From contig CAVUHC010000002.1 in NCBI GenBank assembly GCA_963741135.1, forward strand, positions 255,413-319,412: DNA of 64,000 bases, written 5' to 3'. Source of the stretch: an uncultured Acidobacteriota bacterium (lineage in GTDB: Bacteria; Acidobacteriota; Vicinamibacteria; Vicinamibacterales; UBA2999). The position numbers and the translations under genes are program-made. Position 1 is the first letter of the stretch. Every line of letters begins with the position of its first letter. This document shows, piece after piece, positions 1-64,000 of this stretch. The notes under the pieces are model-generated. The model saw only the letters and a list, made by a program, of their open reading frames with translations. It ran no database searches and was not told the origin of the DNA.

Positions 1-1212
1 CGACGATGCGGATGCCTGCGAGGCGCTCGAGGTAGGCGCCACCCTTGATCAGCACGCCGTTCCGCGCCGCCGCTGAAAGCGCCGCAACGATCGACACGGG
101 CGTCGAGATGACGAGGGCGCATGGGCACGCGATGACGAGCAGGACGAGCGCTCGATACAACCACACCGAGATGGGCGCTGCGCCCGCGAGCGGCGGCACC
201 ACCGCGACGACCACCGCCAGCGCCAGCACGATTGGCGTGTAGACCCGCGCAAATCGATCGACGAAGGACTGAACGGGCGCGCGCCGTGCCTGCGCTGTTT
301 CGACCAGGTGAATGATGTGCGAGAGACGGCTGTCGCGCCCCAGGCGGGTGACGCGCACCTCCATCGCGCCGCGGCCGTTGATCGTCCCGGCAAAGACCTC
401 GTCGCCTGGATCTTTGTCGATGGGCCGGGATTCGCCGGTGAGCGGCGCCTCGTTGACGTCGCTGTGGCCGGTCAGCACGACGCCGTCGAGCGGAATCTTC
501 TCGCCCGGCCGGACGACGATCTCGTCGCCGGGCGCAATCGCGTCTACAGCGACGCGCTCGTCGCGCCCGTTGCGCCTGACCAGCGCATCGCGCGGCGCGA
601 GATCGATCAGCGCCCGAATCGCCTGGCGCGCCCGCTCCATCGTCCGGACTTCGAGCCACTGCGCAATCGACGAACAGAAAGACGACGCGTCGTCGCTTCG
701 AGCCAGTCGCCCAGCGCCATCGCACCCACCACCGCGACGACCATCAGCACGTTGATGTCGAGCGTGCGTGATCGGGCGGCGGTGATCGCGCGACGGATCG
801 GATAAACGATGCCGGCGGCGGCGCCAGCCAGGTAGAGCGGCAGTGACGCCCGCGGGAACCCTGAGGCGCCGGACAGCGCTCCGGCGGCCAGAAGAAGGCC
901 ACACGCGATCATCAGCTTCCACCGCCACTCGAGCGCACCGCCGTACGCCATCGGCTCCTCGTGCTCGAGCCACATGCGCATGCCGGTCTCACCCACCGCG
1001 TCGACCATTGCCGACGTCGTCAGCTTTGCGGCGTCGTACTTGACGTGCAGCCGCTGGCCGATCACATCCGCGGAGACCGCTTCGAGACCCGCGAGCGGCT
1101 TCAGCCGTCGCTCGAGGATCACGACCTCCTCGTTGCAGTCCATTCCCTCGACGCGGAAGATCGCTTCAGCGTGAAGCTCACAGACGGTGCATGTGACGGT
1201 CTCAGTTGCCAT
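1..1212 (-). pseudogene. Heavy-metal P1B-type ATPase (Zn/Cd/Co-like), N-terminal part; runs off window start; frame broken near 670-700
   Basis: ORF 607-1212 gives a metal-binding N-terminus (CTVCE...GMDC) and the first TM helices. Hand translation of the minus strand below 690 gives QWLEVRTMERARQAIRALIDLAP...GEKIPLDG...TGES...ACPCALVIST in other frames, so there are two frame changes within about 30 nt. Confidence 0.85.
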
Positions 1213-1222
1213 CCGCGTTTTT

Positions 1223-1307
1223 ACCCTAACCCCTAACTCCCCTAACCCCTTCCCCCTAACCCCTTCCCTCTAACCCCCAACCCCTTCCCCCTAACCCCTT
1301 CCCCCTG
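1223..1307. repeat. One-armed tandem heptamer tract (CCCTAAC/CCCTTCC)n
   Basis: About 12 consecutive 7-nt units read directly, in the divergent intergenic region between the ATPase and the ABC operon. Confidence 0.9.
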
Positions 1308-1482
1308 TTCTTTGAAGACTCTCTTCCTATCTTCCCGGATCCCGGCCGATTGACGCCTCCCGACGTCCGAAAGGCGGGTCCAAAAGGACGACCGGGTCCT
1401 TTGGGACCCGGCGTACGTATAATCGGCTGTTAAATAACCGGATTTTCTACACGTTGACGAGCAGGACACCGGAGGAACTCAA

Positions 1483-2456
1483 TTGATCGAGGTTCAACAC
1501 CTCACGAAGCGGTACGGCCCCGTGACCGCGGTGAACGACGTGAGCTTTACGGTCGAGCGGGGCGAGATTCTCGGCTTTCTTGGTCCGAACGGCGCCGGCA
1601 AGACGACGACGATGCGCGTGCTGACCGGCTACATGCCGCCAAGCGAGGGCAAGGCGATCGTGGCCGGTTACGACGTGTTCGAACAGCCAATCGAAGCCAA
1701 GCGCCGCACCGGCTACCTCCCGGAAACACCTCCGCTCTATCCCGACATGACGGTGCGCGAATACCTGACGTTCGTGGCGCGGATCAAGGGTGTGCCGCGG
1801 AAAGAGTCGCAAGGCGCGCATCGGCGAGATGATGAAGAAGACGCGCATCGACGACGTTGCGGATCGCCATTGCGGGAAGCTGTCAAAGGGGTATCGTCAG
1901 CGTGTCGGACTTGCGCAGGCGCTGCTCCACAACCCTGATGTCCTCATCCTCGACGAGCCGACCGCCGGCCTCGACCCGAAGCAGATCATCGAAACGCGGC
2001 AGCTCATCAAGGGGCTCGCCGGCGACCACACGATCATTCTCAGCACGCACATCCTGCCGGAAGTCAGCCAGACCTGTCAGCGCGTCGTCATCATCAACAA
2101 AGGCAAGGTCGTCGCCGTCGACACGCCCGACAACCTGACGTCGCGGCTGCGTGGCTCCGAAACGATGTATCTCCAGGTGGACGCGCAGGGCGCCGATGCG
2201 GCGGCGGTCCTGCAGCGCGTGGCGGGCGTGACGCGTGTGGCCGTCGCGGACACAAAAGCAGCAGATCGTCGGCTTCGAGATCGACAGCGAGACGGGGCAT
2301 GATGTCCGGCGCGAGCTCGCGGCGGCGGTTGTCGGCCGCGGCTGGGGGCTGCTCGAGATGCGCCCGATGCGCATGAGCCTCGAGGAGATCTTCCTGCACG
2401 TGACGACCGAAGACGTGGCCGCGCCGCCGGCCGTTGCGGAGGCTTCGCATGAGTAA
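1483..2456 (+). pseudogene. ABC transporter ATP-binding protein (ABC-2/GldA-like); two frame breaks, likely indels
   Basis: Walker A GPNGAGKTT in ORF 1483-1938; signature LSKGYRQR and Walker B LILDEP in ORF 1790-2302; C-terminus in ORF 2235-2456. The breaks coincide with A-runs at 1801-1803 and 2254-2257. TTG start preceded by GGAGGA. Confidence 0.9.
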
Positions 2457-3213
2457 CATCCTGGCGCTTGCGCACAAAGAGGTGAAGTCCGCCTTCTCGA
2501 CGCCGATTGCCTACGTCGTGATTGGCTTCTTTGCGCTGCTCTGGGGCTGGTTCTTCTGGGTCAGCCTCATTTACTTCAACCAGCAGAGCCTGCAGTTCGC
2601 CGGGCCGGAGGGAGGGGGCGCGAATATCAACCAGCAACTGATACGCCCGCTGTTTCTGAACGCCAGCGTCATCCTGCTGTTCGTGCTGCCGCTGATCACG
2701 ATGCGGACCTACTCCGAGGAAAAGCGCTCGGGCACGATCGAGCTGCTCCTCACATCGCCGCTGACCGATTTCCAGATCATCATGGGCAAGTTTCTCGGCG
2801 CGATGGTGCTGTACGCCGCCATGCTGCTCGTCACGATGATTCACATGGCGCTGCTGTTCTCGTACGGCAACCCCGAATGGCGCCCGGTGATCACCGGCTA
2901 CCTCGGACTGCTGCTGATGGGCGGCTGCTTCATCTCGGTCGGACTGCTCATCTCGAGCCTGACGAAGAACCAGATCGTGTCCGGGATGGTGACCTTCGCG
3001 GTGTTCCTGCTCCTGTGGGTGATCAACTGGCTCGCGTCGTTTACCGGACCGACGACACAGAGCGTGCTGAACTACCTGTCGATTACCGAGCATTTCGACG
3101 ACTTCACAAAAGGGATTCTCGATACGAAGCACCTGGTCTACTACTTCAGCGTCATCTCGTTCGGGCTGTTCCTGACGGCTCGATCGGTCGACACCGAACG
3201 CTGGAAGGGTTGA
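2449..3213 (+). CDS. ABC-2 type transporter permease (GldF-like)
   Basis: Intact ORF with multiple TM helices. The ATG at 2449 overlaps the upstream stop. Gene order ATPase-permease-GldG-like-DUF4340. Confidence 0.85.
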   Translation: MSNILALAHKEVKSAFSTPIAYVVIGFFALLWGWFFWVSLIYFNQQSLQFAGPEGGGANINQQLIRPLFLNASVILLFVLPLITMRTYSEEKRSGTIELLLTSPLTDFQIIMGKFLGAMVLYAAMLLVTMIHMALLFSYGNPEWRPVITGYLGLLLMGGCFISVGLLISSLTKNQIVSGMVTFAVFLLLWVINWLASFTGPTTQSVLNYLSITEHFDDFTKGILDTKHLVYYFSVISFGLFLTARSVDTERWKG

Positions 3214-3217
3214 GGCG

Positions 3218-4814
3218 ATGGTCAAGAACATTCTCAATATCGTCGGCTGGCTTGGCACGGCGCTCGTCGTCGCCGCCGTCGCCGTGCGCATCCTGAGGCC
3301 AGAGTGGGATCAATACGCGGTCTACGCCGCGTGGGGCGGCCTCGCGTGCGTGGTGCTCTACACACTCGGACAATGGCGCGAGATCATCGACTATTTCCAG
3401 CGCCGCAACGCGCGTTACGGCGCGATTGCCAGCATCAGCGTGCTGATCTTCGTCGCGATCCTCGTCGCGGTGAATTACCTCTCGTTCCGGCAGAACAAGC
3501 GCTGGGACCTGACCAAGAACCAGCAGTTCACGCTGTCGGACCAGACGGTCAAGCTGTTGAAGGACCTCGATGCGCCGGTGAAGTTCCTCGTGTTCGATAA
3601 GCCGACCGGCTTCGACCCGTTCCGAAGCAGCCTCGAGGAATACAAGTATCAGTCTCCGTCGAAGGTCGACGTCCAGTACATCGACGCGGACAAGAAGTCC
3701 AGGCGACGCGAAGCAGTACCAGGTGACGACCTACGGCACGGTGGTACTCGAATACAAGGGCCGCATCGAGCGCGTGAACTCGTCCGAGGAGCAGGAACTG
3801 ACCAACGCGCTGGTGAAGGTGCTGACGGGCGAGAAGAAGAAGGTCTATTTCGTCCAGGGGCACGGCGAAAGGGACCCGGACAGCAGCGAGCCGCTCGGCG
3901 GATACAGCGGCGCCAAGACGGCGCTCGAGGGCGACAATTACGAGGTGGCCAAGACCGTGCTCGCGCAGGAGATGGACGTCCCGGCCGACGCGGCGGTTGT
4001 CATCATCGCAGGGCCGAAAACGGATCTCCTGCAGCCGGAAGCCGACATGCTCGAGCGGTTCCTGAAGAAGGGCGGGCACGTGCTCGTGCTGACCGATCCG
4101 CCCGGGGAAAAGGATCCTCCAACCCCCGTGACGGACGCGCTGCTGAAGGACTGGGATTTCCAGGCCGGGAAGGATGTGGTTGTCGATGCGAGCGGGATCG
4201 GACAGCTGATCGGCACCGACGCGTCGGTACCCGTTGTGGCGAGCTATCCCTCACATCCGATCACGGATCGATTCAGCAACGTCCTCACGGCGTATCCACT
4301 GGCGCGATCGATTACGCCGATTCTTCCCGCCACGAACGGCCGCGCGGCGGTCACCATTCTTCAGACCAGCCCGCGCAGCTGGGCGGAAACGGACATGAGC
4401 CAGCTCAAGTCCGGCAAGGTGGAGCTGAATACGGACAAGGGCGACAAGCAGGGGCCGGTCTCGATCGGCGCGGTGACCGCGACCAATGCGGTCGACGCAC
4501 CGAAGCCGGATCCGGCGAAAGCGGCAGCGGGCGACCAGCCGCGCACGCCCGAGTCCCGGTTCGTCACGATTGGCGACTCCGACTTCGCCGCCAACAATGC
4601 GCTCCGCATTCAGGGCAACCAGGATCTGTTCCTCAACACGATCAACTGGCTGGCGCAGCAGGAGAACCTGATCTCGATCCGTGCGAAGCCGCCGAATGAC
4701 AGCCGCCTGACGATGACGGCGCGGCAGACGGTGGCGACGTTATGGATGTCTCTGCTCGTGATCCCGGCGATCGTGTTCGGCACGGGCGTCTATACCTGGT
4801 GGAGGAAACGCTGA
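3218..4814 (+). pseudogene. GldG-like ABC-system auxiliary protein; one frame break near 3700-3722
   Basis: The N-terminal TM region and DLTKNQQFTLS in ORF 3218-4699 continue as TYGTVVLEYKGRIERV...VYFVQGHGE in ORF 3723-4814. C-terminal TM anchor present. Confidence 0.8.
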
Positions 4815-4815
4815 C

Positions 4816-6132
4816 GTGCGGGGACTGAAATCCACGATCGCGCTCGCGGTCGTGCTTCTCGGGCTCGTCGGGTACATTTACTTCGTCGATTCCAAGAAGC
4901 CGGCCTCAGGGACGGCAGAGATCAAGGCGAAAGCGTTCACCGTCGAGGCGGATCAGATCGAGGAGATCCAGATCAAGCCGGCGGCGGCCGAGAGCTCGCG
5001 GGCCGAGAAGACGAACGGCACGTGGCAGCTCGTCGAGCCCGAAAAGACCGATGCCGACCAGGGACAGCTCACGAATACGGCCACGAACATCGCTTCTCTC
5101 GAGGTCAACGGCGTCGTCGACGACAACCCGACAGACCTCGCGCAATACGGCCTGAACCCGGCGAAGCTCGATGTCGCCTTCCGCGTCAAGGGCGAGAAAG
5201 ATCTTCGGCATCTGCTCGTCGGCGAGAAGACCGCCGCCGGCGGGGACCTCTATGCGAAGAGGGCGGATGAGAAGCGCGTCATCCTGATCTCGTCCTTTCT
5301 CGAGGGCACATTCAACCGCACGCCGTTCGACCTGCGCGATAAAACATTGTTGAAGTTCGACCACGACAAAGTGGACGGCCTCGAGATCGCGCGCGGGGGG
5401 GCCATCACTCAGCTTGCCAAGAGCAACGGGGAATGGGCGATCGTGAAGCCGTACAACGCGCGGGCCGATTTCGGCACGGCGGAAGCGGCACTCTCGTCGC
5501 TGTCATCGACGCAGATGCAGAAAATCGTGTCGCCCGGCGCGGTCGATCTCCAGGCGTATGGCCTCGACCGGCCGGCGGTGACCACAACCGTGATATCGGG
5601 CAGCGCCCGCGCAACCCTGGCAATCGGCAAGGTCGAAGGCGATTCCGCGTACGCGCGCGACGTGTCGCGGCCGATAGTGTTCACCATTCCGCAGGCGACG
5701 GCGGTGGATCTCCAGAAAGGCGCCGACATGTTCCGTCGCAAGGACATGTTCGATGGACGGTCGTTCAACGCCTCGCGCGTCGAGCTGCACCGCGGCGCGG
5801 AAACGCTGACGTTCGAGCGATCGAAGGACAAGGACGGCAAGGACGTCTGGAAGAACGCGGCTGGCACGGTGGTCGACACCGCGAAGGTCGAGGACATGCT
5901 GATGAAGCTGTCGAACATCCGCGCGCAGCTCTTCCAGGAGCGCGTTGACCCGGCGCTGAAGATGCCGACGCTCGTGGCGACCGTGAGGATGGACAACGGA
6001 AAGACCGAGACCGTCACGTTCGCACGACAGGGAGACGCTGTGATCGCCAATCGCGCCGACGAGGGAGGTAGCGCCACCGTTGAAGCGGTCGCACTCAATG
6101 ATGCGATGATGGCGATAGACGGCTTGAAATGA
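4816..6132 (+). CDS. DUF4340-like protein (usual partner of GldG-like proteins)
   Basis: Intact 438-aa ORF with an N-terminal TM helix, starting directly after the GldG-like stop. Family assignment is from memory of the gene context. Confidence 0.6.
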   Translation: MRGLKSTIALAVVLLGLVGYIYFVDSKKPASGTAEIKAKAFTVEADQIEEIQIKPAAAESSRAEKTNGTWQLVEPEKTDADQGQLTNTATNIASLEVNGVVDDNPTDLAQYGLNPAKLDVAFRVKGEKDLRHLLVGEKTAAGGDLYAKRADEKRVILISSFLEGTFNRTPFDLRDKTLLKFDHDKVDGLEIARGGAITQLAKSNGEWAIVKPYNARADFGTAEAALSSLSSTQMQKIVSPGAVDLQAYGLDRPAVTTTVISGSARATLAIGKVEGDSAYARDVSRPIVFTIPQATAVDLQKGADMFRRKDMFDGRSFNASRVELHRGAETLTFERSKDKDGKDVWKNAAGTVVDTAKVEDMLMKLSNIRAQLFQERVDPALKMPTLVATVRMDNGKTETVTFARQGDAVIANRADEGGSATVEAVALNDAMMAIDGLK

Positions 6133-6137
6133 CTCTG

Positions 6138-6262
6138 TAATTCAAGATGCAAAATGCAAAATGCAAACACTGCGTTGTTTGCAGGACCGGGGTGGAGGTC
6201 GCCACGCCTTCCACCCCGTTTTCGCGTACGCGCGTGGTGTTTGCATTTTGCATTTTGAATTG
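6138..6262. repeat. Palindromic element with (GCAAAAT)n arms, copy 1
   Basis: Left arm 6138-6170 and right arm 6237-6262 are reverse complements. Same family as 57601-57706. Confidence 0.9.
6188..6224 (+). terminator. Putative intrinsic terminator at the centre of the palindrome
   Basis: Stem CGGGGTGGAGG / CCTTCCACCCCG followed by GTTTTCG, downstream of the DUF4340 gene. Confidence 0.5.
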
Positions 6263-7733
6263 TGCATTGCTGAGCGCCACCAGCTGCGCCAAATCACCTC
6301 CCCAGCTCCCATCAGCTCCTCAAGTCGATCCGACCAGGCAACTGGCAACCGACATTGCCGCCGCAACCCAGATGCCGGGTGTGCAACGGGCCACGTGGGG
6401 GATCGCGATACAGTCGCTGACGAACAACGAGCGCCTGTTCGATCTGAACGCACGTACGCTGATGGTGCCCGCGTCGGTCGCGAAGATCGTGAGCGTTGCG
6501 ACGGCGGTGGATGCCGTTGGATGGGATTACCGGTTCCAGACGACGCTTCGCGCTGTCGGTGCGGTGTCGGATGGCGTGCTGCAGGGTGAGCTGCTCATTG
6601 TCGGCTCCGGCGATCCGGCGATAGCCGGGCGGGGCGGTGACGATCTCTCGACCTGGGTGGCCGCGTTGAAGGCGATCGGCATCCGACGTGTCGACGGCCG
6701 CGTCATCGGCGTCGACGACGAGCTCGAGGAGCCGAGGCCCGGTTTCGCGTGGTCGTGGGACGACCTTGGATACCCGACGGGCGCGATCTTCGGTGCGTTG
6801 AATCTCGCAGAGAACAAACTGACGGTGACCGTTGCGCCTGGAGCCGCTGCTGGTTCGCCAACCGTGGTCAGCGTCGACCACGAAGCGCAGGACGTCCCGC
6901 TCGTGAATCGCAGCGTCACCGGCGCCGCCGGGAGCCAGCTACTGCTGTGGCCCGAGATTCGACCCGGTGAGACGACGCTGACGATTGCAGGTGCGATTCC
7001 TGCCGGAGCGAGGCCCGCAACGCTGGCCGTCGCTGCGGGAAATCCGACCGTGTGGTTCGCTCGTGTGCTGCGCCGGAGACTCATCGACGCCGGCATCGAC
7101 GTCACCGGCAGTGCCGTCGACGCCGACGACATCGACGTGGGGACCGGCTTCAGTCGGCCCAATCCAGACTCCGGCGCGATCCTCTACACGTACCGCTCGC
7201 ATCCTCTGTCGGAGATCGTGCAGCCGATGCTCAAGGAAAGCATCAACCTGTACGGCGAGGCCGTGGAGCGGCTCAACGCTTCCGGGCCACCTCCGCGCAC
7301 GAACGACCAGGCGCTCGAGGGGATGAAGCAGCGGCTGCTGATGTGGGGCGTCCCCGCAAACGGATCTCAGCTCGTTGACGGATCGGGATTGTCGCGGCGC
7401 GACGTGCTCGCGGCCGATACGTTGCTCACCGTCCTGGTGCGGATGTACGACCCCGCCGGAACGTCGCCGTGGATGACGGCGCTGCCGATTGCGGGCGTCG
7501 ACGGTACGCTGGCGGCGCGGATGAAAGGGACTCCCGCTGAAAACAACGTGCGGGCGAAGACTGGAACGATGTCGAACGTACGCTCTCTCACAGGCTACGT
7601 CCGGGCGCGCGACGGCGAAACGCTTGCCTTTGTCATCATGGTGAACAACTTCGAAGGCACCGGCGCGCAGGCAGTCGCCGCCATCGACGCCATCGCCGTC
7701 CGGCTCGCATCGTTCAGCCGGGCAAATCCGTAG
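6234..7733 (+). CDS. dacB: D-alanyl-D-alanine carboxypeptidase/endopeptidase (PBP4, peptidase S13)
   Basis: SxxK (PASVAKI), DGSGLSR and KTGT motifs. Probable GTG start at 6234/6237 gives the lipoprotein-like signal FAFCILNCALLSATSC. The longer track ORF (6147) reads through the repeat. Confidence 0.85.
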   Translation: MVFAFCILNCALLSATSCAKSPPQLPSAPQVDPTRQLATDIAAATQMPGVQRATWGIAIQSLTNNERLFDLNARTLMVPASVAKIVSVATAVDAVGWDYRFQTTLRAVGAVSDGVLQGELLIVGSGDPAIAGRGGDDLSTWVAALKAIGIRRVDGRVIGVDDELEEPRPGFAWSWDDLGYPTGAIFGALNLAENKLTVTVAPGAAAGSPTVVSVDHEAQDVPLVNRSVTGAAGSQLLLWPEIRPGETTLTIAGAIPAGARPATLAVAAGNPTVWFARVLRRRLIDAGIDVTGSAVDADDIDVGTGFSRPNPDSGAILYTYRSHPLSEIVQPMLKESINLYGEAVERLNASGPPPRTNDQALEGMKQRLLMWGVPANGSQLVDGSGLSRRDVLAADTLLTVLVRMYDPAGTSPWMTALPIAGVDGTLAARMKGTPAENNVRAKTGTMSNVRSLTGYVRARDGETLAFVIMVNNFEGTGAQAVAAIDAIAVRLASFSRANP

Positions 7734-7793
7734 ATCAGACTGGAACTGCGGTGCGGGCATGTCGGACCGCGGTCGAGGGGTAATATCCTCGGG

Positions 7794-8432
7794 GTGCCCA
7801 GCGCTGTCGTCGTACGCGAGCTCAGCGAGGCGGATCTTCAGTCTGCCGTCGGAATCGTCGCGCGCGGGATGCGAGACAACCCGCTCCACATCGCGGCACT
7901 CGGCGCCGATGCGGAGGTTCGCGGCAATCGATTGATCCGTATGTTCGGCGTGGCGCTGCCGTTGATCTTCTCCAAGGGCGTTCTGCTTGGCGGGTTTCAG
8001 GACGGCACGCTCGTCGGAATTGCCGGCATGGTGCCGCCGGGGAAATGCCAGCCATCGATGAAGGAGAGGATCACCCTCGTCCCGCGCATATTCCCTGCGG
8101 TCGGCGGGGGCGCGTTCGCGCGCGTCGGGCGATGGATGGGGACGTGGGCGCAACACGACCCCGCGGAGCCCCATTGGCACCTCGGACCGGTTGCAGTCGA
8201 GGCGCATTTGCAGCGGCGAGGCATCGGGAGCCTGCTCATGAGCGAGTCTTGCGCGCGTCTGGATCGCGCGCGCGCCGTCGGCTATCTCGAAACGGACAAA
8301 CCGACGAGCGTGACCTTTTACGAACGGTTTGGATTCGAGACGATCGGCTCGGGGCCCGTGCTGAACACACCGAACTGGTTCATGCGGCGGGCTTGCTTGG
8401 AAAATCCCATTGGAGTTTACCTTACTGACTGA
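7794..8432 (+). CDS. GNAT family N-acetyltransferase
   Basis: Acetyl-CoA binding motif region LQRRGIGSLLM and C-terminal YERFGFE. Confidence 0.75.
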   Translation: MPSAVVVRELSEADLQSAVGIVARGMRDNPLHIAALGADAEVRGNRLIRMFGVALPLIFSKGVLLGGFQDGTLVGIAGMVPPGKCQPSMKERITLVPRIFPAVGGGAFARVGRWMGTWAQHDPAEPHWHLGPVAVEAHLQRRGIGSLLMSESCARLDRARAVGYLETDKPTSVTFYERFGFETIGSGPVLNTPNWFMRRACLENPIGVYLTD

Positions 8433-11400
8433 GAGGCGCCAGTCGAGGTGCTGTGGCACCTGCCCCGGACCCGGGCATCACCGTGAGCTCGGTGGTCTCA
8501 CCGTTCTTCACTTCAACCGATTGCCTTCGCTCACCGAAGGCCGCATCCTTGACGACCACTTCACGCGTGCCGATCGCAACGGGCATGGCGTCGAGCGGCG
8601 CGACGCCGGCACGGTCCCCTTCAATCCACACTTCCGCTCCCGGCGTTGTCGTCACGTGCACCCTGCCTGACGGCAGCGCAAGGGTGTGGGCCGTGACCTG
8701 CCCGGGACGAATCGTCAGCGCGACCGTCGATCGGAAGTTGAATCGCTCGCTGACAAACTCGATCTTGTGACTGCCGGCGTTGAGCAGGAGCTGCCCGTCC
8801 TCGGTGGTACCGATACGGCGGCCATCGGCGAACAGGTCCATCGGGATTCGCGAGAACGCCAGAAGAAAGCCGCCTACGGCTGCGCCCGGCGCCTGAGCAC
8901 CGGGGCCGGGGGTGGCGGGACGATTCGTGGTCGCTGAGCTCTGGCGACGCGCCGCGCGCTCCGCCGTGACCAGTGCGTTCTTGACGGCCGGCGCCGCGGC
9001 AACGGCAGCATCGGCGGCCTTCGTCGCCGCCTCGCCCGCGGTGTCAGCCCACTTGGAGGAGGTCTTCACGGTGGATGAAAACATGCCGGGGAGCCAGATC
9101 ACACCGGCGCCGATCACGATCGCGAGGACGATCGCACCAGCGACCAGATCCCACCGGACGCGATCCCACTGGATGTGCGGAATACGCGACACGAAGGATG
9201 GGTCAGCCGGCTGCTCCAATGGCTCTGTGTGGACCTGATCCGGCCCACTCGCCTGCCGGCTCTCCGCCTCGGCGCGGAGCATGGCCACTTCAGCGGCGAG
9301 TCGTAGGTTTGCCTGGGCGCGAATGCGCTCGGTTTCAGACGCGAGTGCCTTTTCCGCGGCGGCTCGAGCGGTCTCCGCCGCCTCGATCCGGATCCGATTC
9401 ACGTCGAGCGCGGCCTGCTGGTGCGCGTGGCGGGCCTGTTCTGCCTCACCACGAGCGCTGGCAAGCTCCGCCTCGAGGCGGGCCTCGTTTTCGGACTGTG
9501 CCCGGGATCCGCGCGCCAGCTGCACATCGCTCTCGGCGCGCGCGCGCGCGACCGCAGACTTGATCTGTGTGTCGGCGTCAGCCTTGACGCGCGCAATCTC
9601 GGCAGCGAGAACTCGCGCCGCTTGCGCTTCAGCCGCAAGGCGCGCTTCTGTGACCGCCGCCGCGCGCGCCGCGTCGGCTTCGGCTTTGACCCGCGCGATC
9701 TCCGCTTCGCGCGCATCCCCCGCCTCCAACTCGGCCGTCAGGAGCGCTTCTTCAATGGCCCCTGCCCGCGCAGCCTCGGCCTCGGTCTTCATCCGCGCGA
9801 TCTTGTTTTCTGCGTCTCGGGCCCGCGCGACGGCGGCTTCCGCCGCCTTCTGTGCCTCTTTGACCGCGGCGGTGCGCAACGCGGCGGCTTCGGTGCGCGC
9901 GAGGGCAACCGCGGCCTGAACCTGCGCCTCGGTGTCCGCCTTGACGCGCGCAATCTCGGCTTCGAACACGCGCCTCGCATCCCCTTCAGCGGAAAGGCGC
10001 GCTTCCTCGACTGCCGCCGCCCGAACCGCATCGGTTTCGGCGTGCGTGCGTGCGACCGCGGCCTCGACTTGCACCTCGGTGTCCGCGTTGACACGCGCAA
10101 TCTCGGTTTCAAGAATGCGCTTCGCTTTTCCTTCAGCGGCAAGGCGCGCTTCGTCGACCGCCGCCGCGCGAACCGCGTCGGCCTCGGCGTGCGCGTGTGT
10201 GACCGCGGCCTGGACCTGCACGTCGGCCTCGGCCTTGACGCGCGCAATCTCGGCTTCGAGAACGCGCATCGCTTCCGTTTCAACGACGCGGCGCGCGTCG
10301 TCGACTGCCGCCGCGCGAACCGCGTCGGCCTCGGCGTGCGCGCGCGTGACCGCGGCCTGGACCTGCACGTCGGCCTCGGCCTTGACGCGCGCAATCTCGG
10401 CTTCGAGAACGCGCATCGCTTCCGTTTCAGCGTCACGGCGCGCGTCGTCGACTGCCGCCGCGCGAACGGCGTCAGCCTCGGCGTGCGCGCGTGCGACCGC
10501 GGCCTGGACCTGCACGTCGGCCTCGGCCTTGACGCGCGCAATCTCGGCTTCGAGAACGCTCATCGCTTCCGTTTCACCGGAAAGGCGCGCTTCGTCGACT
10601 GCCGCTGCGCGAACCACGTCGGCCTCGGCGTGCGCGCGTGCGACCGAGGCCTGGACCCGCAGGTCGGCGTCGGCCTTGACGCGCGCAATCTCGGACTCGA
10701 GAACGCGCGTCGCTTTTCTTTCAGCGGCAAGGCGCGCTTCGTCGACTGCCGCCGCGCGAACCGCGTCGGCCTCAGCGTGCGCGTGTGCGACGGCGGCCTG
10801 GACCCGCACGTCGGCGTCGGCCCTGACGCGCGCAATCTCGGACTCGAGAACGCGCGTCGCTTCCGTTTCGGCGACACGGCGCGCGTCGTCGACTGCCGCC
10901 GCGCGAACCGCGTCAGCCTCGGCGTGCGCGCGTGCGAGCGCGGCCTGAACCCGCACGTCGGCGTCGGCCTTGACGCGCGTCATCTCGGAATCGAGAACGC
11001 GCATCGCTTCCGTTTCACCGGCAAGGCGCGCCTCTTCGACCGCCACCCCACGCGCCGCGTCGGCTTCTGCTCTGACCCGCGCGATCTCCATGTCGCGCGA
11101 ACGCATCGCTTCCGACTCGGTCGTCGTGCGCGCTTCCTCGACGGCCGCCGCCCGCGCAGCACCGGCCTCGGCCTTGATCCGCACGATCGCTGCTTCTGCT
11201 TCTCGTGCCCGCGCTTCGGCGGCTTCCGCCGCCCTCTGCGCCTCTTCGACCGCGGCGGTGAGTGATGCGTCGGCTTCGGTGCGCGCGCGCGCCAGCCGTT
11301 CGTCTCCCTCCCGCTCGGCCTGCGCTTGCGTCTCTCCAAGCTTCGCGGTCAGCGCCTCCTCCGCCTCGGTTCGCACGCGTGCCACTTCCGATGCGAGCTG

Positions 11401-12144
11401 CTGCTCCGCCTCTTTCCTTACCTGTTCGAGCTCCGCAGCCAGCGCCTCGCGTGCCGCGGCTTCCGCTCCGGCGCGCGCATCGCTCACCGCCGACTCGCGC
11501 TGCGTCGCCGCCTCACTTTCGATCCGCGCGAGGTCCTGCTTGCGCTGCTCCTCGGCCTCGTCGGCCATGCGTGCAAGCTCGCGCGCCCGTTGGAGTGCGC
11601 CTTCTGCCTGTACCCGCTCGAGCTCGGTCTTCAGTCGGAATTCGACCTCGGCCTCGATCAGCGAGACATCGGCCGAACGCATACCGGCCTCGACGGGGGC
11701 AACCGGGGGGACTTCCGCGACCCGCTTTGCCCGCGCGTTCTCTGCCGCGGTGAGCAACGTGTCGACCGTCCTTTCGAACGACGCCACCTCGGTGCTGGTG
11801 TTTTCGGCACCCTTCCTTCGAAACGGATTCGGAAAGCCGGATTTCTGTGGTGGTACTGCGTTCGCCAGCGACGGGATGTCGAGCGTGCGGACCTGTGCCG
11901 AGTCCGCCAGAGAGCGCAAATGCGTGCCGATCTTGACCCGCTGGTCCTGTGGGACCTCTCGGCCGAACAGGACAAGGTCAGGCACGCGCTGATTCATCGC
12001 CACGATCGCCGCATAAGCGGACGTGACGATGACGAGCTCGGCGCCGAGTTTCGTGTGAACGACGGAACCGAGCGGATCCGCGTGGGAGGAATCCGGCTCG
12101 ATCGCCAGCACTAGGTTCATATTGCGGAACATTGAGCGGGGCAA
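8422..12144 (-). CDS. 1240-aa membrane protein: receiver-like N-terminus, about 900-aa Ala/Glu/Arg coiled coil with 49-aa tandem repeats, one TM helix, C-terminal PEGA-like domains
   Basis: Intact ORF. The N-terminus resembles a CheY fold but has PDLVLFG where the phospho-acceptor D is expected. TM helix VAGAIVLAIVIGAGVIWLPGMF. The C-terminus has two beta-rich PEGA-like modules. Confidence 0.7.
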   Translation of the reverse strand: MPRSMFRNMNLVLAIEPDSSHADPLGSVVHTKLGAELVIVTSAYAAIVAMNQRVPDLVLFGREVPQDQRVKIGTHLRSLADSAQVRTLDIPSLANAVPPQKSGFPNPFRRKGAENTSTEVASFERTVDTLLTAAENARAKRVAEVPPVAPVEAGMRSADVSLIEAEVEFRLKTELERVQAEGALQRARELARMADEAEEQRKQDLARIESEAATQRESAVSDARAGAEAAAREALAAELEQVRKEAEQQLASEVARVRTEAEEALTAKLGETQAQAEREGDERLARARTEADASLTAAVEEAQRAAEAAEARAREAEAAIVRIKAEAGAARAAAVEEARTTTESEAMRSRDMEIARVRAEADAARGVAVEEARLAGETEAMRVLDSEMTRVKADADVRVQAALARAHAEADAVRAAAVDDARRVAETEATRVLESEIARVRADADVRVQAAVAHAHAEADAVRAAAVDEARLAAERKATRVLESEIARVKADADLRVQASVARAHAEADVVRAAAVDEARLSGETEAMSVLEAEIARVKAEADVQVQAAVARAHAEADAVRAAAVDDARRDAETEAMRVLEAEIARVKAEADVQVQAAVTRAHAEADAVRAAAVDDARRVVETEAMRVLEAEIARVKAEADVQVQAAVTHAHAEADAVRAAAVDEARLAAEGKAKRILETEIARVNADTEVQVEAAVARTHAETDAVRAAAVEEARLSAEGDARRVFEAEIARVKADTEAQVQAAVALARTEAAALRTAAVKEAQKAAEAAVARARDAENKIARMKTEAEAARAGAIEEALLTAELEAGDAREAEIARVKAEADAARAAAVTEARLAAEAQAARVLAAEIARVKADADTQIKSAVARARAESDVQLARGSRAQSENEARLEAELASARGEAEQARHAHQQAALDVNRIRIEAAETARAAAEKALASETERIRAQANLRLAAEVAMLRAEAESRQASGPDQVHTEPLEQPADPSFVSRIPHIQWDRVRWDLVAGAIVLAIVIGAGVIWLPGMFSSTVKTSSKWADTAGEAATKAADAAVAAAPAVKNALVTAERAARRQSSATTNRPATPGPGAQAPGAAVGGFLLAFSRIPMDLFADGRRIGTTEDGQLLLNAGSHKIEFVSERFNFRSTVALTIRPGQVTAHTLALPSGRVHVTTTPGAEVWIEGDRAGVAPLDAMPVAIGTREVVVKDAAFGERRQSVEVKNGETTELTVMPGSGAGATAPRLAPLSQ
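9939..11115. repeat. 147-bp tandem repeat, at least 8 copies, inside the 1240-aa gene
   Basis: The CCTTGACGCGCGCAATCTCGG anchor (a few copies carry 1-2 substitutions) recurs at 9939, 10086, 10233, 10380, 10527, 10674, 10821 and 10968, exactly 147 nt apart. Adjacent central copies look roughly 90-95% identical by eye. Degenerate copies flank the array. Confidence 0.95.
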
Positions 12145-12269
12145 TTGACGTGCCGCCTGGTTCTGCGGCGAAACAGCACAGTAGACGGTTTTTGCTGACG
12201 ATTTCCGTACGCATATGACGGATCTGAAACAGCGGATCCGCTTCGGACGTCCGGCTGAAGGTCCCGGTG

Positions 12270-12350
12270 TAGGTTCGGCTGCCCGCCTACGCGCTTTGCG
12301 CTACGGCGAGGTCTCGCCGAAGCCTCGGCGAAGGCGGAAAGCCGGACGCT
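12270..12350. repeat. REP-like family B element (CCGCCTTCGCC / GCTACGGCG core), copy i
   Basis: Shares GGCTGCCCGCCT(A/C)CGCGCTT...CTTCGGCGAAGGCGGAAAGC with 17197-17290. Lies just downstream of alaX. Confidence 0.75.
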
Positions 12351-13632
12351 ACCGCGGAGATGCTTCAAGCAGCTCCCGTGCTGCCCGGTGTATCTCAGCC
12401 GCGTCTCCGGTCAGACCGCCTCCTTGTGCAAGGTCTGGCTTCCCGCCGCCCCGGCCTCCGAATCGCTCGGTAAGCGCACGCAGGATGGCGTTGGCGTCGA
12501 CCGGGACGTCAGCCGACCTGGCGATGACGACTGCGAACGGCGACGTCGTCGAGAACAACGCAGCCGCCACGCAACGACCGGCGGTGATCGCGGACGCAAT
12601 CGCTTTGAGGCCGTTCGCATCCCAGCCTTCGAGCGCTTCGACAACAACGTGAACACCGGCAGGTCCATCCGCCTTCGGGCTTCGAGCCTGGTCGGACAAG
12701 GAAGGACCTGCCAAGAGCCGAGCCGCTTCGTGGCCCGCAAGCGTCTCCTGAAATCTCTTGATCGTCTTGCGGAGATCCCTGGCGTCCACGTGCAGCCGTT
12801 CAATGGCCGCTGGGAGTTCCTGAGGCAAGACCGAGAGGGCCCGCACGCTGCCGGCCACCGATTCTCGAAGCGTTCTGAACAGGCGAAGCGCGCGGCCGCC
12901 GCACGCAAACGTGATGCGCGTGCCGCCCTTGAACTTCTCCGCGCCGGCGACGGCGATCATCCCGATCGCTCCCGTCCGCGCCACGTGCGTGCCGCCGCAC
13001 GCCGAGAGGTCAAAGCCGGTCACCTCGATCAGCCGCAGAATGCCCTCGCGCGCCGGCTCCTTCCGGAGCTGTAGGGGCGGGTCTGAGGGGCCGTGCCTGG
13101 CGGGGTCGACAAACCGGATCGACACCTCGCGGTTCTCCCACACGACGCGGTTCGCTTCGTCTTCGGCGCGCGAGATCTGATCCGAGGATGTCTCGCGCAG
13201 CAGGTCGACCGTCGCCGTGTCTGCGCCCATGTGGAAGCTCATGGTCCGGTTGTCGAAGAGGCGATCGAACGCAGCAGACAACAGGTGCTGTCCCGTGTGC
13301 TGCTGCATGTGATCGAAGCGCCGGTTCCAATCGATTTCTCCGCTCACGGTGGTGCCTTGGCCGATTGGCGCCGACAGCACGTGCACCACGTCGTCGTCAC
13401 CGTCCACGGTCTCGACGACATCGATGGCGCCATGTTGCCTGGCGGGCACGAAGGGTCCGCCGAGCTCGTGAGGAAGGAGGTGTCCGGTGTCGAACGGCTG
13501 ACCACCAGACGAGGGATAGAACGCGGTCCGATCGAGCAGGGCTGCGGGGCGGCCATCGTGCTCGAACGCCTTCGTCACGACCGCCTCGAAACGGCGGCAG
13601 TACGGGTCGGTGTAATAGATGCGGGCGGTCAC
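12349..13632 (-). CDS. alaX: Alanyl-tRNA editing protein AlaX-L (AlaRS editing domain plus DHHA1)
   Basis: HxxxH (HTGQHLLS), CGGTHV, and C-terminal GGRGGGKPDLAQGGG. The GTG start overlaps the kinase stop (GTGA). Confidence 0.85.
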   Translation of the reverse strand: MTARIYYTDPYCRRFEAVVTKAFEHDGRPAALLDRTAFYPSSGGQPFDTGHLLPHELGGPFVPARQHGAIDVVETVDGDDDVVHVLSAPIGQGTTVSGEIDWNRRFDHMQQHTGQHLLSAAFDRLFDNRTMSFHMGADTATVDLLRETSSDQISRAEDEANRVVWENREVSIRFVDPARHGPSDPPLQLRKEPAREGILRLIEVTGFDLSACGGTHVARTGAIGMIAVAGAEKFKGGTRITFACGGRALRLFRTLRESVAGSVRALSVLPQELPAAIERLHVDARDLRKTIKRFQETLAGHEAARLLAGPSLSDQARSPKADGPAGVHVVVEALEGWDANGLKAIASAITAGRCVAAALFSTTSPFAVVIARSADVPVDANAILRALTERFGGRGGGKPDLAQGGGLTGDAAEIHRAARELLEASPR

Positions 13633-14696
13633 GCCGCTTCGGCGGAGGCTGCTGGGAGTTCGAAGTAGAAGATGGCGCCGCCGGCCGGTGCGTTCCGATA
13701 GCCGATGCGCCCGCCCAGCGAATCGATGATTCCGTAGCTGATCGACAGCCCCAGGCCGGTGCCCTGGCCGACTGGTTTCGTCGTGAAGAACGGCTGGAAC
13801 AACTTGGCCTCGTTGTCGGGCGGGAGGCCGGGTCCGGTGTCCTCGACCTCGAGCAGCACGCGGCCGCTGTCGTCGCGCGAGCGGATCGTGATGCGCCCCG
13901 GCAGCCGGCCGGACATTATGATCGATTGCTCGGCATTGATGACAAAGTTCAAAAGCACCTGTTGCAGCTCGGTGAGCACCGCCGAGACGAACTGCGTCGA
14001 CCGGTTTTCGACCCGCAGCTCGATGTCTTCGGACTCGAGGCGCCGCTGCCGCAGTTCCGCGACTGACACGATGACGTCGGTGAGGCTCACGGGAGCGGCC
14101 TCACCCGGCTGCTGCCGGGCGAACATCGCGAGGTTCCGGATGATGTTGCAGGCGCGCGCGCTTTCCTTCTGAATCAGTCTCAGGTCGGTCTTGACCGAGT
14201 CGGGCACGTCGCCCTGCATCTGCAGCAGCTCCGCGAACCCCAGAATCGCCTGAAGCGGATTGTTGATCTCGTGCGCGACGCCGGAGACAAGCTGTCCGAC
14301 CGCGGCGAGACGCTCCTGGCGAATGACCTGACGCTGCAGGGACTGGAGCTCTTCGCGGATCCGCCGCTCTTCGCCCATCTGTTCGTCGATCTCCGTGCGG
14401 GTCTTGTTGAAGCGCTGCAACATGGAATCGAACGCATCCTGCAGTTTGGCGAACTCCCGCGTCGGCATCGGCTTCCGCTCGACGGGCCTGAAGTCTCCGG
14501 ACGCGATGCGCTGTGCGGCGACCTCGAGATGCCTGAGCGAGGTGGCCAGCCGGCGAGACAGGACGAACGCGACGACGAGCCATCCGGCAAGGCCGAGCGC
14601 CAGGATCGCGACCGTGCGTGCCCAGAACGTGGTCACCCCCGACCCCGCGGCGAGGAGGAAAGGCACGATAAGCAGGCCGATCGCAACTGCGAGCAT
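13629..14696 (-). CDS. Sensor histidine kinase (2 TM, HAMP, HisKA, HATPase_c)
   Basis: H-box SGVAHEINNPL, plus N, G1 and G2 boxes (DTGPGL, GTGLGLS). The start at MLAVAIG was chosen to avoid overlapping queC; the longest ORF extends to 14807. Confidence 0.85.
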   Translation of the reverse strand: MLAVAIGLLIVPFLLAAGSGVTTFWARTVAILALGLAGWLVVAFVLSRRLATSLRHLEVAAQRIASGDFRPVERKPMPTREFAKLQDAFDSMLQRFNKTRTEIDEQMGEERRIREELQSLQRQVIRQERLAAVGQLVSGVAHEINNPLQAILGFAELLQMQGDVPDSVKTDLRLIQKESARACNIIRNLAMFARQQPGEAAPVSLTDVIVSVAELRQRRLESEDIELRVENRSTQFVSAVLTELQQVLLNFVINAEQSIIMSGRLPGRITIRSRDDSGRVLLEVEDTGPGLPPDNEAKLFQPFFTTKPVGQGTGLGLSISYGIIDSLGGRIGYRNAPAGGAIFYFELPAASAEAA

Positions 14697-14743
14697 GCGC
14701 TGAAAGGGGGGTAACGACCAGAAAGACCGCACTGTCCTAACCT

Positions 14744-15415
14744 TTATCGGCCAAACAGAGGGTCGGCCACACCGGCCTGCGCAAACCCGGCCGCACGGAG
14801 TGCGCAACTGTCACAATGGCCGCATGGATGTCCCTCGGGACCCGGATCGTAGCAGCTGTGGGTAATCCCGTAGTCCAGCCCCAAGTCTCGGCCCCTCCGG
14901 ATGATATCCGCCTTGGTAAACGTCTGCAGGGGGGCGTGGATGCGAAATGTCGCGCCCTGCACGCCCTGAGCGGTCGCCAGCGACGCCAGCCGCTCGAACG
15001 CGGCGATGTATTCGGGGCGGCAATCGGGATATCCGGAATAATCGAGCGCGTTGACGCCAATGAAGATATCGCGCGCGCCGAGCACCTCGGCCCATCCGAG
15101 CGCGAGCGACAGAAACACGGTGTTGCGTGCGGGAACGTAGGTGGAAGGGATTTCGTCGAGGTCGATCGGCCGATCCTTGGGCACGGGCGCATCGCTGGTG
15201 AGGGACGAGCCACCGAACGCAGAGAGATCCACGTCCAGCTCGATGTGCCTGGCCACCCCGAGCGCGCGCGCGACAGCGCGCGCGGCGTCGAGCTCGTGGG
15301 CATGGCGCTGACCGTATCGCACCGTCAACGCAAAGAGCCTGAAGCCCTCCGCCTGCGCCATTGCCGCCGCGGTATAGGAGTCAAGGCCGCCGCTCAACAA
15401 CACCACCGCAGGCAT
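14744..15415 (-). CDS. queC: 7-cyano-7-deazaguanine synthase
   Basis: SGGLDS PP-loop and Zn site [20 protein letters not shown] at 15415. Confidence 0.95.
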
Positions 15416-15506
15416 GTGTGATTGGTGATTCGTGATTGGTGATTGTCGATCGCTCATTGGAATCGGAATCACGAATCGCCAATCGCTAATCGCGAATCGC
15501 GAATCG
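15416..15506. repeat. Imperfect hairpin of tandem heptamers (GTGATTG)n / (CGAATCG)n
   Basis: Fills the whole queE-queC intergenic gap. Arms at 15416-15445 and 15459-15506. Confidence 0.85.
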
Positions 15507-16148
15507 TCATACTCCCCGCGTGCCGGGATCCCAGATGTATTTGTGAAGCTGAAGCTGAACGCGCACCGCAAGGCTGTCCGCCAGGACCCATTCCGAGAGC
15601 GTGCGCGGGTGCAGCACACCGTGTACGGGCGAGACGTGGACAGCGGCGGCACGACGCGCCAGGTGGTGGCGCGCAATCACGTCGCGAGCGTATTCGTAGT
15701 CGGCGCGATCCTTGATGACGAACTTCACCTCGTCATGCGGCCGGAGACGATCGAGATTCGTCCAGTCGTTGCGCTCCTCCTCTCCACTGCCAGGGCACTT
15801 CACGTCGAGAATCGTGATGACCTCTTCGGGAACGCGTGCAGTGCTGCGGTGGCCGCCCGTCTCGAGCAGCACGGTCCGGCCACGATCCAGCAACCCCTGC
15901 ATCAGCGGATACACGTCGTCCTGCAGCAGCGGCTCGCCCCCGGTGACCTCGACGAGCGGGCACGCAATCTGATCGACCTCGGCGAGAACCGTCTCCACCG
16001 GCTTCTTCTGCCCTTCGTGAAACGCGTACGGGGTATCACACCAGGAACAACGCAGGTCGCACGCGGTCAGCCTGACGAAGACACACGGGCGGCCGGCATA
16101 GGTGGACTCACCCTGGACCGAGTAGAAGATCTCGTTGATCGTCAGCAT
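15507..16148 (-). CDS. queE: 7-carboxy-7-deazaguanine synthase (radical SAM)
   Basis: N-terminus [15 protein letters not shown], cluster motif [13 protein letters not shown] at 16148. Confidence 0.95.
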
Positions 16149-16150
16149 CT

Positions 16151-16235
16151 GATTCGGGATCAGGATTCGGGACTCGGGATTCGAGACTGGCCTGGGGGAT
16201 TCGAATCCCGAATCCCCAATCCCCAATCCCGATTG
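16151..16235. repeat. Hairpin of tandem heptamers (GGATTCG)n / (CGAATCC, CCCCAAT)n
   Basis: Arms at 16151-16185 and 16194-16235, in the divergent region between queE and the DUF72 gene. Confidence 0.85.
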
Positions 16236-16247
16236 TAAGATGCCCCA

Positions 16248-17316
16248 GTGGGCGAGGTGCGAATCGGCACGTCGGGCTGGAGCTACCCGTCTGGAAAAGG
16301 GACATGGAACGGCCTCTTCTACCCAGCCACGCGATCGAAACGCGCCGGCACCGATCAATTCGATGAGCTACGGTTCTATGCCGATCATTTCGACACTGTC
16401 GAGGTAAACACGACGTTTTACGGCCAGCCGAGGGCCGAGGTGACTCGTGCCTGGGCCGCGCGGACTCCGCCGGGCTTCGATTTCTCACTCAAGCTCTATC
16501 AGAAGTTCACGCACCCGAAGATGTTCAAGGAGGCGAGCGCTCAAGTCCGCACCAGGCTCGGAAGGGGCGCTGCTCGATCTGCTCGCGCAGGTCACCCAGT
16601 CCGACATCGACGACTTCCGCGCGGGCATCGATCCGCTGGCTTCAGCGGGCAAGCTCGGCGCGCTCCTCGCGCAGTTCCCGCCGAGCTTCAAGGATTCAGC
16701 ACCGGCGCGCGATTATCTCGCCCTGATGCTGCGTGCCTTCGCCGAATATCCGGTTGCGGTGGAACTGAGACATCGGAGCTGGAGTGATGCGATTGGAGAA
16801 ACGCTGTCGCTGCTCAACGCGTTCGGCGCGGCCTGGGTCCAGATCGACGAGCCGAAATTCCGCTTCTCGATCCGCCAGAACTATCTGCCGAACGTCACCG
16901 GCTTTTACTACATGCGGCTTCATGGACGGAACGCGGCGCAATGGTGGCGCCACGACAAGAGCGAGGATCGCTACAACTACCTGTACACCGCCGACGAACT
17001 GCGGGAGTTTTCAGAAACCGCAGGCGCGGCGAAAGAACTGGTGAAGAAGTCGTACCTCTACACCAACAATCATTTTTCGTCGAAGTCGGTCGTCAATGCC
17101 GTGATGTTGAAGGCGCAGCTCGGACAACCGATCGAAGGCGAGTATCCCGAAGCGCTCGTGGAGAAGTATCCGGAGATCGGGTCGATCGTTGCGGGCCGGC
17201 TGCCCGCCTCCGCGCTTCGCGCTTCGGACGGGTCCGCCGGAGCCTTCGGCGAAGGCGGAAAGCAAGCCCGTACGTCGGACCCTACGACGACGATTCCGGT
17301 TTCAAAGTTACTCTGA
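16248..17316 (+). pseudogene. DUF72 family protein; one frame break near 16530-16560; C-terminus reads through a family B repeat
   Basis: IGTSGWSY...FYG in ORF 16248-16787 continues in ORF 16447-17316 (VELRHRSW...YLYTNNHF). Confidence 0.8.
17197..17290. repeat. REP-like family B element, copy ii
   Basis: See 12270-12350. Sits in the convergent overlap of the DUF72 and PPIase genes. Confidence 0.75.
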
Positions 17317-17885
17317 CGATCCGATCGGTGACGGCGAGCTTCCGGACGACATCCATGCCGGAAATGACCTGGCCGAAGACGGTGTACTGACCGTTCCATT
17401 TCGGCTGCGCCGAGAGCGAGATGAACATCTGGCTGTCGGCCTCGCGTGCATCGCCGGCGTGTGCCATCGAGACCGAACCCGACCTGGTGCAGACGCTTCT
17501 TGCTGAACTCCGCGGCGCCGATTGATTTTCCGCTGCCGGCGTCGAAACCGCGCCCCCACCACGCCTGCTTCGTCATGTCGCGCGTCTGCGGATCGCCGAA
17601 CTGGACGAGCTGCCCCGGAACGATGCGAAGGATGCGCTGGCCGTTGTAGAAGTTGCGCTTGATGAGCGCGAGGATGTGATCGACGGTCTTCGGTGCTTCG
17701 TTCGGATACGTCTCGATCTCGATCGTGCCCTTCATCGTCTCGATGACGAAGACTTGACCGGCGCCTGGCGATTTCTGCGCCGCCGGGACCGGCGCGGGAG
17801 CCTTCGTGGCTGCAGTGGTCTGTGCGAGCGCCGGCACTGAGACCGTGAGCGTAACAATGACCGCCAGCCATATTGTTCGAATCAT
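17282..17885 (-). pseudogene. Secreted cyclophilin-type peptidyl-prolyl isomerase; one frame break near 17470
   Basis: Signal peptide plus FVIETMKGTIEIETYPNEAPKTV...NFYNG in the 17070-18293 frame, then SMAHAGDAREADSQMFISL...YTVFGQV in ORF 17282-17467. The ATG overlaps the nth stop (ATGA). Confidence 0.85.
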
Positions 17886-18601
17886 TTCTCGCTCCTTCGC
17901 AGAACCCCCTGAACCCCCTGAACCCTTTGAACCCTTTGAACCCCAATTCTTGGGCATTCGGTAGCGATCACGCAATCCCCGCAGCGAGGTCCGATCGGGC
18001 GGCAGACGTTCTGCCCCCACGTGACCAGATAGAGGTTGATATAGGGCCACCACCGGGCGTCGGTCGCCCGGTAGAGCGCCTGCTCCGTTTCGTCGGGGAG
18101 CTTCGTCGTGACCCAGCCAAGGCGATTCGAGATACGGTGCACGTGCGTATCGACACAGATGTTCCGGAGGCTCTTGAAGCCGAGAATCATCACGAGGTTG
18201 GCCGTCTTGCGGCCGACGCCCGGCAGCATCACCAGCTCCTCCAGCGTGGACGGCACGCGGCCGCCAAAGCGCTCGAGGAGCATCTGGCAGCACGCCTTCA
18301 CGTGGCGAGCCTTCGTGCGGTAGAAGCTGACCGGGTAGATCAGCTTCTCGATCTCCTTCACAGTCAGCCTCGCCATCGTCCGCGGCGTGCGCGCCTTGCG
18401 AAAAAGGCGCGTTGACGCCGCGTGGGTCGTTGCATCCTGCGTGCGCGCCGAGAGGAGTGTCGCGATCAGGATCTGAAACGGATCTTCGGCCTGCTCTTCA
18501 GAAATCTTCTCGACCGCAGGCAGCTCGAGGCCGGTGATCGCGACCGCAAGCGAGCGCATGACGTTCTCGACAACAACTGGAGACGGCTTACGCGCGCCCA
18601 T
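17882..18601 (-). CDS. nth: Endonuclease III
   Basis: HhH LPGVGRKTANLV and the 4Fe-4S motif CRPIGPRCGDCVIATEC. The C-terminal tail VQRVQRVQGVQGV is encoded by a 9-mer repeat. Confidence 0.9.
   Translation of the reverse strand: MGARKPSPVVVENVMRSLAVAITGLELPAVEKISEEQAEDPFQILIATLLSARTQDATTHAASTRLFRKARTPRTMARLTVKEIEKLIYPVSFYRTKARHVKACCQMLLERFGGRVPSTLEELVMLPGVGRKTANLVMILGFKSLRNICVDTHVHRISNRLGWVTTKLPDETEQALYRATDARWWPYINLYLVTWGQNVCRPIGPRCGDCVIATECPRIGVQRVQRVQGVQGVLRRSEK
17902..17946. repeat. Tandem 9-mer (GAACCCCCT/GAACCCTTT) x5 inside the nth 3' end
   Basis: Read directly. It is in frame (9 nt equals 3 codons). Confidence 0.9.
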
Positions 18602-18644
18602 TGAACGTCTGCCACCAGGAACACGAAGACGAATTGGCCACAAA

Positions 18645-18713
18645 GGACACAGCGCGGCCAACGCCGCAACCAAACCGATGACAGGTCGGGGCAGCGTTGG
18701 CCGCGCTGTGTCC
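18645..18713. repeat. Perfect 20-bp inverted repeat with a 29-nt loop upstream of nth
   Basis: GGACACAGCGCGGCCAACGC (18645-18664) against GCGTTGGCCGCGCTGTGTCC (18694-18713). Confidence 0.9.
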
Positions 18714-19038
18714 AAAGGACGCTGTCACGCTAGTGACACTAACGCGCCTCTTTGTCAAAAAAAACAAACTTCGGCGCGTCAGTGTCACAAAGGTCGGGTT
18801 ACTTTGACTATTCAGCATACCAGCCCGAGCCTGTGAGGCCGATGTACGATCGCCGACGCGTATCTCTACGTCGACAGCCGTTCACCCGGCGGCGGTCGAC
18901 AAGCCTTCAACGGCCGCCCTTTTGCGACGAGCCCCGCGCGAAAAACATTCGTCTCGCAGTCACAGGATGCTGCTCGATCCGCAGCAGGTGGCCACAATTT
19001 CAGTACGGCCCGGCCCGTCTTGCCCCTCGATTGATAAG

Positions 19039-19446
19039 TTAGACGGGAGTGATTGACGGCGACGGCTTGTCTGCGACGAACACTTCGTGGGAAGCGGGCT
19101 CCAGCGCTGAGTGCTCGAACGGCTCGACGCGTGGTTGGAATCCCGCGTCAAACTGACGGCCAAGCCTGACTGTCCGCATGTCGCCCTGCACGTGTTCGCA
19201 TTCTGGGTTCAGGGCGCGGCTCACCTGCAGCATCCCGGCGGATGGTTCGACGAGTACCATCTGGAAGCGCGCTTTGAGGTGGGACGCGTTGTTGCCGCCC
19301 CCGCTGCCAAGTTCCAGGACGGTCCGAAGCGGCGTGTCGGATCCGCCCGCAAGAATGCGCGCGTACGAAGCGGCTTCCTCCTCGTAATCGGCCGGAGCCG
19401 ACATGAGCGGCCACCATGCGGCAAGTTCGGCGTACAGCTTTGGCAC
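19039..19446 (-). pseudogene. Class I SAM-dependent methyltransferase, 3'-truncated remnant (135 aa)
   Basis: Motif I LELGSGGG and GDMRTVRLGRQFDA are present, but the fold ends before motif III. A roughly 320-bp non-coding stretch follows. Confidence 0.55.
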
Positions 19447-19461
19447 GGCAGCTTAGGAGGC

Positions 19462-19836
19462 TCAGGGGACGGCCCGGCACTCGAGGCGGCATATCCCGGC
19501 CCGCTTCCACGATACTCTCCAGGCGACGTAGACACGGCGTGCGCGAACTATGCCGCGCGCACGGCCGAACCTCATGATCACTCCGGCGACTCCGCACCCG
19601 GCGAGAAGGGCAGCGGCGCCAAAGACGGCAGGCCAGGGAGCACTGAGGATCGCCGAGATCAGCAGCACCGCGCAGAAATGCACGATCGTCGGCGTCCCGA
19701 ACGCCCGCGTCGTCCCGGTGTCACCAGCCCTCTTCTCCGCGCCCAGCGTGATCACCACGAACTGGAGGCCTCTCAATGCACCGGCGGAAGAACCGACGAT
19801 GACGTAGAAGCTTTCCCAAGCGGCGAAATGCGGCAT
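19462..19836 (-). CDS. Hypothetical small membrane protein
   Basis: ORF starting at MPHFAAWESFYVIVG with three hydrophobic helices. No family recognised. Confidence 0.4.
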   Translation of the reverse strand: MPHFAAWESFYVIVGSSAGALRGLQFVVITLGAEKRAGDTGTTRAFGTPTIVHFCAVLLISAILSAPWPAVFGAAALLAGCGVAGVIMRFGRARGIVRARRVYVAWRVSWKRAGICRLECRAVP

Positions 19837-19910
19837 TCCAGCTGTCTCGACGGGGCTCGCGGTGGAACTATAGCGCGGCCGGTGTAGGATCCTGACGCCC
19901 AGGAGGACCC

Positions 19911-21800
19911 ATGAGGACGTCCGGTTACTACTCTTCGCTCGGCCTCTGTTTCGCGCTCTCGTTCCTGGTCTTCCCTGTCCTGTACTCAACCTACGCCCAG
20001 CAGCCGGCACCACTGGTTATCGAGGGCGGCACCCTGATTGACGGCAACGGAGGAGCGCCGGTTCGAGACTCGGTAATCGTCATCCAGGGGAACAAGATCA
20101 CGGCCGTATCGCGCAAGGGGCAGAGCACTACTCCCCCCAACGCGCGGGTCATCAATGCGGCTGGCAAGTTCGTCCTGCCAGGTCTCTGGGATTCGCAGGT
20201 TGCCTACAGTTGGTACTTCGGCGAGGCGATGCTCAATCACGGCATCACGGCGAGCATCGATGTCGGCACCGACCAGGAGACCGCCGTGCCGCATCGGGAC
20301 TCCGTGCTCCACGGCAAGGTCCTCGCCCCTCGCTCATATACCGGAATCGTACGAATTGGCTCGCAGCTCGATGAGACCGGCTTCGAGATGCCGCTCAACA
20401 CGATTCGCAAGCCCCATTCCCTCGAGGACACGCGCGAGATTGTTCGCACGGTGCTCAACGCCGGCGCTGATTACGTCATCTTTTACGACGGCGCAATGCC
20501 GTTCGACTGGTACAAGGCGGGCGTCGAGGAAGCGCACAAGATGGGCAAGCCGGCATTCGTGCGCGCGTACGGCCCGGGAATCTTCCCGGCGCAAGCGGCC
20601 GAGATCGGGGCTGCACAGTTGCCGCACTCCGCCGGGATCCCGCTCGCCGTCGCGAAGAATCCGTCACAGTTCCGCCAGGGACGCGATGATCGCAACGAGC
20701 TGGACAAGTACGCCGACATGGACGACGCGAAGGCAGCGGATCTGATCAAGACGCTGGTCGCGCATCACGTCGCGCTGGTTCCGACCTTCATGATCAATTA
20801 CAGGGGTTATCCGAAGGACTGGGATCGATACACCGCCGAAGCGCATGACTGGTTCAAGGATCCCAACCTCCTCAAGTACTACCCCGCCGAGGCGATGAAA
20901 TCCGCCCTTGCGGCCTACACCGAGATCGATCAGGGCGCTGTGCGGGAGCGCCGGCTCAAAGGATGGGAGAACGTCAAGCGCTTCCACAAGATGTTCGTCG
21001 ATGCGGGAGGACACCTCTGCGTGTCAGGCAACCTGAATGATCGGTACGTCCCCGGACTCGAGCTTTTTCAGGAAATGCGGATCATGACTGAAGTGGGACT
21101 CACGCCGATGCAGATAATCCAGGGGTCCACGAAGTGTGCGGCCGAATTGGTCCAGAAACAGGACTCTCTCGGTACCGTCGAAGCCGGCAAGATCGCGGAC
21201 ATCCTCATCGTCTCCGCCGACCCGCTGAAGGATATCGAGAATCTCAAGAAAACCGACACGGTGATCTTCGACGGCAAGGTGATCGATCGGAGCTATCACG
21301 GCGAACTACACGACGACGTTCAATCCTCCAGGCGACCAGCCCAGTCCTGCCGTGGAAGGATTGCCGTGGGTCGTCGCCTTGATGAAGGTCGGCCGCGGCG
21401 GCGGCGCGGCGGCCGAAGGCGAAGGCCGAGGTGCGGCGATCCCGGTCGCCGATCCCGCGAGCTCACCGCAGCCCGCCATCCAGAAGTTCGATCCGTACAT
21501 CGTGACGCAGAGCACCTCGTCTTCCACCGCCCCAGCCACGGTCACGGTCAAGGGAATCAACTTCGTGCGCCGGTCCACCGTGCATTTCAAGGGCAAGCCT
21601 GTTCCGACGCAGGTGGTAAGTCCGACGGAGATCCGGTTCACGCTGGACGCTGAGGCGCTTACGAACGCCAGGTCGGTTCGACTTCGTCGTGGTGAACCCG
21701 GCGCCGGTGGCTCCGCTGTTTACCAGGGGGATGTGGGGCAACGGCACGTCGAACACGGCGCACCTGATCGTCAACTACAAGTACGAGGTGGAAGAGCGCC
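19911..21800 (+). pseudogene. Secreted amidohydrolase with C-terminal IPT/TIG-like domain; at least two frame breaks (about 21300 and 21669); 3' end undefined
   Basis: Signal peptide and amidohydrolase body in ORF 19911-21653. It continues as ANYTTTFNPPGD...TVTVKGINF...SPTEIRFTL (21352 frame), then GRFDFVVVNPAPV...LIVNYKYE (21689 frame). No stop in any forward frame across 21780-21935. Confidence 0.65.
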
Positions 21801-21919
21801 AGTCGGGTACCCTTTCGCCGCAGCGCCGCTCCAAGAGCGTCGGGTGTTCCAGCCCTCAGGGTACGGTTTTGCCTCGCCGGGCGTTATTACAGAAGGAACG
21901 AGACACGGCGCGGGACGCA

Positions 21920-22489
21920 ATGTCAGGCCTGTACATGGAAACGACAATCGACCTGTTGGCTCGAGTGAAGGGTGGGGACAAGGCCGCTGTGAACGAACTT
22001 GTCGAGCGGTCGCTGCCCCCGTTGCGCCGTTGGGCGCGTGGCCGGCTGCCGCAATGGGCACGCGGACTCGCCGAAACCCAGGATCTGGTCCAGGACGCGG
22101 TTCTACGCACCCTCCCGCGCCTGGCCTCCTTTGAGGCCACAAACCCGGGCGCGCTTCAGGCGTTTCTTCGTCAGGCGGTAGCCAACCACATCATCGATGA
22201 AATCCGGAAGGTCAAGAGGCGCCCGACTGGCGAATTGCCGGAATCGGAGGCTGATCCTGCACCCTCTCCCCTCGAGCACGCGATCGGACGCGAGGGTGTT
22301 GAGCGCTACGAGGCAGGGCTGCAACGATTGACACCCGCCGACCGCGAAGCGATCGTGGCGCGTATCGAGCTCCAGCAAAGCTATGAAGAGGTCGCCATCG
22401 CCCTCGGCAAACCGAACGCGAACGCGGCTCGAACGGCGGTGGTCCGCGCGATCACCCGTCTGGTCGAGGCCATGGCGTACGAGCGGTAG
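21920..22489 (+). CDS. ECF-type RNA polymerase sigma factor (kinase-associated type)
   Basis: Region 2 (ETQDLVQDAVLR) and region 4 (SYEEVAIALGKPNANAARTAVVRA). Start at ATG 21920 or 21935. Followed by a Ser/Thr kinase. Confidence 0.8.
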   Translation: MSGLYMETTIDLLARVKGGDKAAVNELVERSLPPLRRWARGRLPQWARGLAETQDLVQDAVLRTLPRLASFEATNPGALQAFLRQAVANHIIDEIRKVKRRPTGELPESEADPAPSPLEHAIGREGVERYEAGLQRLTPADREAIVARIELQQSYEEVAIALGKPNANAARTAVVRAITRLVEAMAYER

Positions 22490-22625
22490 GGGCGTCCGGG
22501 TCTCCACGGACGCCTGACAATCTCAGTTAGCTTCCCTCTATTCGCACGCGGCACCGGCCGCATCGTCCCACTTCATTGAAATTACCACCCTGCGGTCGCA
22601 GTAATATTCGCCCATTCACCCAAGA

Positions 22626-24608
22626 ATGGACGACGAATCCAACAAGCTTGCCGACCTGATCGATTCCGTCGCCGACGGCGGTCCGATTGATTGGGATGCT
22701 ATCGAACGGATCGCCACCGATGCGGTGCTCCGTCGCCTCATGCAAGAGCTCCGGACCGTTGCCGGTGTCGCCGCGGTGCATCGCTCCGAGATCGACGGTA
22801 GCGAGGTCGACGGTAGCGAGGAGCAGCCCACTGCCGGTACGACGCGAGAGGGAGCTGACGGCGTAGTCGGTCAGTGGGGTCACTTTCAGTTGGTGCGGAA
22901 GATTGGCGAGGGCTCGTTCGGGGAGGTTTATCACGCCCGCGATACCTGGCTCGATCATGACGTGGCGCTGAAATTGGTCAAACAGCAACTGGTCGATCGC
23001 TCCAGGTTTCTCCACGAAGCCCGCACTCTCGCGCAGATCAGGCATCCGAACGTAGTCGCGATCCATGGCGGAGATGTGCATGACGGGCGCCTTGGTTTCT
23101 GGATGGAGCTCATTCAGGGCCACACGCTCGCGGATGTCGTTGCGCGCGAAGGCGTCCGCAGCGCCGGCGAGGCAGCGGTTCTGGGGCAGGACCTCTGTCG
23201 CGCGATTGCGGCGGTGCACGCGACCAAGATCGTCCATCGCGACATCAAGGCGCAGAACGTGATGCGGCAGTCAGGGACCGGCCGCATCGTTCTCATGGAC
23301 TTCGGGGCTGGAGAGGCGATGCAGGCGCCGCGCGGATCTGGCTTTCGCCTCACCGGGACGCCGCTGTATCTCGCTCCCGAACTGTTCAACCTCAGTCCTG
23401 CGACCGTGCAGACAGACATTTACGCACTTGGAGTTCTTCTGTTCTATGTCGTCACTCAGAGTTTTCCCGTGCAGGGAAATTCAATGGACGAACTGGTCGT
23501 GGCACACAAGAAGGGAGAGCGCCGTCACCTCGGCGATGTGCGGCCGGATCTGCCAGACGCCTTTGTACGAGTAGTTGAAACGATGCTCGCATCCGTGCCC
23601 TCGCAGCGGTATCTCACGGCCACCAGCGCTCGCGCAGCGCTCGAGGCAGTAGTGGTTCCAAGCATGCCACACGCAATCGTGCCTGGCACCGGATCATCGT
23701 CGAATTCCTCGACCGCACAGGGACGCCGGTTGATGTTGGCCGCGAGCATCGTCACGCTCGTTTTCGCCTTTATCGCCGTCATGGGGCTGGTGAGCACGGC
23801 TGCATTCAACCTGACGTTCGGTCGGAGCGGTTTCGCTTCGGAGTCTCCCTTTCAACTCTCAGCGCCGGTAATAGGATCCGTGGTGACGTGGTTCGTCTGG
23901 GGAGCGAGATCGCTGGTCTCTCCGGGTGTCCGAATCATGATGGCGCTGATGGCTGTCACGCTCATGGTCGCGGCGGCGCGGGTCTTCTGCAGGCTGTTTC
24001 CGCGCGCCGGCGAAGCGGCGTTGGGTGTACGCCGAATTTGCCACGAATTTGCTCATGCGCGTCAACTGGACGATGCGAATCTGCTGCTTCAGGTGGTGGC
24101 AGGTATCGGTGCGCTCGGGTTTGCCTTGATCGGTTTGACGTTCTGGCAGGACGCCACAATTTTCGCCACGTACATCAACGACGCTCCCACAGAGCAGTTA
24201 TCGGTGCTCCAGCCGGCGAATGGCCCTCACTACGATGTCTACGCCCGCCTGCTGGAGCTGGGGCTGTTCCTGTACGGTTTGGTGGCGTACGTCGTTTACT
24301 CCACAGCGCGGCGATCCCATGCTCGTGTTCACCCCGCGGTCACCGCGGGCGTGGTCGCGGTGCCTGCGCTGGCGCTGGTATTAATGCGGGAATTGCCGTA
24401 CCGGATCGTGTACCAGAACGAGTTCGGCCGTGTGGACCTGCAAAACACACGGTGTTACGAGATTGGGCGACGGCCAGGAGAAGTCCTGCTGCACTGCCCG
24501 GATGTTGTGCCGCCTCGCAATCAGGTCGTCAGCGATGCCGATCCCCGGCTGCGACCGCGAGGGGTTGTTGAAAGCGTCTTCACGCCACGTGAACAGTCGA
24601 GGCGGTGA
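22626..24608 (+). CDS. Ser/Thr protein kinase with large C-terminal polytopic membrane domain
   Basis: GEGSFGEV, VALK, HRDIKAQN, DFG and APE motifs, followed by about 300 aa with multiple TM helices. Confidence 0.9.
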   Translation: MDDESNKLADLIDSVADGGPIDWDAIERIATDAVLRRLMQELRTVAGVAAVHRSEIDGSEVDGSEEQPTAGTTREGADGVVGQWGHFQLVRKIGEGSFGEVYHARDTWLDHDVALKLVKQQLVDRSRFLHEARTLAQIRHPNVVAIHGGDVHDGRLGFWMELIQGHTLADVVAREGVRSAGEAAVLGQDLCRAIAAVHATKIVHRDIKAQNVMRQSGTGRIVLMDFGAGEAMQAPRGSGFRLTGTPLYLAPELFNLSPATVQTDIYALGVLLFYVVTQSFPVQGNSMDELVVAHKKGERRHLGDVRPDLPDAFVRVVETMLASVPSQRYLTATSARAALEAVVVPSMPHAIVPGTGSSSNSSTAQGRRLMLAASIVTLVFAFIAVMGLVSTAAFNLTFGRSGFASESPFQLSAPVIGSVVTWFVWGARSLVSPGVRIMMALMAVTLMVAAARVFCRLFPRAGEAALGVRRICHEFAHARQLDDANLLLQVVAGIGALGFALIGLTFWQDATIFATYINDAPTEQLSVLQPANGPHYDVYARLLELGLFLYGLVAYVVYSTARRSHARVHPAVTAGVVAVPALALVLMRELPYRIVYQNEFGRVDLQNTRCYEIGRRPGEVLLHCPDVVPPRNQVVSDADPRLRPRGVVESVFTPREQSRR

Positions 24609-24646
24609 AGCATGCGTCCCCGCTGGGACGGAGAGGACGATGCGTG

Positions 24647-25471
24647 ATGAAAGCCGTCAGATTCGTACTCGTGCTTGTGATTGCCTGGGGCATGCAGTCG
24701 GGGGTGTCTTACGCGATGGCAGACTGGCTCGACAAGTTGAGCGGTCCGGGTCCTTTCCGAGGATGGACCGTGAGCTACCGCTTTCTGTGTGTGACGAACA
24801 CTGCGGACCAGACAAGTTTCAGGAAGGTTTCGATTACTGATGCAACACTCGATGAACAAGGAAGAACTGTGGCGACATGGCTTGGTCCGCACGAGCGAAC
24901 GGCTTTTGTTGTCCCTCGTAGAGCGCCGATGGTGGACCAGAACCCGCCATCCATGTTGACTGAGGCGGGCCTCCGCGATTATCGAAAAGGCGTCGCAGAA
25001 ACAGATTGCAAGAGGGATCAACGCCTGCGCGGCTATGTCAGCGTCACGGCTGGACTCTACAACAGCTATGAAAACCAGTTGTTCCCGAACGATCTCAGTA
25101 ACCATGACCACCGGGTCCGGATTTCCGAGTTAAGCGTGACGTATACGAGGCGACTTCAGAAGGCACTGGACGTCTACGCCGGGGTTGGAATCAGTCGTTT
25201 CTCAGGACCTGCGTTCGACACTTTCTACCACGGCTCATTTACGCCGCTTGGTCTCGAGTTCGCGCCGGTCGCACTCAAGAATGACGGGACCACAAGCAGG
25301 GTGCTCAAGTTTGGTGTCGCCCTGACCACCTTCTTTCCAGGCTTTGACTCGCACGACTTCTGCAACCCCGACATCGTCTCGTGCGCCGGAATCCGAGCCG
25401 ACTTCAAGAGCCGCGCCGAACTCATCCCGAAGTTGTCGGTCACTGTCGACGTGTCACAGCTCTTGCCGTGA
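24647..25471 (+). CDS. Hypothetical secreted protein (possibly beta-barrel), low-GC gene
   Basis: Signal peptide MKAVRFVLVLVIAWGMQSGVSYA. Hand counts of two 60-nt blocks give 47% and 55% GC, against about two-thirds elsewhere. Confidence 0.5.
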   Translation: MKAVRFVLVLVIAWGMQSGVSYAMADWLDKLSGPGPFRGWTVSYRFLCVTNTADQTSFRKVSITDATLDEQGRTVATWLGPHERTAFVVPRRAPMVDQNPPSMLTEAGLRDYRKGVAETDCKRDQRLRGYVSVTAGLYNSYENQLFPNDLSNHDHRVRISELSVTYTRRLQKALDVYAGVGISRFSGPAFDTFYHGSFTPLGLEFAPVALKNDGTTSRVLKFGVALTTFFPGFDSHDFCNPDIVSCAGIRADFKSRAELIPKLSVTVDVSQLLP

Positions 25472-25518
25472 GCGCACCGCAAACACGTACCCAGTCCGCG
25501 GTGCTACGGACTCCATGC

Positions 25519-27423
25519 TCAGAGAGGTTCAGGTGCTTCCGCCGAAAGGCTCCGCAACCGATCGGAGACCTTCAGGAAAGCGTCGATGACATCTGGATCG
25601 AAGTGTGTGCCGTTGCCCTTGACGATGAACGCAACGGCGTCGTCGTACGACATCGGCTGTCGATAAAGTCGGCGGGTGAGGATGGCGTCGAGCACGTCGA
25701 CGAGAGCCATCACCCTTCCGGGCACGGGGATCTCCGTCCCATGAAGGCCCTGGGGATAGCCTGTGCCGTCCCACTTTTCGTGGTGGGTATAGACGATCTC
25801 CTTCGCCATCGCGAGAATCACGTCATCGTGCGTTCCCACCGCCTTCTCGGCGTTCACGATGACATCGCGGCCATGGGCCGGGTGCCGGCGCATTTCCACG
25901 AGCTCGTCCGGCGTAAGCGCTCCAGGCTTGTTCAGCAGTTGATCGGGCACACCCACCTTGCCGATGTCGTGAAGCGGTGCGAGGCTCGAGAGCAGCTCGA
26001 TAGTCTGGGGTGTCAGGTAGTCGCTGAACTTCGGATTCCTGGCGAGCTGCTCGGCCAGGATTCTGGTGTACCGCTGGGTGCGCCGCGAATGCTGGCCAGT
26101 CTCCGCATCCCTGACTTCCGTGAGCGACAGCAGCGATTGAACCATCAGTCGCCGTGATATGTGCGTATCCTGCACGGCCCGATCGGCGCGGCGATGCTCG
26201 ACCGTGAACCGCCCGACGACCATCCCGGCGAACGTAGAGGTGAGCCCCATGGTTGGAAAGAGCGGCGACATGAAACGACCATCGGCGGCAACCACTGAGA
26301 TGGCCCCGGCCCACACCGCGACGAGGCATATCGCCGTGCCGAGCGCGCCCCATGCAAGTCCCAGCCGACCCACCACCAGCACCACGACCATACCGAGTGC
26401 GAGCACGATCTGTGACTCGAGCGCGACACCGTACTCGGGTCGATAAATGAAATCCTGCTGCAACAGGTTGTCGGCGACGGTGGCGTGAACTTCGACGCCT
26501 GCAAACAGCGTATCCAGGGGAGTTGACACAACCTCGCGTGTGCCGAGGGCCGTCGTCCCGACGAAGACGAGCTTGTTTTTGAAGGTGTCCTCGTGCGCCA
26601 GGCCGCTCAGCACGTCCGCGGCCGAGACGTACTGCAAAGTGCGCCTGGTCCCTCGAAACCGCAGCAGCAGATTGCTCTTCCCGTCGAGCGGGACGTTCCG
26701 ATCACCGAACGCCAACGTCGCGGTGTTGACGTTGACGACGTGAAGCGAGATGTCGTGGGTACCAGTGGTCGCAGCGACCGCCGCCAGGGCGAGGGCAGGA
26801 TACGTGCGGCCATCAAGCTCCATCAGCATGGGAACGCGTCTCAGGATCCCGTCGGAATCGGGCGCGGCGTTCAGAAATCCCGAGGCGCCCGCCGCCTGCG
26901 TCAGGATCGGAAGGCTGCAGATTGCGCCCGTTGCTCGAAAGAACGGATCGTCCGACGCATCGGCGCGTCCGATGATGGCAAGGCCTACCGGATGCTGGAC
27001 ACATGCGCTGGCTCCGTCGGAGGCGCCCTCGAACGTCAGGGCATAACCAACCACAACGCGGCCCGGCCGAAGCGCGTGAGCCAGCGCTTCGTCTGAGCCC
27101 GTGCCTTCGTATCGGTCGGACTCCGCGAAGATGATGTCGAGCGCGACGGCGGACGCCCCGAGATCCCGCAAGCGCGTGATGAGATCGCCGACGATATCGC
27201 GACGCCAGGGCCATTGGCCGATCGCCGACAAGCTGCGTTCGTCCACGTCCACAATCACAACCTGGCTGCCGGGCGGATGCGCCCGGGCAGAGCGAACGAC
27301 CGTGTCGTAGACGCCGTATTCGAGGTTCTCGAGGACCTGGGGCCGGTAGACCGAGAGCCCGGCCACGACAAGCGTCGGCAACAGACCAGTCAGAAGGACA
27401 AGAGGGCGGGCTCGAGTCTTCAT
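25519..27423 (-). CDS. CHASE2 sensor domain / HD-GYP c-di-GMP phosphodiesterase
   Basis: N-terminal CHASE2 (VIVDVDERSLSAIGQWPWRR), TM cluster, C-terminal HD...HHEKWDGTGYP. Confidence 0.85.
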   Translation of the reverse strand: MKTRARPLVLLTGLLPTLVVAGLSVYRPQVLENLEYGVYDTVVRSARAHPPGSQVVIVDVDERSLSAIGQWPWRRDIVGDLITRLRDLGASAVALDIIFAESDRYEGTGSDEALAHALRPGRVVVGYALTFEGASDGASACVQHPVGLAIIGRADASDDPFFRATGAICSLPILTQAAGASGFLNAAPDSDGILRRVPMLMELDGRTYPALALAAVAATTGTHDISLHVVNVNTATLAFGDRNVPLDGKSNLLLRFRGTRRTLQYVSAADVLSGLAHEDTFKNKLVFVGTTALGTREVVSTPLDTLFAGVEVHATVADNLLQQDFIYRPEYGVALESQIVLALGMVVVLVVGRLGLAWGALGTAICLVAVWAGAISVVAADGRFMSPLFPTMGLTSTFAGMVVGRFTVEHRRADRAVQDTHISRRLMVQSLLSLTEVRDAETGQHSRRTQRYTRILAEQLARNPKFSDYLTPQTIELLSSLAPLHDIGKVGVPDQLLNKPGALTPDELVEMRRHPAHGRDVIVNAEKAVGTHDDVILAMAKEIVYTHHEKWDGTGYPQGLHGTEIPVPGRVMALVDVLDAILTRRLYRQPMSYDDAVAFIVKGNGTHFDPDVIDAFLKVSDRLRSLSAEAPEPL

Positions 27424-28058
27424 CGGACCGCGATTTCGACTCGACGATTGCGAGGCTCAGCGACCTCGTCGACGGTGCGAACCAGCAGATCCGACTCGCC
27501 ATGCGAGATGACTTCGACAGCTGACGCGTCGAGGCCGGCTTCGACAAGGAGGTCGCGAACAGTATTGGCGCGCTTGAGCCCGAGCTCGAAGTTCGTGGCA
27601 GATACGCCCATCGTGTCCGTGTGTCCCACGGCGACCACATCGGGAACCGGCCTGGCTCTGATGGCGCCCAGAATGTCCGGGACGAGCGCGCGACTCTCCT
27701 CAGTCAATACCTCGGAGTCGAAGCGGAAGTAGAGCGTGAAGTATTGCGCGGGGGGCGGAAGGGCTGCGAGCGCATCGCCGAACAGCCGATTTATTTCGGC
27801 CTCGCTCATCGTGCTGACCGGCGAAGGCGGCTGGCCCGCAGAGGCGATGGTTGAATCCCGAGCGGCCGCCAGGTCGACCGCTCCGGAAGGGTTTGAGACC
27901 GTCGCGCGCCCAACTTCGCCACTTGCGGTGTCGGGCAGCAGCACGATCAGGTCCTGGCCCGGGCGTTGAGGAGTTCGAATCTGCTGTGGCCCGCACGACC
28001 ACAGTGACCCAGCCACAGACATCGCCGTCAGAACGGCGATCCGGCGTCGACTATTCAT
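27420..28058 (-). CDS. OmpA-family lipoprotein
   Basis: Lipobox GSLWSC. OmpA C-terminal domain (GHTDTMGVSATNFELGLKRANTV...RRVEI). 4-nt overlaps with both neighbours. Confidence 0.85.
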   Translation of the reverse strand: MNSRRRIAVLTAMSVAGSLWSCGPQQIRTPQRPGQDLIVLLPDTASGEVGRATVSNPSGAVDLAAARDSTIASAGQPPSPVSTMSEAEINRLFGDALAALPPPAQYFTLYFRFDSEVLTEESRALVPDILGAIRARPVPDVVAVGHTDTMGVSATNFELGLKRANTVRDLLVEAGLDASAVEVISHGESDLLVRTVDEVAEPRNRRVEIAVR

Positions 28059-28504
28059 TCCGGCAGGACACGGACAGCCAGCGTGGTCCCGCGTACGCCC
28101 ACAATCGCGCCTGGTGCTTCGAGCCGAATCGAATCAGGCGAGAGCTTGGCAATCCGCCCCGAGACGTATGCGACGACGCCGCGGACGATCCTCAGAACGA
28201 GTCCGACCTGGCTCTCGGCGGGCGCATAGGCGAAGCGATCCAGCCGTACCTCGCTGTTCGGGCCAAGGGAGAGGCGTGTGTCGTCCCTCAGAGTGATCCC
28301 TATGCGGCCACCAGCGCCTGTTCTCAGGCCGTCGGCCTGGAAGACCGCCTGCCCCGCCTGCGCTGGCACGAGCGCGCCGGCGCGGACGATGAACGCCGAT
28401 CCCGTTACGACCTTGATACGGCCGACGTCCACAGGCTGCTGGCTGAATGCAGGCTCCGCCATGAGTACAAACAGAAGCGCAGCAACCCAGCTTCGTAAGT
28501 TCAT
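28055..28504 (-). CDS. FecR-domain periplasmic protein
   Basis: Signal peptide followed by a FecR-like beta-sandwich sequence (GRIKVVTGSAFIVRAG...VGVRGTTLAV). Confidence 0.7.
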   Translation of the reverse strand: MNLRSWVAALLFVLMAEPAFSQQPVDVGRIKVVTGSAFIVRAGALVPAQAGQAVFQADGLRTGAGGRIGITLRDDTRLSLGPNSEVRLDRFAYAPAESQVGLVLRIVRGVVAYVSGRIAKLSPDSIRLEAPGAIVGVRGTTLAVRVLPE

Positions 28505-28683
28505 GACGCTCCTATTTTGAGGGGACTCAACGATACTCCCTTCCCGGCCAGACCCGCCAACTCGCGACCGCCGTTACCCCGGGCGAAAGCTCGTACGGAC
28601 GATGGAAATCGCTTTCCTCTGGCAAAACGGCGTGATGACCAACTCGAGGAAGAGGCCGCTGACGCTCAGCTCAGGCGAGGTGA

Positions 28684-29652
28684 TCATGGAGACACCACGG
28701 GCGTGATTGGCGGTTGACCCGACAGCACTGCCGCGACGTTGCGAACGGCGAGATCGGCCATCGCTGTCCGGGTCTCGACGGTGCCGCTGCCGAGGTGCGG
28801 CACGAGCATCACGTTTTCGAGCGTGAGCAGCTCGGGCTCGACGTTCGGCTCCTGCTCGAACACGTCGAGCCCCGCGCCGGCGATGAGCCGCATGCGCAGC
28901 GCCCAGGCGAGCGCCTTCTCGTCGATGACAGGTCCGCGCGACGTGTTGATCAAGTACGCACTGCGCTTCATGCGCGCCAGCGCCGGCTGATCGATCAGGT
29001 GCTTCGTCTCCGGCGTCAGCGGGCAGTGCAGCGAGACGACGTCGGATGTGGACGAGCAGGCGATCGAGCGGCATCGCTTCAGCGTCGGGATCGTTCTTCG
29101 GCGTGCGGCTCGTATAAGCGATGCGCATGCCGAACGCCCGGCCGCGCGCCGCAACGGCGCGGCCGATGCCGCCGTAGCCGACGATCCCCAGCTGCTTGCC
29201 GCGCAGCTCGGACGCCCAGCATGAAGTCGAAGGTCCATCCCTTCCACCCGCCGCGTCGGACCAGCCGCTCGCCTTCGCCGATGCGCCGCGTGATCCCGAG
29301 AATCAGCGCCCAGGTCAGATCGGCGGTCGCGTCGGTCAGCACGCCGGGCGTGTTCGTGACGATCACGCCGCGCTCGCGCGCGGCCGCCGCGTCGATGTTG
29401 TTGTAGCCCACGGCGGCGTTCGCGATGATCTTCAGCTCCGTGCCCGCCTCGATGACCGCCTTGTCGACGGCATCGGTGATCATGCTGACGAGCGCCTGTT
29501 TGCCGGCGACTCTCGCGACGAGCTCGTCGTGCGGCATGACGTCGACACCGTCCTTGGCGGTATTGATCGACGTCACCGATCGATTCGAGCCTGGCGAGAA
29601 CCGACGAGGGGATCTTGCCGGTGAGAAGAATGGAGGGTCGCGCGCCGCTCAA
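28684..29652 (-). pseudogene. D-isomer-specific 2-hydroxyacid dehydrogenase (glyoxylate/hydroxypyruvate reductase-like); about 3 frame breaks
   Basis: Pieces lie in three frames: ARPSILLTGKIP..., then VGYNNIDAAAARERGVIVTNTPGV, then GIVGYGGIGRAVA..., then LHCPLTPETKHLI...RGPVIDE...LDVFEQEP...PHLGS. The TTG start overlaps the upstream stop (TTGA). Confidence 0.85.
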
Positions 29653-29883
29653 TGTCCCATCGACCTGCAATAGCCGCAGTGATTGCACATCACGGCGGGC
29701 TCGATGATGCACGGACCGTCGGCATCCGCGCCGGAACGACCGGAAAGACGGCGCCGGGTCGCGTGCGCGGTCAGGGTTCGCCAGGTCCGCGGCGGTTCGC
29801 GAAGGTGCGCGGGTGCTGGTTCGGGCGCGCGCTGACGCGGCGATCGCCTGGCGAACGAGCGCCCGTAGTTCCTGCTCGGTCAT
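29649..29883 (-). pseudogene. About 77-aa protein: amphipathic N-terminal helix plus C-terminal Cys motif (C-x10-C-x2-C-x2-C); internal frame break
   Basis: N-terminus MTEQELRALVRQAIAA. The C-terminus in another frame reads DADGPCIIEPAVMCNHCGYCRSMGH followed by a stop. ATGA overlap with the upstream BMC-P gene. Confidence 0.55.
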
Positions 29884-30153
29884 TCCTGAACGTCCACCTG
29901 GTCGATGATGCCGATGACGGCGGCATCGACGGGCGCTCCCTTGCGGCCAAGCGCTTCGCCGGCGGCGCGTCCCTCCAGAACGATCAAGCACCTTCTCGTG
30001 CACGCCGGCACCGACCGAATCGACGGCCAGGAGCGGAGTGCCGCGCGGCGTGTCATCCAATGAGACGGGCTGCACCAGCAGGAGCTTCGCACCTTCGAAC
30101 TTGAGGTGCTTCTGTGTCGCCACGACGGTGCCGATGACTCTGGCAATCTGCAT
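29880..30153 (-). pseudogene. BMC-P (EutN/CcmL) pentamer shell protein 3; one frame break near 29985
   Basis: MQIARVIGTVVATQKHLKFEGAKLLLVQP...AVDSVGAGV in one frame, then VLIVLEGRAAGEALGRKGAPVDAAVIGIIDQV in ORF 29880-30146. Confidence 0.85.
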
Positions 30154-30158
30154 TTCTT

Positions 30159-30425
30159 CTACCCAAGATCCCAGTGATCGACGATGCCGACGATGCCCGC
30201 GTCCGTCGGGACTTCAGTCGGATAGAACGGAAAGCTCGCTTCCTTGCCGCGGACGAAGAACACGGTTTCTCCGACGCCGGCGCCCACCGCGTCGACCGCA
30301 ACCAGCGTGCGTCCGACGTTCGATCCGTCGGCGGCAATCGGCTGCAGGACCAGGAGCGTGATCCCGGCAAGGTTTTCGTCCTTGCGCGTGATGACGATGT
30401 CGCCGATGACCTTGGCGAGCTGCAC
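30159..30425 (-). CDS. BMC-P (EutN/CcmL) shell protein 2
   Basis: GTG start. VQLAKVIGDIVITRKDENLAGITLLVLQP...AVDAVGAGVGETVFFVRG...DAGIVGIVD. Confidence 0.85.
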   Translation of the reverse strand: MQLAKVIGDIVITRKDENLAGITLLVLQPIAADGSNVGRTLVAVDAVGAGVGETVFFVRGKEASFPFYPTEVPTDAGIVGIVDHWDLG

Positions 30426-30435
30426 AGTTCGAGCT

Positions 30436-30714
30436 TCAGTCCCGCCGGCCGAGACCTCCACGGCGTCGACGATGCCGACGACGACGGCGTCGACGGGACA
30501 GTCCTTCATCCCCGACGCCATCCGCGCCGAGCTGCCGCTGACGATGAGCACGGTCTCGCCGACGCCGGCGTCGACGGTGTCAACCGCGACCAGGTAATTG
30601 CCTTCTGCCTTGCCGTGCGGGATCCATGGGGCGCGCCACCAGCAGCTTGTTGCTGACCAGGCGCGGATCCTTCCGCGTAGCGACAACGGTACCGACGATG
30701 CGCGCGAGGATCAT
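30436..30714 (-). pseudogene. BMC-P (EutN/CcmL) shell protein 1; frame break at G-run 30619-30621, probably another near 30455
   Basis: MILARIVGTVVATRKDPRLVSNKLLV then HGKAEGNYLVAVDTVDAGVGETVLIVSG...DAVVVGIVD. As written it reads on into protein 2. An alternative-frame TGA lies at 30436. Confidence 0.75.
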
Positions 30715-30733
30715 GCCGGGAGGAACGAGTGTC

Positions 30734-31027
30734 CTAGACTTTCGCCGTCGTCGACTTGCCGATCGGCAGCGCGTCCTCGAGGTTCGCGTGGGGCCGAGGG
30801 ATGACGTGCACCGACACGAGCTCGCCGACCCGGCGCGCCGCCGCGGCGCCCGCGTCGGTGGCCGCCTTCACGGCAGCGACGTCGCCGCGAACGATCGCGG
30901 TCACGTAGCCGGCGCCAATCTTCTCCCAGCCGACCAGCGTGACCTTGGCGGCCTTGACCATGGCGTCAGCCGCCTCGATCATGGCGACGAGACCCTTGGT
31001 TTCGACCATTCCCAACGCCTCTCCCAT
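30734..31027 (-). CDS. BMC-H hexamer shell protein (PduA/CcmK/EutM family)
   Basis: [28 protein letters not shown]...[17 protein letters not shown]...VHVIPRPH, close to the family consensus. Confidence 0.95.
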
Positions 31028-31040
31028 CTACATCTCCCGT

Positions 31041-31130
31041 CAACTCCCAACTTCCAACGTCCAACTTCCAAGAAGCTCGAGGTCGCGACATCCGGCTCCT
31101 TGGGGCGTTGGGAGTTGGGGTCTGGGAATT
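31041..31130. repeat. Intercistronic hairpin of heptamers (CAACTCC)n / (GGAGTTG)n
   Basis: Arms at 31041-31072 and 31099-31130, between the aldolase stop and the BMC-H start. Confidence 0.85.
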
Positions 31131-31131
31131 A

Positions 31132-32004
31132 TCAATCTCTAAGGTTTTTGACAGCGTCGGCGATGAGCGCCGTAAGTTCGCCGTATGTTAGCCGAATTTC
31201 ACCGTCTCTGCTCGCCTGGCGCAGCGCGCTCGTGACGTCTGGCACGAGCCGTTCGGTCGGTGACGAAGGCGCTTCGAGCACCTGGCAGAGCGCCTGGTCG
31301 AGTCCCGCTTCTGCAGGGTCCGCGCACACCGGCGCCGGCGCCGCGATGCCGTACATCCCGCGCAGTCCCTGGAGCCGTTGCGACCTCTTCGCGCGAAAGC
31401 AGGTTCTCGCGTCCGAGCAGCCGCGCCACGAGGCTGATCTTCGCGAAGTGCTCGATCGTCTCCATCTTGAAGTGCGCGCTCAGCACGCTGTTGCCGCAGG
31501 TCACGGCACCGTGGTTGGCGAGCAGCATGCCGTCGTGCGCCTTGATGTACTTCCGCACGGCTTCCGGAAGCTCCGCGGTCGACGGCGTGCCGTACTCCGC
31601 AATCGGAATGCTGCCCAAGCGTCGTGACCACCTCCGCGAGCACGGCGCGCGTGAGCGGGATGCCGGCGACGGCGAAGCCGGTGGCAATCGGCGGGTGCGC
31701 GTGCACCACGCGCGTTGACGTCGGGCCGGTTGCGATAGATCTCGAGGTGCATCGGCAGTTCGGACGACGCGATCCCGATCGCCGGACAGCTTCTTCCCGC
31801 TCGTAGTCGACGACCACCATCATGTCGGGGGTCATGAAGCCCTTCGACACGCTCTTGGGCGTCGTGATCGAGCCGCTGGTCGTCGAGCCGCGCGCTGATG
31901 TTGCCGTCGTTGCTGGCGACAAGCCCGCGCGCGTACAGGCGGCGGCCGACTTCGACGATGTCGGCGCGAATCTGTTCTTCAGCCCGAGTACTCAATCGAG
32001 GCAA
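31132..32004 (-). pseudogene. Class II aldolase/adducin-family enzyme (fuculose/rhamnulose-1-P aldolase-like) with about 70-aa C-terminal extension; at least 5 frame breaks
   Basis: SNDGNISARL / ITTPKSVSKGFMTPDMMVVVD / SSELPMHLEIYR / VVHAHPPIATGFA / GTPSTAELPEAV...LLANHGAVT / tail ...TYGELTALIADAVKNLRD, spread across frames 0, 2, 0, 2, 1, 0. Confidence 0.85.
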
Positions 32005-32020
32005 CTTTCACTGACACACG

Positions 32021-32113
32021 CCACGGAGGGACGGAGGCACGGAGAAGGCCTGTCTTGGAGTCGATTTCTTGGAGTGGAGCGTTTCACGCTCCGTGTCTCC
32101 GTGACTCCGTGGC
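32021..32113. repeat. Hairpin of tandem octamers (CACGGAGG)n / (CTCCGTGN)n, copy 1
   Basis: Arms at 32021-32048 and 32087-32113. Same family at 36014-36065 and 60728-60800. Confidence 0.85.
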
Positions 32114-32362
32114 TCGTGATCGTGATCGATACTCGTCGCGGCATTTCTCCGAGCAGAAGTAGTTCTTGCCATCGGCGATCGCCAGGTCGGGCGACACGTA
32201 GGTGCCGCACACCGGATCGCGCACGAGCTTCACCGCGCGCGGTTCGCCCGGTCGCGGTGGTCCGCCGCGCGCCCGCCGAGACCGTGATCAGATTGCCGAG
32301 CACCGCCACACGGCGCGAAGGACCAGCAGCAGGACGATGATTTCGAGGAGCCGGCCGAGCAC
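32084..32362 (-). pseudogene. Small membrane-anchored zinc-ribbon protein (PP0621-like), frame-broken
   Basis: GTG start, LGRLLEIIVLLLVLRAVWR, then in another frame VKLVRDPVCGTYVSPDLAIADGKNYFCSEKCRDEY. The tail runs into the hairpin arm. Confidence 0.5.
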
Positions 32363-32365
32363 ATC

Positions 32366-33011
32366 TCACCCGCCGGCGGCGCGGGCGCGGGCGCTCCTCC
32401 GCGGCCGGCTGGCCGCGGCAATGCCCTGCAGCCCCTGCGCTGGCCGCCTGCGCCTCGGGGCTGTCCGGCGCGAGCTGCACGACCTTCTCCCACGCGGCGG
32501 TCGCACCCTGCAGGTCGCGCTTGCCGAACGCCAGCACGATCCCCTGGTTGAGCAGCGTCTTGGCGTGCTTCGGGATTCAGCTTCAGCGAGTACTCGAACT
32601 GCTTCAGCGCGTCGTCGGTGCGCCTCGAGTAGTAGTAGCTGACGCCGAGATCGGTGCTCGCATCGAGGTTCTTCGGGTCGAGCTTCAAGCCCTCTTCGTA
32701 CCACTTGATCGCGTCGGCATAGCGCTCGGCGTCGAAGTATGCGTTGCCGAGCTGCACGTGGGCGCCGGCGTTCTTGGGATCGCTCTTGATGATGGTCTCA
32801 GCCCCTGCACCTTGCCTTCGTCGAGCGGCAGGGGGCTGCCGCGTGCCGGACGCCTGCTGGTTCGCGCCCTGCTGCGGTGCCGCGGCCCCAGACTGCAGCT
32901 GGACGACCGCCGCGCCGTCCGCCTGGCGGCCTGCTGGGTGCCGATCACCCAGCCGAGGATGATGCCGAAGCACATGCCGGCGATGGCGAAGACGATGGAA
33001 TCGGATCTCAT
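32366..33011 (-). pseudogene. TPR-repeat protein with N-terminal TM helix; several frame breaks
   Basis: MRSDSIVFAIAGMCFGIILGWVIG, then DPKNAGAHVQLGNAYFDAERYADAIKWYEEGLKLDPKNLDASTDLGVSYY...LKLNP...LAFGKRDLQGATAAWEKVVQLAPDSPEA, in three frames. Confidence 0.7.
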
Positions 33012-33043
33012 GCGGGAACCTACAGGTCTGACTGTCTCCGAGT

Positions 33044-33752
33044 CTACGGTCCAAACCCCAGCGTCCGCTGGAACCACTCGATGAGCGCTCGGACGATGTC
33101 TGGGTCGCGCGCGAGGAGCGCGGTGCCGTGCGCGGTGATATCCGAAAATCGCGTCTCGCGCGTGCCCGGCGGCATCCTTCGGCCAGCTCCCGCACAGAGC
33201 GGGCCGCGTACGGGTCGTGGCTGCTGGCGATGAGCAGCGCGGGCCGTGCCGCCGTACTGCTTCATCGCGGCCTCGATGCGAACGCCGCGGTAGTCGAGCG
33301 ACGGGGAGATGAGCGCGAGCGAACGAACCGACGGATCGTCCGCCGCCGCAATAGCGCGCGAGGCTCGCGCCAAGCGACGCGCCGGCGATGCCGATGGCTG
33401 CCTGGCCGGACGTCGGGGCGCGAGGACAGATAAGCGACGGCGGCACGCACGTCGCGCGCTCCATCCCGCCGAGTACCTTCGAATCGCCCGGATCCGAGAG
33501 GCCCGCGCAGATCGATCGCAAGCGCGAGGATGTTCGCATCCGCGAGCCGCTGGCCGACGGCGTCCCAGTCTTCCTTCGGACGTCCGAGCATCGGAACGAG
33601 CACGACCGCGGGAGACGGGCGCTGCGACGGCTCGAAGGCGAGCGCGTTGATCGTCCGGCCCGTCTGCGGAGCGAAACGTCGACCGCGCGGCCGCCGGCCG
33701 CACCGCACGCGGCGATCGCCTGCACAAACAGCGCTGCCACAACTACCAGCAT
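33044..33752 (-). pseudogene. Secreted alpha/beta hydrolase (dienelactone-hydrolase-like); several frame breaks
   Basis: Signal MLVVVAALFVQAIAACG, then PAVVLVPMLGRPKEDW, IGIAGASLGASLA (nucleophile elbow G-x-S-x-G), and SLALISPSLDYRG...TAHGTALL, in different frames. Confidence 0.65.
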
Positions 33753-33767
33753 CGCGGACGCTGCCGC

Positions 33768-33804
33768 CTTGGGAGTTGGGATCCTTGGGAGTTGGGAGTT
33801 GGCA
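33768..33804. repeat. One-armed heptamer tract (GGGAGTT / GGGATCC)
   Basis: CCTTGGGAGTTGGGATCCTTGGGAGTTGGGAGTTGGCAG, between pdxJ and the hydrolase gene. Confidence 0.8.
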
Positions 33805-33828
33805 GACGAGTCTCCGTACAACGCGACG

Positions 33829-34572
33829 TCACACAGCGAGCACGTCGAGATATTCGCGAACGCTCTGCGCGAGGCCGACAAACAGCGCGTAGCTGACCAG
33901 CGCGTGGCCAATCGACACTTCGTCGAGATGAGGCAGACGGCGAAACAGCGACGAGGTTGTCGAGATCGAGATCGTGGCCGGCGTTCACGCCCAGCCCGAG
34001 CGAATGCGCGAGCTCCGCCGCGCGCGTGTAGGTCGCAAACGACTCGCGCGCCTGCGGCTCGCCGCGCTCGAACGCCCGCGCGAACGGCTCGGTGTACAGC
34101 TCGACGCGATCGGCGCCCATATCGGCCGCCCAGCGGATCGGCGAGCTCCTGCGGATCGACGAACAGGCTCACGCGCACCCCGTCTGACATGCAGATCCGA
34201 CACGACGCGCCGTATGGCGTCGTCGCGGCGTGTCGGCCGACCATCCGGCCTGGCTGGTGATCTCACCCGGATGAACCGGAACGAGCGTGCACTGATCGGG
34301 CTTCACCTCGTGAACCAGCTCCAGCAGGTCAGGCCGCGGATCGCCTTCGATGTTGAATTCGATGCGCCCTTTCAACGGCGCGCAGGTATGCGGCGATCTC
34401 GTGGACGTCGGCTGTCGTGATGTGCCGCTCATCGGCGCGCGGGTGCACGGTGATGCCCGGAGCGCCGGCGCTCGACACACACCTTGACGGCCTCGAGCAC
34501 CGACGGAACAGTCGCCGCCGCGCGAGTTCCGAACGGTGGCGACTTTGTTGACGTTGACGGAGAGCTTGATCA
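33829..34572 (-). pseudogene. pdxJ: Pyridoxine 5'-phosphate synthase; several frame breaks
   Basis: MIKLSVNVNKVATVRNSRGG, EFNIEGDPRPDLLELVHEVKPDQCTLVPV, GADRVELYTEPFA...[14 protein letters not shown] and [16 protein letters not shown], found in three frames. Confidence 0.85.
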
Positions 34573-34658
34573 TGCGAAGTGCTCGCGATTCATTACACGT
34601 TCCGGAAGCCGACGGAGGCGCTGACTGAGGATTTCGAAACGCGTCATGACTCCGACCC

Positions 34659-35992
34659 TCATAGCTGCTGCTTGACCGCGTCCGCGATCTCCTGCGCCCA
34701 CTGCGCGATCTCTTCTGATCGCGTCCTTCGATCATGATGCGCAGCAGCGGCTCGGTGCCTGAATACCGGATCAGCAGACGGCCGTTGCCGGCCAGCCGTG
34801 ACTCGACGGCCGACATCACGGCGGCGACTGCCGGGACCGTCTTCAGATCGACTTTGCGCTCGACGCGCACGTTGACGAGCACCTGGGGATAGGTGGTCAG
34901 CTCGGAGGCCAGGTCCGACAGCGTCCGCCCGGTCGCGCCCATCGTCCGAAGCACGTTGAGCGAGGTGGCAAGGCCGTCGCCAGTGAAGAGATATTCGGAG
35001 AAGATCACGTGGCCCGACTGTTCGCCGCCGAGCGACAGGTCGCGGCGCATCATCTCCTCCATCACGTACTTGTCGCCGACCGCGCAGCGCACGATCTCGA
35101 TGCCGTCGTCGCGCAGCGCAATCTCGAGGCCGATGTTGCTCATCACGGTTGCGACGATCGCGTTCCCCTTGAGGCGTCCCTCGCGCTTCATCTGCTTCGC
35201 GCACATCAGCATCACGGCATCGCCGTCGACGACGCTCCCCGTCTCGTCGACGAAAATCGCGCGGTCGCCGTCGCCGTCGTAGGCGATGCCGAGCGGATAA
35301 CCGCCGTCGACGACCATCTTCGCGAGCTGCTCGGGCGCCGTGGAACCGCAGCGCAGGTTGATGTTGCGGCCATCCGGCTCGCACCCGATGCAGCGCATCT
35401 CGAAGCCGAGCTCCTGGAACAACCGCGGCGCGATCGTGGTCGTGGCGCCGTTGGCGCAGTCGACGACCACGCGCATGCCGCGCAGCTGTCTCCACGTTCG
35501 GCAGGATCGCACGGAGGTGTGCGACGTATTCCGAGCGGTAGTCGACCTGCTCGACCGGCGGTGCGTCACCGTCTGGCACCTGCCACGATGCATCAGCGAT
35601 GATCGCTTCGACGTGATCTTCGAGCACCTCGGTGAACTTCTCGCCTGCGCCCGAGAACACTTTGATGCCGTTGTCTTCGAACGGATTGTGCGACGCAGAG
35701 ATCACGACGCCGGCCGTGTATCCCATGCGCGGCGTCAGATACGCAATCGCCGGCGTCGGGATGATGCCCGCGCCAGTCAGCGATGCGCCCTGACTCTTCG
35801 ATGCCGAAGGCGAGCTCCCGTTCGATCCAGCCTCCCGATTCGCGCGTGTCGCGGCCCGAGAGGAATCGAACGCTGACGTGCCGGTGACGCAAGGCGCGCG
35901 CAAGCGCAGCACCAAGCCGGCGGACAGTCGGCACATCGAGTGGGTACTCCCGCCTTGCCGCGAACGCCATCCGTACCGAACAACCGACCCAT
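34659..35992 (-). pseudogene. glmM: Phosphoglucosamine mutase; at least 5 frame breaks
   Basis: [29 protein letters not shown] (active-site Ser), [10 protein letters not shown] and GGEQSGH all present but in alternating frames. Confidence 0.9.
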
Positions 35993-36013
35993 GTATCCCC
36001 TTGATGAGACGAG

Positions 36014-36065
36014 CCACGGAGGAAAGTCACGGAGGTCAAGAATTCAGCCGTCCGTGTCTCCGCGG
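36014..36065. repeat. CACGGAGG-family hairpin, copy 2
   Basis: CCACGGAGGAAAGTCACGGAGG ... CCGTCCGTGTCTCCGCGG, between cdaR and glmM. Confidence 0.8.
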
Positions 36066-36981
36066 CCGGATCTCAACGACTCGAACTTTGACTTCTGCGG
36101 GCTCGAGGCGCACGACGCCAACGCGGGCCGGGGCGACGATGCTGACCGGCAGTTGAAACTGGCCAGGCTCGAGGCCCTCGACGTCCACCGTCGCGTCGAA
36201 CATTCCGCCGTCGCTCGTCATCGCTTCCCGTGGACCGCGCACCCAGGCCGTAATCTCCGCCGGCAGCACCTGCACCTGGCCGCGCGCGTTACGCGCCTTG
36301 ACCGCGATTGCGCTCGACCGACCATTCGACGGGCGCGGCGTCCGACGACGACGCCCACGCTGGCCGTTTGCGGCGTCCGCAGGCGGACCGCAGAATCGGC
36401 GACGCCGATGTTCACGGTCTCCGTCAGCGGCGCCGATGCTCCGGTGACCGTCACCGGCTCGGTCATCGCCTGCGTCAACTCGAGCGAGAACGCTGATCGG
36501 CCCGAGCACTTCGACCGTCGACGGCTGTGCAGTTACCGTGCCGACGACAAAGCCGTCCGCCGGGTCGCCCTCGACCGTTGGGACAATCGGCACGATCTTG
36601 CTTCCCGAAGGCTCGAACGCCATCGACACCGTCGACGGGTTCACCTGGACAACATCGACGCCGAACGGCGTGCGAACGTCGTCGCCACCGAGATGAAACA
36701 GCCGTCGCCCTGCACGCGCCGATCGCAGGTCGAGCACCGCCACAAGCTCGCCGGCCGCTATTCGATTCAACGCACCCGACGACCCGCGAACGCGGACGTC
36801 GACAACGGCTGGCGGCATCGCCGACGACCTCGAGCTGCGCGGGGAGATTGGTGAACTCGAGCGGGATGCGCAGCGCGCGCTCGACCGTCTGCTCGCCGGC
36901 GACGGCAACCCACAGCAGCGCCGCAAGGGCAATGGATACGAACTTGAGCCCGAGGTGATGGCGGAAACCGATGTAAGCCAT
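36036..36981 (-). pseudogene. cdaR: YbbR-domain protein (CdaR, diadenylate cyclase regulator); frame breaks
   Basis: MAYIGFRHHLGLKFVSIALAALLW (TM), then repeated YbbR-like beta modules (PLEFTNLPAQLEVV..., VPIVPTVEGDPADGFVVGTVTAQPSTVEV...) in two frames. Confidence 0.7.
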
Positions 36982-37803
36982 CAGGCGAGCGAGCTCCGCG
37001 CCTCCTCGGCCCGGCGCATCCGCCGGCGGCGGTGGCCGAGCAGCGTGTGTCAGCCGCGTCCGCAGCCCCTCGGCGGACAGGTGGCGCTCGAGATCGCCGC
37101 CCATCGCGAGGGAGATCGCGCCCGTCTCCTCGGACACGACGATCGGCAATCGCGTCGTTCTCTTCGGTGAGGCCGAGCGCCGCGCGGTGCCGCGTTCCGA
37201 GATCGCGGCTGACGCGCGGATTCACCGACAGCGGCAGGAAGCAGGCGGCCGCCGCAATGCGATCGCCCTGGACGATGACGGCGCCGTCGTGCAGCGGCGA
37301 GGCGGGCTGGAAGATGCTCGCGAGCAGATCGTAGGTGAACATCGCGTCGAGCGGAATGCCGCCCTCGATGTAGTTGCGAAGCCCGATCTGCCGCTCGAGC
37401 ACGATGATCGCGCCGATGCGGCGCGCAGACAGCGTGCGTCGCGGCGACGACGAGCTCCTCGATCGTTTCGTCGGCCTGCTCCGCGCGCTCGAAGTACCGA
37501 AAGAACGGCGCGCGGCCGAAGTGCGCAAGCGCACGCCGGATGTCGGACTGGAACAGCACGATGATCGCGAACACGACGTACGCGGCCAGGTTGCGAATCA
37601 CCCAGTTGACCGTCTCGAGCTGCAGCCACTGCGACAGGAAGTACAGCGCGAGCAGGAAGCCGCCGCTCAACGCCATCTGCACCGCGCGCGTGCCGCGAAT
37701 GAGCAGCAGCAGCTCGTAGACCAGGAACGAGACGATGGCGATGTCGAGAGCGTCCGACCAGGCGATGTGCGGGACGCGCGGAGCAGCTCGTCAGCCAGTT
37801 CAT
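36981..37803 (-). pseudogene. cdaA: Diadenylate cyclase CdaA (DisA_N); at least 3 frame breaks
   Basis: Three N-terminal TM helices, then GAIIVLERQIGLRNYIEGG, PLHDGAVIV, GTRHRAALGLTE and VVSEETGAISLA, in three frames. ATGA overlap with folP; TGATG junction with cdaR. Confidence 0.85.
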
Positions 37804-38607
37804 GAGTCGACGCGATGATACCGCCGAATCTCGTCGGCGACGCGCGCCACCTGAAGCATTTCGCTCGACGGCATGGACGCGGACGATATGTGCGCCGGCG
37901 AGCACCGCAGCCGTGACCGCCGCCGCCGTCGCCCAGTCACGTTCGACGCCGCCGGCACGCGTGCGCCGAGCGCGCGGGCGAGGAACGATTTCCGCGACGG
38001 ACCGACGACGAGCGGGCCGTCCAAGCTCGCTGAATTCGTCGAGGCGCGCGAGCGCCTCGAAGCTGTGAGGCGCCTCCTTCGCGAATCCAAGCCCCGGATC
38101 GACGAGGATGCGATCCTTGCGCGACGCCGGCGCCGGTGGCAAACGCCATGCTCTCGCGCAGCTCGTCGAGCACCTCCGCGACGACGTCGCCGTAGGACGC
38201 CTGCTGATACATGTCGCGCGACCGGCCGCGCGTGTGCATCAGGACGATCGCGGCGCCGCGCCGGGCCACGACGTCGGCCAGCTCCGGCTCGTAGCGCAGA
38301 CCGCTGATGTCGTTGACGATGGACGCGCCCGCGGCAAGCGCTGCGTCGGCCGTCGCGGCCTTGTAGGTGTCCATGGAAATCGGCACCGTCGACGCGACCG
38401 GCCAGTCCCTCGATGACCGGAATCACGCGCCGCCGCTCCTCCGCGTCGTCGACGATCGCGGCGCCGGGGCGCGTCGACTCACCGCCGACGTCGATGATGC
38501 CGGCGCCCTGCTCCACCATCCGCACGCCCGCCTCGATCGCCGTCGGCGGGATCGAAAAGCTCGCCGCCATCGGAAAAGGAATCCGGTGTCACGTTGACGA
38601 CGCCCAT
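37800..38607 (-). pseudogene. folP: Dihydropteroate synthase; at least 4 frame breaks
   Basis: MGVVNVTPDSFSDGG, GAGIIDVGGESTRPGA, ISMDTYKA, IVNDISG, DPGLGFAK and VGPSRKSF in alternating frames. The start may lie further upstream (to about 38660). Confidence 0.85.
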
Positions 38608-38698
38608 GATCACCGTGCGATCACCGAATACCAGCGCCTGCCCACCGGGAGTGGAACCGTGAATCGACGCCGCGGATTCACGCTTTGAACACTACAAC

Positions 38699-38807
38699 AA
38701 GTTCGAAGGTCGAAGGTCGAGGTGCGAAGTAAGTTCGAAGTACAAAAGAAAGGCCCGTGAAACGACGGGCCTACTTCACTTCGAACTTCGAACTTCGAAC
38801 TTCGAAC

Positions 38808-38808
<1 letters not shown>
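38699..38808. repeat. Palindrome with (GTCGAAG)n / (CTTCGAA)n heptamer arms
   Basis: Arms at 38699-38744 and 38773-38808, flanking a canonical terminator hairpin. Confidence 0.9.
38741..38772 (-). terminator. Intrinsic terminator downstream of ftsH
   Basis: On the minus strand: AGGCCCGT-CGTTTC-ACGGGCCT followed by TTCTTTTGT. Confidence 0.75.
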
Positions 38809-40729
<1,921 letters not shown>

Positions 40730-40760
40730 TTGCCTCCCAACAAACGGGTTATCAAGAGTA

Positions 40761-41760
40761 TCACTTCGACGCGGGCTTCTGCTGTACTAAGACCAGCTTT
40801 CCGCGCCGAAGTTCCACGCGTCCCCCCGGAACCTCGGCCCCACGGCAGGCTCCCCCAAGGACAGCCATTACCGCCTCCACATGGTCCAGGGCAATTTCGC
40901 GACCTCCCGCCCCGGCCCGCAGAGCACGCAGCAGCACCCGCCTCCGGATGGCAAGTGGCTCCGCCGCGATTGCTGATGCATCAAGCGTGACCCCATCGGG
41001 CCCAACCTCCGCCAACACGCCGTATCGCTCTTCCGCCAACTCATCGAGCCACTGCCCGTCCTCCCGCACGAGGCCCGCAGTCCGGGCAATCGCCGGCCGG
41101 GTTGGTCCGCCAGCCGCGGCATCGAGCTCCGGCAGCACTACGTGGCGAATCCGGTTCCGAGGGTTTTCGAGGTCAGCGTTCGTTTCGTCCTCGATCCACC
41201 GCTCGCCGTGCTCCGACAGGTGGCTGCGAAGGTCCGCGCGCGATACGTCCAGCAGCGGGCGAATCACTCGACCGCGTCGCGGATAAATGCCCGCCAGCCC
41301 AGTCAACCCTGCGCCCCGCATCAACTTCAGCAGGAAGGTTTCGGCCTGATCGTCCTGCGTATGGCCCACCGCGATGCGGTCGGCGCCCAGGGCATCGGCC
41401 GAGCTCTCCAGGAAGTTGTATCGGATCCTGCGGGCCGCATCTTCTACCGACAGATTTCGACTGCGGGCATACCCTTTGACGTCAGCGCTTTCCACCACGA
41501 TTCGGAGGTGGAGCCGATCGGCCAATTCGCGGCAAAACGCCTCGTCGCCCCCCGCCGAGGGGCGGAGCTGGTGGTTGAGGTGGGCGACCCCGGCAACACT
41601 GAACCCGCCGTTTTCGGCGAGCTCGCGGAGCAGGAAGACGAGCGCCACTGAGTCCGAGCCACCGGAGAGCCCGATCGAGCACACTGCTGCCGGATGGGCA
41701 GAGCTCATGACGCTCGATGGTCTTTCGAACGCGTTGGTGAAGAGCGGTCAATTCGTCCAT
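40761..41760 (-). pseudogene. tilS: tRNA(Ile)-lysidine synthetase; one frame break near 41690
   Basis: PP-loop SGGSDS in ORF 40761-41708. The N-terminus MDELTALHQRVRKTIERHEL is in ORF 41482-41793. Confidence 0.85.
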
Positions 41761-41777
41761 CCGGCTCCGCCTCCGAG

Positions 41778-41841
41778 CCGCCAACCTTCGCATGGCTTGC
41801 CAACCGTAGCTCCGCGTCTCGCAAGCGTGAGCGAAGGTTGG
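41778..41841. repeat. REP-like family B related hairpin immediately 3' of the tRNA
   Basis: CCAACCTTCGC...GAGCTACGGTTGGCAAGCC...GCGAAGGTTGG on the minus strand. The outer stem includes the tRNA CCA end. Resembles 57176-57285. Confidence 0.6.
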
Positions 41842-41915
41842 TGCCGGAGGGCAGACTCGAACTGCCGACCCCGCGCTTATGAGACGCGTGCTCTAACCGG
41901 CTGAGCTACTCCGGC
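41839..41915 (-). tRNA. tRNA with CAU anticodon (elongator Met-like; Ile2/lysidine type not excluded), CCA encoded
   Basis: Hand-folded cloverleaf: acceptor GCCGGAG/CUCCGGC, D arm GCUC-AGCCGGUUA-GAGC, anticodon arm CGCGU-CUCAUAA-GCGCG, variable loop GGGUC, T arm GGCAG-UUCGAGU-CUGCC, A73, CCA. G1-C72 excludes an initiator. Confidence 0.9.
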
Positions 41916-41933
41916 ACGAATTACCGATCTTAG

Positions 41934-42036
41934 TAGGGGGAAGGGGTTAGGGGAAGGGGGAAGGGCTGTGCCAGGCAGGAGGATTCAGGTCTAAGTCCTG
42001 AGATAGCCCTTACCCCTGCCCCTTCCCCCTAACCCC
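41934..42036. repeat. Hairpin with (GGGGTTA/GGGGGAA)n arms, short-loop copy
   Basis: Arms at 41934-41969 and 42005-42036 with a 35-nt loop. The right arm supplies the last codons and stop of the upstream gene. Confidence 0.85.
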
Positions 42037-42977
42037 TCTCAATGACCGCCGCCGCGATGAGAGGGATCAGGATTTCGTGGTGGCCGATCAGTGAAATGCC
42101 GGTGCCGTTCGTCCCGGCGACGGGGCGACTTACCACATTCGTCTGCGGGCGGTACATCCGCATGAAATCGATATTGACCGTCGTCAGCCCCTCGAGGGAG
42201 ACTCCCTTGTTTCGGGCGAGCGCCACGGCCTTGAGAAACACCTCCGGAAGAATCACCGCCGACCCGCAGTTCAGATACACACCACCCGTCAGTTGCGCAA
42301 CGCAGGTCGTGAAGTAGCGAAAGTCACGAAGGCTGGTCTCGCCGATGTCGGCGCCCGATGCGGCCGGGTGCATGTGAATGATGTCGGTCCCGAGCGCGAC
42401 GTGGACGGTGATGGGAATGCCGAGCCGATGGGCGGCGACCGACAGGCTGCGCGCCGCATGCGGCGGATTGCTCCGTGCGAGAAACTCCGCGACGCCTTCA
42501 CCGAGCCCCTTTCGCGCGGCACGCGCGGCGGCAATGGCTTCGTTCAACTGCGTGCCCGTCTCGTCCGCCATCCCGAACCGGCCCGGACCGAGCGCCTCGT
42601 CGACATCCTCGGACGTGGCGCCGCGACAGCGCGATCTCGAAGTCGTGAATGATGCCCGCGCCGTTCATCGCAAGCGCGGAAACGTAGCCACGTTCCATGA
42701 GATCGATCAGCACCGGCGAGACGCCGGTCTTGATGACATGCGCGCCAATCCCCCAGACGATCCCCGCGCCGCGCTTTTCCGCGGCAACGAGCGCATCGAC
42801 GACGCGACGAACGTCCGCCGCGCCCAGGATGGACGGCAGCGAATCAAACCAGGTCTTGAATGAACTGCCCGCCGCGACAGGCCGCGCGAAATCCTCTGCG
42901 CGCGCCTTACTCTGCCGCGACGCGAGCGGATATGTGCGGACGCCGGACAGATCAAATTCTTCGTAGCGAAATGGCAT
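42029..42977 (-). pseudogene. Conserved hypothetical protein (possibly deoxyhypusine-synthase-like fold); one frame break near 42590
   Basis: ORF 42498-42977 (...GAHVIKTGVSPVLIDLMERGYVSALAMNGAGIIHDFEIAL) continues as GATSEDVDEALGPGRFGMADETG... in ORF 42029-42571. Family recall is weak. Confidence 0.35.
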
Positions 42978-42987
42978 GGCGCAACAT

Positions 42988-43052
42988 TAGTAGGGGTTAG
43001 GGGTTAGGGGGAAGGGGTTAGGGGGAAGGGCTGTGAAGGGGGAAGTGCTGTG
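42988..43052. repeat. GGGGTTA-family arm (left) flanking the four-helix-bundle gene
   Basis: TAGTAGGGGTTAGGGGTTAGGGGGAAGGGGTTAGGGGGAAGGGCTGTG, inverted relative to 43601-43652. Confidence 0.85.
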
Positions 43053-43195
43053 TAGGCAGAAGTCATTAGGCGGGCGCGCGTAGTTTCGGAAGACTCCCAG
43101 CGCGTTTCATGTCGCAACGTTTGCGACCTATCCCCGGATAGCGAAGGATATCGGCCGATTTTCGAGCGGCAACCTTCATGCGAATCGCCTTTCCC

Positions 43196-43564
43196 ATGAC
43201 CGACATCAACTCGTTCCGCGATCTGTTTGTTTGGCAGAAATCGATGACGCTCGCTGAGCACTGCTATCTACTGACGAAGCGCTTCACACTCGACGATCAA
43301 CTAGTGCTTGGACGTGAGATCCGCAAGTCGTGTGTCTCCATTCCATCGAACATCGCCGAAGGGTTCGGCCGACATCACACGCTGGAGTACGTGCACCATC
43401 TTCGATACTCGACTGGTTCTAACAACGAACTTCAAACACAGGTAGAGCTCGCGAAGCGGGTCAAGATCATCCGTGTCGACGAAGCAAAGACGATCATCGG
43501 AGATGCCGAAGAAGTCGGGCGGATGCTGAACGGGTTGATCGGCTCGCTTGAGCGGGGGCGATGA
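43196..43564 (+). CDS. Four-helix-bundle protein (formerly '23S rRNA intervening-sequence protein'; Avd-like family)
   Basis: FRDLFVWQKSMTLAEHCY...IPSNIAEGFGRH...Y..HLRYSTGSNNELQTQ, typical of this family. Local GC is about 50% (one 60-nt hand count). Confidence 0.8.
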   Translation: MTDINSFRDLFVWQKSMTLAEHCYLLTKRFTLDDQLVLGREIRKSCVSIPSNIAEGFGRHHTLEYVHHLRYSTGSNNELQTQVELAKRVKIIRVDEAKTIIGDAEEVGRMLNGLIGSLERGR

Positions 43565-43600
43565 CGAGTCGTGACTGAATCCTTCCGACTTGTGCCAAAG

Positions 43601-43652
43601 ACAGCCCTAACCCCTAACCCCTAACCCCTAACCCCTAACCCCTTCCCCCTAA
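43601..43652. repeat. GGGGTTA-family arm (right), (CCCTAAC)x5
   Basis: ACAGCCCTAACCCCTAACCCCTAACCCCTAACCCCTAACCCCTTCCCCCTAA. Contains the queA stop codon. Confidence 0.9.
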
Positions 43653-44764
43653 AGGATCAGCATGGCATCCCCATAGCTGTAAAAACGGTATTGATTGTTG
43701 ACTGCCTCGCGGTACGCGGCAAGAATTCGTTCCCTGCCGGCAAGCGCCGAGACCAGCATCAAGAGTGAGGATTTCGGCAGATGGAAGTTCGTGATCATGC
43801 CATCGACCAGTTGAAACCGGTGGCCGGGGCGGACGAAGAGCGGAGTGTCGCCGCTGGCGGGCATGACGTCTCCATCCTCGCGGACGACGAGTGATTCGAG
43901 AGAGCGCACGCTTGTCGTCCCGACGGCAATGATGCGGCGACGCTCCCGTTTCGCGCGCGTCAGGGCGGCGGCGGTTTCGACCGGAACGATGAATCGCTCT
44001 GGATCGATGACGTGGTCCTCGACGCGATCGACTTTGACCGGCTTGAACGTGCCGTAGCCGACGTGCAGGGTCACCTCAACCCGCTCAACGCCGCGTCGCG
44101 CGAGCGATGCCAGCTGCTCGGCGGTGAAATGGAGTCCGGCCGTCGGCGCCGCCACCGATCCCCGCTCGCGCGCATAAACGGTCTGGTAGCGTTCCTTGTC
44201 CGACCCCGTATCGCCGCGTTTGATGTAGGGCGGCAGCGGAATGTGCCCGACGCGATCGATTGCATCTGCAATCCCACCAGGGTGGTCGGTCCAGAGACGG
44301 ATGGTCCTGCGACCTTGGAAGTGCATCGTGAGCACCTCACCGTGGACCGCAATGCCGGCGCGTTCGAACGCCATCCGCGCCCCTGGTTTTAGTTTTTGTC
44401 CCGGGTGAACCAGGGCGTCCCATAGGTGGGGATCCGGGATCGGGGATCCGGGATCCGGAACGACTCCTAGGGAGTTGGGAGTTGGAGGTTGGGAGTTGGA
44501 AGTTGGGAGTTGACGGAGTAACAGACATTCAACACTCCCGCCGCTCGGTACGCGACGGCCAAGCAGACGCGCGGGAAAGACGCGTGTGTTATTGACGACG
44601 AGCAGGTCGCCTGGAACCAGGTACTCCGCTAGATTCGCGAACGCCGTGTGTTCGATGCCACCGGTGAGATGCACGACAAGCAGACGAGATCCGCCGCGCT
44701 CCTTCGGCGGCTCCTGCGCGATCAGCGCATCTGGCAGCTCGAAATCGAATTCGTCAACGTTCAT
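43649..44764 (-). CDS. queA: S-adenosylmethionine:tRNA ribosyltransferase-isomerase, carrying an in-frame repeat-derived insertion
   Basis: Intact 371-aa ORF. FDFELPDALIAQ, PLPPYI, YQTVYA, AAPTAGLHF, VGTTS, TNFHLP and FFSYGDAMLIL-type motifs are all present. Confidence 0.95.
   Translation of the reverse strand: MNVDEFDFELPDALIAQEPPKERGGSRLLVVHLTGGIEHTAFANLAEYLVPGDLLVVNNTRVFPARLLGRRVPSGGSVECLLLRQLPTSNSQPPTPNSLGVVPDPGSPIPDPHLWDALVHPGQKLKPGARMAFERAGIAVHGEVLTMHFQGRRTIRLWTDHPGGIADAIDRVGHIPLPPYIKRGDTGSDKERYQTVYARERGSVAAPTAGLHFTAEQLASLARRGVERVEVTLHVGYGTFKPVKVDRVEDHVIDPERFIVPVETAAALTRAKRERRRIIAVGTTSVRSLESLVVREDGDVMPASGDTPLFVRPGHRFQLVDGMITNFHLPKSSLLMLVSALAGRERILAAYREAVNNQYRFYSYGDAMLIL
44427..44513. 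repeat. (GGGATCC)n plus (GGAGTTG)n heptamer tracts inside the queA CDS
   Basis: Encodes PTSNSQPPTPNSLGVVPDPGSPIPDPH between the conserved LLLRQL and LWDALVHPG blocks. Confidence 0.9.
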
Positions 44765-44815
44765 GCGACCTGCGAATCGGCGAATTCATTGTGAGGACCA
44801 CGGCTCAGCAATCTT

Positions 44816-45751
44816 ATGGCCGGCGCCTTGCAGTTCGGCCGGCGCGTGTTCGACGTGGTGATCATCGGCGGCGGTCCAGCTGGACTCAGCGCAGCGCTGG
44901 TGCTCGGCCGCTGTCGCCGGCAGGTCCTGCTGTGCGATGCGGGGCAGCCACGTAACGCGCGATCGGTCGCTTTGCATGGATACCTGACGCGCGACGGCAC
45001 ACCGCCGCTCGAACTGCTCCGCCTTGGACGCGCGGAGTTGCAGGCCTACGGCATCGAGCCGTGTCATGCGAGCGTGACAGGCCTCACGTGCGCCGTGGAG
45101 GGCTTCGAGGCCACGCTCAATGGCGGAAAAAAGATCCAGGCACGCACCGCGCTCATCGCCAGCGGCGTTCGTGATCACGTACCAGACATCCCCGGCATCG
45201 ATGAATGCTACGGCGTCACGGTGCACCACTGTCCGTACTGCGACGGATGGGAGGAACGGGACAAGACGATCGCGGTCATCGGACGCGGGACGGGCGGTGC
45301 GGGGCTGGCGCTCTCGCTCAAGACGTGGACGTCCGATGTCCTGCTCTGCACCAACGGACCCTCGCGGATACGAGCCGCCGACCGCCGGAAGCTCGCGAAC
45401 GAAGGTGTCACGGTCCACTCTGGTTCGATCGCGCGCGTCGAACACGAACAACAGGAGGTGCGTGCCATCGTTTTCACCGGCGGCGCGAGAGTCCCCTGCG
45501 AAGCCATCTTTTTCTCGGCGGGACAGAGCCCGCAGTGCGATCTGGCAGTGCACCTCGGATGCGAGATTAACCGCCAGGGAATTGTGAAAACAGGAATTCT
45601 CGGTCAGACGCGCGTCCCTGGTCTTTACGTGGTCGGCGATGCGTCGCGCGATGTGCAGTTCGCGATCGTCGCCGCCGCCGAGGGCGCGAAGGCCGCCGTC
45701 GCCATCAACAAGGCGCTCCAGGAACGCGCCGGACTCGCCGTCACCCCGTAG
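44816..45751 (+). CDS. FAD/NAD(P)-dependent oxidoreductase (thioredoxin-reductase-like)
   Basis: GGGPAG dinucleotide motif, a second Rossmann motif VIGRGTGG, C-terminal GDA. The antisense 358-aa ORF is spurious. Confidence 0.8.
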   Translation: MAGALQFGRRVFDVVIIGGGPAGLSAALVLGRCRRQVLLCDAGQPRNARSVALHGYLTRDGTPPLELLRLGRAELQAYGIEPCHASVTGLTCAVEGFEATLNGGKKIQARTALIASGVRDHVPDIPGIDECYGVTVHHCPYCDGWEERDKTIAVIGRGTGGAGLALSLKTWTSDVLLCTNGPSRIRAADRRKLANEGVTVHSGSIARVEHEQQEVRAIVFTGGARVPCEAIFFSAGQSPQCDLAVHLGCEINRQGIVKTGILGQTRVPGLYVVGDASRDVQFAIVAAAEGAKAAVAINKALQERAGLAVTP

Positions 45752-45758
45752 GACATCA

Positions 45759-46910
45759 ATGGCCGATCGCGCACACGACCTCCTCCGCCACGCCCGTGAA
45801 CCAGAGCCGCCAACCACGGCGCCGATGGACGTGAAGCTGCGCAGCGTCGCGCTCACGATCATCGCCGCATCGACGGCGATTGCCGTTCTCTACCTGGCGA
45901 GCGAGGTGTTCATCCCGATCGTGCTCAGCGTCCTGGTGAGCTACGCGCTCGAGCCGATTGTCGTCGCGATGACACGGATCCGAATCCACCGCGCCATTGC
46001 GTCGGCACTCGTGATCACTTCGCTCACCGGCGCCATCGTGTACACGGGCTATACGCTTTCGGACGATGCCGCTGCGATGGTGTCGGAGCTGCCGGCCGCC
46101 GCGACGAAGCTGCGCGTGGCCATGCGCCGCGGACGCGGCGAGCCCGGCACGATCCAGCAGGTGCAAAACGCGGCCGACGAGCTTCAGAAGACGGCGGATG
46201 AAGCGACCGGGCGGAACCCGGTGAGTGACGGCGTGCAGCGGGTGCAGATCGAGGAGCCCACGATCGACGTTCGCGGCTATCTGACGGGGGGATCGGCAAG
46301 CGTCCTTGCCTTTGCCGGCCAGGCCACGCTCGTCGTGTTCTTCGTCTTCTTCCTCCTCGCGTCTGGCGATCTCTGCAAGCGCAAAATGGTCAAGCTGGTC
46401 GGGCCGTCTCTCGAGAAGAAGAAGATCACGGTGCAGATCCTCAACGAGATCGATTCACAGATTGAAAAATTCCTGCTCGTCCGCGTCGTCACCAGCGTCG
46501 CAGTCGGGGTCGCCACGTGGGTGGCCTTCAGGTTCATGGGCGTGCACTACGCGGGCGTCTGGGGCATTGCGGCGGGCGTCTTCAACAGCATCCCGTACCT
46601 GGGACCGGTGATGGTCGCGGCCGCCACGGCTGTCGCCGCTTTCGTGCAGTTCGGCACGGTGGGAATGGCGCTGTACGTCTCCGGTATCTCGCTGGTCATC
46701 ACGACCATCGAGGGGTGGTTGCTCACGCCGTGGCTCACCAGTCGTACGGCACGGACGAACGAAATCGCGATTTTCGTCGGGCTGATCTTCTGGAGCTTCG
46801 TCTGGGGAATCTGGGGAACGCTGCTCGCGGTCCCGATGCTGGTGGCCGTCAAGGCCTTCTGCGATCGCATCGAGGATCTGAAACCCATCGGCGAGCTGCT
46901 CGGCGAGTAA
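45759..46910 (+). CDS. AI-2E family transporter (PerM-like)
   Basis: Polytopic membrane protein with a typical family layout. ATG at 45759. Confidence 0.75.
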   Translation: MADRAHDLLRHAREPEPPTTAPMDVKLRSVALTIIAASTAIAVLYLASEVFIPIVLSVLVSYALEPIVVAMTRIRIHRAIASALVITSLTGAIVYTGYTLSDDAAAMVSELPAAATKLRVAMRRGRGEPGTIQQVQNAADELQKTADEATGRNPVSDGVQRVQIEEPTIDVRGYLTGGSASVLAFAGQATLVVFFVFFLLASGDLCKRKMVKLVGPSLEKKKITVQILNEIDSQIEKFLLVRVVTSVAVGVATWVAFRFMGVHYAGVWGIAAGVFNSIPYLGPVMVAAATAVAAFVQFGTVGMALYVSGISLVITTIEGWLLTPWLTSRTARTNEIAIFVGLIFWSFVWGIWGTLLAVPMLVAVKAFCDRIEDLKPIGELLGE

Positions 46911-46921
46911 TCCTGAAAGCT

Positions 46922-47857
46922 CTACACAAATTTACTCAGGTCCGTGCGTCCTCGAGCTGCGAGCAGCGGCTTCCAGAGGTCGCCAACCTTCGTAATCCGC
47001 TCGCGCACGTTGTCCAGCCGGAAATCCTCGATGCGGACGCCGCGCGCCACCTCCGACCATTCGAGCGGTGTTGAAACGGTCGCCAGTGGTGTCGGCCGCA
47101 CCGAGTAGATGCTCGCGAGTGTTCTCCCCCAGGCGTTCTGGTTGTAGTCGACCAGCACCCGTCCGCGAGGCCGCTTGGCGACGCGATACTCCGATGTCAT
47201 CAGCGCGGGATGTCGTGAGGCAAGCGCCACCGCGAGCGCCTTGGCGAACGTCCACACCGCCTTCTGCACCGGTCCGCGGACGATCGGGACGTAGATGTGA
47301 AGCCCCTTCGAGCCGCTCGTCTTGACCAGCGGTCTCATCTTCAACGATGTGAGTGCGTCGCCGACGATAACCGCCGACTCGCGTACCTGGTCGAAGGTCG
47401 CGCCCTGCCCAGGGTCGAGATCGAAGTGGACATAGTCGGGACGATCGATATCGTCACACCGCGCGTACCACTGATTGAGGTCGATGCACCCCAGGTTGAT
47501 CAGCCAGAGCAGCGTGGGCATGTCGTCGATGACCGGGAAATCGATGATGTTGCCGGACTCGTGCTCGATGGCGCACGTGCGAATCCAGGCGGGACGCGGC
47601 ACCGGCGCCCGCTTCATGAAGAAGAATTCGCCCGCGGCACCGTGCGGATAACGTTTCATCACCATCGCTCGGTCGCGGATGTGAGGAAGCAGGACAGTCG
47701 CAACGTCGGCGTAGTACTGGATCAGTGTGCCTTTCGTAATGCCCCGCTCGGGCCAGAACGGCTTCTGCAGGTTCGTCAGGCGCACTTCGCGGCCCGCGAT
47801 TACGAGCTTCGCATCGTTGACGTCCGTCGGAATGTCTACGCGCGGCGATGTCGCCAT
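46922..47857 (-). CDS. Stand-alone LigD polymerase/primase domain protein (NHEJ PolDom)
   Basis: FDLDP, KTSGSKGLHIYVP and VLVDYNQN motifs. Confidence 0.85.
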   Translation of the reverse strand: MATSPRVDIPTDVNDAKLVIAGREVRLTNLQKPFWPERGITKGTLIQYYADVATVLLPHIRDRAMVMKRYPHGAAGEFFFMKRAPVPRPAWIRTCAIEHESGNIIDFPVIDDMPTLLWLINLGCIDLNQWYARCDDIDRPDYVHFDLDPGQGATFDQVRESAVIVGDALTSLKMRPLVKTSGSKGLHIYVPIVRGPVQKAVWTFAKALAVALASRHPALMTSEYRVAKRPRGRVLVDYNQNAWGRTLASIYSVRPTPLATVSTPLEWSEVARGVRIEDFRLDNVRERITKVGDLWKPLLAARGRTDLSKFV

Positions 47858-47865
47858 TGAATTTC

Positions 47866-47951
47866 AACCACGAAGATCACGATAGACGCGAAGGACACGA
47901 ACCCATTATTAGGTTTACGTGATCTTCGGGTTTTTCGTGAACTTCGTGGTT
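47866..47951. repeat. Hairpin of CACGAAG-type units
   Basis: AACCACGAAGATCACG...CGTGAACTTCGTGGTT. The right arm encodes the C-terminal tail of the next gene. Confidence 0.8.
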
Positions 47952-48589
47952 AAAGGCTGCAGCTTTGGCGGCCTCTGTCCATGTCTGACCGCGCCGGCGA
48001 TCGGCACGTACGGCAGTTCGAGGCCCGCCGCGGCGCGGCGGAGCATGAGTCCGCCGCGACTCATGTCTCCCCTGCCGACGAAGTCGGAAGGAAACATGAG
48101 GCGCTCGCCAAAAATCGGCAGCAGCAGATCGACGTACTTGCCGGACGCAACGCTGCCAAGCAGCACGACCTCGCACTCGGTACCGATGGTCGACAGCAGC
48201 GCCCGCGCTGCCTGCTCCAGCGGCGCGCGATACTTGACGTTGCGCAGATCGATATCCACCTCGGCAAAGCCGCGAAACGCGTCAATCGTGACCGGCGTGT
48301 CGGCAGACCTGAGGCCTGCGTTCGGCGTGATGACCAGAACACCCCCGGCGGCCACAGGTTCAGACGGGTCCGGTGGGCGCGCGAACCGCCGCGCGTACGC
48401 CAGTTTTCCGCGAAAGTACAGACCGCTGACGAAGCTGAACACATCGCCAAGAGGCGCACCAGTCGCGCTTTGCAGCTGCCAGGCGAGGTCGAAGCCGGCT
48501 TTCGGCGAAACCATCAACCGCGCGCGGATGCCGCCGCAGTTCGCGGGCGAGAGAAGAAAGACACGTGAGGGACCAGGGGTCGGGATCAT
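47915..48589 (-). CDS. Conserved-looking hypothetical protein (224 aa)
   Basis: ORF from MIPTPGPSRVFLLSPANCGG. No family recognised. Both termini are encoded by repeat arms. Confidence 0.45.
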   Translation of the reverse strand: MIPTPGPSRVFLLSPANCGGIRARLMVSPKAGFDLAWQLQSATGAPLGDVFSFVSGLYFRGKLAYARRFARPPDPSEPVAAGGVLVITPNAGLRSADTPVTIDAFRGFAEVDIDLRNVKYRAPLEQAARALLSTIGTECEVVLLGSVASGKYVDLLLPIFGERLMFPSDFVGRGDMSRGGLMLRRAAAGLELPYVPIAGAVRHGQRPPKLQPLTTKFTKNPKIT

Positions 48590-48654
48590 TACGAGAATCG
48601 AAATCGTACTGGGGTGACGACCTGCATTTCGATTCTCGTAATGACTCCCGACCC
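48576..48654. repeat. Hairpin element GGGGTCGGGA(T/G)TCATTACGAGAATCGAAAT, copy 1
   Basis: 29-nt arms and a 21-nt loop. The arms are near-identical to copy 2 but the loop is unrelated. Confidence 0.9.
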
Positions 48655-49119
48655 TTATCCAACCGTCGCAATCAGCCACCCGGCAACAATGAACGGGACC
48701 GCGGCAATCACCACGACGAGCAGGATCATCGCGACGACGAAGAGCCAGTCGCCGGCGCTGGCGCGGTGCTCCTCGTAGGCATGACGCTCCAGGAGCGCAA
48801 GGTTCATCTGGCTCGATTTCCACGCGAAGTCGAACAGATCCCCGGCGACCGGTATCGCGCCGATGAGCGCATCGATTGCAGCATTGAAGATCATGCGAAG
48901 CTGGACGACCTTCGGGATCCCGAGGTCGCGGCCCTGCCACAAAACGCCGATAGTGAAGAGCGGTGAGGCGAGATCGCCGATGATCGGCACCAGGCCGATG
49001 ATCGGATCAAGCCCGATGCGGTAGGTCGTGCCGGGCACGACGAAGGCCGAGTCCAGCAGCTCGGAGAGATACCGAAGCGCCTTGAGACGCTGCTCCTGAG
49101 GTGGTGTCAAAGACCTCAA
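48655..49119 (-). CDS. DUF4112-like small membrane protein
   Basis: LDPIIGLVPIIGDL...AIPVAGDLFDFAWKSS. A TTG start at 49119 gives about 154 aa. The longer ORF reads through the repeats. Confidence 0.65.
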   Translation of the reverse strand: MRSLTPPQEQRLKALRYLSELLDSAFVVPGTTYRIGLDPIIGLVPIIGDLASPLFTIGVLWQGRDLGIPKVVQLRMIFNAAIDALIGAIPVAGDLFDFAWKSSQMNLALLERHAYEEHRASAGDWLFVVAMILLVVVIAAVPFIVAGWLIATVG

Positions 49120-49125
49120 CCGGAC

Positions 49126-49158
49126 AACTCCCAATTCCCAATCTCCAACTCCCAAGGT
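49126..49158. repeat. One-armed heptamer tract (CAACTCC/CAATTCC)
   Basis: CAACTCCCAATTCCCAATCTCCAACTCCCAAGG. Confidence 0.8.
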
Positions 49159-49164
49159 AACCGA

Positions 49165-49290
49165 TCCGCGATTTCTTCTCGGACTTCCGCAGTTTTGTTC
49201 GGGCCTTCCGCCGTTTTGCTTGCGCCTTCCGCGGGTTCTTTCGGGCTGCCGCGGTTGTGTTTTGGACGTCCGCGATTCCTTCCGCGACTG
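49165..49290. repeat. 21-bp periodic array (about 6 units, TCCGCnGTTTTGyTyGGGcct)
   Basis: TCCGC/GCCGC anchors at 49165, 49186, 49207, 49228, about 49248 and 49269, in a divergent intergenic region. Confidence 0.8.
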
Positions 49291-49417
49291 CCGTGGTCTT
49301 TTTCGTCGATCTTTCAGAACTTTCATAACTTTTTCAGGCCGCAGATCACGACTTCCATGGGCCCGCGGATCGAGCATAGGCCTCACGAGGCAATTCCGCC
49401 TCGAGGAGGAAACGGAA

Positions 49418-50134
49418 ATGAGAACGATCGAAAAACGTCAATACAAGATGCTCACGCGGGTGCGCGACTTCGGAAACACACATCGTGACGTGTTTCCGGA
49501 ATCAAGTCGCGCCGGGCAGCAATTCGGAGTAGTCGCCGAAGCGGTGAAGCAGTTGAGCGAGCAGGCGATGGCCAACACCGCGGCGGCGGGGGAACGAGCG
49601 AGCACAAAGGCCAAGGGGCAGCGGGCGCTGATCGACCGGCTCGAGGCGATCAGCCGCACGGCGCGAGTCATTGCCGAAGGTACGCCTGGTCTGGAGGACA
49701 GATTCCATCTTCCAGACCCGCAGACGGACGAAGCCTTGCTCACGGCGGGGCGCGTGTTCGCACGCGATGCCGCCGGGTTCAAGAGCGAGTTCGTCGGGCA
49801 CGGGATGCCGGAGACATTTCTCGCGGACCTCGACGACCTCGTCGCAACATTCGAGAAGGCGACTCGCTATCGGACTGCGGGACGGAACGATCAGACCGCG
49901 GCGAGGGCCAGCATCGAGGCGGCGTTCGAGTCCGGCATGGAGGCCGTGCGAAAGCTCGATGTCATCGTCGCCAATCGTCTGCATGACGATGCCGTGATGA
50001 TGGCCGTGTGGGAACGGGAACGGCGGGTCGGCTATCCGAAGAGCGGCGTTGCACCGGCGACGTCCGCGGCGGAACCAGCCGTCCCGTCCGTTGTCGCACC
50101 AACGGCACCCGTTAGCGCACCCCAGACGACGTAA
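49418..50134 (+). CDS. Hypothetical protein (238 aa, mostly helical; Ala/Pro-rich tail)
   Basis: ATG preceded by GAGGAGGA. No family recognised. Confidence 0.5.
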   Translation: MRTIEKRQYKMLTRVRDFGNTHRDVFPESSRAGQQFGVVAEAVKQLSEQAMANTAAAGERASTKAKGQRALIDRLEAISRTARVIAEGTPGLEDRFHLPDPQTDEALLTAGRVFARDAAGFKSEFVGHGMPETFLADLDDLVATFEKATRYRTAGRNDQTAARASIEAAFESGMEAVRKLDVIVANRLHDDAVMMAVWERERRVGYPKSGVAPATSAAEPAVPSVVAPTAPVSAPQTT

Positions 50135-50157
50135 GGTATGGATACCCTGGTTACCAA

Positions 50158-50238
50158 GGGGTCGGGAGTCATTACGAGAAGCGAAATGGCGGTCGGCGTT
50201 GCAACACGATTTCGATTCTCGTAATGACTCCCGACCCC
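50158..50238. repeat. Hairpin element GGGGTCGGGAGTCATTACGAGAAGCGAAAT, copy 2
   Basis: See 48576-48654. Confidence 0.9.
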
Positions 50239-50261
50239 GTTACACGGCGCTCCCACACTCA

Positions 50262-50302
50262 TTTGGAACTTGGAACTTGGGATTTGGGTTTTGGGATTTA
50301 CC
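50262..50302. repeat. Heptamer tract (TTGGAAC/TTGGGAT)n, copy 1
   Basis: Direct-orientation partner at 52610-52655. Confidence 0.85.
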
Positions 50303-52594
50303 TCACCGGCCCCTGTAGTCGATCGCGAATTCGTCCTTGGGAAACAGATCACGATTGACGTCCACCAGGGCCTGCCGATCGAAGTCGGGACCGTAGACTC
50401 GTGGGTCCCGTAGTAGATACGGAGCAAGAAGTTTCTCGATATCGATCTCCCCTCGGCGGTAATAGTCACGCGTAAAAGGCTGCCGCATCCGATCGGCAAT
50501 CGCTGGGCGATCGAGCGACAGAGGGATCGTGGTGCCGATCGCCATGTCTTCGAAGACCAGGACGTGCGGAAACACTTTTACGAACGTGTCGACCACCCGC
50601 TGTGTGGGCGTCCACGTGACAGCGAGCCCCTCGGGGTTCAGTCGCTCACGAAGCAGCTCGAAATATTCGACTGAGTACAGGTTGCCGGCGTACGCGCTCG
50701 TTGGGCGTAGCGCATCCGCCTCGATCACGTCATAACGCCGTGCGCCTTTTCTGATGAGCATCCTCCCGTCGGTGAACCAATGCTGCAGGCGCAGGTCTCC
50801 AAGCAGCATCCGAAGCGCCGGGTACATCCGTTGTTGATCCAGCAGCCGCAGCGTCTCGAGCTCTGGCGCAATGATTTCGATGCTGTCAATGCTCCTTGTC
50901 TCGGATCTGCCACCGATGCCGAACACCGTGTCGCCCGAGCCCAGCCCGATGACCGCAACCGCGACGGGCTTCGGATGGAGCATCGCTGGCAGAGCGCCCA
51001 GCACGGTATGCAAACCGCCGTACGGCAGGATGCTCTGCCCGAGGCCGTTTGCATGCACGATCGTTTCGGCGCTGTTGGGCGTGGTCTTGAGCACTGACAA
51101 CCCTGATCCGTCCTCCGCTTCGATGATTTGGTCTGGCGCGGCGCCGTGCAGTCTGGCCCAAAGTGTGGACTCGGATGGCGTGAGGTACGCAACAGCGCAA
51201 ACGAAACCGATTGCAGCCGCCCGTCGCCAGCGCGCACCACGACCGGGTTGTACGTACCCATAGAGCCAGATGAACATGGCGGAACACAACACAAGCAGTT
51301 GAAGCGTGCCGTCCGACCCGAACACGTCGAGGAGTACGAGGCCGGTCAGCATGGCCCCGACCATCGACCCGACGATGTTGGCGGTTTGCAGCCAGCCGAC
51401 GCGTCGGCCGAGCGTCGCGAGATCGGTCTGCACGGCGCGCTGAAGGTGACCGAAGCTTAAGCCCATCATCAGCGTCGGCAGGCCCATTAGTCCGATCGGC
51501 ACTGCCACGTAGAGAGCGAAAAAGAGTCCTCGACCGGAGCCGACGACCTCCTCACTCGACAGGGTTTCGTACCGGCCGAGGTACTGCCAGAGCGGGTCCG
51601 CCATATCGATCTGGTGGACGAACATGACAAACACGGTAAGTAAAATCACGGCAACGCTCGGGATGGCGGCCTGAAGCAGCAAGAACCCCCGTGCCGGCTG
51701 CCATGACCGCGCGAGCCGGCTACTGGCCACGAGCGATCCGAGGCCGACGCCGCCCAGATACACCCCAAGCAGATGGCCGAAGGTGAACGAATTCGCCTTC
51801 AAAATCACACCGAGAATCCGAAACCACACGATCTCGAGCGACAGCGCGATGAAGCCTGACAGCGCATAGATGGCAATCCAGGTCGACAGGCTGAGACGGT
51901 GCTGATGGCCGCTATCGAGGACTGGAACCAGCGCTTCCGGAGTTGCGACTTCGGCGACGGCTGACCAGCCTCGAACGAGGCGGGGGGCGACGAGCAGCAC
52001 ACCGAGCGCGCAAGTGGCGCTGAGCGTGGCGCCGACACGAACGCTGGTGACCAGGTCGACGGTGCGAAACAGAATTGCGGCGGCAAAAAGCGACCCGCAG
52101 GCCGCCCCAAGCGTATTCCACCCGTACAGAACGGGGACCCACCGCGCAGGCTGGCGTGCGTCGTGGGTCATCGCCGTGGCCAGCAACGGCAGTGACATCC
52201 CCATGAAAAACGTCGGCCAAAGAGTGACTCCGAAGATGATCGCCGCCATCGCGGCGCGGGGCATTGCCCAGGACCCGAGTCCCAGGTACAAGACGTCGTA
52301 GTAGATGGTCGCGCTGAAAACCGCGAACACGGCGATCGCCAGCTCACATGACGCGAACGCAAGGAGGCGACCGCGTGCGCCGAGTCGATCGGCAAGATAA
52401 CCGCCCGCCAAGCTTCCGAAGCCGAGTCCGCCCATGAACGCCGACACGATGATCGTGACGGAGTACACGTCGGCGCCACCGAAGAAGCTGAGCATGCGCT
52501 GCCAGACGATCTGATACAGCAGGGCGGTAAAGCCGCTCACGAAGAAGACGAACAGGAACGCGACACTCGCACTACTCACAGAGCCGGCCCCCAT
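50303..52594 (-). CDS. Fused MFS-like membrane domain / spermidine-synthase-like protein
   Basis: Intact 763 aa. N-terminal polytopic domain (FVSGFTALLYQIVWQR) and C-terminal aminopropyltransferase-like domain (VIGLGSGDT). Confidence 0.75.
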   Translation of the reverse strand: MGAGSVSSASVAFLFVFFVSGFTALLYQIVWQRMLSFFGGADVYSVTIIVSAFMGGLGFGSLAGGYLADRLGARGRLLAFASCELAIAVFAVFSATIYYDVLYLGLGSWAMPRAAMAAIIFGVTLWPTFFMGMSLPLLATAMTHDARQPARWVPVLYGWNTLGAACGSLFAAAILFRTVDLVTSVRVGATLSATCALGVLLVAPRLVRGWSAVAEVATPEALVPVLDSGHQHRLSLSTWIAIYALSGFIALSLEIVWFRILGVILKANSFTFGHLLGVYLGGVGLGSLVASSRLARSWQPARGFLLLQAAIPSVAVILLTVFVMFVHQIDMADPLWQYLGRYETLSSEEVVGSGRGLFFALYVAVPIGLMGLPTLMMGLSFGHLQRAVQTDLATLGRRVGWLQTANIVGSMVGAMLTGLVLLDVFGSDGTLQLLVLCSAMFIWLYGYVQPGRGARWRRAAAIGFVCAVAYLTPSESTLWARLHGAAPDQIIEAEDGSGLSVLKTTPNSAETIVHANGLGQSILPYGGLHTVLGALPAMLHPKPVAVAVIGLGSGDTVFGIGGRSETRSIDSIEIIAPELETLRLLDQQRMYPALRMLLGDLRLQHWFTDGRMLIRKGARRYDVIEADALRPTSAYAGNLYSVEYFELLRERLNPEGLAVTWTPTQRVVDTFVKVFPHVLVFEDMAIGTTIPLSLDRPAIADRMRQPFTRDYYRRGEIDIEKLLAPYLLRDPRVYGPDFDRQALVDVNRDLFPKDEFAIDYRGR

Positions 52595-52609
52595 TTCCGC
52601 ATCCGTGAC

Positions 52610-52655
52610 TGGTCGTTTGGAACTTGGGATTTGGAACTTGGGATTTTGGATTTAC
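52610..52655. repeat. Heptamer tract (TTGGAAC/TTGGGAT)n, copy 2
   Basis: GTTTGGAACTTGGGATTTGGAACTTGGGATTTTGGATTTACG. Confidence 0.85.
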
Positions 52656-53678
52656 GACTTCAACCCCCATCGCATCAACACCGTGCCGACCGTAAAGCCA
52701 GCCCCAACTGACGCGAGGAGAAGCAAATCGCCTTCCTTCAGACGCTTCTCCTCCACAGCGTCGTTCAACGCCAGCGGAATCGTACCCGCCGTTGTGTTGC
52801 CGAACCGCTCGATGTTGATGACGACCTTTTCCGGAGGAATGCCGAGCTTCTGGGTCGCCGACTGGATGATGCGGCGGTTGGCCTGGTGCGACACGAAGAG
52901 GTCGATCTCGCATGGCTTGACACCGTTGCGGTCGAGGATTCGATTGGCCGCTTCCTCGGTGTTGCGCACGGCCCACTTGAACACGGCCGCGCCGTCCTGC
53001 TTGACGTAATGCAGCCGCTGGTCGACGGTCTCGTGCGTCGCGGGCCGCAGGCTGCCGCCCGCCGGCATGCACAGCGCGTCGCCGCCGCTGCCATCCACGT
53101 AGTTCTCGAAATCGATGATCCCGATCCGGTCGTCGTCTGATGCCTCGACCACGACGGCGCCCGCGCCGTCGCCGAACAGCACGCAGGTCGTGCGGTCGGT
53201 GTAGTCGATGATGCTGGACATCACGTCGGCGCCGATCACGAGCGCGTGCCTGCTGCGCGCCCGACGCGATCATCTGCGCCGCCGTCGTCAGCGCATACGT
53301 GAAGCCCGAGCACGCGGCGCCGAGATCGAATCCCCACGCATGGTTCGCACCAATCTTCGTCTGCACCAGGCAGGCGGTACTCGGAAAGATCATGTCCGGC
53401 GTGGTCGTGCCGACGACGATGAAGTCGATGTCCGCGGGTGTCAGTCCGGCGCGGCGGATGGCCTCGCGGGACGCTTCGGCGGCGAGGTCCGATGTCGCGA
53501 CGCCGGGATCGACGATGTGCCGCTCGCGGATGCCAGTCCGCTGCAGGATCCATTCATCCGTGGTCTCGACCAGCCTCTCGAGGTCGGCGTTGGTGAGCAG
53601 CCTCGGTGGAACGAATGTCGCAAGGCTGGAGATACGGGCGCGGCGAAGGCCGCGCGCGACGGCATGATCGGTTACCAC
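52652..53678 (-). pseudogene. fabH: 3-oxoacyl-ACP synthase III; one frame break near 53240
   Basis: GAACSGF (active-site Cys) in ORF 52572-53678; HQAN and GNTTAG in ORF 52652-53239. Confidence 0.9.
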
Positions 53679-54688
53679 AGTCCAGAGCCCCTCCCGGGCG
53701 CGGTGAGCCCGAAATACTCGTACGCGCGTGCCGTGGCCACACGGCCGCGCGGCGTGCGATCCAGAAAGCCTGCCTGAATCAGGAACGGCTCGTAGATGTC
53801 CTCGATCGCGTCTCTTTCCTCGTTGATGGCGGCGGCGATGCTGTTGACGCCCACCGGTCCGCCGCTGAACTTGTCGATGATGGTGCGAAGCAGCTTTCGA
53901 TCGACTTCGTCGAAGCCGTGGTCGTCGACCTCGAGGAGCGTCATCGCCGCGCGGGCGACCTCCCCGCTGATGCGGCCGTCGGCGCGGACCTGCGCGTAGT
54001 CGCGCACGCGCCGCAGCAGCCGGTTCGCGATGCGCGGCGTGCCGCGCGATCGCCGCGCGATCTCGATCGAGGCGTCCGCGTCGATGGACACGTTGAGAAT
54101 TCGCGCCGAGCGGCGGACGATCTCCTCGATGTCGGCGTCCTGGTAGAAATCCAGGCGATGGACGATGCCGAAGCGCGCCCGCAGCGGCCCGGTCAGGAGA
54201 CCGGCGCGCGTCGTGGCCCCGATCAACGTGAATTTCTTGACGGGCACCTTCACCGAACGGGCGCCGGGCCCCTGCCCGATCATGATGTCCAGCTCGTAGT
54301 CCTCCATCGCGGGGTAGAGGATCTCTTCGATCGCCGGCGCCAGCCGATGAATCTCGTCGATGAAGAGGACCTCGTGCTCCTGGAGGTTGGTGAGCATGGC
54401 CGCGAGGTCTCCGGCTCTCTCGATGACCGGACCGGCGGTCGCGCGCACCGGCACGCCAAGCTCGTGGCCGATGACGTACGCCAGCGTCGTCTTGCCAAGT
54501 CCGGGCGGACCGTACAGGAGGACGTGATCGAGCGCTTCCTTTCGGCCGCGCGCCGCTTCGATCGACACCTGCAGGTTGTCGCGCACGCGATCCTGGCCGA
54601 TGTACTCGGCCAGCGATCGCGGGCGCAATCCCGCTTCGTACTGCGCGTCGTCGTCGACGGGTCCGGCGGTGACGAGGCGGTCGTTCAT
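53672..54688 (-). CDS. ruvB: Holliday junction helicase RuvB
   Basis: [16 protein letters not shown], and full-length agreement with the family layout. Confidence 0.97.
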
Positions 54689-54695
54689 GGCAGGC

Positions 54696-55295
54696 TCATC
54701 GCATCAATTCCCGGAGCGCGCTCCTGAGTGCATCCTCGAATGTGGTGCCGCCATCCGACGTGTGACTGGCATCCACGGCCTTTTCGGCCAGCGGGCGATG
54801 ATAGCCCAGGTTCTCGAGCGCCGAGATGAGGTCGTTGCGCAGACGATCGCCGGTTGACGGCTGAACGCCTTCGGCTTCTGGTGCCGGCGCGACGTCCTCG
54901 AGCCGATCCTTCAGCTCGAGCACCATTCGCTCCGCTGTCTTCTTGCCGACACCAGGAATCCGCGTCAGACGCGCAACGTCGGCACGCTGCACCGCGACGA
55001 CGAGCTCACGGCTGTCGATCCCCGACAGGACCGCAATCGCCAGCTTCGGACCGATTCCGCTGATCGCGATCAGCCGTTCGAAGAGCAGCTGCTCGAGCGG
55101 CGTGAGAAATCCAAACAGCTGCAGCGTGTCTTCGCGCACGTGCGTGTGCACGCGCAGCGACACATCCGATCCGACTTCACCGATCTCGTAGTAGGTGGAC
55201 AGGGGCACGTGGACTTCGTAGCCGACGCCGCTCACGTCGAGGATGATCCGGTTCGGAAACTTGTCGAGAACCCGTCCTCGAAGAAACGCAATCAT
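54696..55295 (-). CDS. ruvA: Holliday junction DNA helicase RuvA
   Basis: MIAFLRGRV..., HhH motifs ([21 protein letters not shown]). Confidence 0.95.
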
Positions 55296-55890
55296 CCGTG
55301 GGTGGGAGGACGGTACTGGCGCCAGGTGCGGGGCTGGCGCCTGTCAGGGATCGGGGATCCGGGATCGGGATCCGGGGATCCTGATCCCTGATCCCTGATC
55401 CCTGATCCCCGATCCCGGCCGGCGCCATCGAATGCATATGGCAGATCGCGACGGCCAGCGCATCGGCGGCGTCATGTGGCGTTGGCGCGGCGGCGAGACC
55501 GAGGAGCAGCTTCACCATCTGCGCCACCTGGTGCTTCTCGGCGCGACCGTACCCGACGACCGCGCGCTTGATTTCAGCTGGCGTGTACTCGACCACCTCG
55601 CAGCCCGCTTCGATCGCGGCAAGCATCGCCACGCCACGCGCGTGACCGAGCTTCAACGCGCTGCGGACGTTCGTCGCGTGGAAGAGATTCTCGATGGCGA
55701 CGCAGTCAGGGTGAAGCGACGCAAGGAGCACGGAGAGCTCGGCGTGAATCCGGGCAAGGCGGTGTGGAAACGAGTCGGCCTGGCGCGCGGTAATTGCGCC
55801 GCAGGCTACGAGGTGATGCCGGCGTCCATCCGTCTCCACGCAGCCGTAACCGGTGCGTTCGGAGCCAGGATCGATGCCGAAGATTCTCAC
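55177..55890 (-). CDS. ruvC: Holliday junction resolvase RuvC; C-terminus reads through a repeat, true stop probably ATGA-coupled to ruvA at about 55292
   Basis: MRIFGIDPGSERTGYG...HDAADALAVAICH. As written the ORF overlaps ruvA by 118 nt. A +1 frame ends in GGATGATT, overlapping the ruvA ATG. Confidence 0.9.
   Translation of the reverse strand: MRIFGIDPGSERTGYGCVETDGRRHHLVACGAITARQADSFPHRLARIHAELSVLLASLHPDCVAIENLFHATNVRSALKLGHARGVAMLAAIEAGCEVVEYTPAEIKRAVVGYGRAEKHQVAQMVKLLLGLAAAPTPHDAADALAVAICHMHSMAPAGIGDQGSGIRDQDPRIPIPDPRSLTGASPAPGASTVLPPTDDCVSSRTGSRQVSEPDHPRRERRRLRSPRAPVHLLRDR
55344..55417. repeat. Palindrome of (GGGATCN)n heptamers inside the ruvC 3' end
   Basis: CAGGGATCGGGGATCCGGGATCGGGATCCGGGGATC|CTGATCCCTGATCCCTGATCCCTGATCCCCGATCCCGG. 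Confidence 0.9.
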
Positions 55891-56637
55891 GCGAGGGAGG
55901 CCTCGATCTCCTTCTCCTCGATGTCGAAGTTCGCCCAGACGTGCTGGACGTCATCGTGGTCCTCGATCGCTTCCATCAGCCGCAGCATCTGCTGCGCTTC
56001 CTTGCCAACGAGCTTCACGTAATTCTTCGGCACCATGGCGATCTCCGCGCTGGCCGCCTCGACACCGAGCGCCTTGACCGCCTCGCGCACGGTCTCGAAG
56101 TTGGCGGGCGCGCACACGATTTCCCAGGCGCTGTCGTCGTCGTTCAGGTCGTCGGCGCCGGCGTCGAGCACTGCAGCAAGGAGTTTCTCTTCGTCGATTT
56201 TCCCCTTCTCGACGAAGACCTGTCCCTTTTTCGAGAACAGCCACGCCACGCTGTTCTCTGCGGCCAGAGTTCCCCGCGTGCTTGCCGAGCATGTGGCGGA
56301 TTTCTCCGACCGTGCGGTTCTTGTTGTCAGTAAGGGTTTGAATCAGGACCGCGACGCCGCCGGGACCGTAGGCCTCGTACGTGATTTCCTCGTACGAGAC
56401 GCCCGGTTCCTCGCCCGTGCCGCGGCGAATGGCGCGCTCGATGTTCTCGCGCGGCATGTTGGCCGCCTTGGCATCGGCCACGATCGTCCGCAGGCGCGGA
56501 TTCATGTCGACATCGCCACCCCCGGCGCGGGCGGCCACGGACAATTCCTTGATGATGCGGGTGAAGACCTTGCCGCGCTTCGCGTCCGCGGCGCCCTTCT
56601 TATGCTTGATGGTTGCCCACTTGGAATGGCCTGACAT
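55887..56637 (-). pseudogene. YebC/PmpR family transcriptional regulator; one frame break near 56285
   Basis: [14 protein letters not shown]... in ORF 55951-56637; the C-terminal half is in ORF 55887-56249. GTGA overlap with ruvC. Confidence 0.9.
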
Positions 56638-56679
56638 GCGGAAACTCCAGAAAACAAAAGGGAAAAGTGACCTGCGATT

Positions 56680-57583
56680 CTAACACGCGCGGACCGCCGA
56701 CCTGCCCCCAGGGGAGTCGAGGGGCCTGCGCGCGAGAATCATCCAGACGTCCGCGCGGGGATCCCAGGGCCCTCCGCGATAATCGCCGAGCAGCGCAGTA
56801 ATTTCAAAGCCGGCTTTCCGCAGACGGCTCGTCATCTGCGGCACCGACAAGGTCCGAAACGTCAGGGCGAACCGGTGGACCCGACGGCGCGATCCGCGCC
56901 GCTCGACGAACTGCTGGTCGAAGGTTGTCAGGTGGCGGGCCGGATCCTGACGCACGGTCTCGACGAGGGTCACATGCGCTCCGCCGCGGGCGCCCCGCCA
57001 GCCAGAGAGGCTGACGCGTTTCTTGTACTCCTTCCAGGACGGCAGGTCGGCCACGAGCTCGAGCCCGAACGTCGCACCGGGCTGAAGCACGCGCGGCGAC
57101 GGCCTCGAGCGTGGCGGCCAGATCGCGCTCGCGGAGCAACGACTGGAGCACGCCGTACGGCGCGATCACGAGCGAAAACCCGCCTTCGCTCGTCGGAGCA
57201 GACCTACCCGACGAGCTACGGCGGGGCAAGCCCGTCGTATCAGCCCCGAGCGGCAAGCTACGACGAGGCCTGGCGGCGAGGAAGGGCAGGTATCGGATGT
57301 CGCCGCGGATCAATCGGACACGTCCACCCAGCCGGGCGCGCCGGATCCGCTGGCGGGCACGGGCGAGCATCGGCTCCGATCGATCGATGCCCACGATCGA
57401 GACGCCGGCGCGACCGAGAGGAATAGAGATGCGCCCGGTGCCGCAGCCAAGTTCGAGGACCGGTCCATCGACCTGTAGTGCAAGGTTGCGCCAGAAGGGA
57501 ACGTCGCGCCTGCCGAGCGTTCGCGCGTTCTCCCAGTCGTAGAACGGCGCGTAGTCATCCCAACCCTCGTATCCCTCAGCCAT
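56680..57583 (-). pseudogene. Class I SAM-dependent methyltransferase with an in-frame repeat insertion; one frame break near 57095
   Basis: Motif I LELGCGTGR and GDIRYLPF in ORF 56804-57583; the remainder is in ORF 56680-57090. Confidence 0.75.
57176..57285. repeat. REP-like family B element, copy iii, inside the methyltransferase CDS
   Basis: CCCGCCTTCGCTCGTCGG...CCGACGAGCTACGGCGGGGCAAGCCC. Encodes about 32 extra residues between RYLPF and GGFSLVIAPYG. Confidence 0.65.
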
Positions 57584-57600
57584 GTAATGCTTTAGCCATG

Positions 57601-57706
57601 TAATTCAAAATGCAAATTCAAAATGCAAAATCCAAACAGAACATGTGCGCATCAACCGATCGTTCGCATCAGCAGTGTTTGCATTTTGAATTTTGCATTT
57701 TGAATT
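57601..57706. repeat. Palindromic element with (GCAAAAT/TTCAAAA)n arms, copy 2
   Basis: Arms at 57601-57638 and 57675-57706. Same family as 6138-6262, with an unrelated centre. Confidence 0.9.
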
Positions 57707-57711
57707 ACGCC

Positions 57712-58440
57712 CTAGTCAGAAACCGCCAATTCGCCCGGAACGATCGGACGTGTGCGCGGGAGGAGACCGCGGCGCGACATGTGGCCAACGATCGCGAGAA
57801 CGCCGACAAATACCGTGAGCTTGATGGCGTCGCCCGCGCGACTGGCGGGCACGACTTTCCACAGCAGCCATAGAATCGGGTGCGCGATCGCGACCGCCCA
57901 GACAGACCCGTAGAAATAGCGTCGCTCGTGTCCCTCTCCCTGTGTCGACCGCTTCACACGGGGGAGGAGTCCGAAGGCACCTAGCGCCCACATGGTGCCC
58001 GCAATCGGAAAGTACGCCGCCTCATACATTTGCTTCAGGCGCCACATGCCAGTGATGAGCGCGTATGCGAGACCGGCGATGTTCAGCAGGGCGAACGCGG
58101 CGACTTCGCCCCACGCCGTCGTGTAGCACACGCGTCGATAGAGCGGGTTCGGCCGATCCTCGGTGAACCTGATGATGTACGGCCGCGGCTCGCATCCCGG
58201 CAGTTTGCCCCGAATGCCCGCGATGCCGGTCGCGACGACCACGCATCCCAGCCAGATCGCGAGCCGCCGATCGAAGCCATGCTCGAACAGATCGAACGTC
58301 AGGGGTCCCGGCGCGATGAAGAACACGAAAATCCAGATCGGCCAGTGGTTGAAGCGGTAATACAGTTTGTTCGAGTGGCGAATCTTCCGCGCCGTGTCCA
58401 GCTCGACGTAGATTGAGTCCGTCTGGAGGGGTTGGTTCAT
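57712..58440 (-). CDS. Hypothetical polytopic membrane protein (242 aa)
   Basis: Intact ORF with about 6 hydrophobic helices. No family recognised. Confidence 0.5.
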   Translation of the reverse strand: MNQPLQTDSIYVELDTARKIRHSNKLYYRFNHWPIWIFVFFIAPGPLTFDLFEHGFDRRLAIWLGCVVVATGIAGIRGKLPGCEPRPYIIRFTEDRPNPLYRRVCYTTAWGEVAAFALLNIAGLAYALITGMWRLKQMYEAAYFPIAGTMWALGAFGLLPRVKRSTQGEGHERRYFYGSVWAVAIAHPILWLLWKVVPASRAGDAIKLTVFVGVLAIVGHMSRRGLLPRTRPIVPGELAVSD

Positions 58441-58497
58441 CAGGGATCAGGGATCGGGGATCAGGGATTCGGGATCCGGGATCCGGGATCGGGATTA
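58441..58497. repeat. One-armed (GGGATCN)n heptamer tract
   Basis: Eight consecutive units filling the intergenic gap. Confidence 0.9.
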
Positions 58498-58501
58498 GGC
58501 A

Positions 58502-59180
58502 TCAGGATACATTACGAATTCGTCCATCCTCGATCATGAGGACGCGATGTGAGGTCGCGCGCGCGAATTCGGCGTCGTGCGTGGCGATGACGATCGGTAC
58601 GGCCCTGCGCCGCGAGCTGGCGCAGCGTTGAAGCCAGCTCGTGACGCCGTGCGGGATCAAGGGATGCGGTCGGCTCGTCCATCAGCAAAAGCGGAGGCTC
58701 GACGGCAATCGCACGGGCAATCGCGACACGCTGCGCTTCTCCACCGGACAATTCGTGCGGCAGTGCTGCCGAGCGGTCGCCAACGCCGAGGCTGACCAGC
58801 AGCTCCTGGGCACGCGCTTCTGCGTCCGCGAGAGGACGTTGCGTCACGTGGACGAGTGCGAGCCACACATTCTTGTGCGCAGTCATGTGGGCAAATAGGT
58901 GGTGGAACTGGAACACCATGCCAACGCGCCGGTGCAGCTCCCGAAGGGTCTGGCCGCGCTGGATGCTCCCCGGCTCCAGCGTCATGCCGTCGAGGACGAT
59001 CGTGCCGGCGCCAATCGGATCGAGTCCCGCGATCGCGCGCAGGATCGTCGTCTTTCCTGCGCCGGATGCACCCATCAGCGCGACGACCTCGCCGCGTGAT
59101 GCGGAAAACGAGATACCCGAGACGATTGGCCGCCCGCTTCGGCGAACCTCGAGCGATGTGACCTCGAGTACCGCGGTCAC
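58502..59180 (-). pseudogene. Amino-acid ABC transporter ATP-binding protein; one frame break near 58610
   Basis: GASGAGKTT, LSGGEAQRVAIARA and LLLMDEP. An alternative frame restores PIVIATHDAEFA...VLMIEDGRI and a TGA at 58502. GTGA overlap with the permease gene. Confidence 0.9.
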
Positions 59181-60680
59181 GCCCGCCGCCATCCGCGCTC
59201 GATGCGCCGCGCGATCCGCGCCAGCGGCAGCGAGAGGGCGAGGTACAGCGCCGCGCACATCACCCCTGGCAAAACCCAACTGCCGATGTTGGCCGCAAAG
59301 ATCGACGTCTGCTTCGTCAGCTCAACGACCGTAATGACCGACACGAGTGAGGTGTCTTTCAACAGCGCCACAAAGTCGTTGGTCATGGGCGCGAGCGCGA
59401 GCCTGAACGCCTGCGGTGCCCGAACAAGGACGAGGATCTGCCGCTGGGTGAATCCGAGCGTGCGCGCGGCATCCAGCTGCCCCTGCGGTACGGCTTCGAG
59501 CGCGCCGCGATAGATTTCGCTTTCGTAGGCGGCGTAGTTCAGTCCGAGGCCGAGCAGCGCCGCCAGGAACGCCGGCAGCTGAATGAAGGGTGCAAGCCCG
59601 AAATACAGGACGAAGAGCTGCAGCAGGAGCGGCGTGCCACGAATCATCTCGACGTAGATCGTCAGCGCCGCCCGCAGTGAGCTGTGCCCATAGATGCGGC
59701 CGCTCGCGATGAGCATGCCGACGCCCACGGCGAGCGACATCGAGAGACAGGACAGCACGACGGTGATCAGCGCGGCGTTCAGAAGCGCAGGAAGATAACG
59801 CCACGCCGCCTCCCACGTGCTCATCGTCTGGCTTCCGGTGGGCGCCAGACTCGAGGGCTCGACGGGAGTCGACGTCGAATCCGCCAGGAGGCGTGCATAC
59901 AAGCGCGGCTGATCCTCGTTCCACACGTTCCAGCGCCTGAAGACCGCCTCGAGCCGTCCGTCGCGCATGGCGCTTCGCAGGATTTCGTTCATCCGGTCGC
60001 GCAACGCCGTCTGGGTGGGCGCGAGAACGCCCACGTAATGTCCGACAGCCAGAGGCTGGGGCTGGTTGAACAGGCTGGTGTCCCTGAGCACGCCGCGCCG
60101 CGCAAGGATGAAATCCAGCACCACCGCATCGACCCGTCCAAGCGCCAGATCGGAATACGGGTGCACGTCGTCTTCGTACGTGACGGGAATGATGCCGTCG
60201 CGAGCCTGGGCGTCGACGAGCAGGTCATAGGCGAGGGTCGCCCCGAGCGTCGCGACGCGGCGGCCGCGAAGATCCGCCAGCGAACGGAACCGATCGCGGT
60301 CGGCGTTGCGGACGGTCAGGATTTCGCGGAACTCGTAGTACGGAATCGTGACCGCGAGGCGAGACCGGCGGGTCGGAGTATCTTCGATGCCGCTGAGTCC
60401 GACATCGAAGTCGCCGCGCGCCGTTGCCGCGTCAAGGGTCGTGAATCCGGTCTGAATAAATCGAGGCACACGGCCAAGTCCGGTGGCGAGAAGGGTGGCG
60501 ACATCGACGTCGAATCCCTCGACACGCGTGGGATCGCCTGGATCGGCTTCAACGAACGGCGCACCTCCCTCGGCGTCGCCGCCCCACCGCAGTTCCTGTG
60601 ACTGGGCCTGTGCGACGGCAGACCGCGGCGAGCGCAAGAAACAGGCCACAGAGACACGAGCGTTGTGGCTCTTTCGCCCG
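59177..60680 (-). pseudogene. Fused amino-acid ABC substrate-binding protein / permease; signal peptide in another frame (break near 60612)
   Basis: SBP domain (FDVDVA...GLSGIEDT) plus a permease with an EAA-like loop (ALEAVPQGQLDAARTLGF). The hydrophobic signal CGLFLALAAV is in ORF 60549-60731. Confidence 0.8.
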
Positions 60681-60727
60681 TGACAACCGCCAGTGTGCGC
60701 ATCGCAGGATGCTTTCGCAAAGACGGG

Positions 60728-60800
60728 CCACGGAGGAACGGAGGCACGGAGATATTCAACGCGAAAAGCCTGCTCCCTGTCTCCGTGTCTCCGTGGCTTG
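60728..60800. repeat. CACGGAGG-family hairpin, copy 3
   Basis: CCACGGAGGAACGGAGGCACGGAG ... CTCCCTGTCTCCGTGTCTCCGTGG. Confidence 0.9.
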
Positions 60801-60841
60801 TCTCAGAAATCGCGGCATTGTGCCACGCTAGGGATCTAGTC

Positions 60842-61774
60842 TCAGGCGGGATCAAATCGCACAGTAGCGAGCTTCGCGGTTGCCGTGATCGTGTGAACCT
60901 CGGACACGAGACCGTCGTCGCGCGTCTCGACCCTGAAGACGAATCGGCGCGCCCATCGCGGGCGGCCGGTGGATTCTCCGACGGCGGCTGGCAGTGCGTT
61001 GAGCATGCGAAAGTCAAAACGCATTGGCTCCATGCCTTCCGCGAACTTGACGAGAATCCTGGCAATCCTGGTCCTCCCACTTACTGGAGCAACCGGGGCA
61101 ACAAACTCACCTCCGTTGTCATAGAGCGCCTGCGCGTCCAGCGCGATCACCTTCTCGAGGCCTCCGGCATCGCGGTTCTGGAGGTGCGACAGGCATTGCT
61201 GCAGGACATTCGCGGTTCGCTTCTGGACGTCAGGGGTGGGCGGGACATGGATCTGGTCGTACGACTGCATCAGACGGCGGCCGCGCACCAAGGCTGCCCT
61301 CGCGCCCGCTGTTGCAGGGCCGAGTATTCTTGCGGCGTCCGACGGCTCGTGTCCGAAGACGTCACACAAGAGAAATATCGCCCGATCGCGGGGCTCGAGC
61401 CCCTCGAGTGCCATCAGGAATGCGAACGATCCGCTTTCGACCAGATCGTAGCGCGGACCGTTTGCCGAGGCGTCCGGCCGACCCGTCCGCGACGCCGCGT
61501 CCCCCGTTTCGACAGGTGATGGCAACCAGTACCCGAGATACTCGCGGTGCCTGCGGTGACGCAGGGTGGCGACCGCAAGCCGTGCCGTGATGGTCGTCAG
61601 GCGTCCGAGCCAGTCCGCGTCGCGATCGCGAGGCGGGCTCCTTACCGCCCCGGTGAAGCACTCGCGGAGCAGTGCGTCAGCGTCGACGGAGCTTCCCGTG
61701 ATCCGGTACGAGAGATCCCACAGAAACTGCCGGTGCTCCGCAAACGCATCAGAGACCTCCGCGTGATCGGCCAT
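60842..61774 (-). CDS. ECF sigma factor with C-terminal SnoaL-like extension (SigJ/ECF41-like)
   Basis: About 310 aa. Sigma regions 2 and 4 followed by a roughly 110-aa extension. Confidence 0.7.
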   Translation of the reverse strand: MADHAEVSDAFAEHRQFLWDLSYRITGSSVDADALLRECFTGAVRSPPRDRDADWLGRLTTITARLAVATLRHRRHREYLGYWLPSPVETGDAASRTGRPDASANGPRYDLVESGSFAFLMALEGLEPRDRAIFLLCDVFGHEPSDAARILGPATAGARAALVRGRRLMQSYDQIHVPPTPDVQKRTANVLQQCLSHLQNRDAGGLEKVIALDAQALYDNGGEFVAPVAPVSGRTRIARILVKFAEGMEPMRFDFRMLNALPAAVGESTGRPRWARRFVFRVETRDDGLVSEVHTITATAKLATVRFDPA

Positions 61775-61841
61775 CGCGAAACCGGTGTCATTGTCCGAAA
61801 CGCTCGGGGAGAATGAAAGCGGGGTTGCTCCTACACGTCCG

Positions 61842-62156
61842 ATGCGCGAATGGAATGCGGAAACCTATCACCGGGTCTCGGAACCACACGTTCAGTGGGG
61901 CATGCGCGTCCTCGATCGGCTGCCGCTCGCCGGCGACGAACTGGTGCTCGATGTCGGTTGCGGGACTGGCAGACTGACCGAAAAGCTGCTCGAACGGCTG
62001 CCGAACGGACGCGCGCTTGCCGTCGACCAGTCGGTGAACATGCTCGACTCCGCCAGGCGATATCTCACCCAACGGTTTCGAGCGCAGATCTTTTTACCTT
62101 CGCCTGCGTTCGAGTTCTTCGAGCGTGCGTGGCCAATCTTCACGCAGCAAACGTGA
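61842..62156 (+). pseudogene. SAM-dependent methyltransferase (Tam-like), 3'-truncated remnant
   Basis: WNAETYHRVS...VLDVGCGTGRLT...AVDQSVNMLDSARRYL, after which homology is lost where the convergent mutM 3' end begins. Confidence 0.6.
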
Positions 62157-62990
62157 CAGCGATCGATCCGCAAGCAGGCGTCCGCCGGTCTGGCAATTGG
62201 CACAGTAGTTTGCTTCGTTGGCGGCGTATACGATCCGTTGAACAGCCGCGCCGCAATCGGGACACGGCTTTCCATATCTCCCGTGAACGGCCATGCCATC
62301 CCGGAATGCGGTGACCTTCTCTGGAAAGGCGTCGCCCGCTTCTCTCCGCAGCCTGCCTGTCCATTCCAGGAGCGTCAGCCGAACGGCTTCGTACAGCCTG
62401 CGCACCTCGTCATCCGTCATCGTGGAGGTCTGCTTGAACGGTGAGACGCGCGCCGCGTGGAGAATCTCGTCCGAATAGGCATTGCCGATACCGCTGAAAA
62501 GATGTGGGTCCGTCAGCGCGCGCTTCAAGGTGTGATTGTGACGGCGCAGTGCCTCGGCAAATTCCGGCAGGTCCGCGGTCATGACTTCGAGTCCGCCGGG
62601 ATCGTGCTGTGCCAGTGCGTCAACCCCTTGGACCACATACAGCGATGCCTGCCGCTTTGATCCGGCCTCGGTCAGGATCAGCGAGCCATGCTCGAAGTCG
62701 AGCGCGAAGAGACCGACCTTTCCCGGAATATTCGCTCCCGCAGGCTTCCACCTGAATCGACCCGCAATCATGAGATGAAACACCAGAAACAGTTCGTCGT
62801 CGGTTTCGATGACGATGCGCTTGCCGAGCCGCCGCAACCCGACGATCGTTTTGCCTTCGACCGCGGAGAGCGGCGGGTGAACGGAGCGAAGGAGAAACGG
62901 CGTGGCGAGGCGGATACCGGTTACGCGGCGGCCGAGAATCCTCGGCTCCAGGGCGTGGAGATACAGCAGAATGTCCGGCAGCTCGGGCAT
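62094..62990 (-). CDS. mutM: Formamidopyrimidine-DNA glycosylase / Nei family
   Basis: N-terminal MPELPD, H2TH region, zinc finger CPDCGAAVQRIVYAANEANYCANCQ. Confidence 0.9.
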   Translation of the reverse strand: MPELPDILLYLHALEPRILGRRVTGIRLATPFLLRSVHPPLSAVEGKTIVGLRRLGKRIVIETDDELFLVFHLMIAGRFRWKPAGANIPGKVGLFALDFEHGSLILTEAGSKRQASLYVVQGVDALAQHDPGGLEVMTADLPEFAEALRRHNHTLKRALTDPHLFSGIGNAYSDEILHAARVSPFKQTSTMTDDEVRRLYEAVRLTLLEWTGRLRREAGDAFPEKVTAFRDGMAVHGRYGKPCPDCGAAVQRIVYAANEANYCANCQTGGRLLADRSLSRLLREDWPRTLEELERRRR

Positions 62991-63018
62991 GTGAGTTACA
63001 TTTTCTCTTGAGTTCGTG

Positions 63019-64000
63019 ATGCGCCGTTTTCTACTGATCGGAGTAACCGCGGTCGCCATCGTGGCGGCGATTGCCACCGGCGGCATTTACTGGTTTCTCA
63101 GCGGCGACGGCATCCGCCTGGCGCTGGAGCGGCAGGCCACGAGCTGGCTCGGTCAGCCGGTGACGATCGGCAGCGCGGCCGCACGGTTGTTCCCGCGTCC
63201 CGGGATCACTCTTCGAGACGTTCGAGCCGGCGACCCGGTCCGCGTGACGCTCGCGGACGTGGAGCTCTCGAGCGGCTTGCGGCCGCTGCTGTCGCGCCGC
63301 GTCGAGGATGCGGAGGTCATCGTCTCGAACAGCCGCATCGAGATGCCCCTTCCCTTCACGCTGCCGGCGCCAGGAAGCGGCACAACCGCCCCGACAGCCG
63401 GTGACGCCGGCATCCAGGTCGTTTCAGTCCGCGCGATCACGCTGCGAAACATCACGATCGCGAGCCGCGGCCGGCAAGTCACGATCTCCGCTGATTCATC
63501 GCTGTCGAGCGCACACTTGAATCTCGATCGATTCACCGCCGAGTCAGGCGCGACGTTGCTCGACGCGAGCGGCTTGGTGCAGCTGACACCCCGCTTCGAT
63601 GCGCAGCTCCAGGTCAAAGCCAATCGCGTGGACGTCGATGACCTGCTCGCGCTTGCCGACGCATTCACCCCACCAACGCCACGGCGAACAGGGACGACCA
63701 TCGCGCTCCCGGGACGCCTCGTCGCGCGCATCAGCGCCGAGAACGCGCGGGCGATCGGCGTGGACGTCCGGCAGTTTGCGACGACGCTGGTGGCGCAGGG
63801 GAACCGGATCACGCTGTCGCCTGCGACATTTCAATTGTTTGGCGGCCGTTACGAGGGCGCGCTCGACGTCGATGCGGGAGAAACGCTGAGAGCGACCGTG
63901 AGAGCGCAGATCTCGGACATCGATGTCGCACAACTTGCCGCGTTCGGAGGTGTTCCTGACACAATCAGCGGCCGGCTCTCGGGCACCGGCACCTTCAGTG
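63019..64000 (+). CDS. AsmA-family protein (partial, runs off the window end)
   Basis: Not in the ORF track. I translated 63019 onward by hand and found no stop to 64000. N-terminal TM helix MRRFLLIGVTAVAIVAAIA and AsmA-like repeats. Confidence 0.7.
   Translation, partial: MRRFLLIGVTAVAIVAAIATGGIYWFLSGDGIRLALERQATSWLGQPVTIGSAAARLFPRPGITLRDVRAGDPVRVTLADVELSSGLRPLLSRRVEDAEVIVSNSRIEMPLPFTLPAPGSGTTAPTAGDAGIQVVSVRAITLRNITIASRGRQVTISADSSLSSAHLNLDRFTAESGATLLDASGLVQLTPRFDAQLQVKANRVDVDDLLALADAFTPPTPRRTGTTIALPGRLVARISAENARAIGVDVRQFATTLVAQGNRITLSPATFQLFGGRYEGALDVDAGETLRATVRAQISDIDVAQLAAFGGVPDTISGRLSGTGTFS

Follow-up and report, generated by a model that had tools for sequence, protein, structure and literature searches.

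The queA gene of a Vicinamibacteria-like soil acidobacterium, located in the 64-kb stretch of DNA analysed here (hereafter the window), contains tandem heptanucleotide repeats within its coding sequence. Codons 85–114 are made up of two repeat runs, (CAACTCC)x6 and (GGATCCC)x4, with 11 nt of spacer between them; the whole is in frame and stop-free, and the insertion adds ~24 residues to a loop of the QueA protein. The segment is probably a composite heptanucleotide microsatellite that occupies the codons of this loop and belongs to a lineage-wide population of mostly G-rich arrays of the GGGA(N3) type. The queA tract is an unusual but explicable stretch of repeat DNA inside an essential-looking gene.

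Identification of queA and position of the loop in the protein fold

The gene product was identified as tRNA preQ1(34) S-adenosylmethionine ribosyltransferase-isomerase (QueA) based on matches to the family profile and to solved structures. The Pfam domain Queuosine_synth (PF02547) covered residues 4–370, corresponding to profile positions 2–322 of 322 (E 1e-126), and the solved QueA structures 1yy3, 1vky and 1wdi were matched with E values of 6e-92 to 8e-84; the same three structures were the top Foldseek matches for the model of the window QueA. An earlier note on this DNA had described QueA as intact and colinear with characterised QueA proteins, and these end-to-end matches confirmed that description. 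Comparison of the window queA with nine relatives gave dN/dS values of 0.08–0.16 outside the loop, where the gene is under purifying selection. Judged by the intact ORF, the profile match and dN/dS, the gene is predicted to encode a full-length, functional QueA.

Across the insertion, the translated ORF reads ...GGSVECLLLRQL-PTSNSQPPTPNSLGVVPDPGSPIPDPH-LWDALVHPGQKLKPG.... In HMMER alignments, 26 residues of the window QueA stood unaligned at this site against 2 of Thermotoga maritima 1vky, and 28 against 4 of Bacillus subtilis 1yy3. The four residues that the earlier note gave for Thermotoga were roughly right. For a uniform measure of loop length, residues were counted from where the LLL strand ends up to the conserved W. 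By this measure the loop has 31 residues in the window and 6–9 residues in 63 of 63 distant QueA genes (7 in 59 of them) among the matches listed in a scan of a genome collection; this baseline consisted of relatives at ~45% identity, mostly Firmicutes. No homologous non-repetitive segment was present at the site in these 63 genes, again among the matches listed. AlphaFold2, supplied with 47 close homologues, gave a low-confidence model (mean pLDDT 60, TM ~0.5 to 1yy3) that was used only for the order of strands and coil; it places a 26-residue coil (87–112) between strands at 77–86 and 113–119. As aligned, the insertion site is the loop that corresponds to a 2–4-residue turn in the solved structures. 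This turn probably belongs to a beta hairpin in the small beta-barrel domain, which is described as unlikely to contact SAM (PMC1282579). Location of the site within the alignment gap of 1vky and 1yy3 and between modelled strands agrees with the surface loop suspected earlier, and on these grounds the insertion is predicted to be exposed.

Table 1. Positions in the window of queA, its repeat tracts and the adjoining features
Feature	Position	Strand	Description and basis
queA	43649..44764	-	371 aa; host of the tracts; ORF listing, PF02547 and solved-structure matches
Proximal tract	44470..44512	-	Six CAACTCC-type units (GGGAGTT on the + strand); encodes QLPTSNSQPPTPNS; Tandem Repeats Finder, + strand, (GGGAGTT)x6.1, period 7, 83% matches, and codon layout
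Spacer	44459..44469	-	Non-repeat; coding strand ...C TAGGAGTCGTT CC...; read L-G-V-V
Distal tract	44429..44458	-	Four GGATCCC-type units; encodes PDPGSPIPDP; Tandem Repeats Finder, + strand, (GGGATCC)x4.3, period 7, 91% matches, folds and G-quadruplex pattern
(CCCTAAC)x7 array	43603..43652		Abuts queA; right arm of inverted pair with 42991-43063; Tandem Repeats Finder
23S_rRNA_IVP gene	43178..43564	+	PF05635, E 4e-31; enclosed by inverted array pair I1

Anatomy and reliability of the repeat tracts

Inspection of the sequence and Tandem Repeats Finder both recovered the tracts at 44427–44513 as previously described (Table 1). The inserted segment comes wholly from the two heptamer tracts, and both words recur in intergenic arrays of the window. 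The start of the proximal tract is in register with codons Q85 (CAA) and L86 (CTC). The spacer holds a TAG one frame off, which in simulations was reached once one proximal unit was removed, and a search of the 64-kb window that allowed up to 3 mismatches found no second copy of the spacer. The palindrome GGATCC makes the distal tract self-complementary, and folding predicted a hairpin for the RNA (z-score -2.45) as well as for the DNA (z-score -2.2); self-pairing in these folds was confined to the GGATCCC tract, the window allele as a whole being non-palindromic. A regular expression for the canonical G-quadruplex motif (G3+N1-7 four times), a criterion of sequence pattern alone, matched the template (+) strand at 44428–44452, and 16 of the 17 such motifs of the window fall in heptamer arrays. 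The G-rich-strand sequence relevant to the putative G-quadruplex is GGGGATCCGGGATCGGGGATCCGGG, and the C-rich strand would be the one relevant to a putative i-motif.

The window assembly contains single-base frameshifts in ftsH, folP, cdaA, pdxJ and an ArgZ-like gene, and since these neighbouring conserved genes carry them, the exact unit count depends on one error-prone assembly. In addition, contigs of relatives often break at arrays, one of them (L081) ending in (TAGGGGT)n. It is nevertheless extremely improbable that the tract itself was created by assembly or sequencing error, given that assemblies made independently, from different samples and from several sources (ENA, JGI, NCBI), have homologous tracts at the same codon. 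One of these, the independent metagenome contig L126, matches the window in tract architecture, and its spacer is nearly identical in DNA sequence; the protein sequences P0004 and P0006 are consistent with this architecture. Heptamer arrays break short-read contigs and adjoin indel errors in long-read assemblies, so that gene calls near them need care.

Loop alleles in close relatives

Variation at the loop was compared among the best 120 homologues, which came from Vicinamibacteria-like Acidobacteriota and shared 68–90% identity. Long heptamer-derived peptides built from four different repeat words were present at this loop in 104 of the 120, a two-unit remnant, PTSN, in 13 (the P0014–P0026 group), and no repeat in three (P0052, P0092 and P0105). 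In P0092 and P0105 the loop has the ancestral length of 7 aa (RHIDAND and RQLDANE, respectively) and shows no remnant of a repeat. Loop length across the set ranged from 7 to 53 residues. The insertion is specific to this lineage and, as the earlier note had stated, preserves the frame and introduces no stops, leaving the 371-aa ORF intact.

Heptamer arrays were confirmed in DNA for the four words, namely (GAATCCC)7 in L114, (CAAATCC)5 in L115, and (CAACTCC)n with (GGATCCC)4 in the window and L083. At the DNA level, relatives have 2, 4 or 6 proximal units, and 9 units may be present in P0004 and P0006, judging by their 7-aa-longer peptides; the distal tract has exactly four units in the window, L083, L098, L113, L126 and L127. 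A scan of metagenome DNA with a left-flank pattern returned 29 loci, only 13 of which were queA. This pattern is blind to frame, and no out-of-frame allele was found in these 13 contigs (5 distinct alleles) or among the other alleles read from DNA, all being consensus assemblies, in which minor variants can go unseen.

Presence/absence polymorphism was evident from a pair of close relatives, L081 (348 aa) and L083 (368 aa), which are 95.9% identical outside the loop. L081 retains only two units (CGT GAA CTC CCA ACC TCC AAC CGC), and as the more distant alleles compared (window, L098 and L113) are long, it has undergone a 60-nt in-frame deletion. Other alleles differ by more than unit number. 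In L098 the 9-mer GAACCCCCT is present in four copies between the tracts, L117 has a nested insert of 66 nt and L120 a duplicated insert of 27 nt, while L119 (P0116) has an in-frame inverted pair that is complete, (CAACTCC)4-CAAAACG-(TTGGGAG)4, exactly as in the intergenic hairpin elements. Flanking direct repeats were not apparent at the queA tract when inspected by eye. Identity between units within arrays is 83–100%, despite dS values between these genes of up to 1.1–2.0, and the periodicity must therefore have been renewed and not merely inherited. A neighbour-joining tree combined with parsimony did not separate a single gain followed by losses from several gains, because tract-bearing sequences form the large majority.

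Compensated frameshifts between alleles

Two allele classes were distinguished by the number of left units and the length of the spacer. L126 and the window have 6 left units and a 14-nt spacer read as Q/L-G-V-V (class II), whereas L127, L113, L083 and L098 have 4 left units and a 19-nt spacer read as P-R-S/N. The junction CCCAAGGAG (CCCTAGGAG in the window) is common to both classes and is read in different frames. Two extra units add 14 nt, which are offset by the 5-nt shorter spacer, and the frameshift is thereby compensated. Outside the loop, L126 is 92–96% identical to L127 and L113. The class-II spacer is shared by the window and L126, which are only 87% identical elsewhere, indicating that recombination has also been involved.

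Simulation with the window gene gave a QueA truncated at 96–144 aa upon a change of 1 or 2 units, whereas full-length QueA was kept by a change of 3 units or by a gain of one unit in one tract with a loss of one in the other. In the same simulation each array gave the same peptide in all three frames.

Heptamer arrays elsewhere in the window

The window contains 20 strict period-7 arrays, often as inverted hairpin pairs. Apart from the queA tract, they occupy intergenic DNA, untranslated leaders or the 3' ends of genes, including positions upstream of the starts of queC, queE and a DUF4112 gene and at the 3' ends of ftsH, ruvC and an HhH-GPD gene and the queA stop. The words of the queA tract are strongly enriched. 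Allowing up to 2 mismatches, GGGAGTTGGGAGTT had 10 occurrences where 0.25 were expected and GGGATCCGGGATCC had 18 where 1.2 were expected, counts that were not attained in any of 100 shuffles; the double-unit words were over-represented 10–40 times in the window. Intergenic arrays with GGGAGTTGGGAGTT are located at 31041, 31103, 33769 and 49125, and those with GGGATCCGGGATCC at 16203, 55347 and 58443. A relative with a tract-less QueA has 2 arrays in the syntenic DNA compared with 15 in the window. A junction shared by the L083 queA and the window array at 31041, CCAAGAAGC, was considered as a common core and rejected, as CCCAAG ends nearly every such array. An Rfam search of the window identified tRNA as the only known RNA family.

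Read on the minus strand, the (CCCTAAC)x7 array opens with TAG, the stop codon of queA. The array forms one arm of the inverted repeat I1, whose 43-nt arms are 91% complementary and are separated by 566 nt. Some hairpin elements with array stems enclose a 23S-rRNA-IVP (Avd-like) gene, as I1 does here. In L115, L116 and L118 no such IVP cassette (42978–43652 in the window) lies between queA and the ArgZ-like gene. The IVP gene is single-copy in the window and has syntenic copies in relatives, so the cassette may not be a multi-copy mobile element. Given the Avd-like IVP gene, the queA loop could in principle be the target of a diversity-generating retroelement (DGR); its variation, however, consists of unit indels and not of adenine-specific substitutions, and no reverse-transcriptase gene was found among the ORFs examined around queA. 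Literature searches gave no account of heptamer repeats in Acidobacteria, and none of repeat-flanked IVP genes.

Discussion

If the queA segment is a microsatellite, as we consider probable, replication slippage or unequal recombination would add and remove 7-nt units and homogenise variant units. Homogenisation could leave different lineages with different words at one codon, be it (CAACTCC)n, (CAAATCC)n, (GAATCCC)n or (GGATCCC)n. As 7 and 3 have no common factor, an array that is stop-free in one frame is stop-free in all, and a heptamer array would encode the same proline-rich 7-residue peptide in every frame. A change of one or two units would truncate QueA and would survive only if accompanied by a second indel, in the other tract or the spacer, three-unit changes being tolerated as such; because truncating changes survive only when compensated, purifying selection on QueA would act as a filter on the variants. 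The outcome would be a hypervariable loop, probably disordered, that the enzyme tolerates. Neutrality of the loop is an assumption here, and slippage is the process proposed from a comparison of consensus assemblies of different relatives.

Several observations could be read in favour of arrival from elsewhere. The segment might be a mobile palindromic element of the Rickettsia palindromic element (RPE) or MITE type, or a gene-conversion copy of an intergenic hairpin element, which entered the queA loop, possibly several times, and whose decayed or rearranged remains are the present tracts. The same words build the inverted-array hairpins of the intergenic DNA, the inverted pair of L119 fits insertion or conversion from such a hairpin better than simple slippage, and the array-bracketed IVP gene beside queA is present in some relatives and absent from others, so that array-bounded cassettes do come and go. 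RPEs themselves demonstrate that in-frame colonisation is possible (PMC10969869). We nevertheless regard this origin as unlikely. The queA alleles have no conserved non-repeat core or fixed length, and no target-site duplication was apparent by eye; the spacer occurs only once in the window and the CCCAAG junction is generic; the window allele joins two tracts that are not complementary; and the IVP gene is single-copy. Furthermore, all arrays start at positions 2–3 of the ancestral 7-residue loop, and the unit word matches the local residue, Q-L going with CAACTCC and Q-I with CAAATCC. The unrelated words in neighbours at ~88% identity and the two tract-less alleles of ancestral loop length count against turnover of a single tract as well, since such different words in relatives ~12% apart could mean repeated independent colonisation. 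In a further reading, the loop would have been re-seeded repeatedly with heptamer arrays, in several independent colonisations, by a genome-wide sequence-specific process, perhaps linked to hairpins and IVP genes, with paired arrays letting QueA pass through frame-shifted states and return from them. We hold this to be distinctly unlikely; if true, QueA would switch off and on over evolutionary, even population, time scales.

The non-triplet unit also raises the question of whether the tract is a contingency (phase-variation) switch, in which slippage of one unit turns QueA, and hence tRNA queuosine, off and on. The truncations at 96–144 aa in simulations are what such a switch would need, and since compensated non-3n changes are fixed between alleles, the gene must at some point have passed through out-of-frame intermediates. 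E. coli queA mutants are viable, and OFF states could therefore be tolerated. Yet none of the 13 frame-blind contigs (5 distinct alleles) and none of the other alleles read from DNA was out of frame, the tracts are short, with 4–6 imperfect units, many lineages have only remnants of about two units with stable length, such as the 17-residue class, and QueA modifies tRNA as a housekeeping enzyme and has no surface or restriction-modification role, which together make a switch very unlikely. Selection on the peptide itself is another way in which the tract might have been kept, the proline-rich loop being an adaptive addition that, for example, contacts tRNA or a partner or acts as a linker tuning the beta-barrel domain. 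Its persistence at one site across dS >1 in almost every clade member sampled, the recurrence of IPDP or IPNP directly before the conserved W and the fixed 17-residue loop of a large subgroup would agree with this. Against it, the loop varies from 7 to 53 residues and its sequence tracks the DNA word and not a conserved motif; the recurrent motifs follow of necessity from an xxATCCC array, whichever frame is read; and the tract is completely or nearly absent in four separate groups in which the gene is under the same purifying selection. An adaptive loop is thus very improbable indeed.

The earlier note compared the segment with RPEs. This analogy held for the outcome, in that both are intergenic repeats also found in frame and stop-free within a housekeeping protein, at a site tolerated by the fold and with presence/absence differing among relatives, but did not extend to the mechanism. 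An RPE is a discrete element of ~150 bp whose family has a consensus sequence and conserved peptides (PMC10969869), whereas the queA tract has no consensus beyond its 7-nt units, no fixed length and no conserved non-repeat core, and only one allele (L119) is palindromic overall. Its alleles vary by unit number, word replacement, a nested 9-mer array or short inserts, and compensated frameshifts.

Copies far above chance, unit-number polymorphism and genome-wide arrays place the queA tract among the heptanucleotide simple sequence repeats (SSRs). Xanthomonas and Nostoc have G-rich heptameric repeats of the GGGNATC type that vary in unit number and are mostly intergenic, with 7–32% intragenic (Rehm et al., 2015, PMC4692102), and belong to a broader class of long heptanucleotide SSRs in genomes that are large and rich in GC (Mrazek et al., 2007, cited through PMC4692102 and PMC4679880). 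The queA tract shares with the Xanthomonas and Nostoc repeats the tandem 7-nt units with a G3–4 run, often about four in number and variable, and, at the level of sequence pattern, the canonical G-quadruplex motif; the window arrays are similarly dispersed, mostly intergenic near start or stop codons with an intragenic minority. Coding strands in those genomes avoid the G-rich sequence, and in queA the G-rich strand is the template. The window arrays differ in their acidobacterial host, the many coexisting words and the frequent hairpin-forming inverted pairs, and the queA tract differs in lying deep inside a conserved enzyme. The history of the tract across >100 orthologues, the turnover of words and the compensated frameshifts are features outside the description in PMC4692102. 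Vicinamibacteria-like Acidobacteriota are another lineage with strong proliferation of heptamer arrays, many of them hairpin-paired. The heptanucleotide STRR repeats of cyanobacteria and the TAACTGA repeats of Beggiatoaceae are intergenic or upstream of start codons (PMC4679880). They resemble the window arrays in being lineage-specific, short tandem heptamer arrays that are mainly intergenic, but the queA tract has other words and another host and persists as an in-frame protein loop.

Other systems have repeats within genes. Intragenic SSRs cause phase variation at contingency loci of Haemophilus and Neisseria (PMC2651432, PMC12721329). The queA tract shares with them a non-3n unit inside an ORF, at which slippage by one unit would abolish the protein; it differs in having no OFF alleles among those read from DNA, short and imperfect tracts, a housekeeping host gene and an in-frame loop conserved over long evolutionary distances. 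In Borg elements, tandem DNA repeats in ORFs create intrinsically disordered protein regions (PMC9879509). Such fast-evolving, perfect repeats are like the queA tract in adding low-complexity and probably disordered segments. Borg in-gene repeat units are reportedly multiples of three. The queA unit of 7 nt is unlike these, and single-unit changes therefore shift the frame and need compensation. The queA tract is a traceable natural case of a non-3n microsatellite that is long-lived inside a conserved enzyme, and it shows how frameshifts in a coding repeat can be compensated by an adjoining repeat. It also marks a position in QueA that tolerates 0–46 extra residues, which may be useful for engineering or tagging.

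The queA gene and its two heptamer tracts

The tract-bearing ORF encodes a protein of 371 aa that matched the Pfam family QueA (tRNA preQ1(34) S-adenosylmethionine ribosyltransferase-isomerase) over the whole profile (E 1e-126), and the solved QueA structures 1yy3, 1vky and 1wdi all matched it (E 6e-92 to 8e-84). On the coding strand, codons 85–114 read CGT, the proximal units CAACTCC, CAACTTC, CAACTCC, CAACCTC, CAACTCC and CAACTCC, a spacer (C TAGGAGTCGTT CC), the distal units GGATCCC, GGATCCC, CGATCCC and GGATCCC, then CAC CTA and TGG. Tandem Repeats Finder gave 6.1 proximal and 4.3 distal copies at period 7, and the double-unit words of both tracts were far in excess of shuffle expectation. 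This reading of the ORF confirmed the earlier note's observation of heptamer tracts within queA, and the peptide it quoted was exact.

HMMER alignment to the solved structures broke precisely at the tract, where the window protein has 28 residues against 4 in Bacillus subtilis QueA and 26 against 2 in Thermotoga maritima QueA. Measured from where the 'LLL' strand ends to the conserved tryptophan, the window protein has 31 residues, compared with 6–9 (7 in 59) in 63 distant QueA genes among the matches listed. A low-confidence AlphaFold2 model (mean pLDDT 60), with QueA entries as its top structural matches, placed a coil (87–112) between two strands (77–86 and 113–119). The beta-barrel domain of QueA, an insert in the alpha/beta catalytic domain, is considered unlikely to touch SAM (PMC1282579); judging by position in the sequence, we take the tract-bearing hairpin to lie in this barrel.

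Coordinates of queA, the neighbouring cassette gene, example array pairs and frame-disrupted genes (window positions)
Feature	Position	Strand	Remark
queA	43649..44764	−	ORF, 371-aa protein
23S_rRNA_IVP gene	43178..43564	+	four-helix-bundle, Avd-like; in cassette 42978–43652
Inverted array pairs (examples)	55347/55383, 38689/38778, 6133/6237, 57600/57685, 41934/42007, 42992/43601
ftsH frameshift	about 40165		similarity kept on both sides
folP	37803–38681		3–4 frames
cdaA	37051–37778		3 frames
ArgZ-like gene	about 42623		extra C
pdxJ frameshift	about 33950

The loop in relatives

Long heptamer-derived peptides were present at this loop in 104 of the 120 best database homologues (68–90% identity; metagenome proteins and a few NCBI MAG proteins labelled Vicinamibacteria/Acidobacteria). 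Thirteen (the P0014–P0026 group, 348 aa) had only a two-unit remnant, PTSN, and three (P0052, P0092, P0105) had no heptamer-derived peptide there. The peptides PTSNSQL, IPNPKSQ, IPNPESR and IPDPGSR derive from the words (AACTCCC)n, (AAATCCC)n, (GAATCCC)n and (GGATCCC)n, respectively, and true arrays were confirmed in the DNA of eight relatives (loci L114, L115, L083, L098, L113, L117, L126 and L127). Every array starts at positions 2–3 of the ancestral 7-residue loop, with a unit word that agrees with the local codons (CAACTCC with CAA-CTC, CAAATCC with CAA-ATC). Other alleles vary further: an insert of 66 nt is nested in L117, and one of 27 nt is duplicated in L120. L119 carries a full inverted pair, (CAACTCC)4-CAAAACG-(TTGGGAG)4, and the 9-mer GAACCCCCT stands four times between the tracts of L098. 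An array of the same 9-mer (4.8 copies) is found at 17902–17944 of the window, six codons 5' of the stop of an HhH-GPD glycosylase gene (17882..18724, −).

Unit number and reading frame

Two classes of allele were distinguished: L126 and the window pair six proximal units with a spacer of 14 nt, and L127, L113, L083 and L098 pair four units with one of 19 nt. Their net length difference is +14 nt − 5 nt = +9, a compensated frame shift: the junction common to both, CCCAAGGAG (CCCTAGGAG in the window), is read Q/L-G-V in the first and P-R-S/N in the second. Outside the loop L126 is 92–96% identical to L127 and L113. L081 (348 aa, loop RELPTSNR) is 95.9% identical to L083 (368 aa) outside the loop and retains two units, and all more distant alleles have long tracts; L081 is therefore derived by a 60-nt in-frame deletion.

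When unit numbers were altered in silico in the window gene, one or two units more or fewer in either tract truncated QueA at 96–144 residues, the spacer TAG being reached when one unit was removed. Full length was kept by a three-unit change, or when a unit gained in one tract was balanced by a unit lost from the other. Each heptamer array yields an identical 7-residue peptide whichever of the three frames is read. Outside the loop dN/dS was 0.08–0.16 (window versus nine relatives), and queA appears to be functional in the tract-bearing lineages. Because near-perfect periodicity persists while dS reaches 1.1–2.0, the arrays must be renewed and not passively inherited.

An 809-kb contig present in both NCBI and ENA holds the exact window QueA sequence. 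The exact tract sequence is provisional, coming from an assembly with many single-base frameshifts in conserved genes, in the 37–43 kb region and near 33950. These splits leave the similarity intact on both sides and speak for an error-prone long-read assembly, probably unpolished, and not for pseudogenes. Since independent assemblies have the same architecture, the biological conclusion on the tract does not hinge on the window assembly. Metagenome contigs of relatives often begin (L097, L103) or end (L081) in (TAGGGGT)n-type arrays, which therefore break short-read assemblies.

Heptamer arrays across the window

The window (64% GC) contains about 20 strict period-7 arrays, with words including GGGAGTT, GGGATCC, GGGATCA, GGGATTC, GGGATTT, TAGGGGT and GGGGAAG, others that lack runs of G (AATGCAA, GTGATTG, ACTTCGA), along with some 8- and 9-mers; many are inverted pairs and predicted hairpins. 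The queA tract words are part of this genome-wide vocabulary. Apart from the queA tracts, all window arrays are intergenic, just 5' of gene starts (as at queC, queE and a DUF4112 gene) or at 3' ends, and a (TAGGGGT)-type array opens with the TAG stop codon of queA. A motif search placed 16 of the 17 canonical G-quadruplex motifs of the window in arrays; the distal queA tract is one such motif, on the template strand. The arrays agree with what is described for the GGGNATC-type heptamer repeats of Xanthomonas and Nostoc, which vary in unit number (often four), are mostly intergenic near gene ends and are intragenic in 7–32% (PMC4692102).

The tract-less allele P0133 (loop RHIDAND) lies in about 23 kb of DNA syntenic with the window (L121, L122); this DNA has two real heptamer arrays, which form a single hairpin 5' of the DUF4112 gene, and the corresponding 22.7 kb of the window has 15. 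At the loci of other tract-bearing relatives the density is 1.5–10 arrays per 10 kb, and distant outgroups have none. The queA tract therefore seems to go with a high array load, a suggestive association with one tract-less lineage behind the comparison.

Origin of the tract

The tract is best read as a composite heptanucleotide microsatellite in a permissive QueA loop, in which mutation would add, remove and homogenise units and selection would leave only frame-preserving, stop-free survivors. The earlier note had likened the insertion to Rickettsia palindromic elements. The likeness holds for the outcome, a polymorphic in-frame loop insertion whose words also occur in intergenic repeats, but not for the mechanism, since comparison with the other window arrays gave no discrete element or consensus core, and fold and repeat checks gave no overall palindrome in the window allele.

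As to history, the loop may have been colonised once, long ago, with later word turnover and three or four losses, or several times independently. The latter is kept open by P0092 and P0105, which have an ancestral-length loop without repeat remnant and nearest relatives with unrelated words, and by the full hairpin of the L119 allele. A role in phase variation, possible in principle, found no support, as every allele read at the DNA level was in frame, including 13 contigs retrieved with a frame-blind pattern. Heptameric SSRs, some intragenic, and in-frame repeat insertions are known already; new are the host lineage, the clade-wide persistence, within a conserved enzyme, of a unit whose length is not a multiple of three, the word turnover and the compensated frame shift documented for two neighbouring arrays.

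Neighbouring repeats

Inverted arrays, (TAGGGGT)n and (CCCTAAC)n, flank the 23S_rRNA_IVP gene; their arms are 43 nt long and 91% complementary. This cassette occupies exactly the interval from the queA stop to the start of the ArgZ-like gene, and its layout, with an ORF inside the loop closed by a long stem, resembles rRNA intervening sequences. It was found in L083, L090, L097, L103, L120 and L127; in L115, L116 and L118 it is missing and only 7–8 nt separate the two genes. A gene-less hairpin at 41931–42040, with a 48-nt loop and adjoining a tRNA gene (41842–41915, −), has the arm ends of the cassette (TAGTAGGGG...GAAGGGCTGTG / ...CCCTTCCCCCTAACCCCT) and may be its short, empty version.

Earlier queuosine-pathway steps are encoded by queC and queE (14744–16358), 28 kb from queA, with heptamer hairpin arrays (15414–15506 and 16151–16232) just upstream of the probable start of each. 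The C-terminal end of ftsH lies inside an (ACTTCGA)4 array (38778–38809). The ruvC frame (55179–55950, −; Pfam RuvC residues 23–171) has no stop through the inverted arrays at 55347–55416 and continues 56 codons into ruvA, whereas ruvC of L081 ends about 18 codons past the arrays; by this comparison the RuvC C-terminal tail may be variable and array-encoded. A REP-like palindrome of a different kind (GGGGTCGGGAGTCATTACGAGAAGCGAAAT / inverse; arms 30–35 nt, loop 21 nt) occurs at 48570–48660 and 50158–50238. A 147-nt tandem repeat (8.1 copies, 87% identity, 9880–11064) inside a 1293-codon ORF (8422..12300, −) is a protein-level repeat of 49 aa, unrelated to the heptamers.
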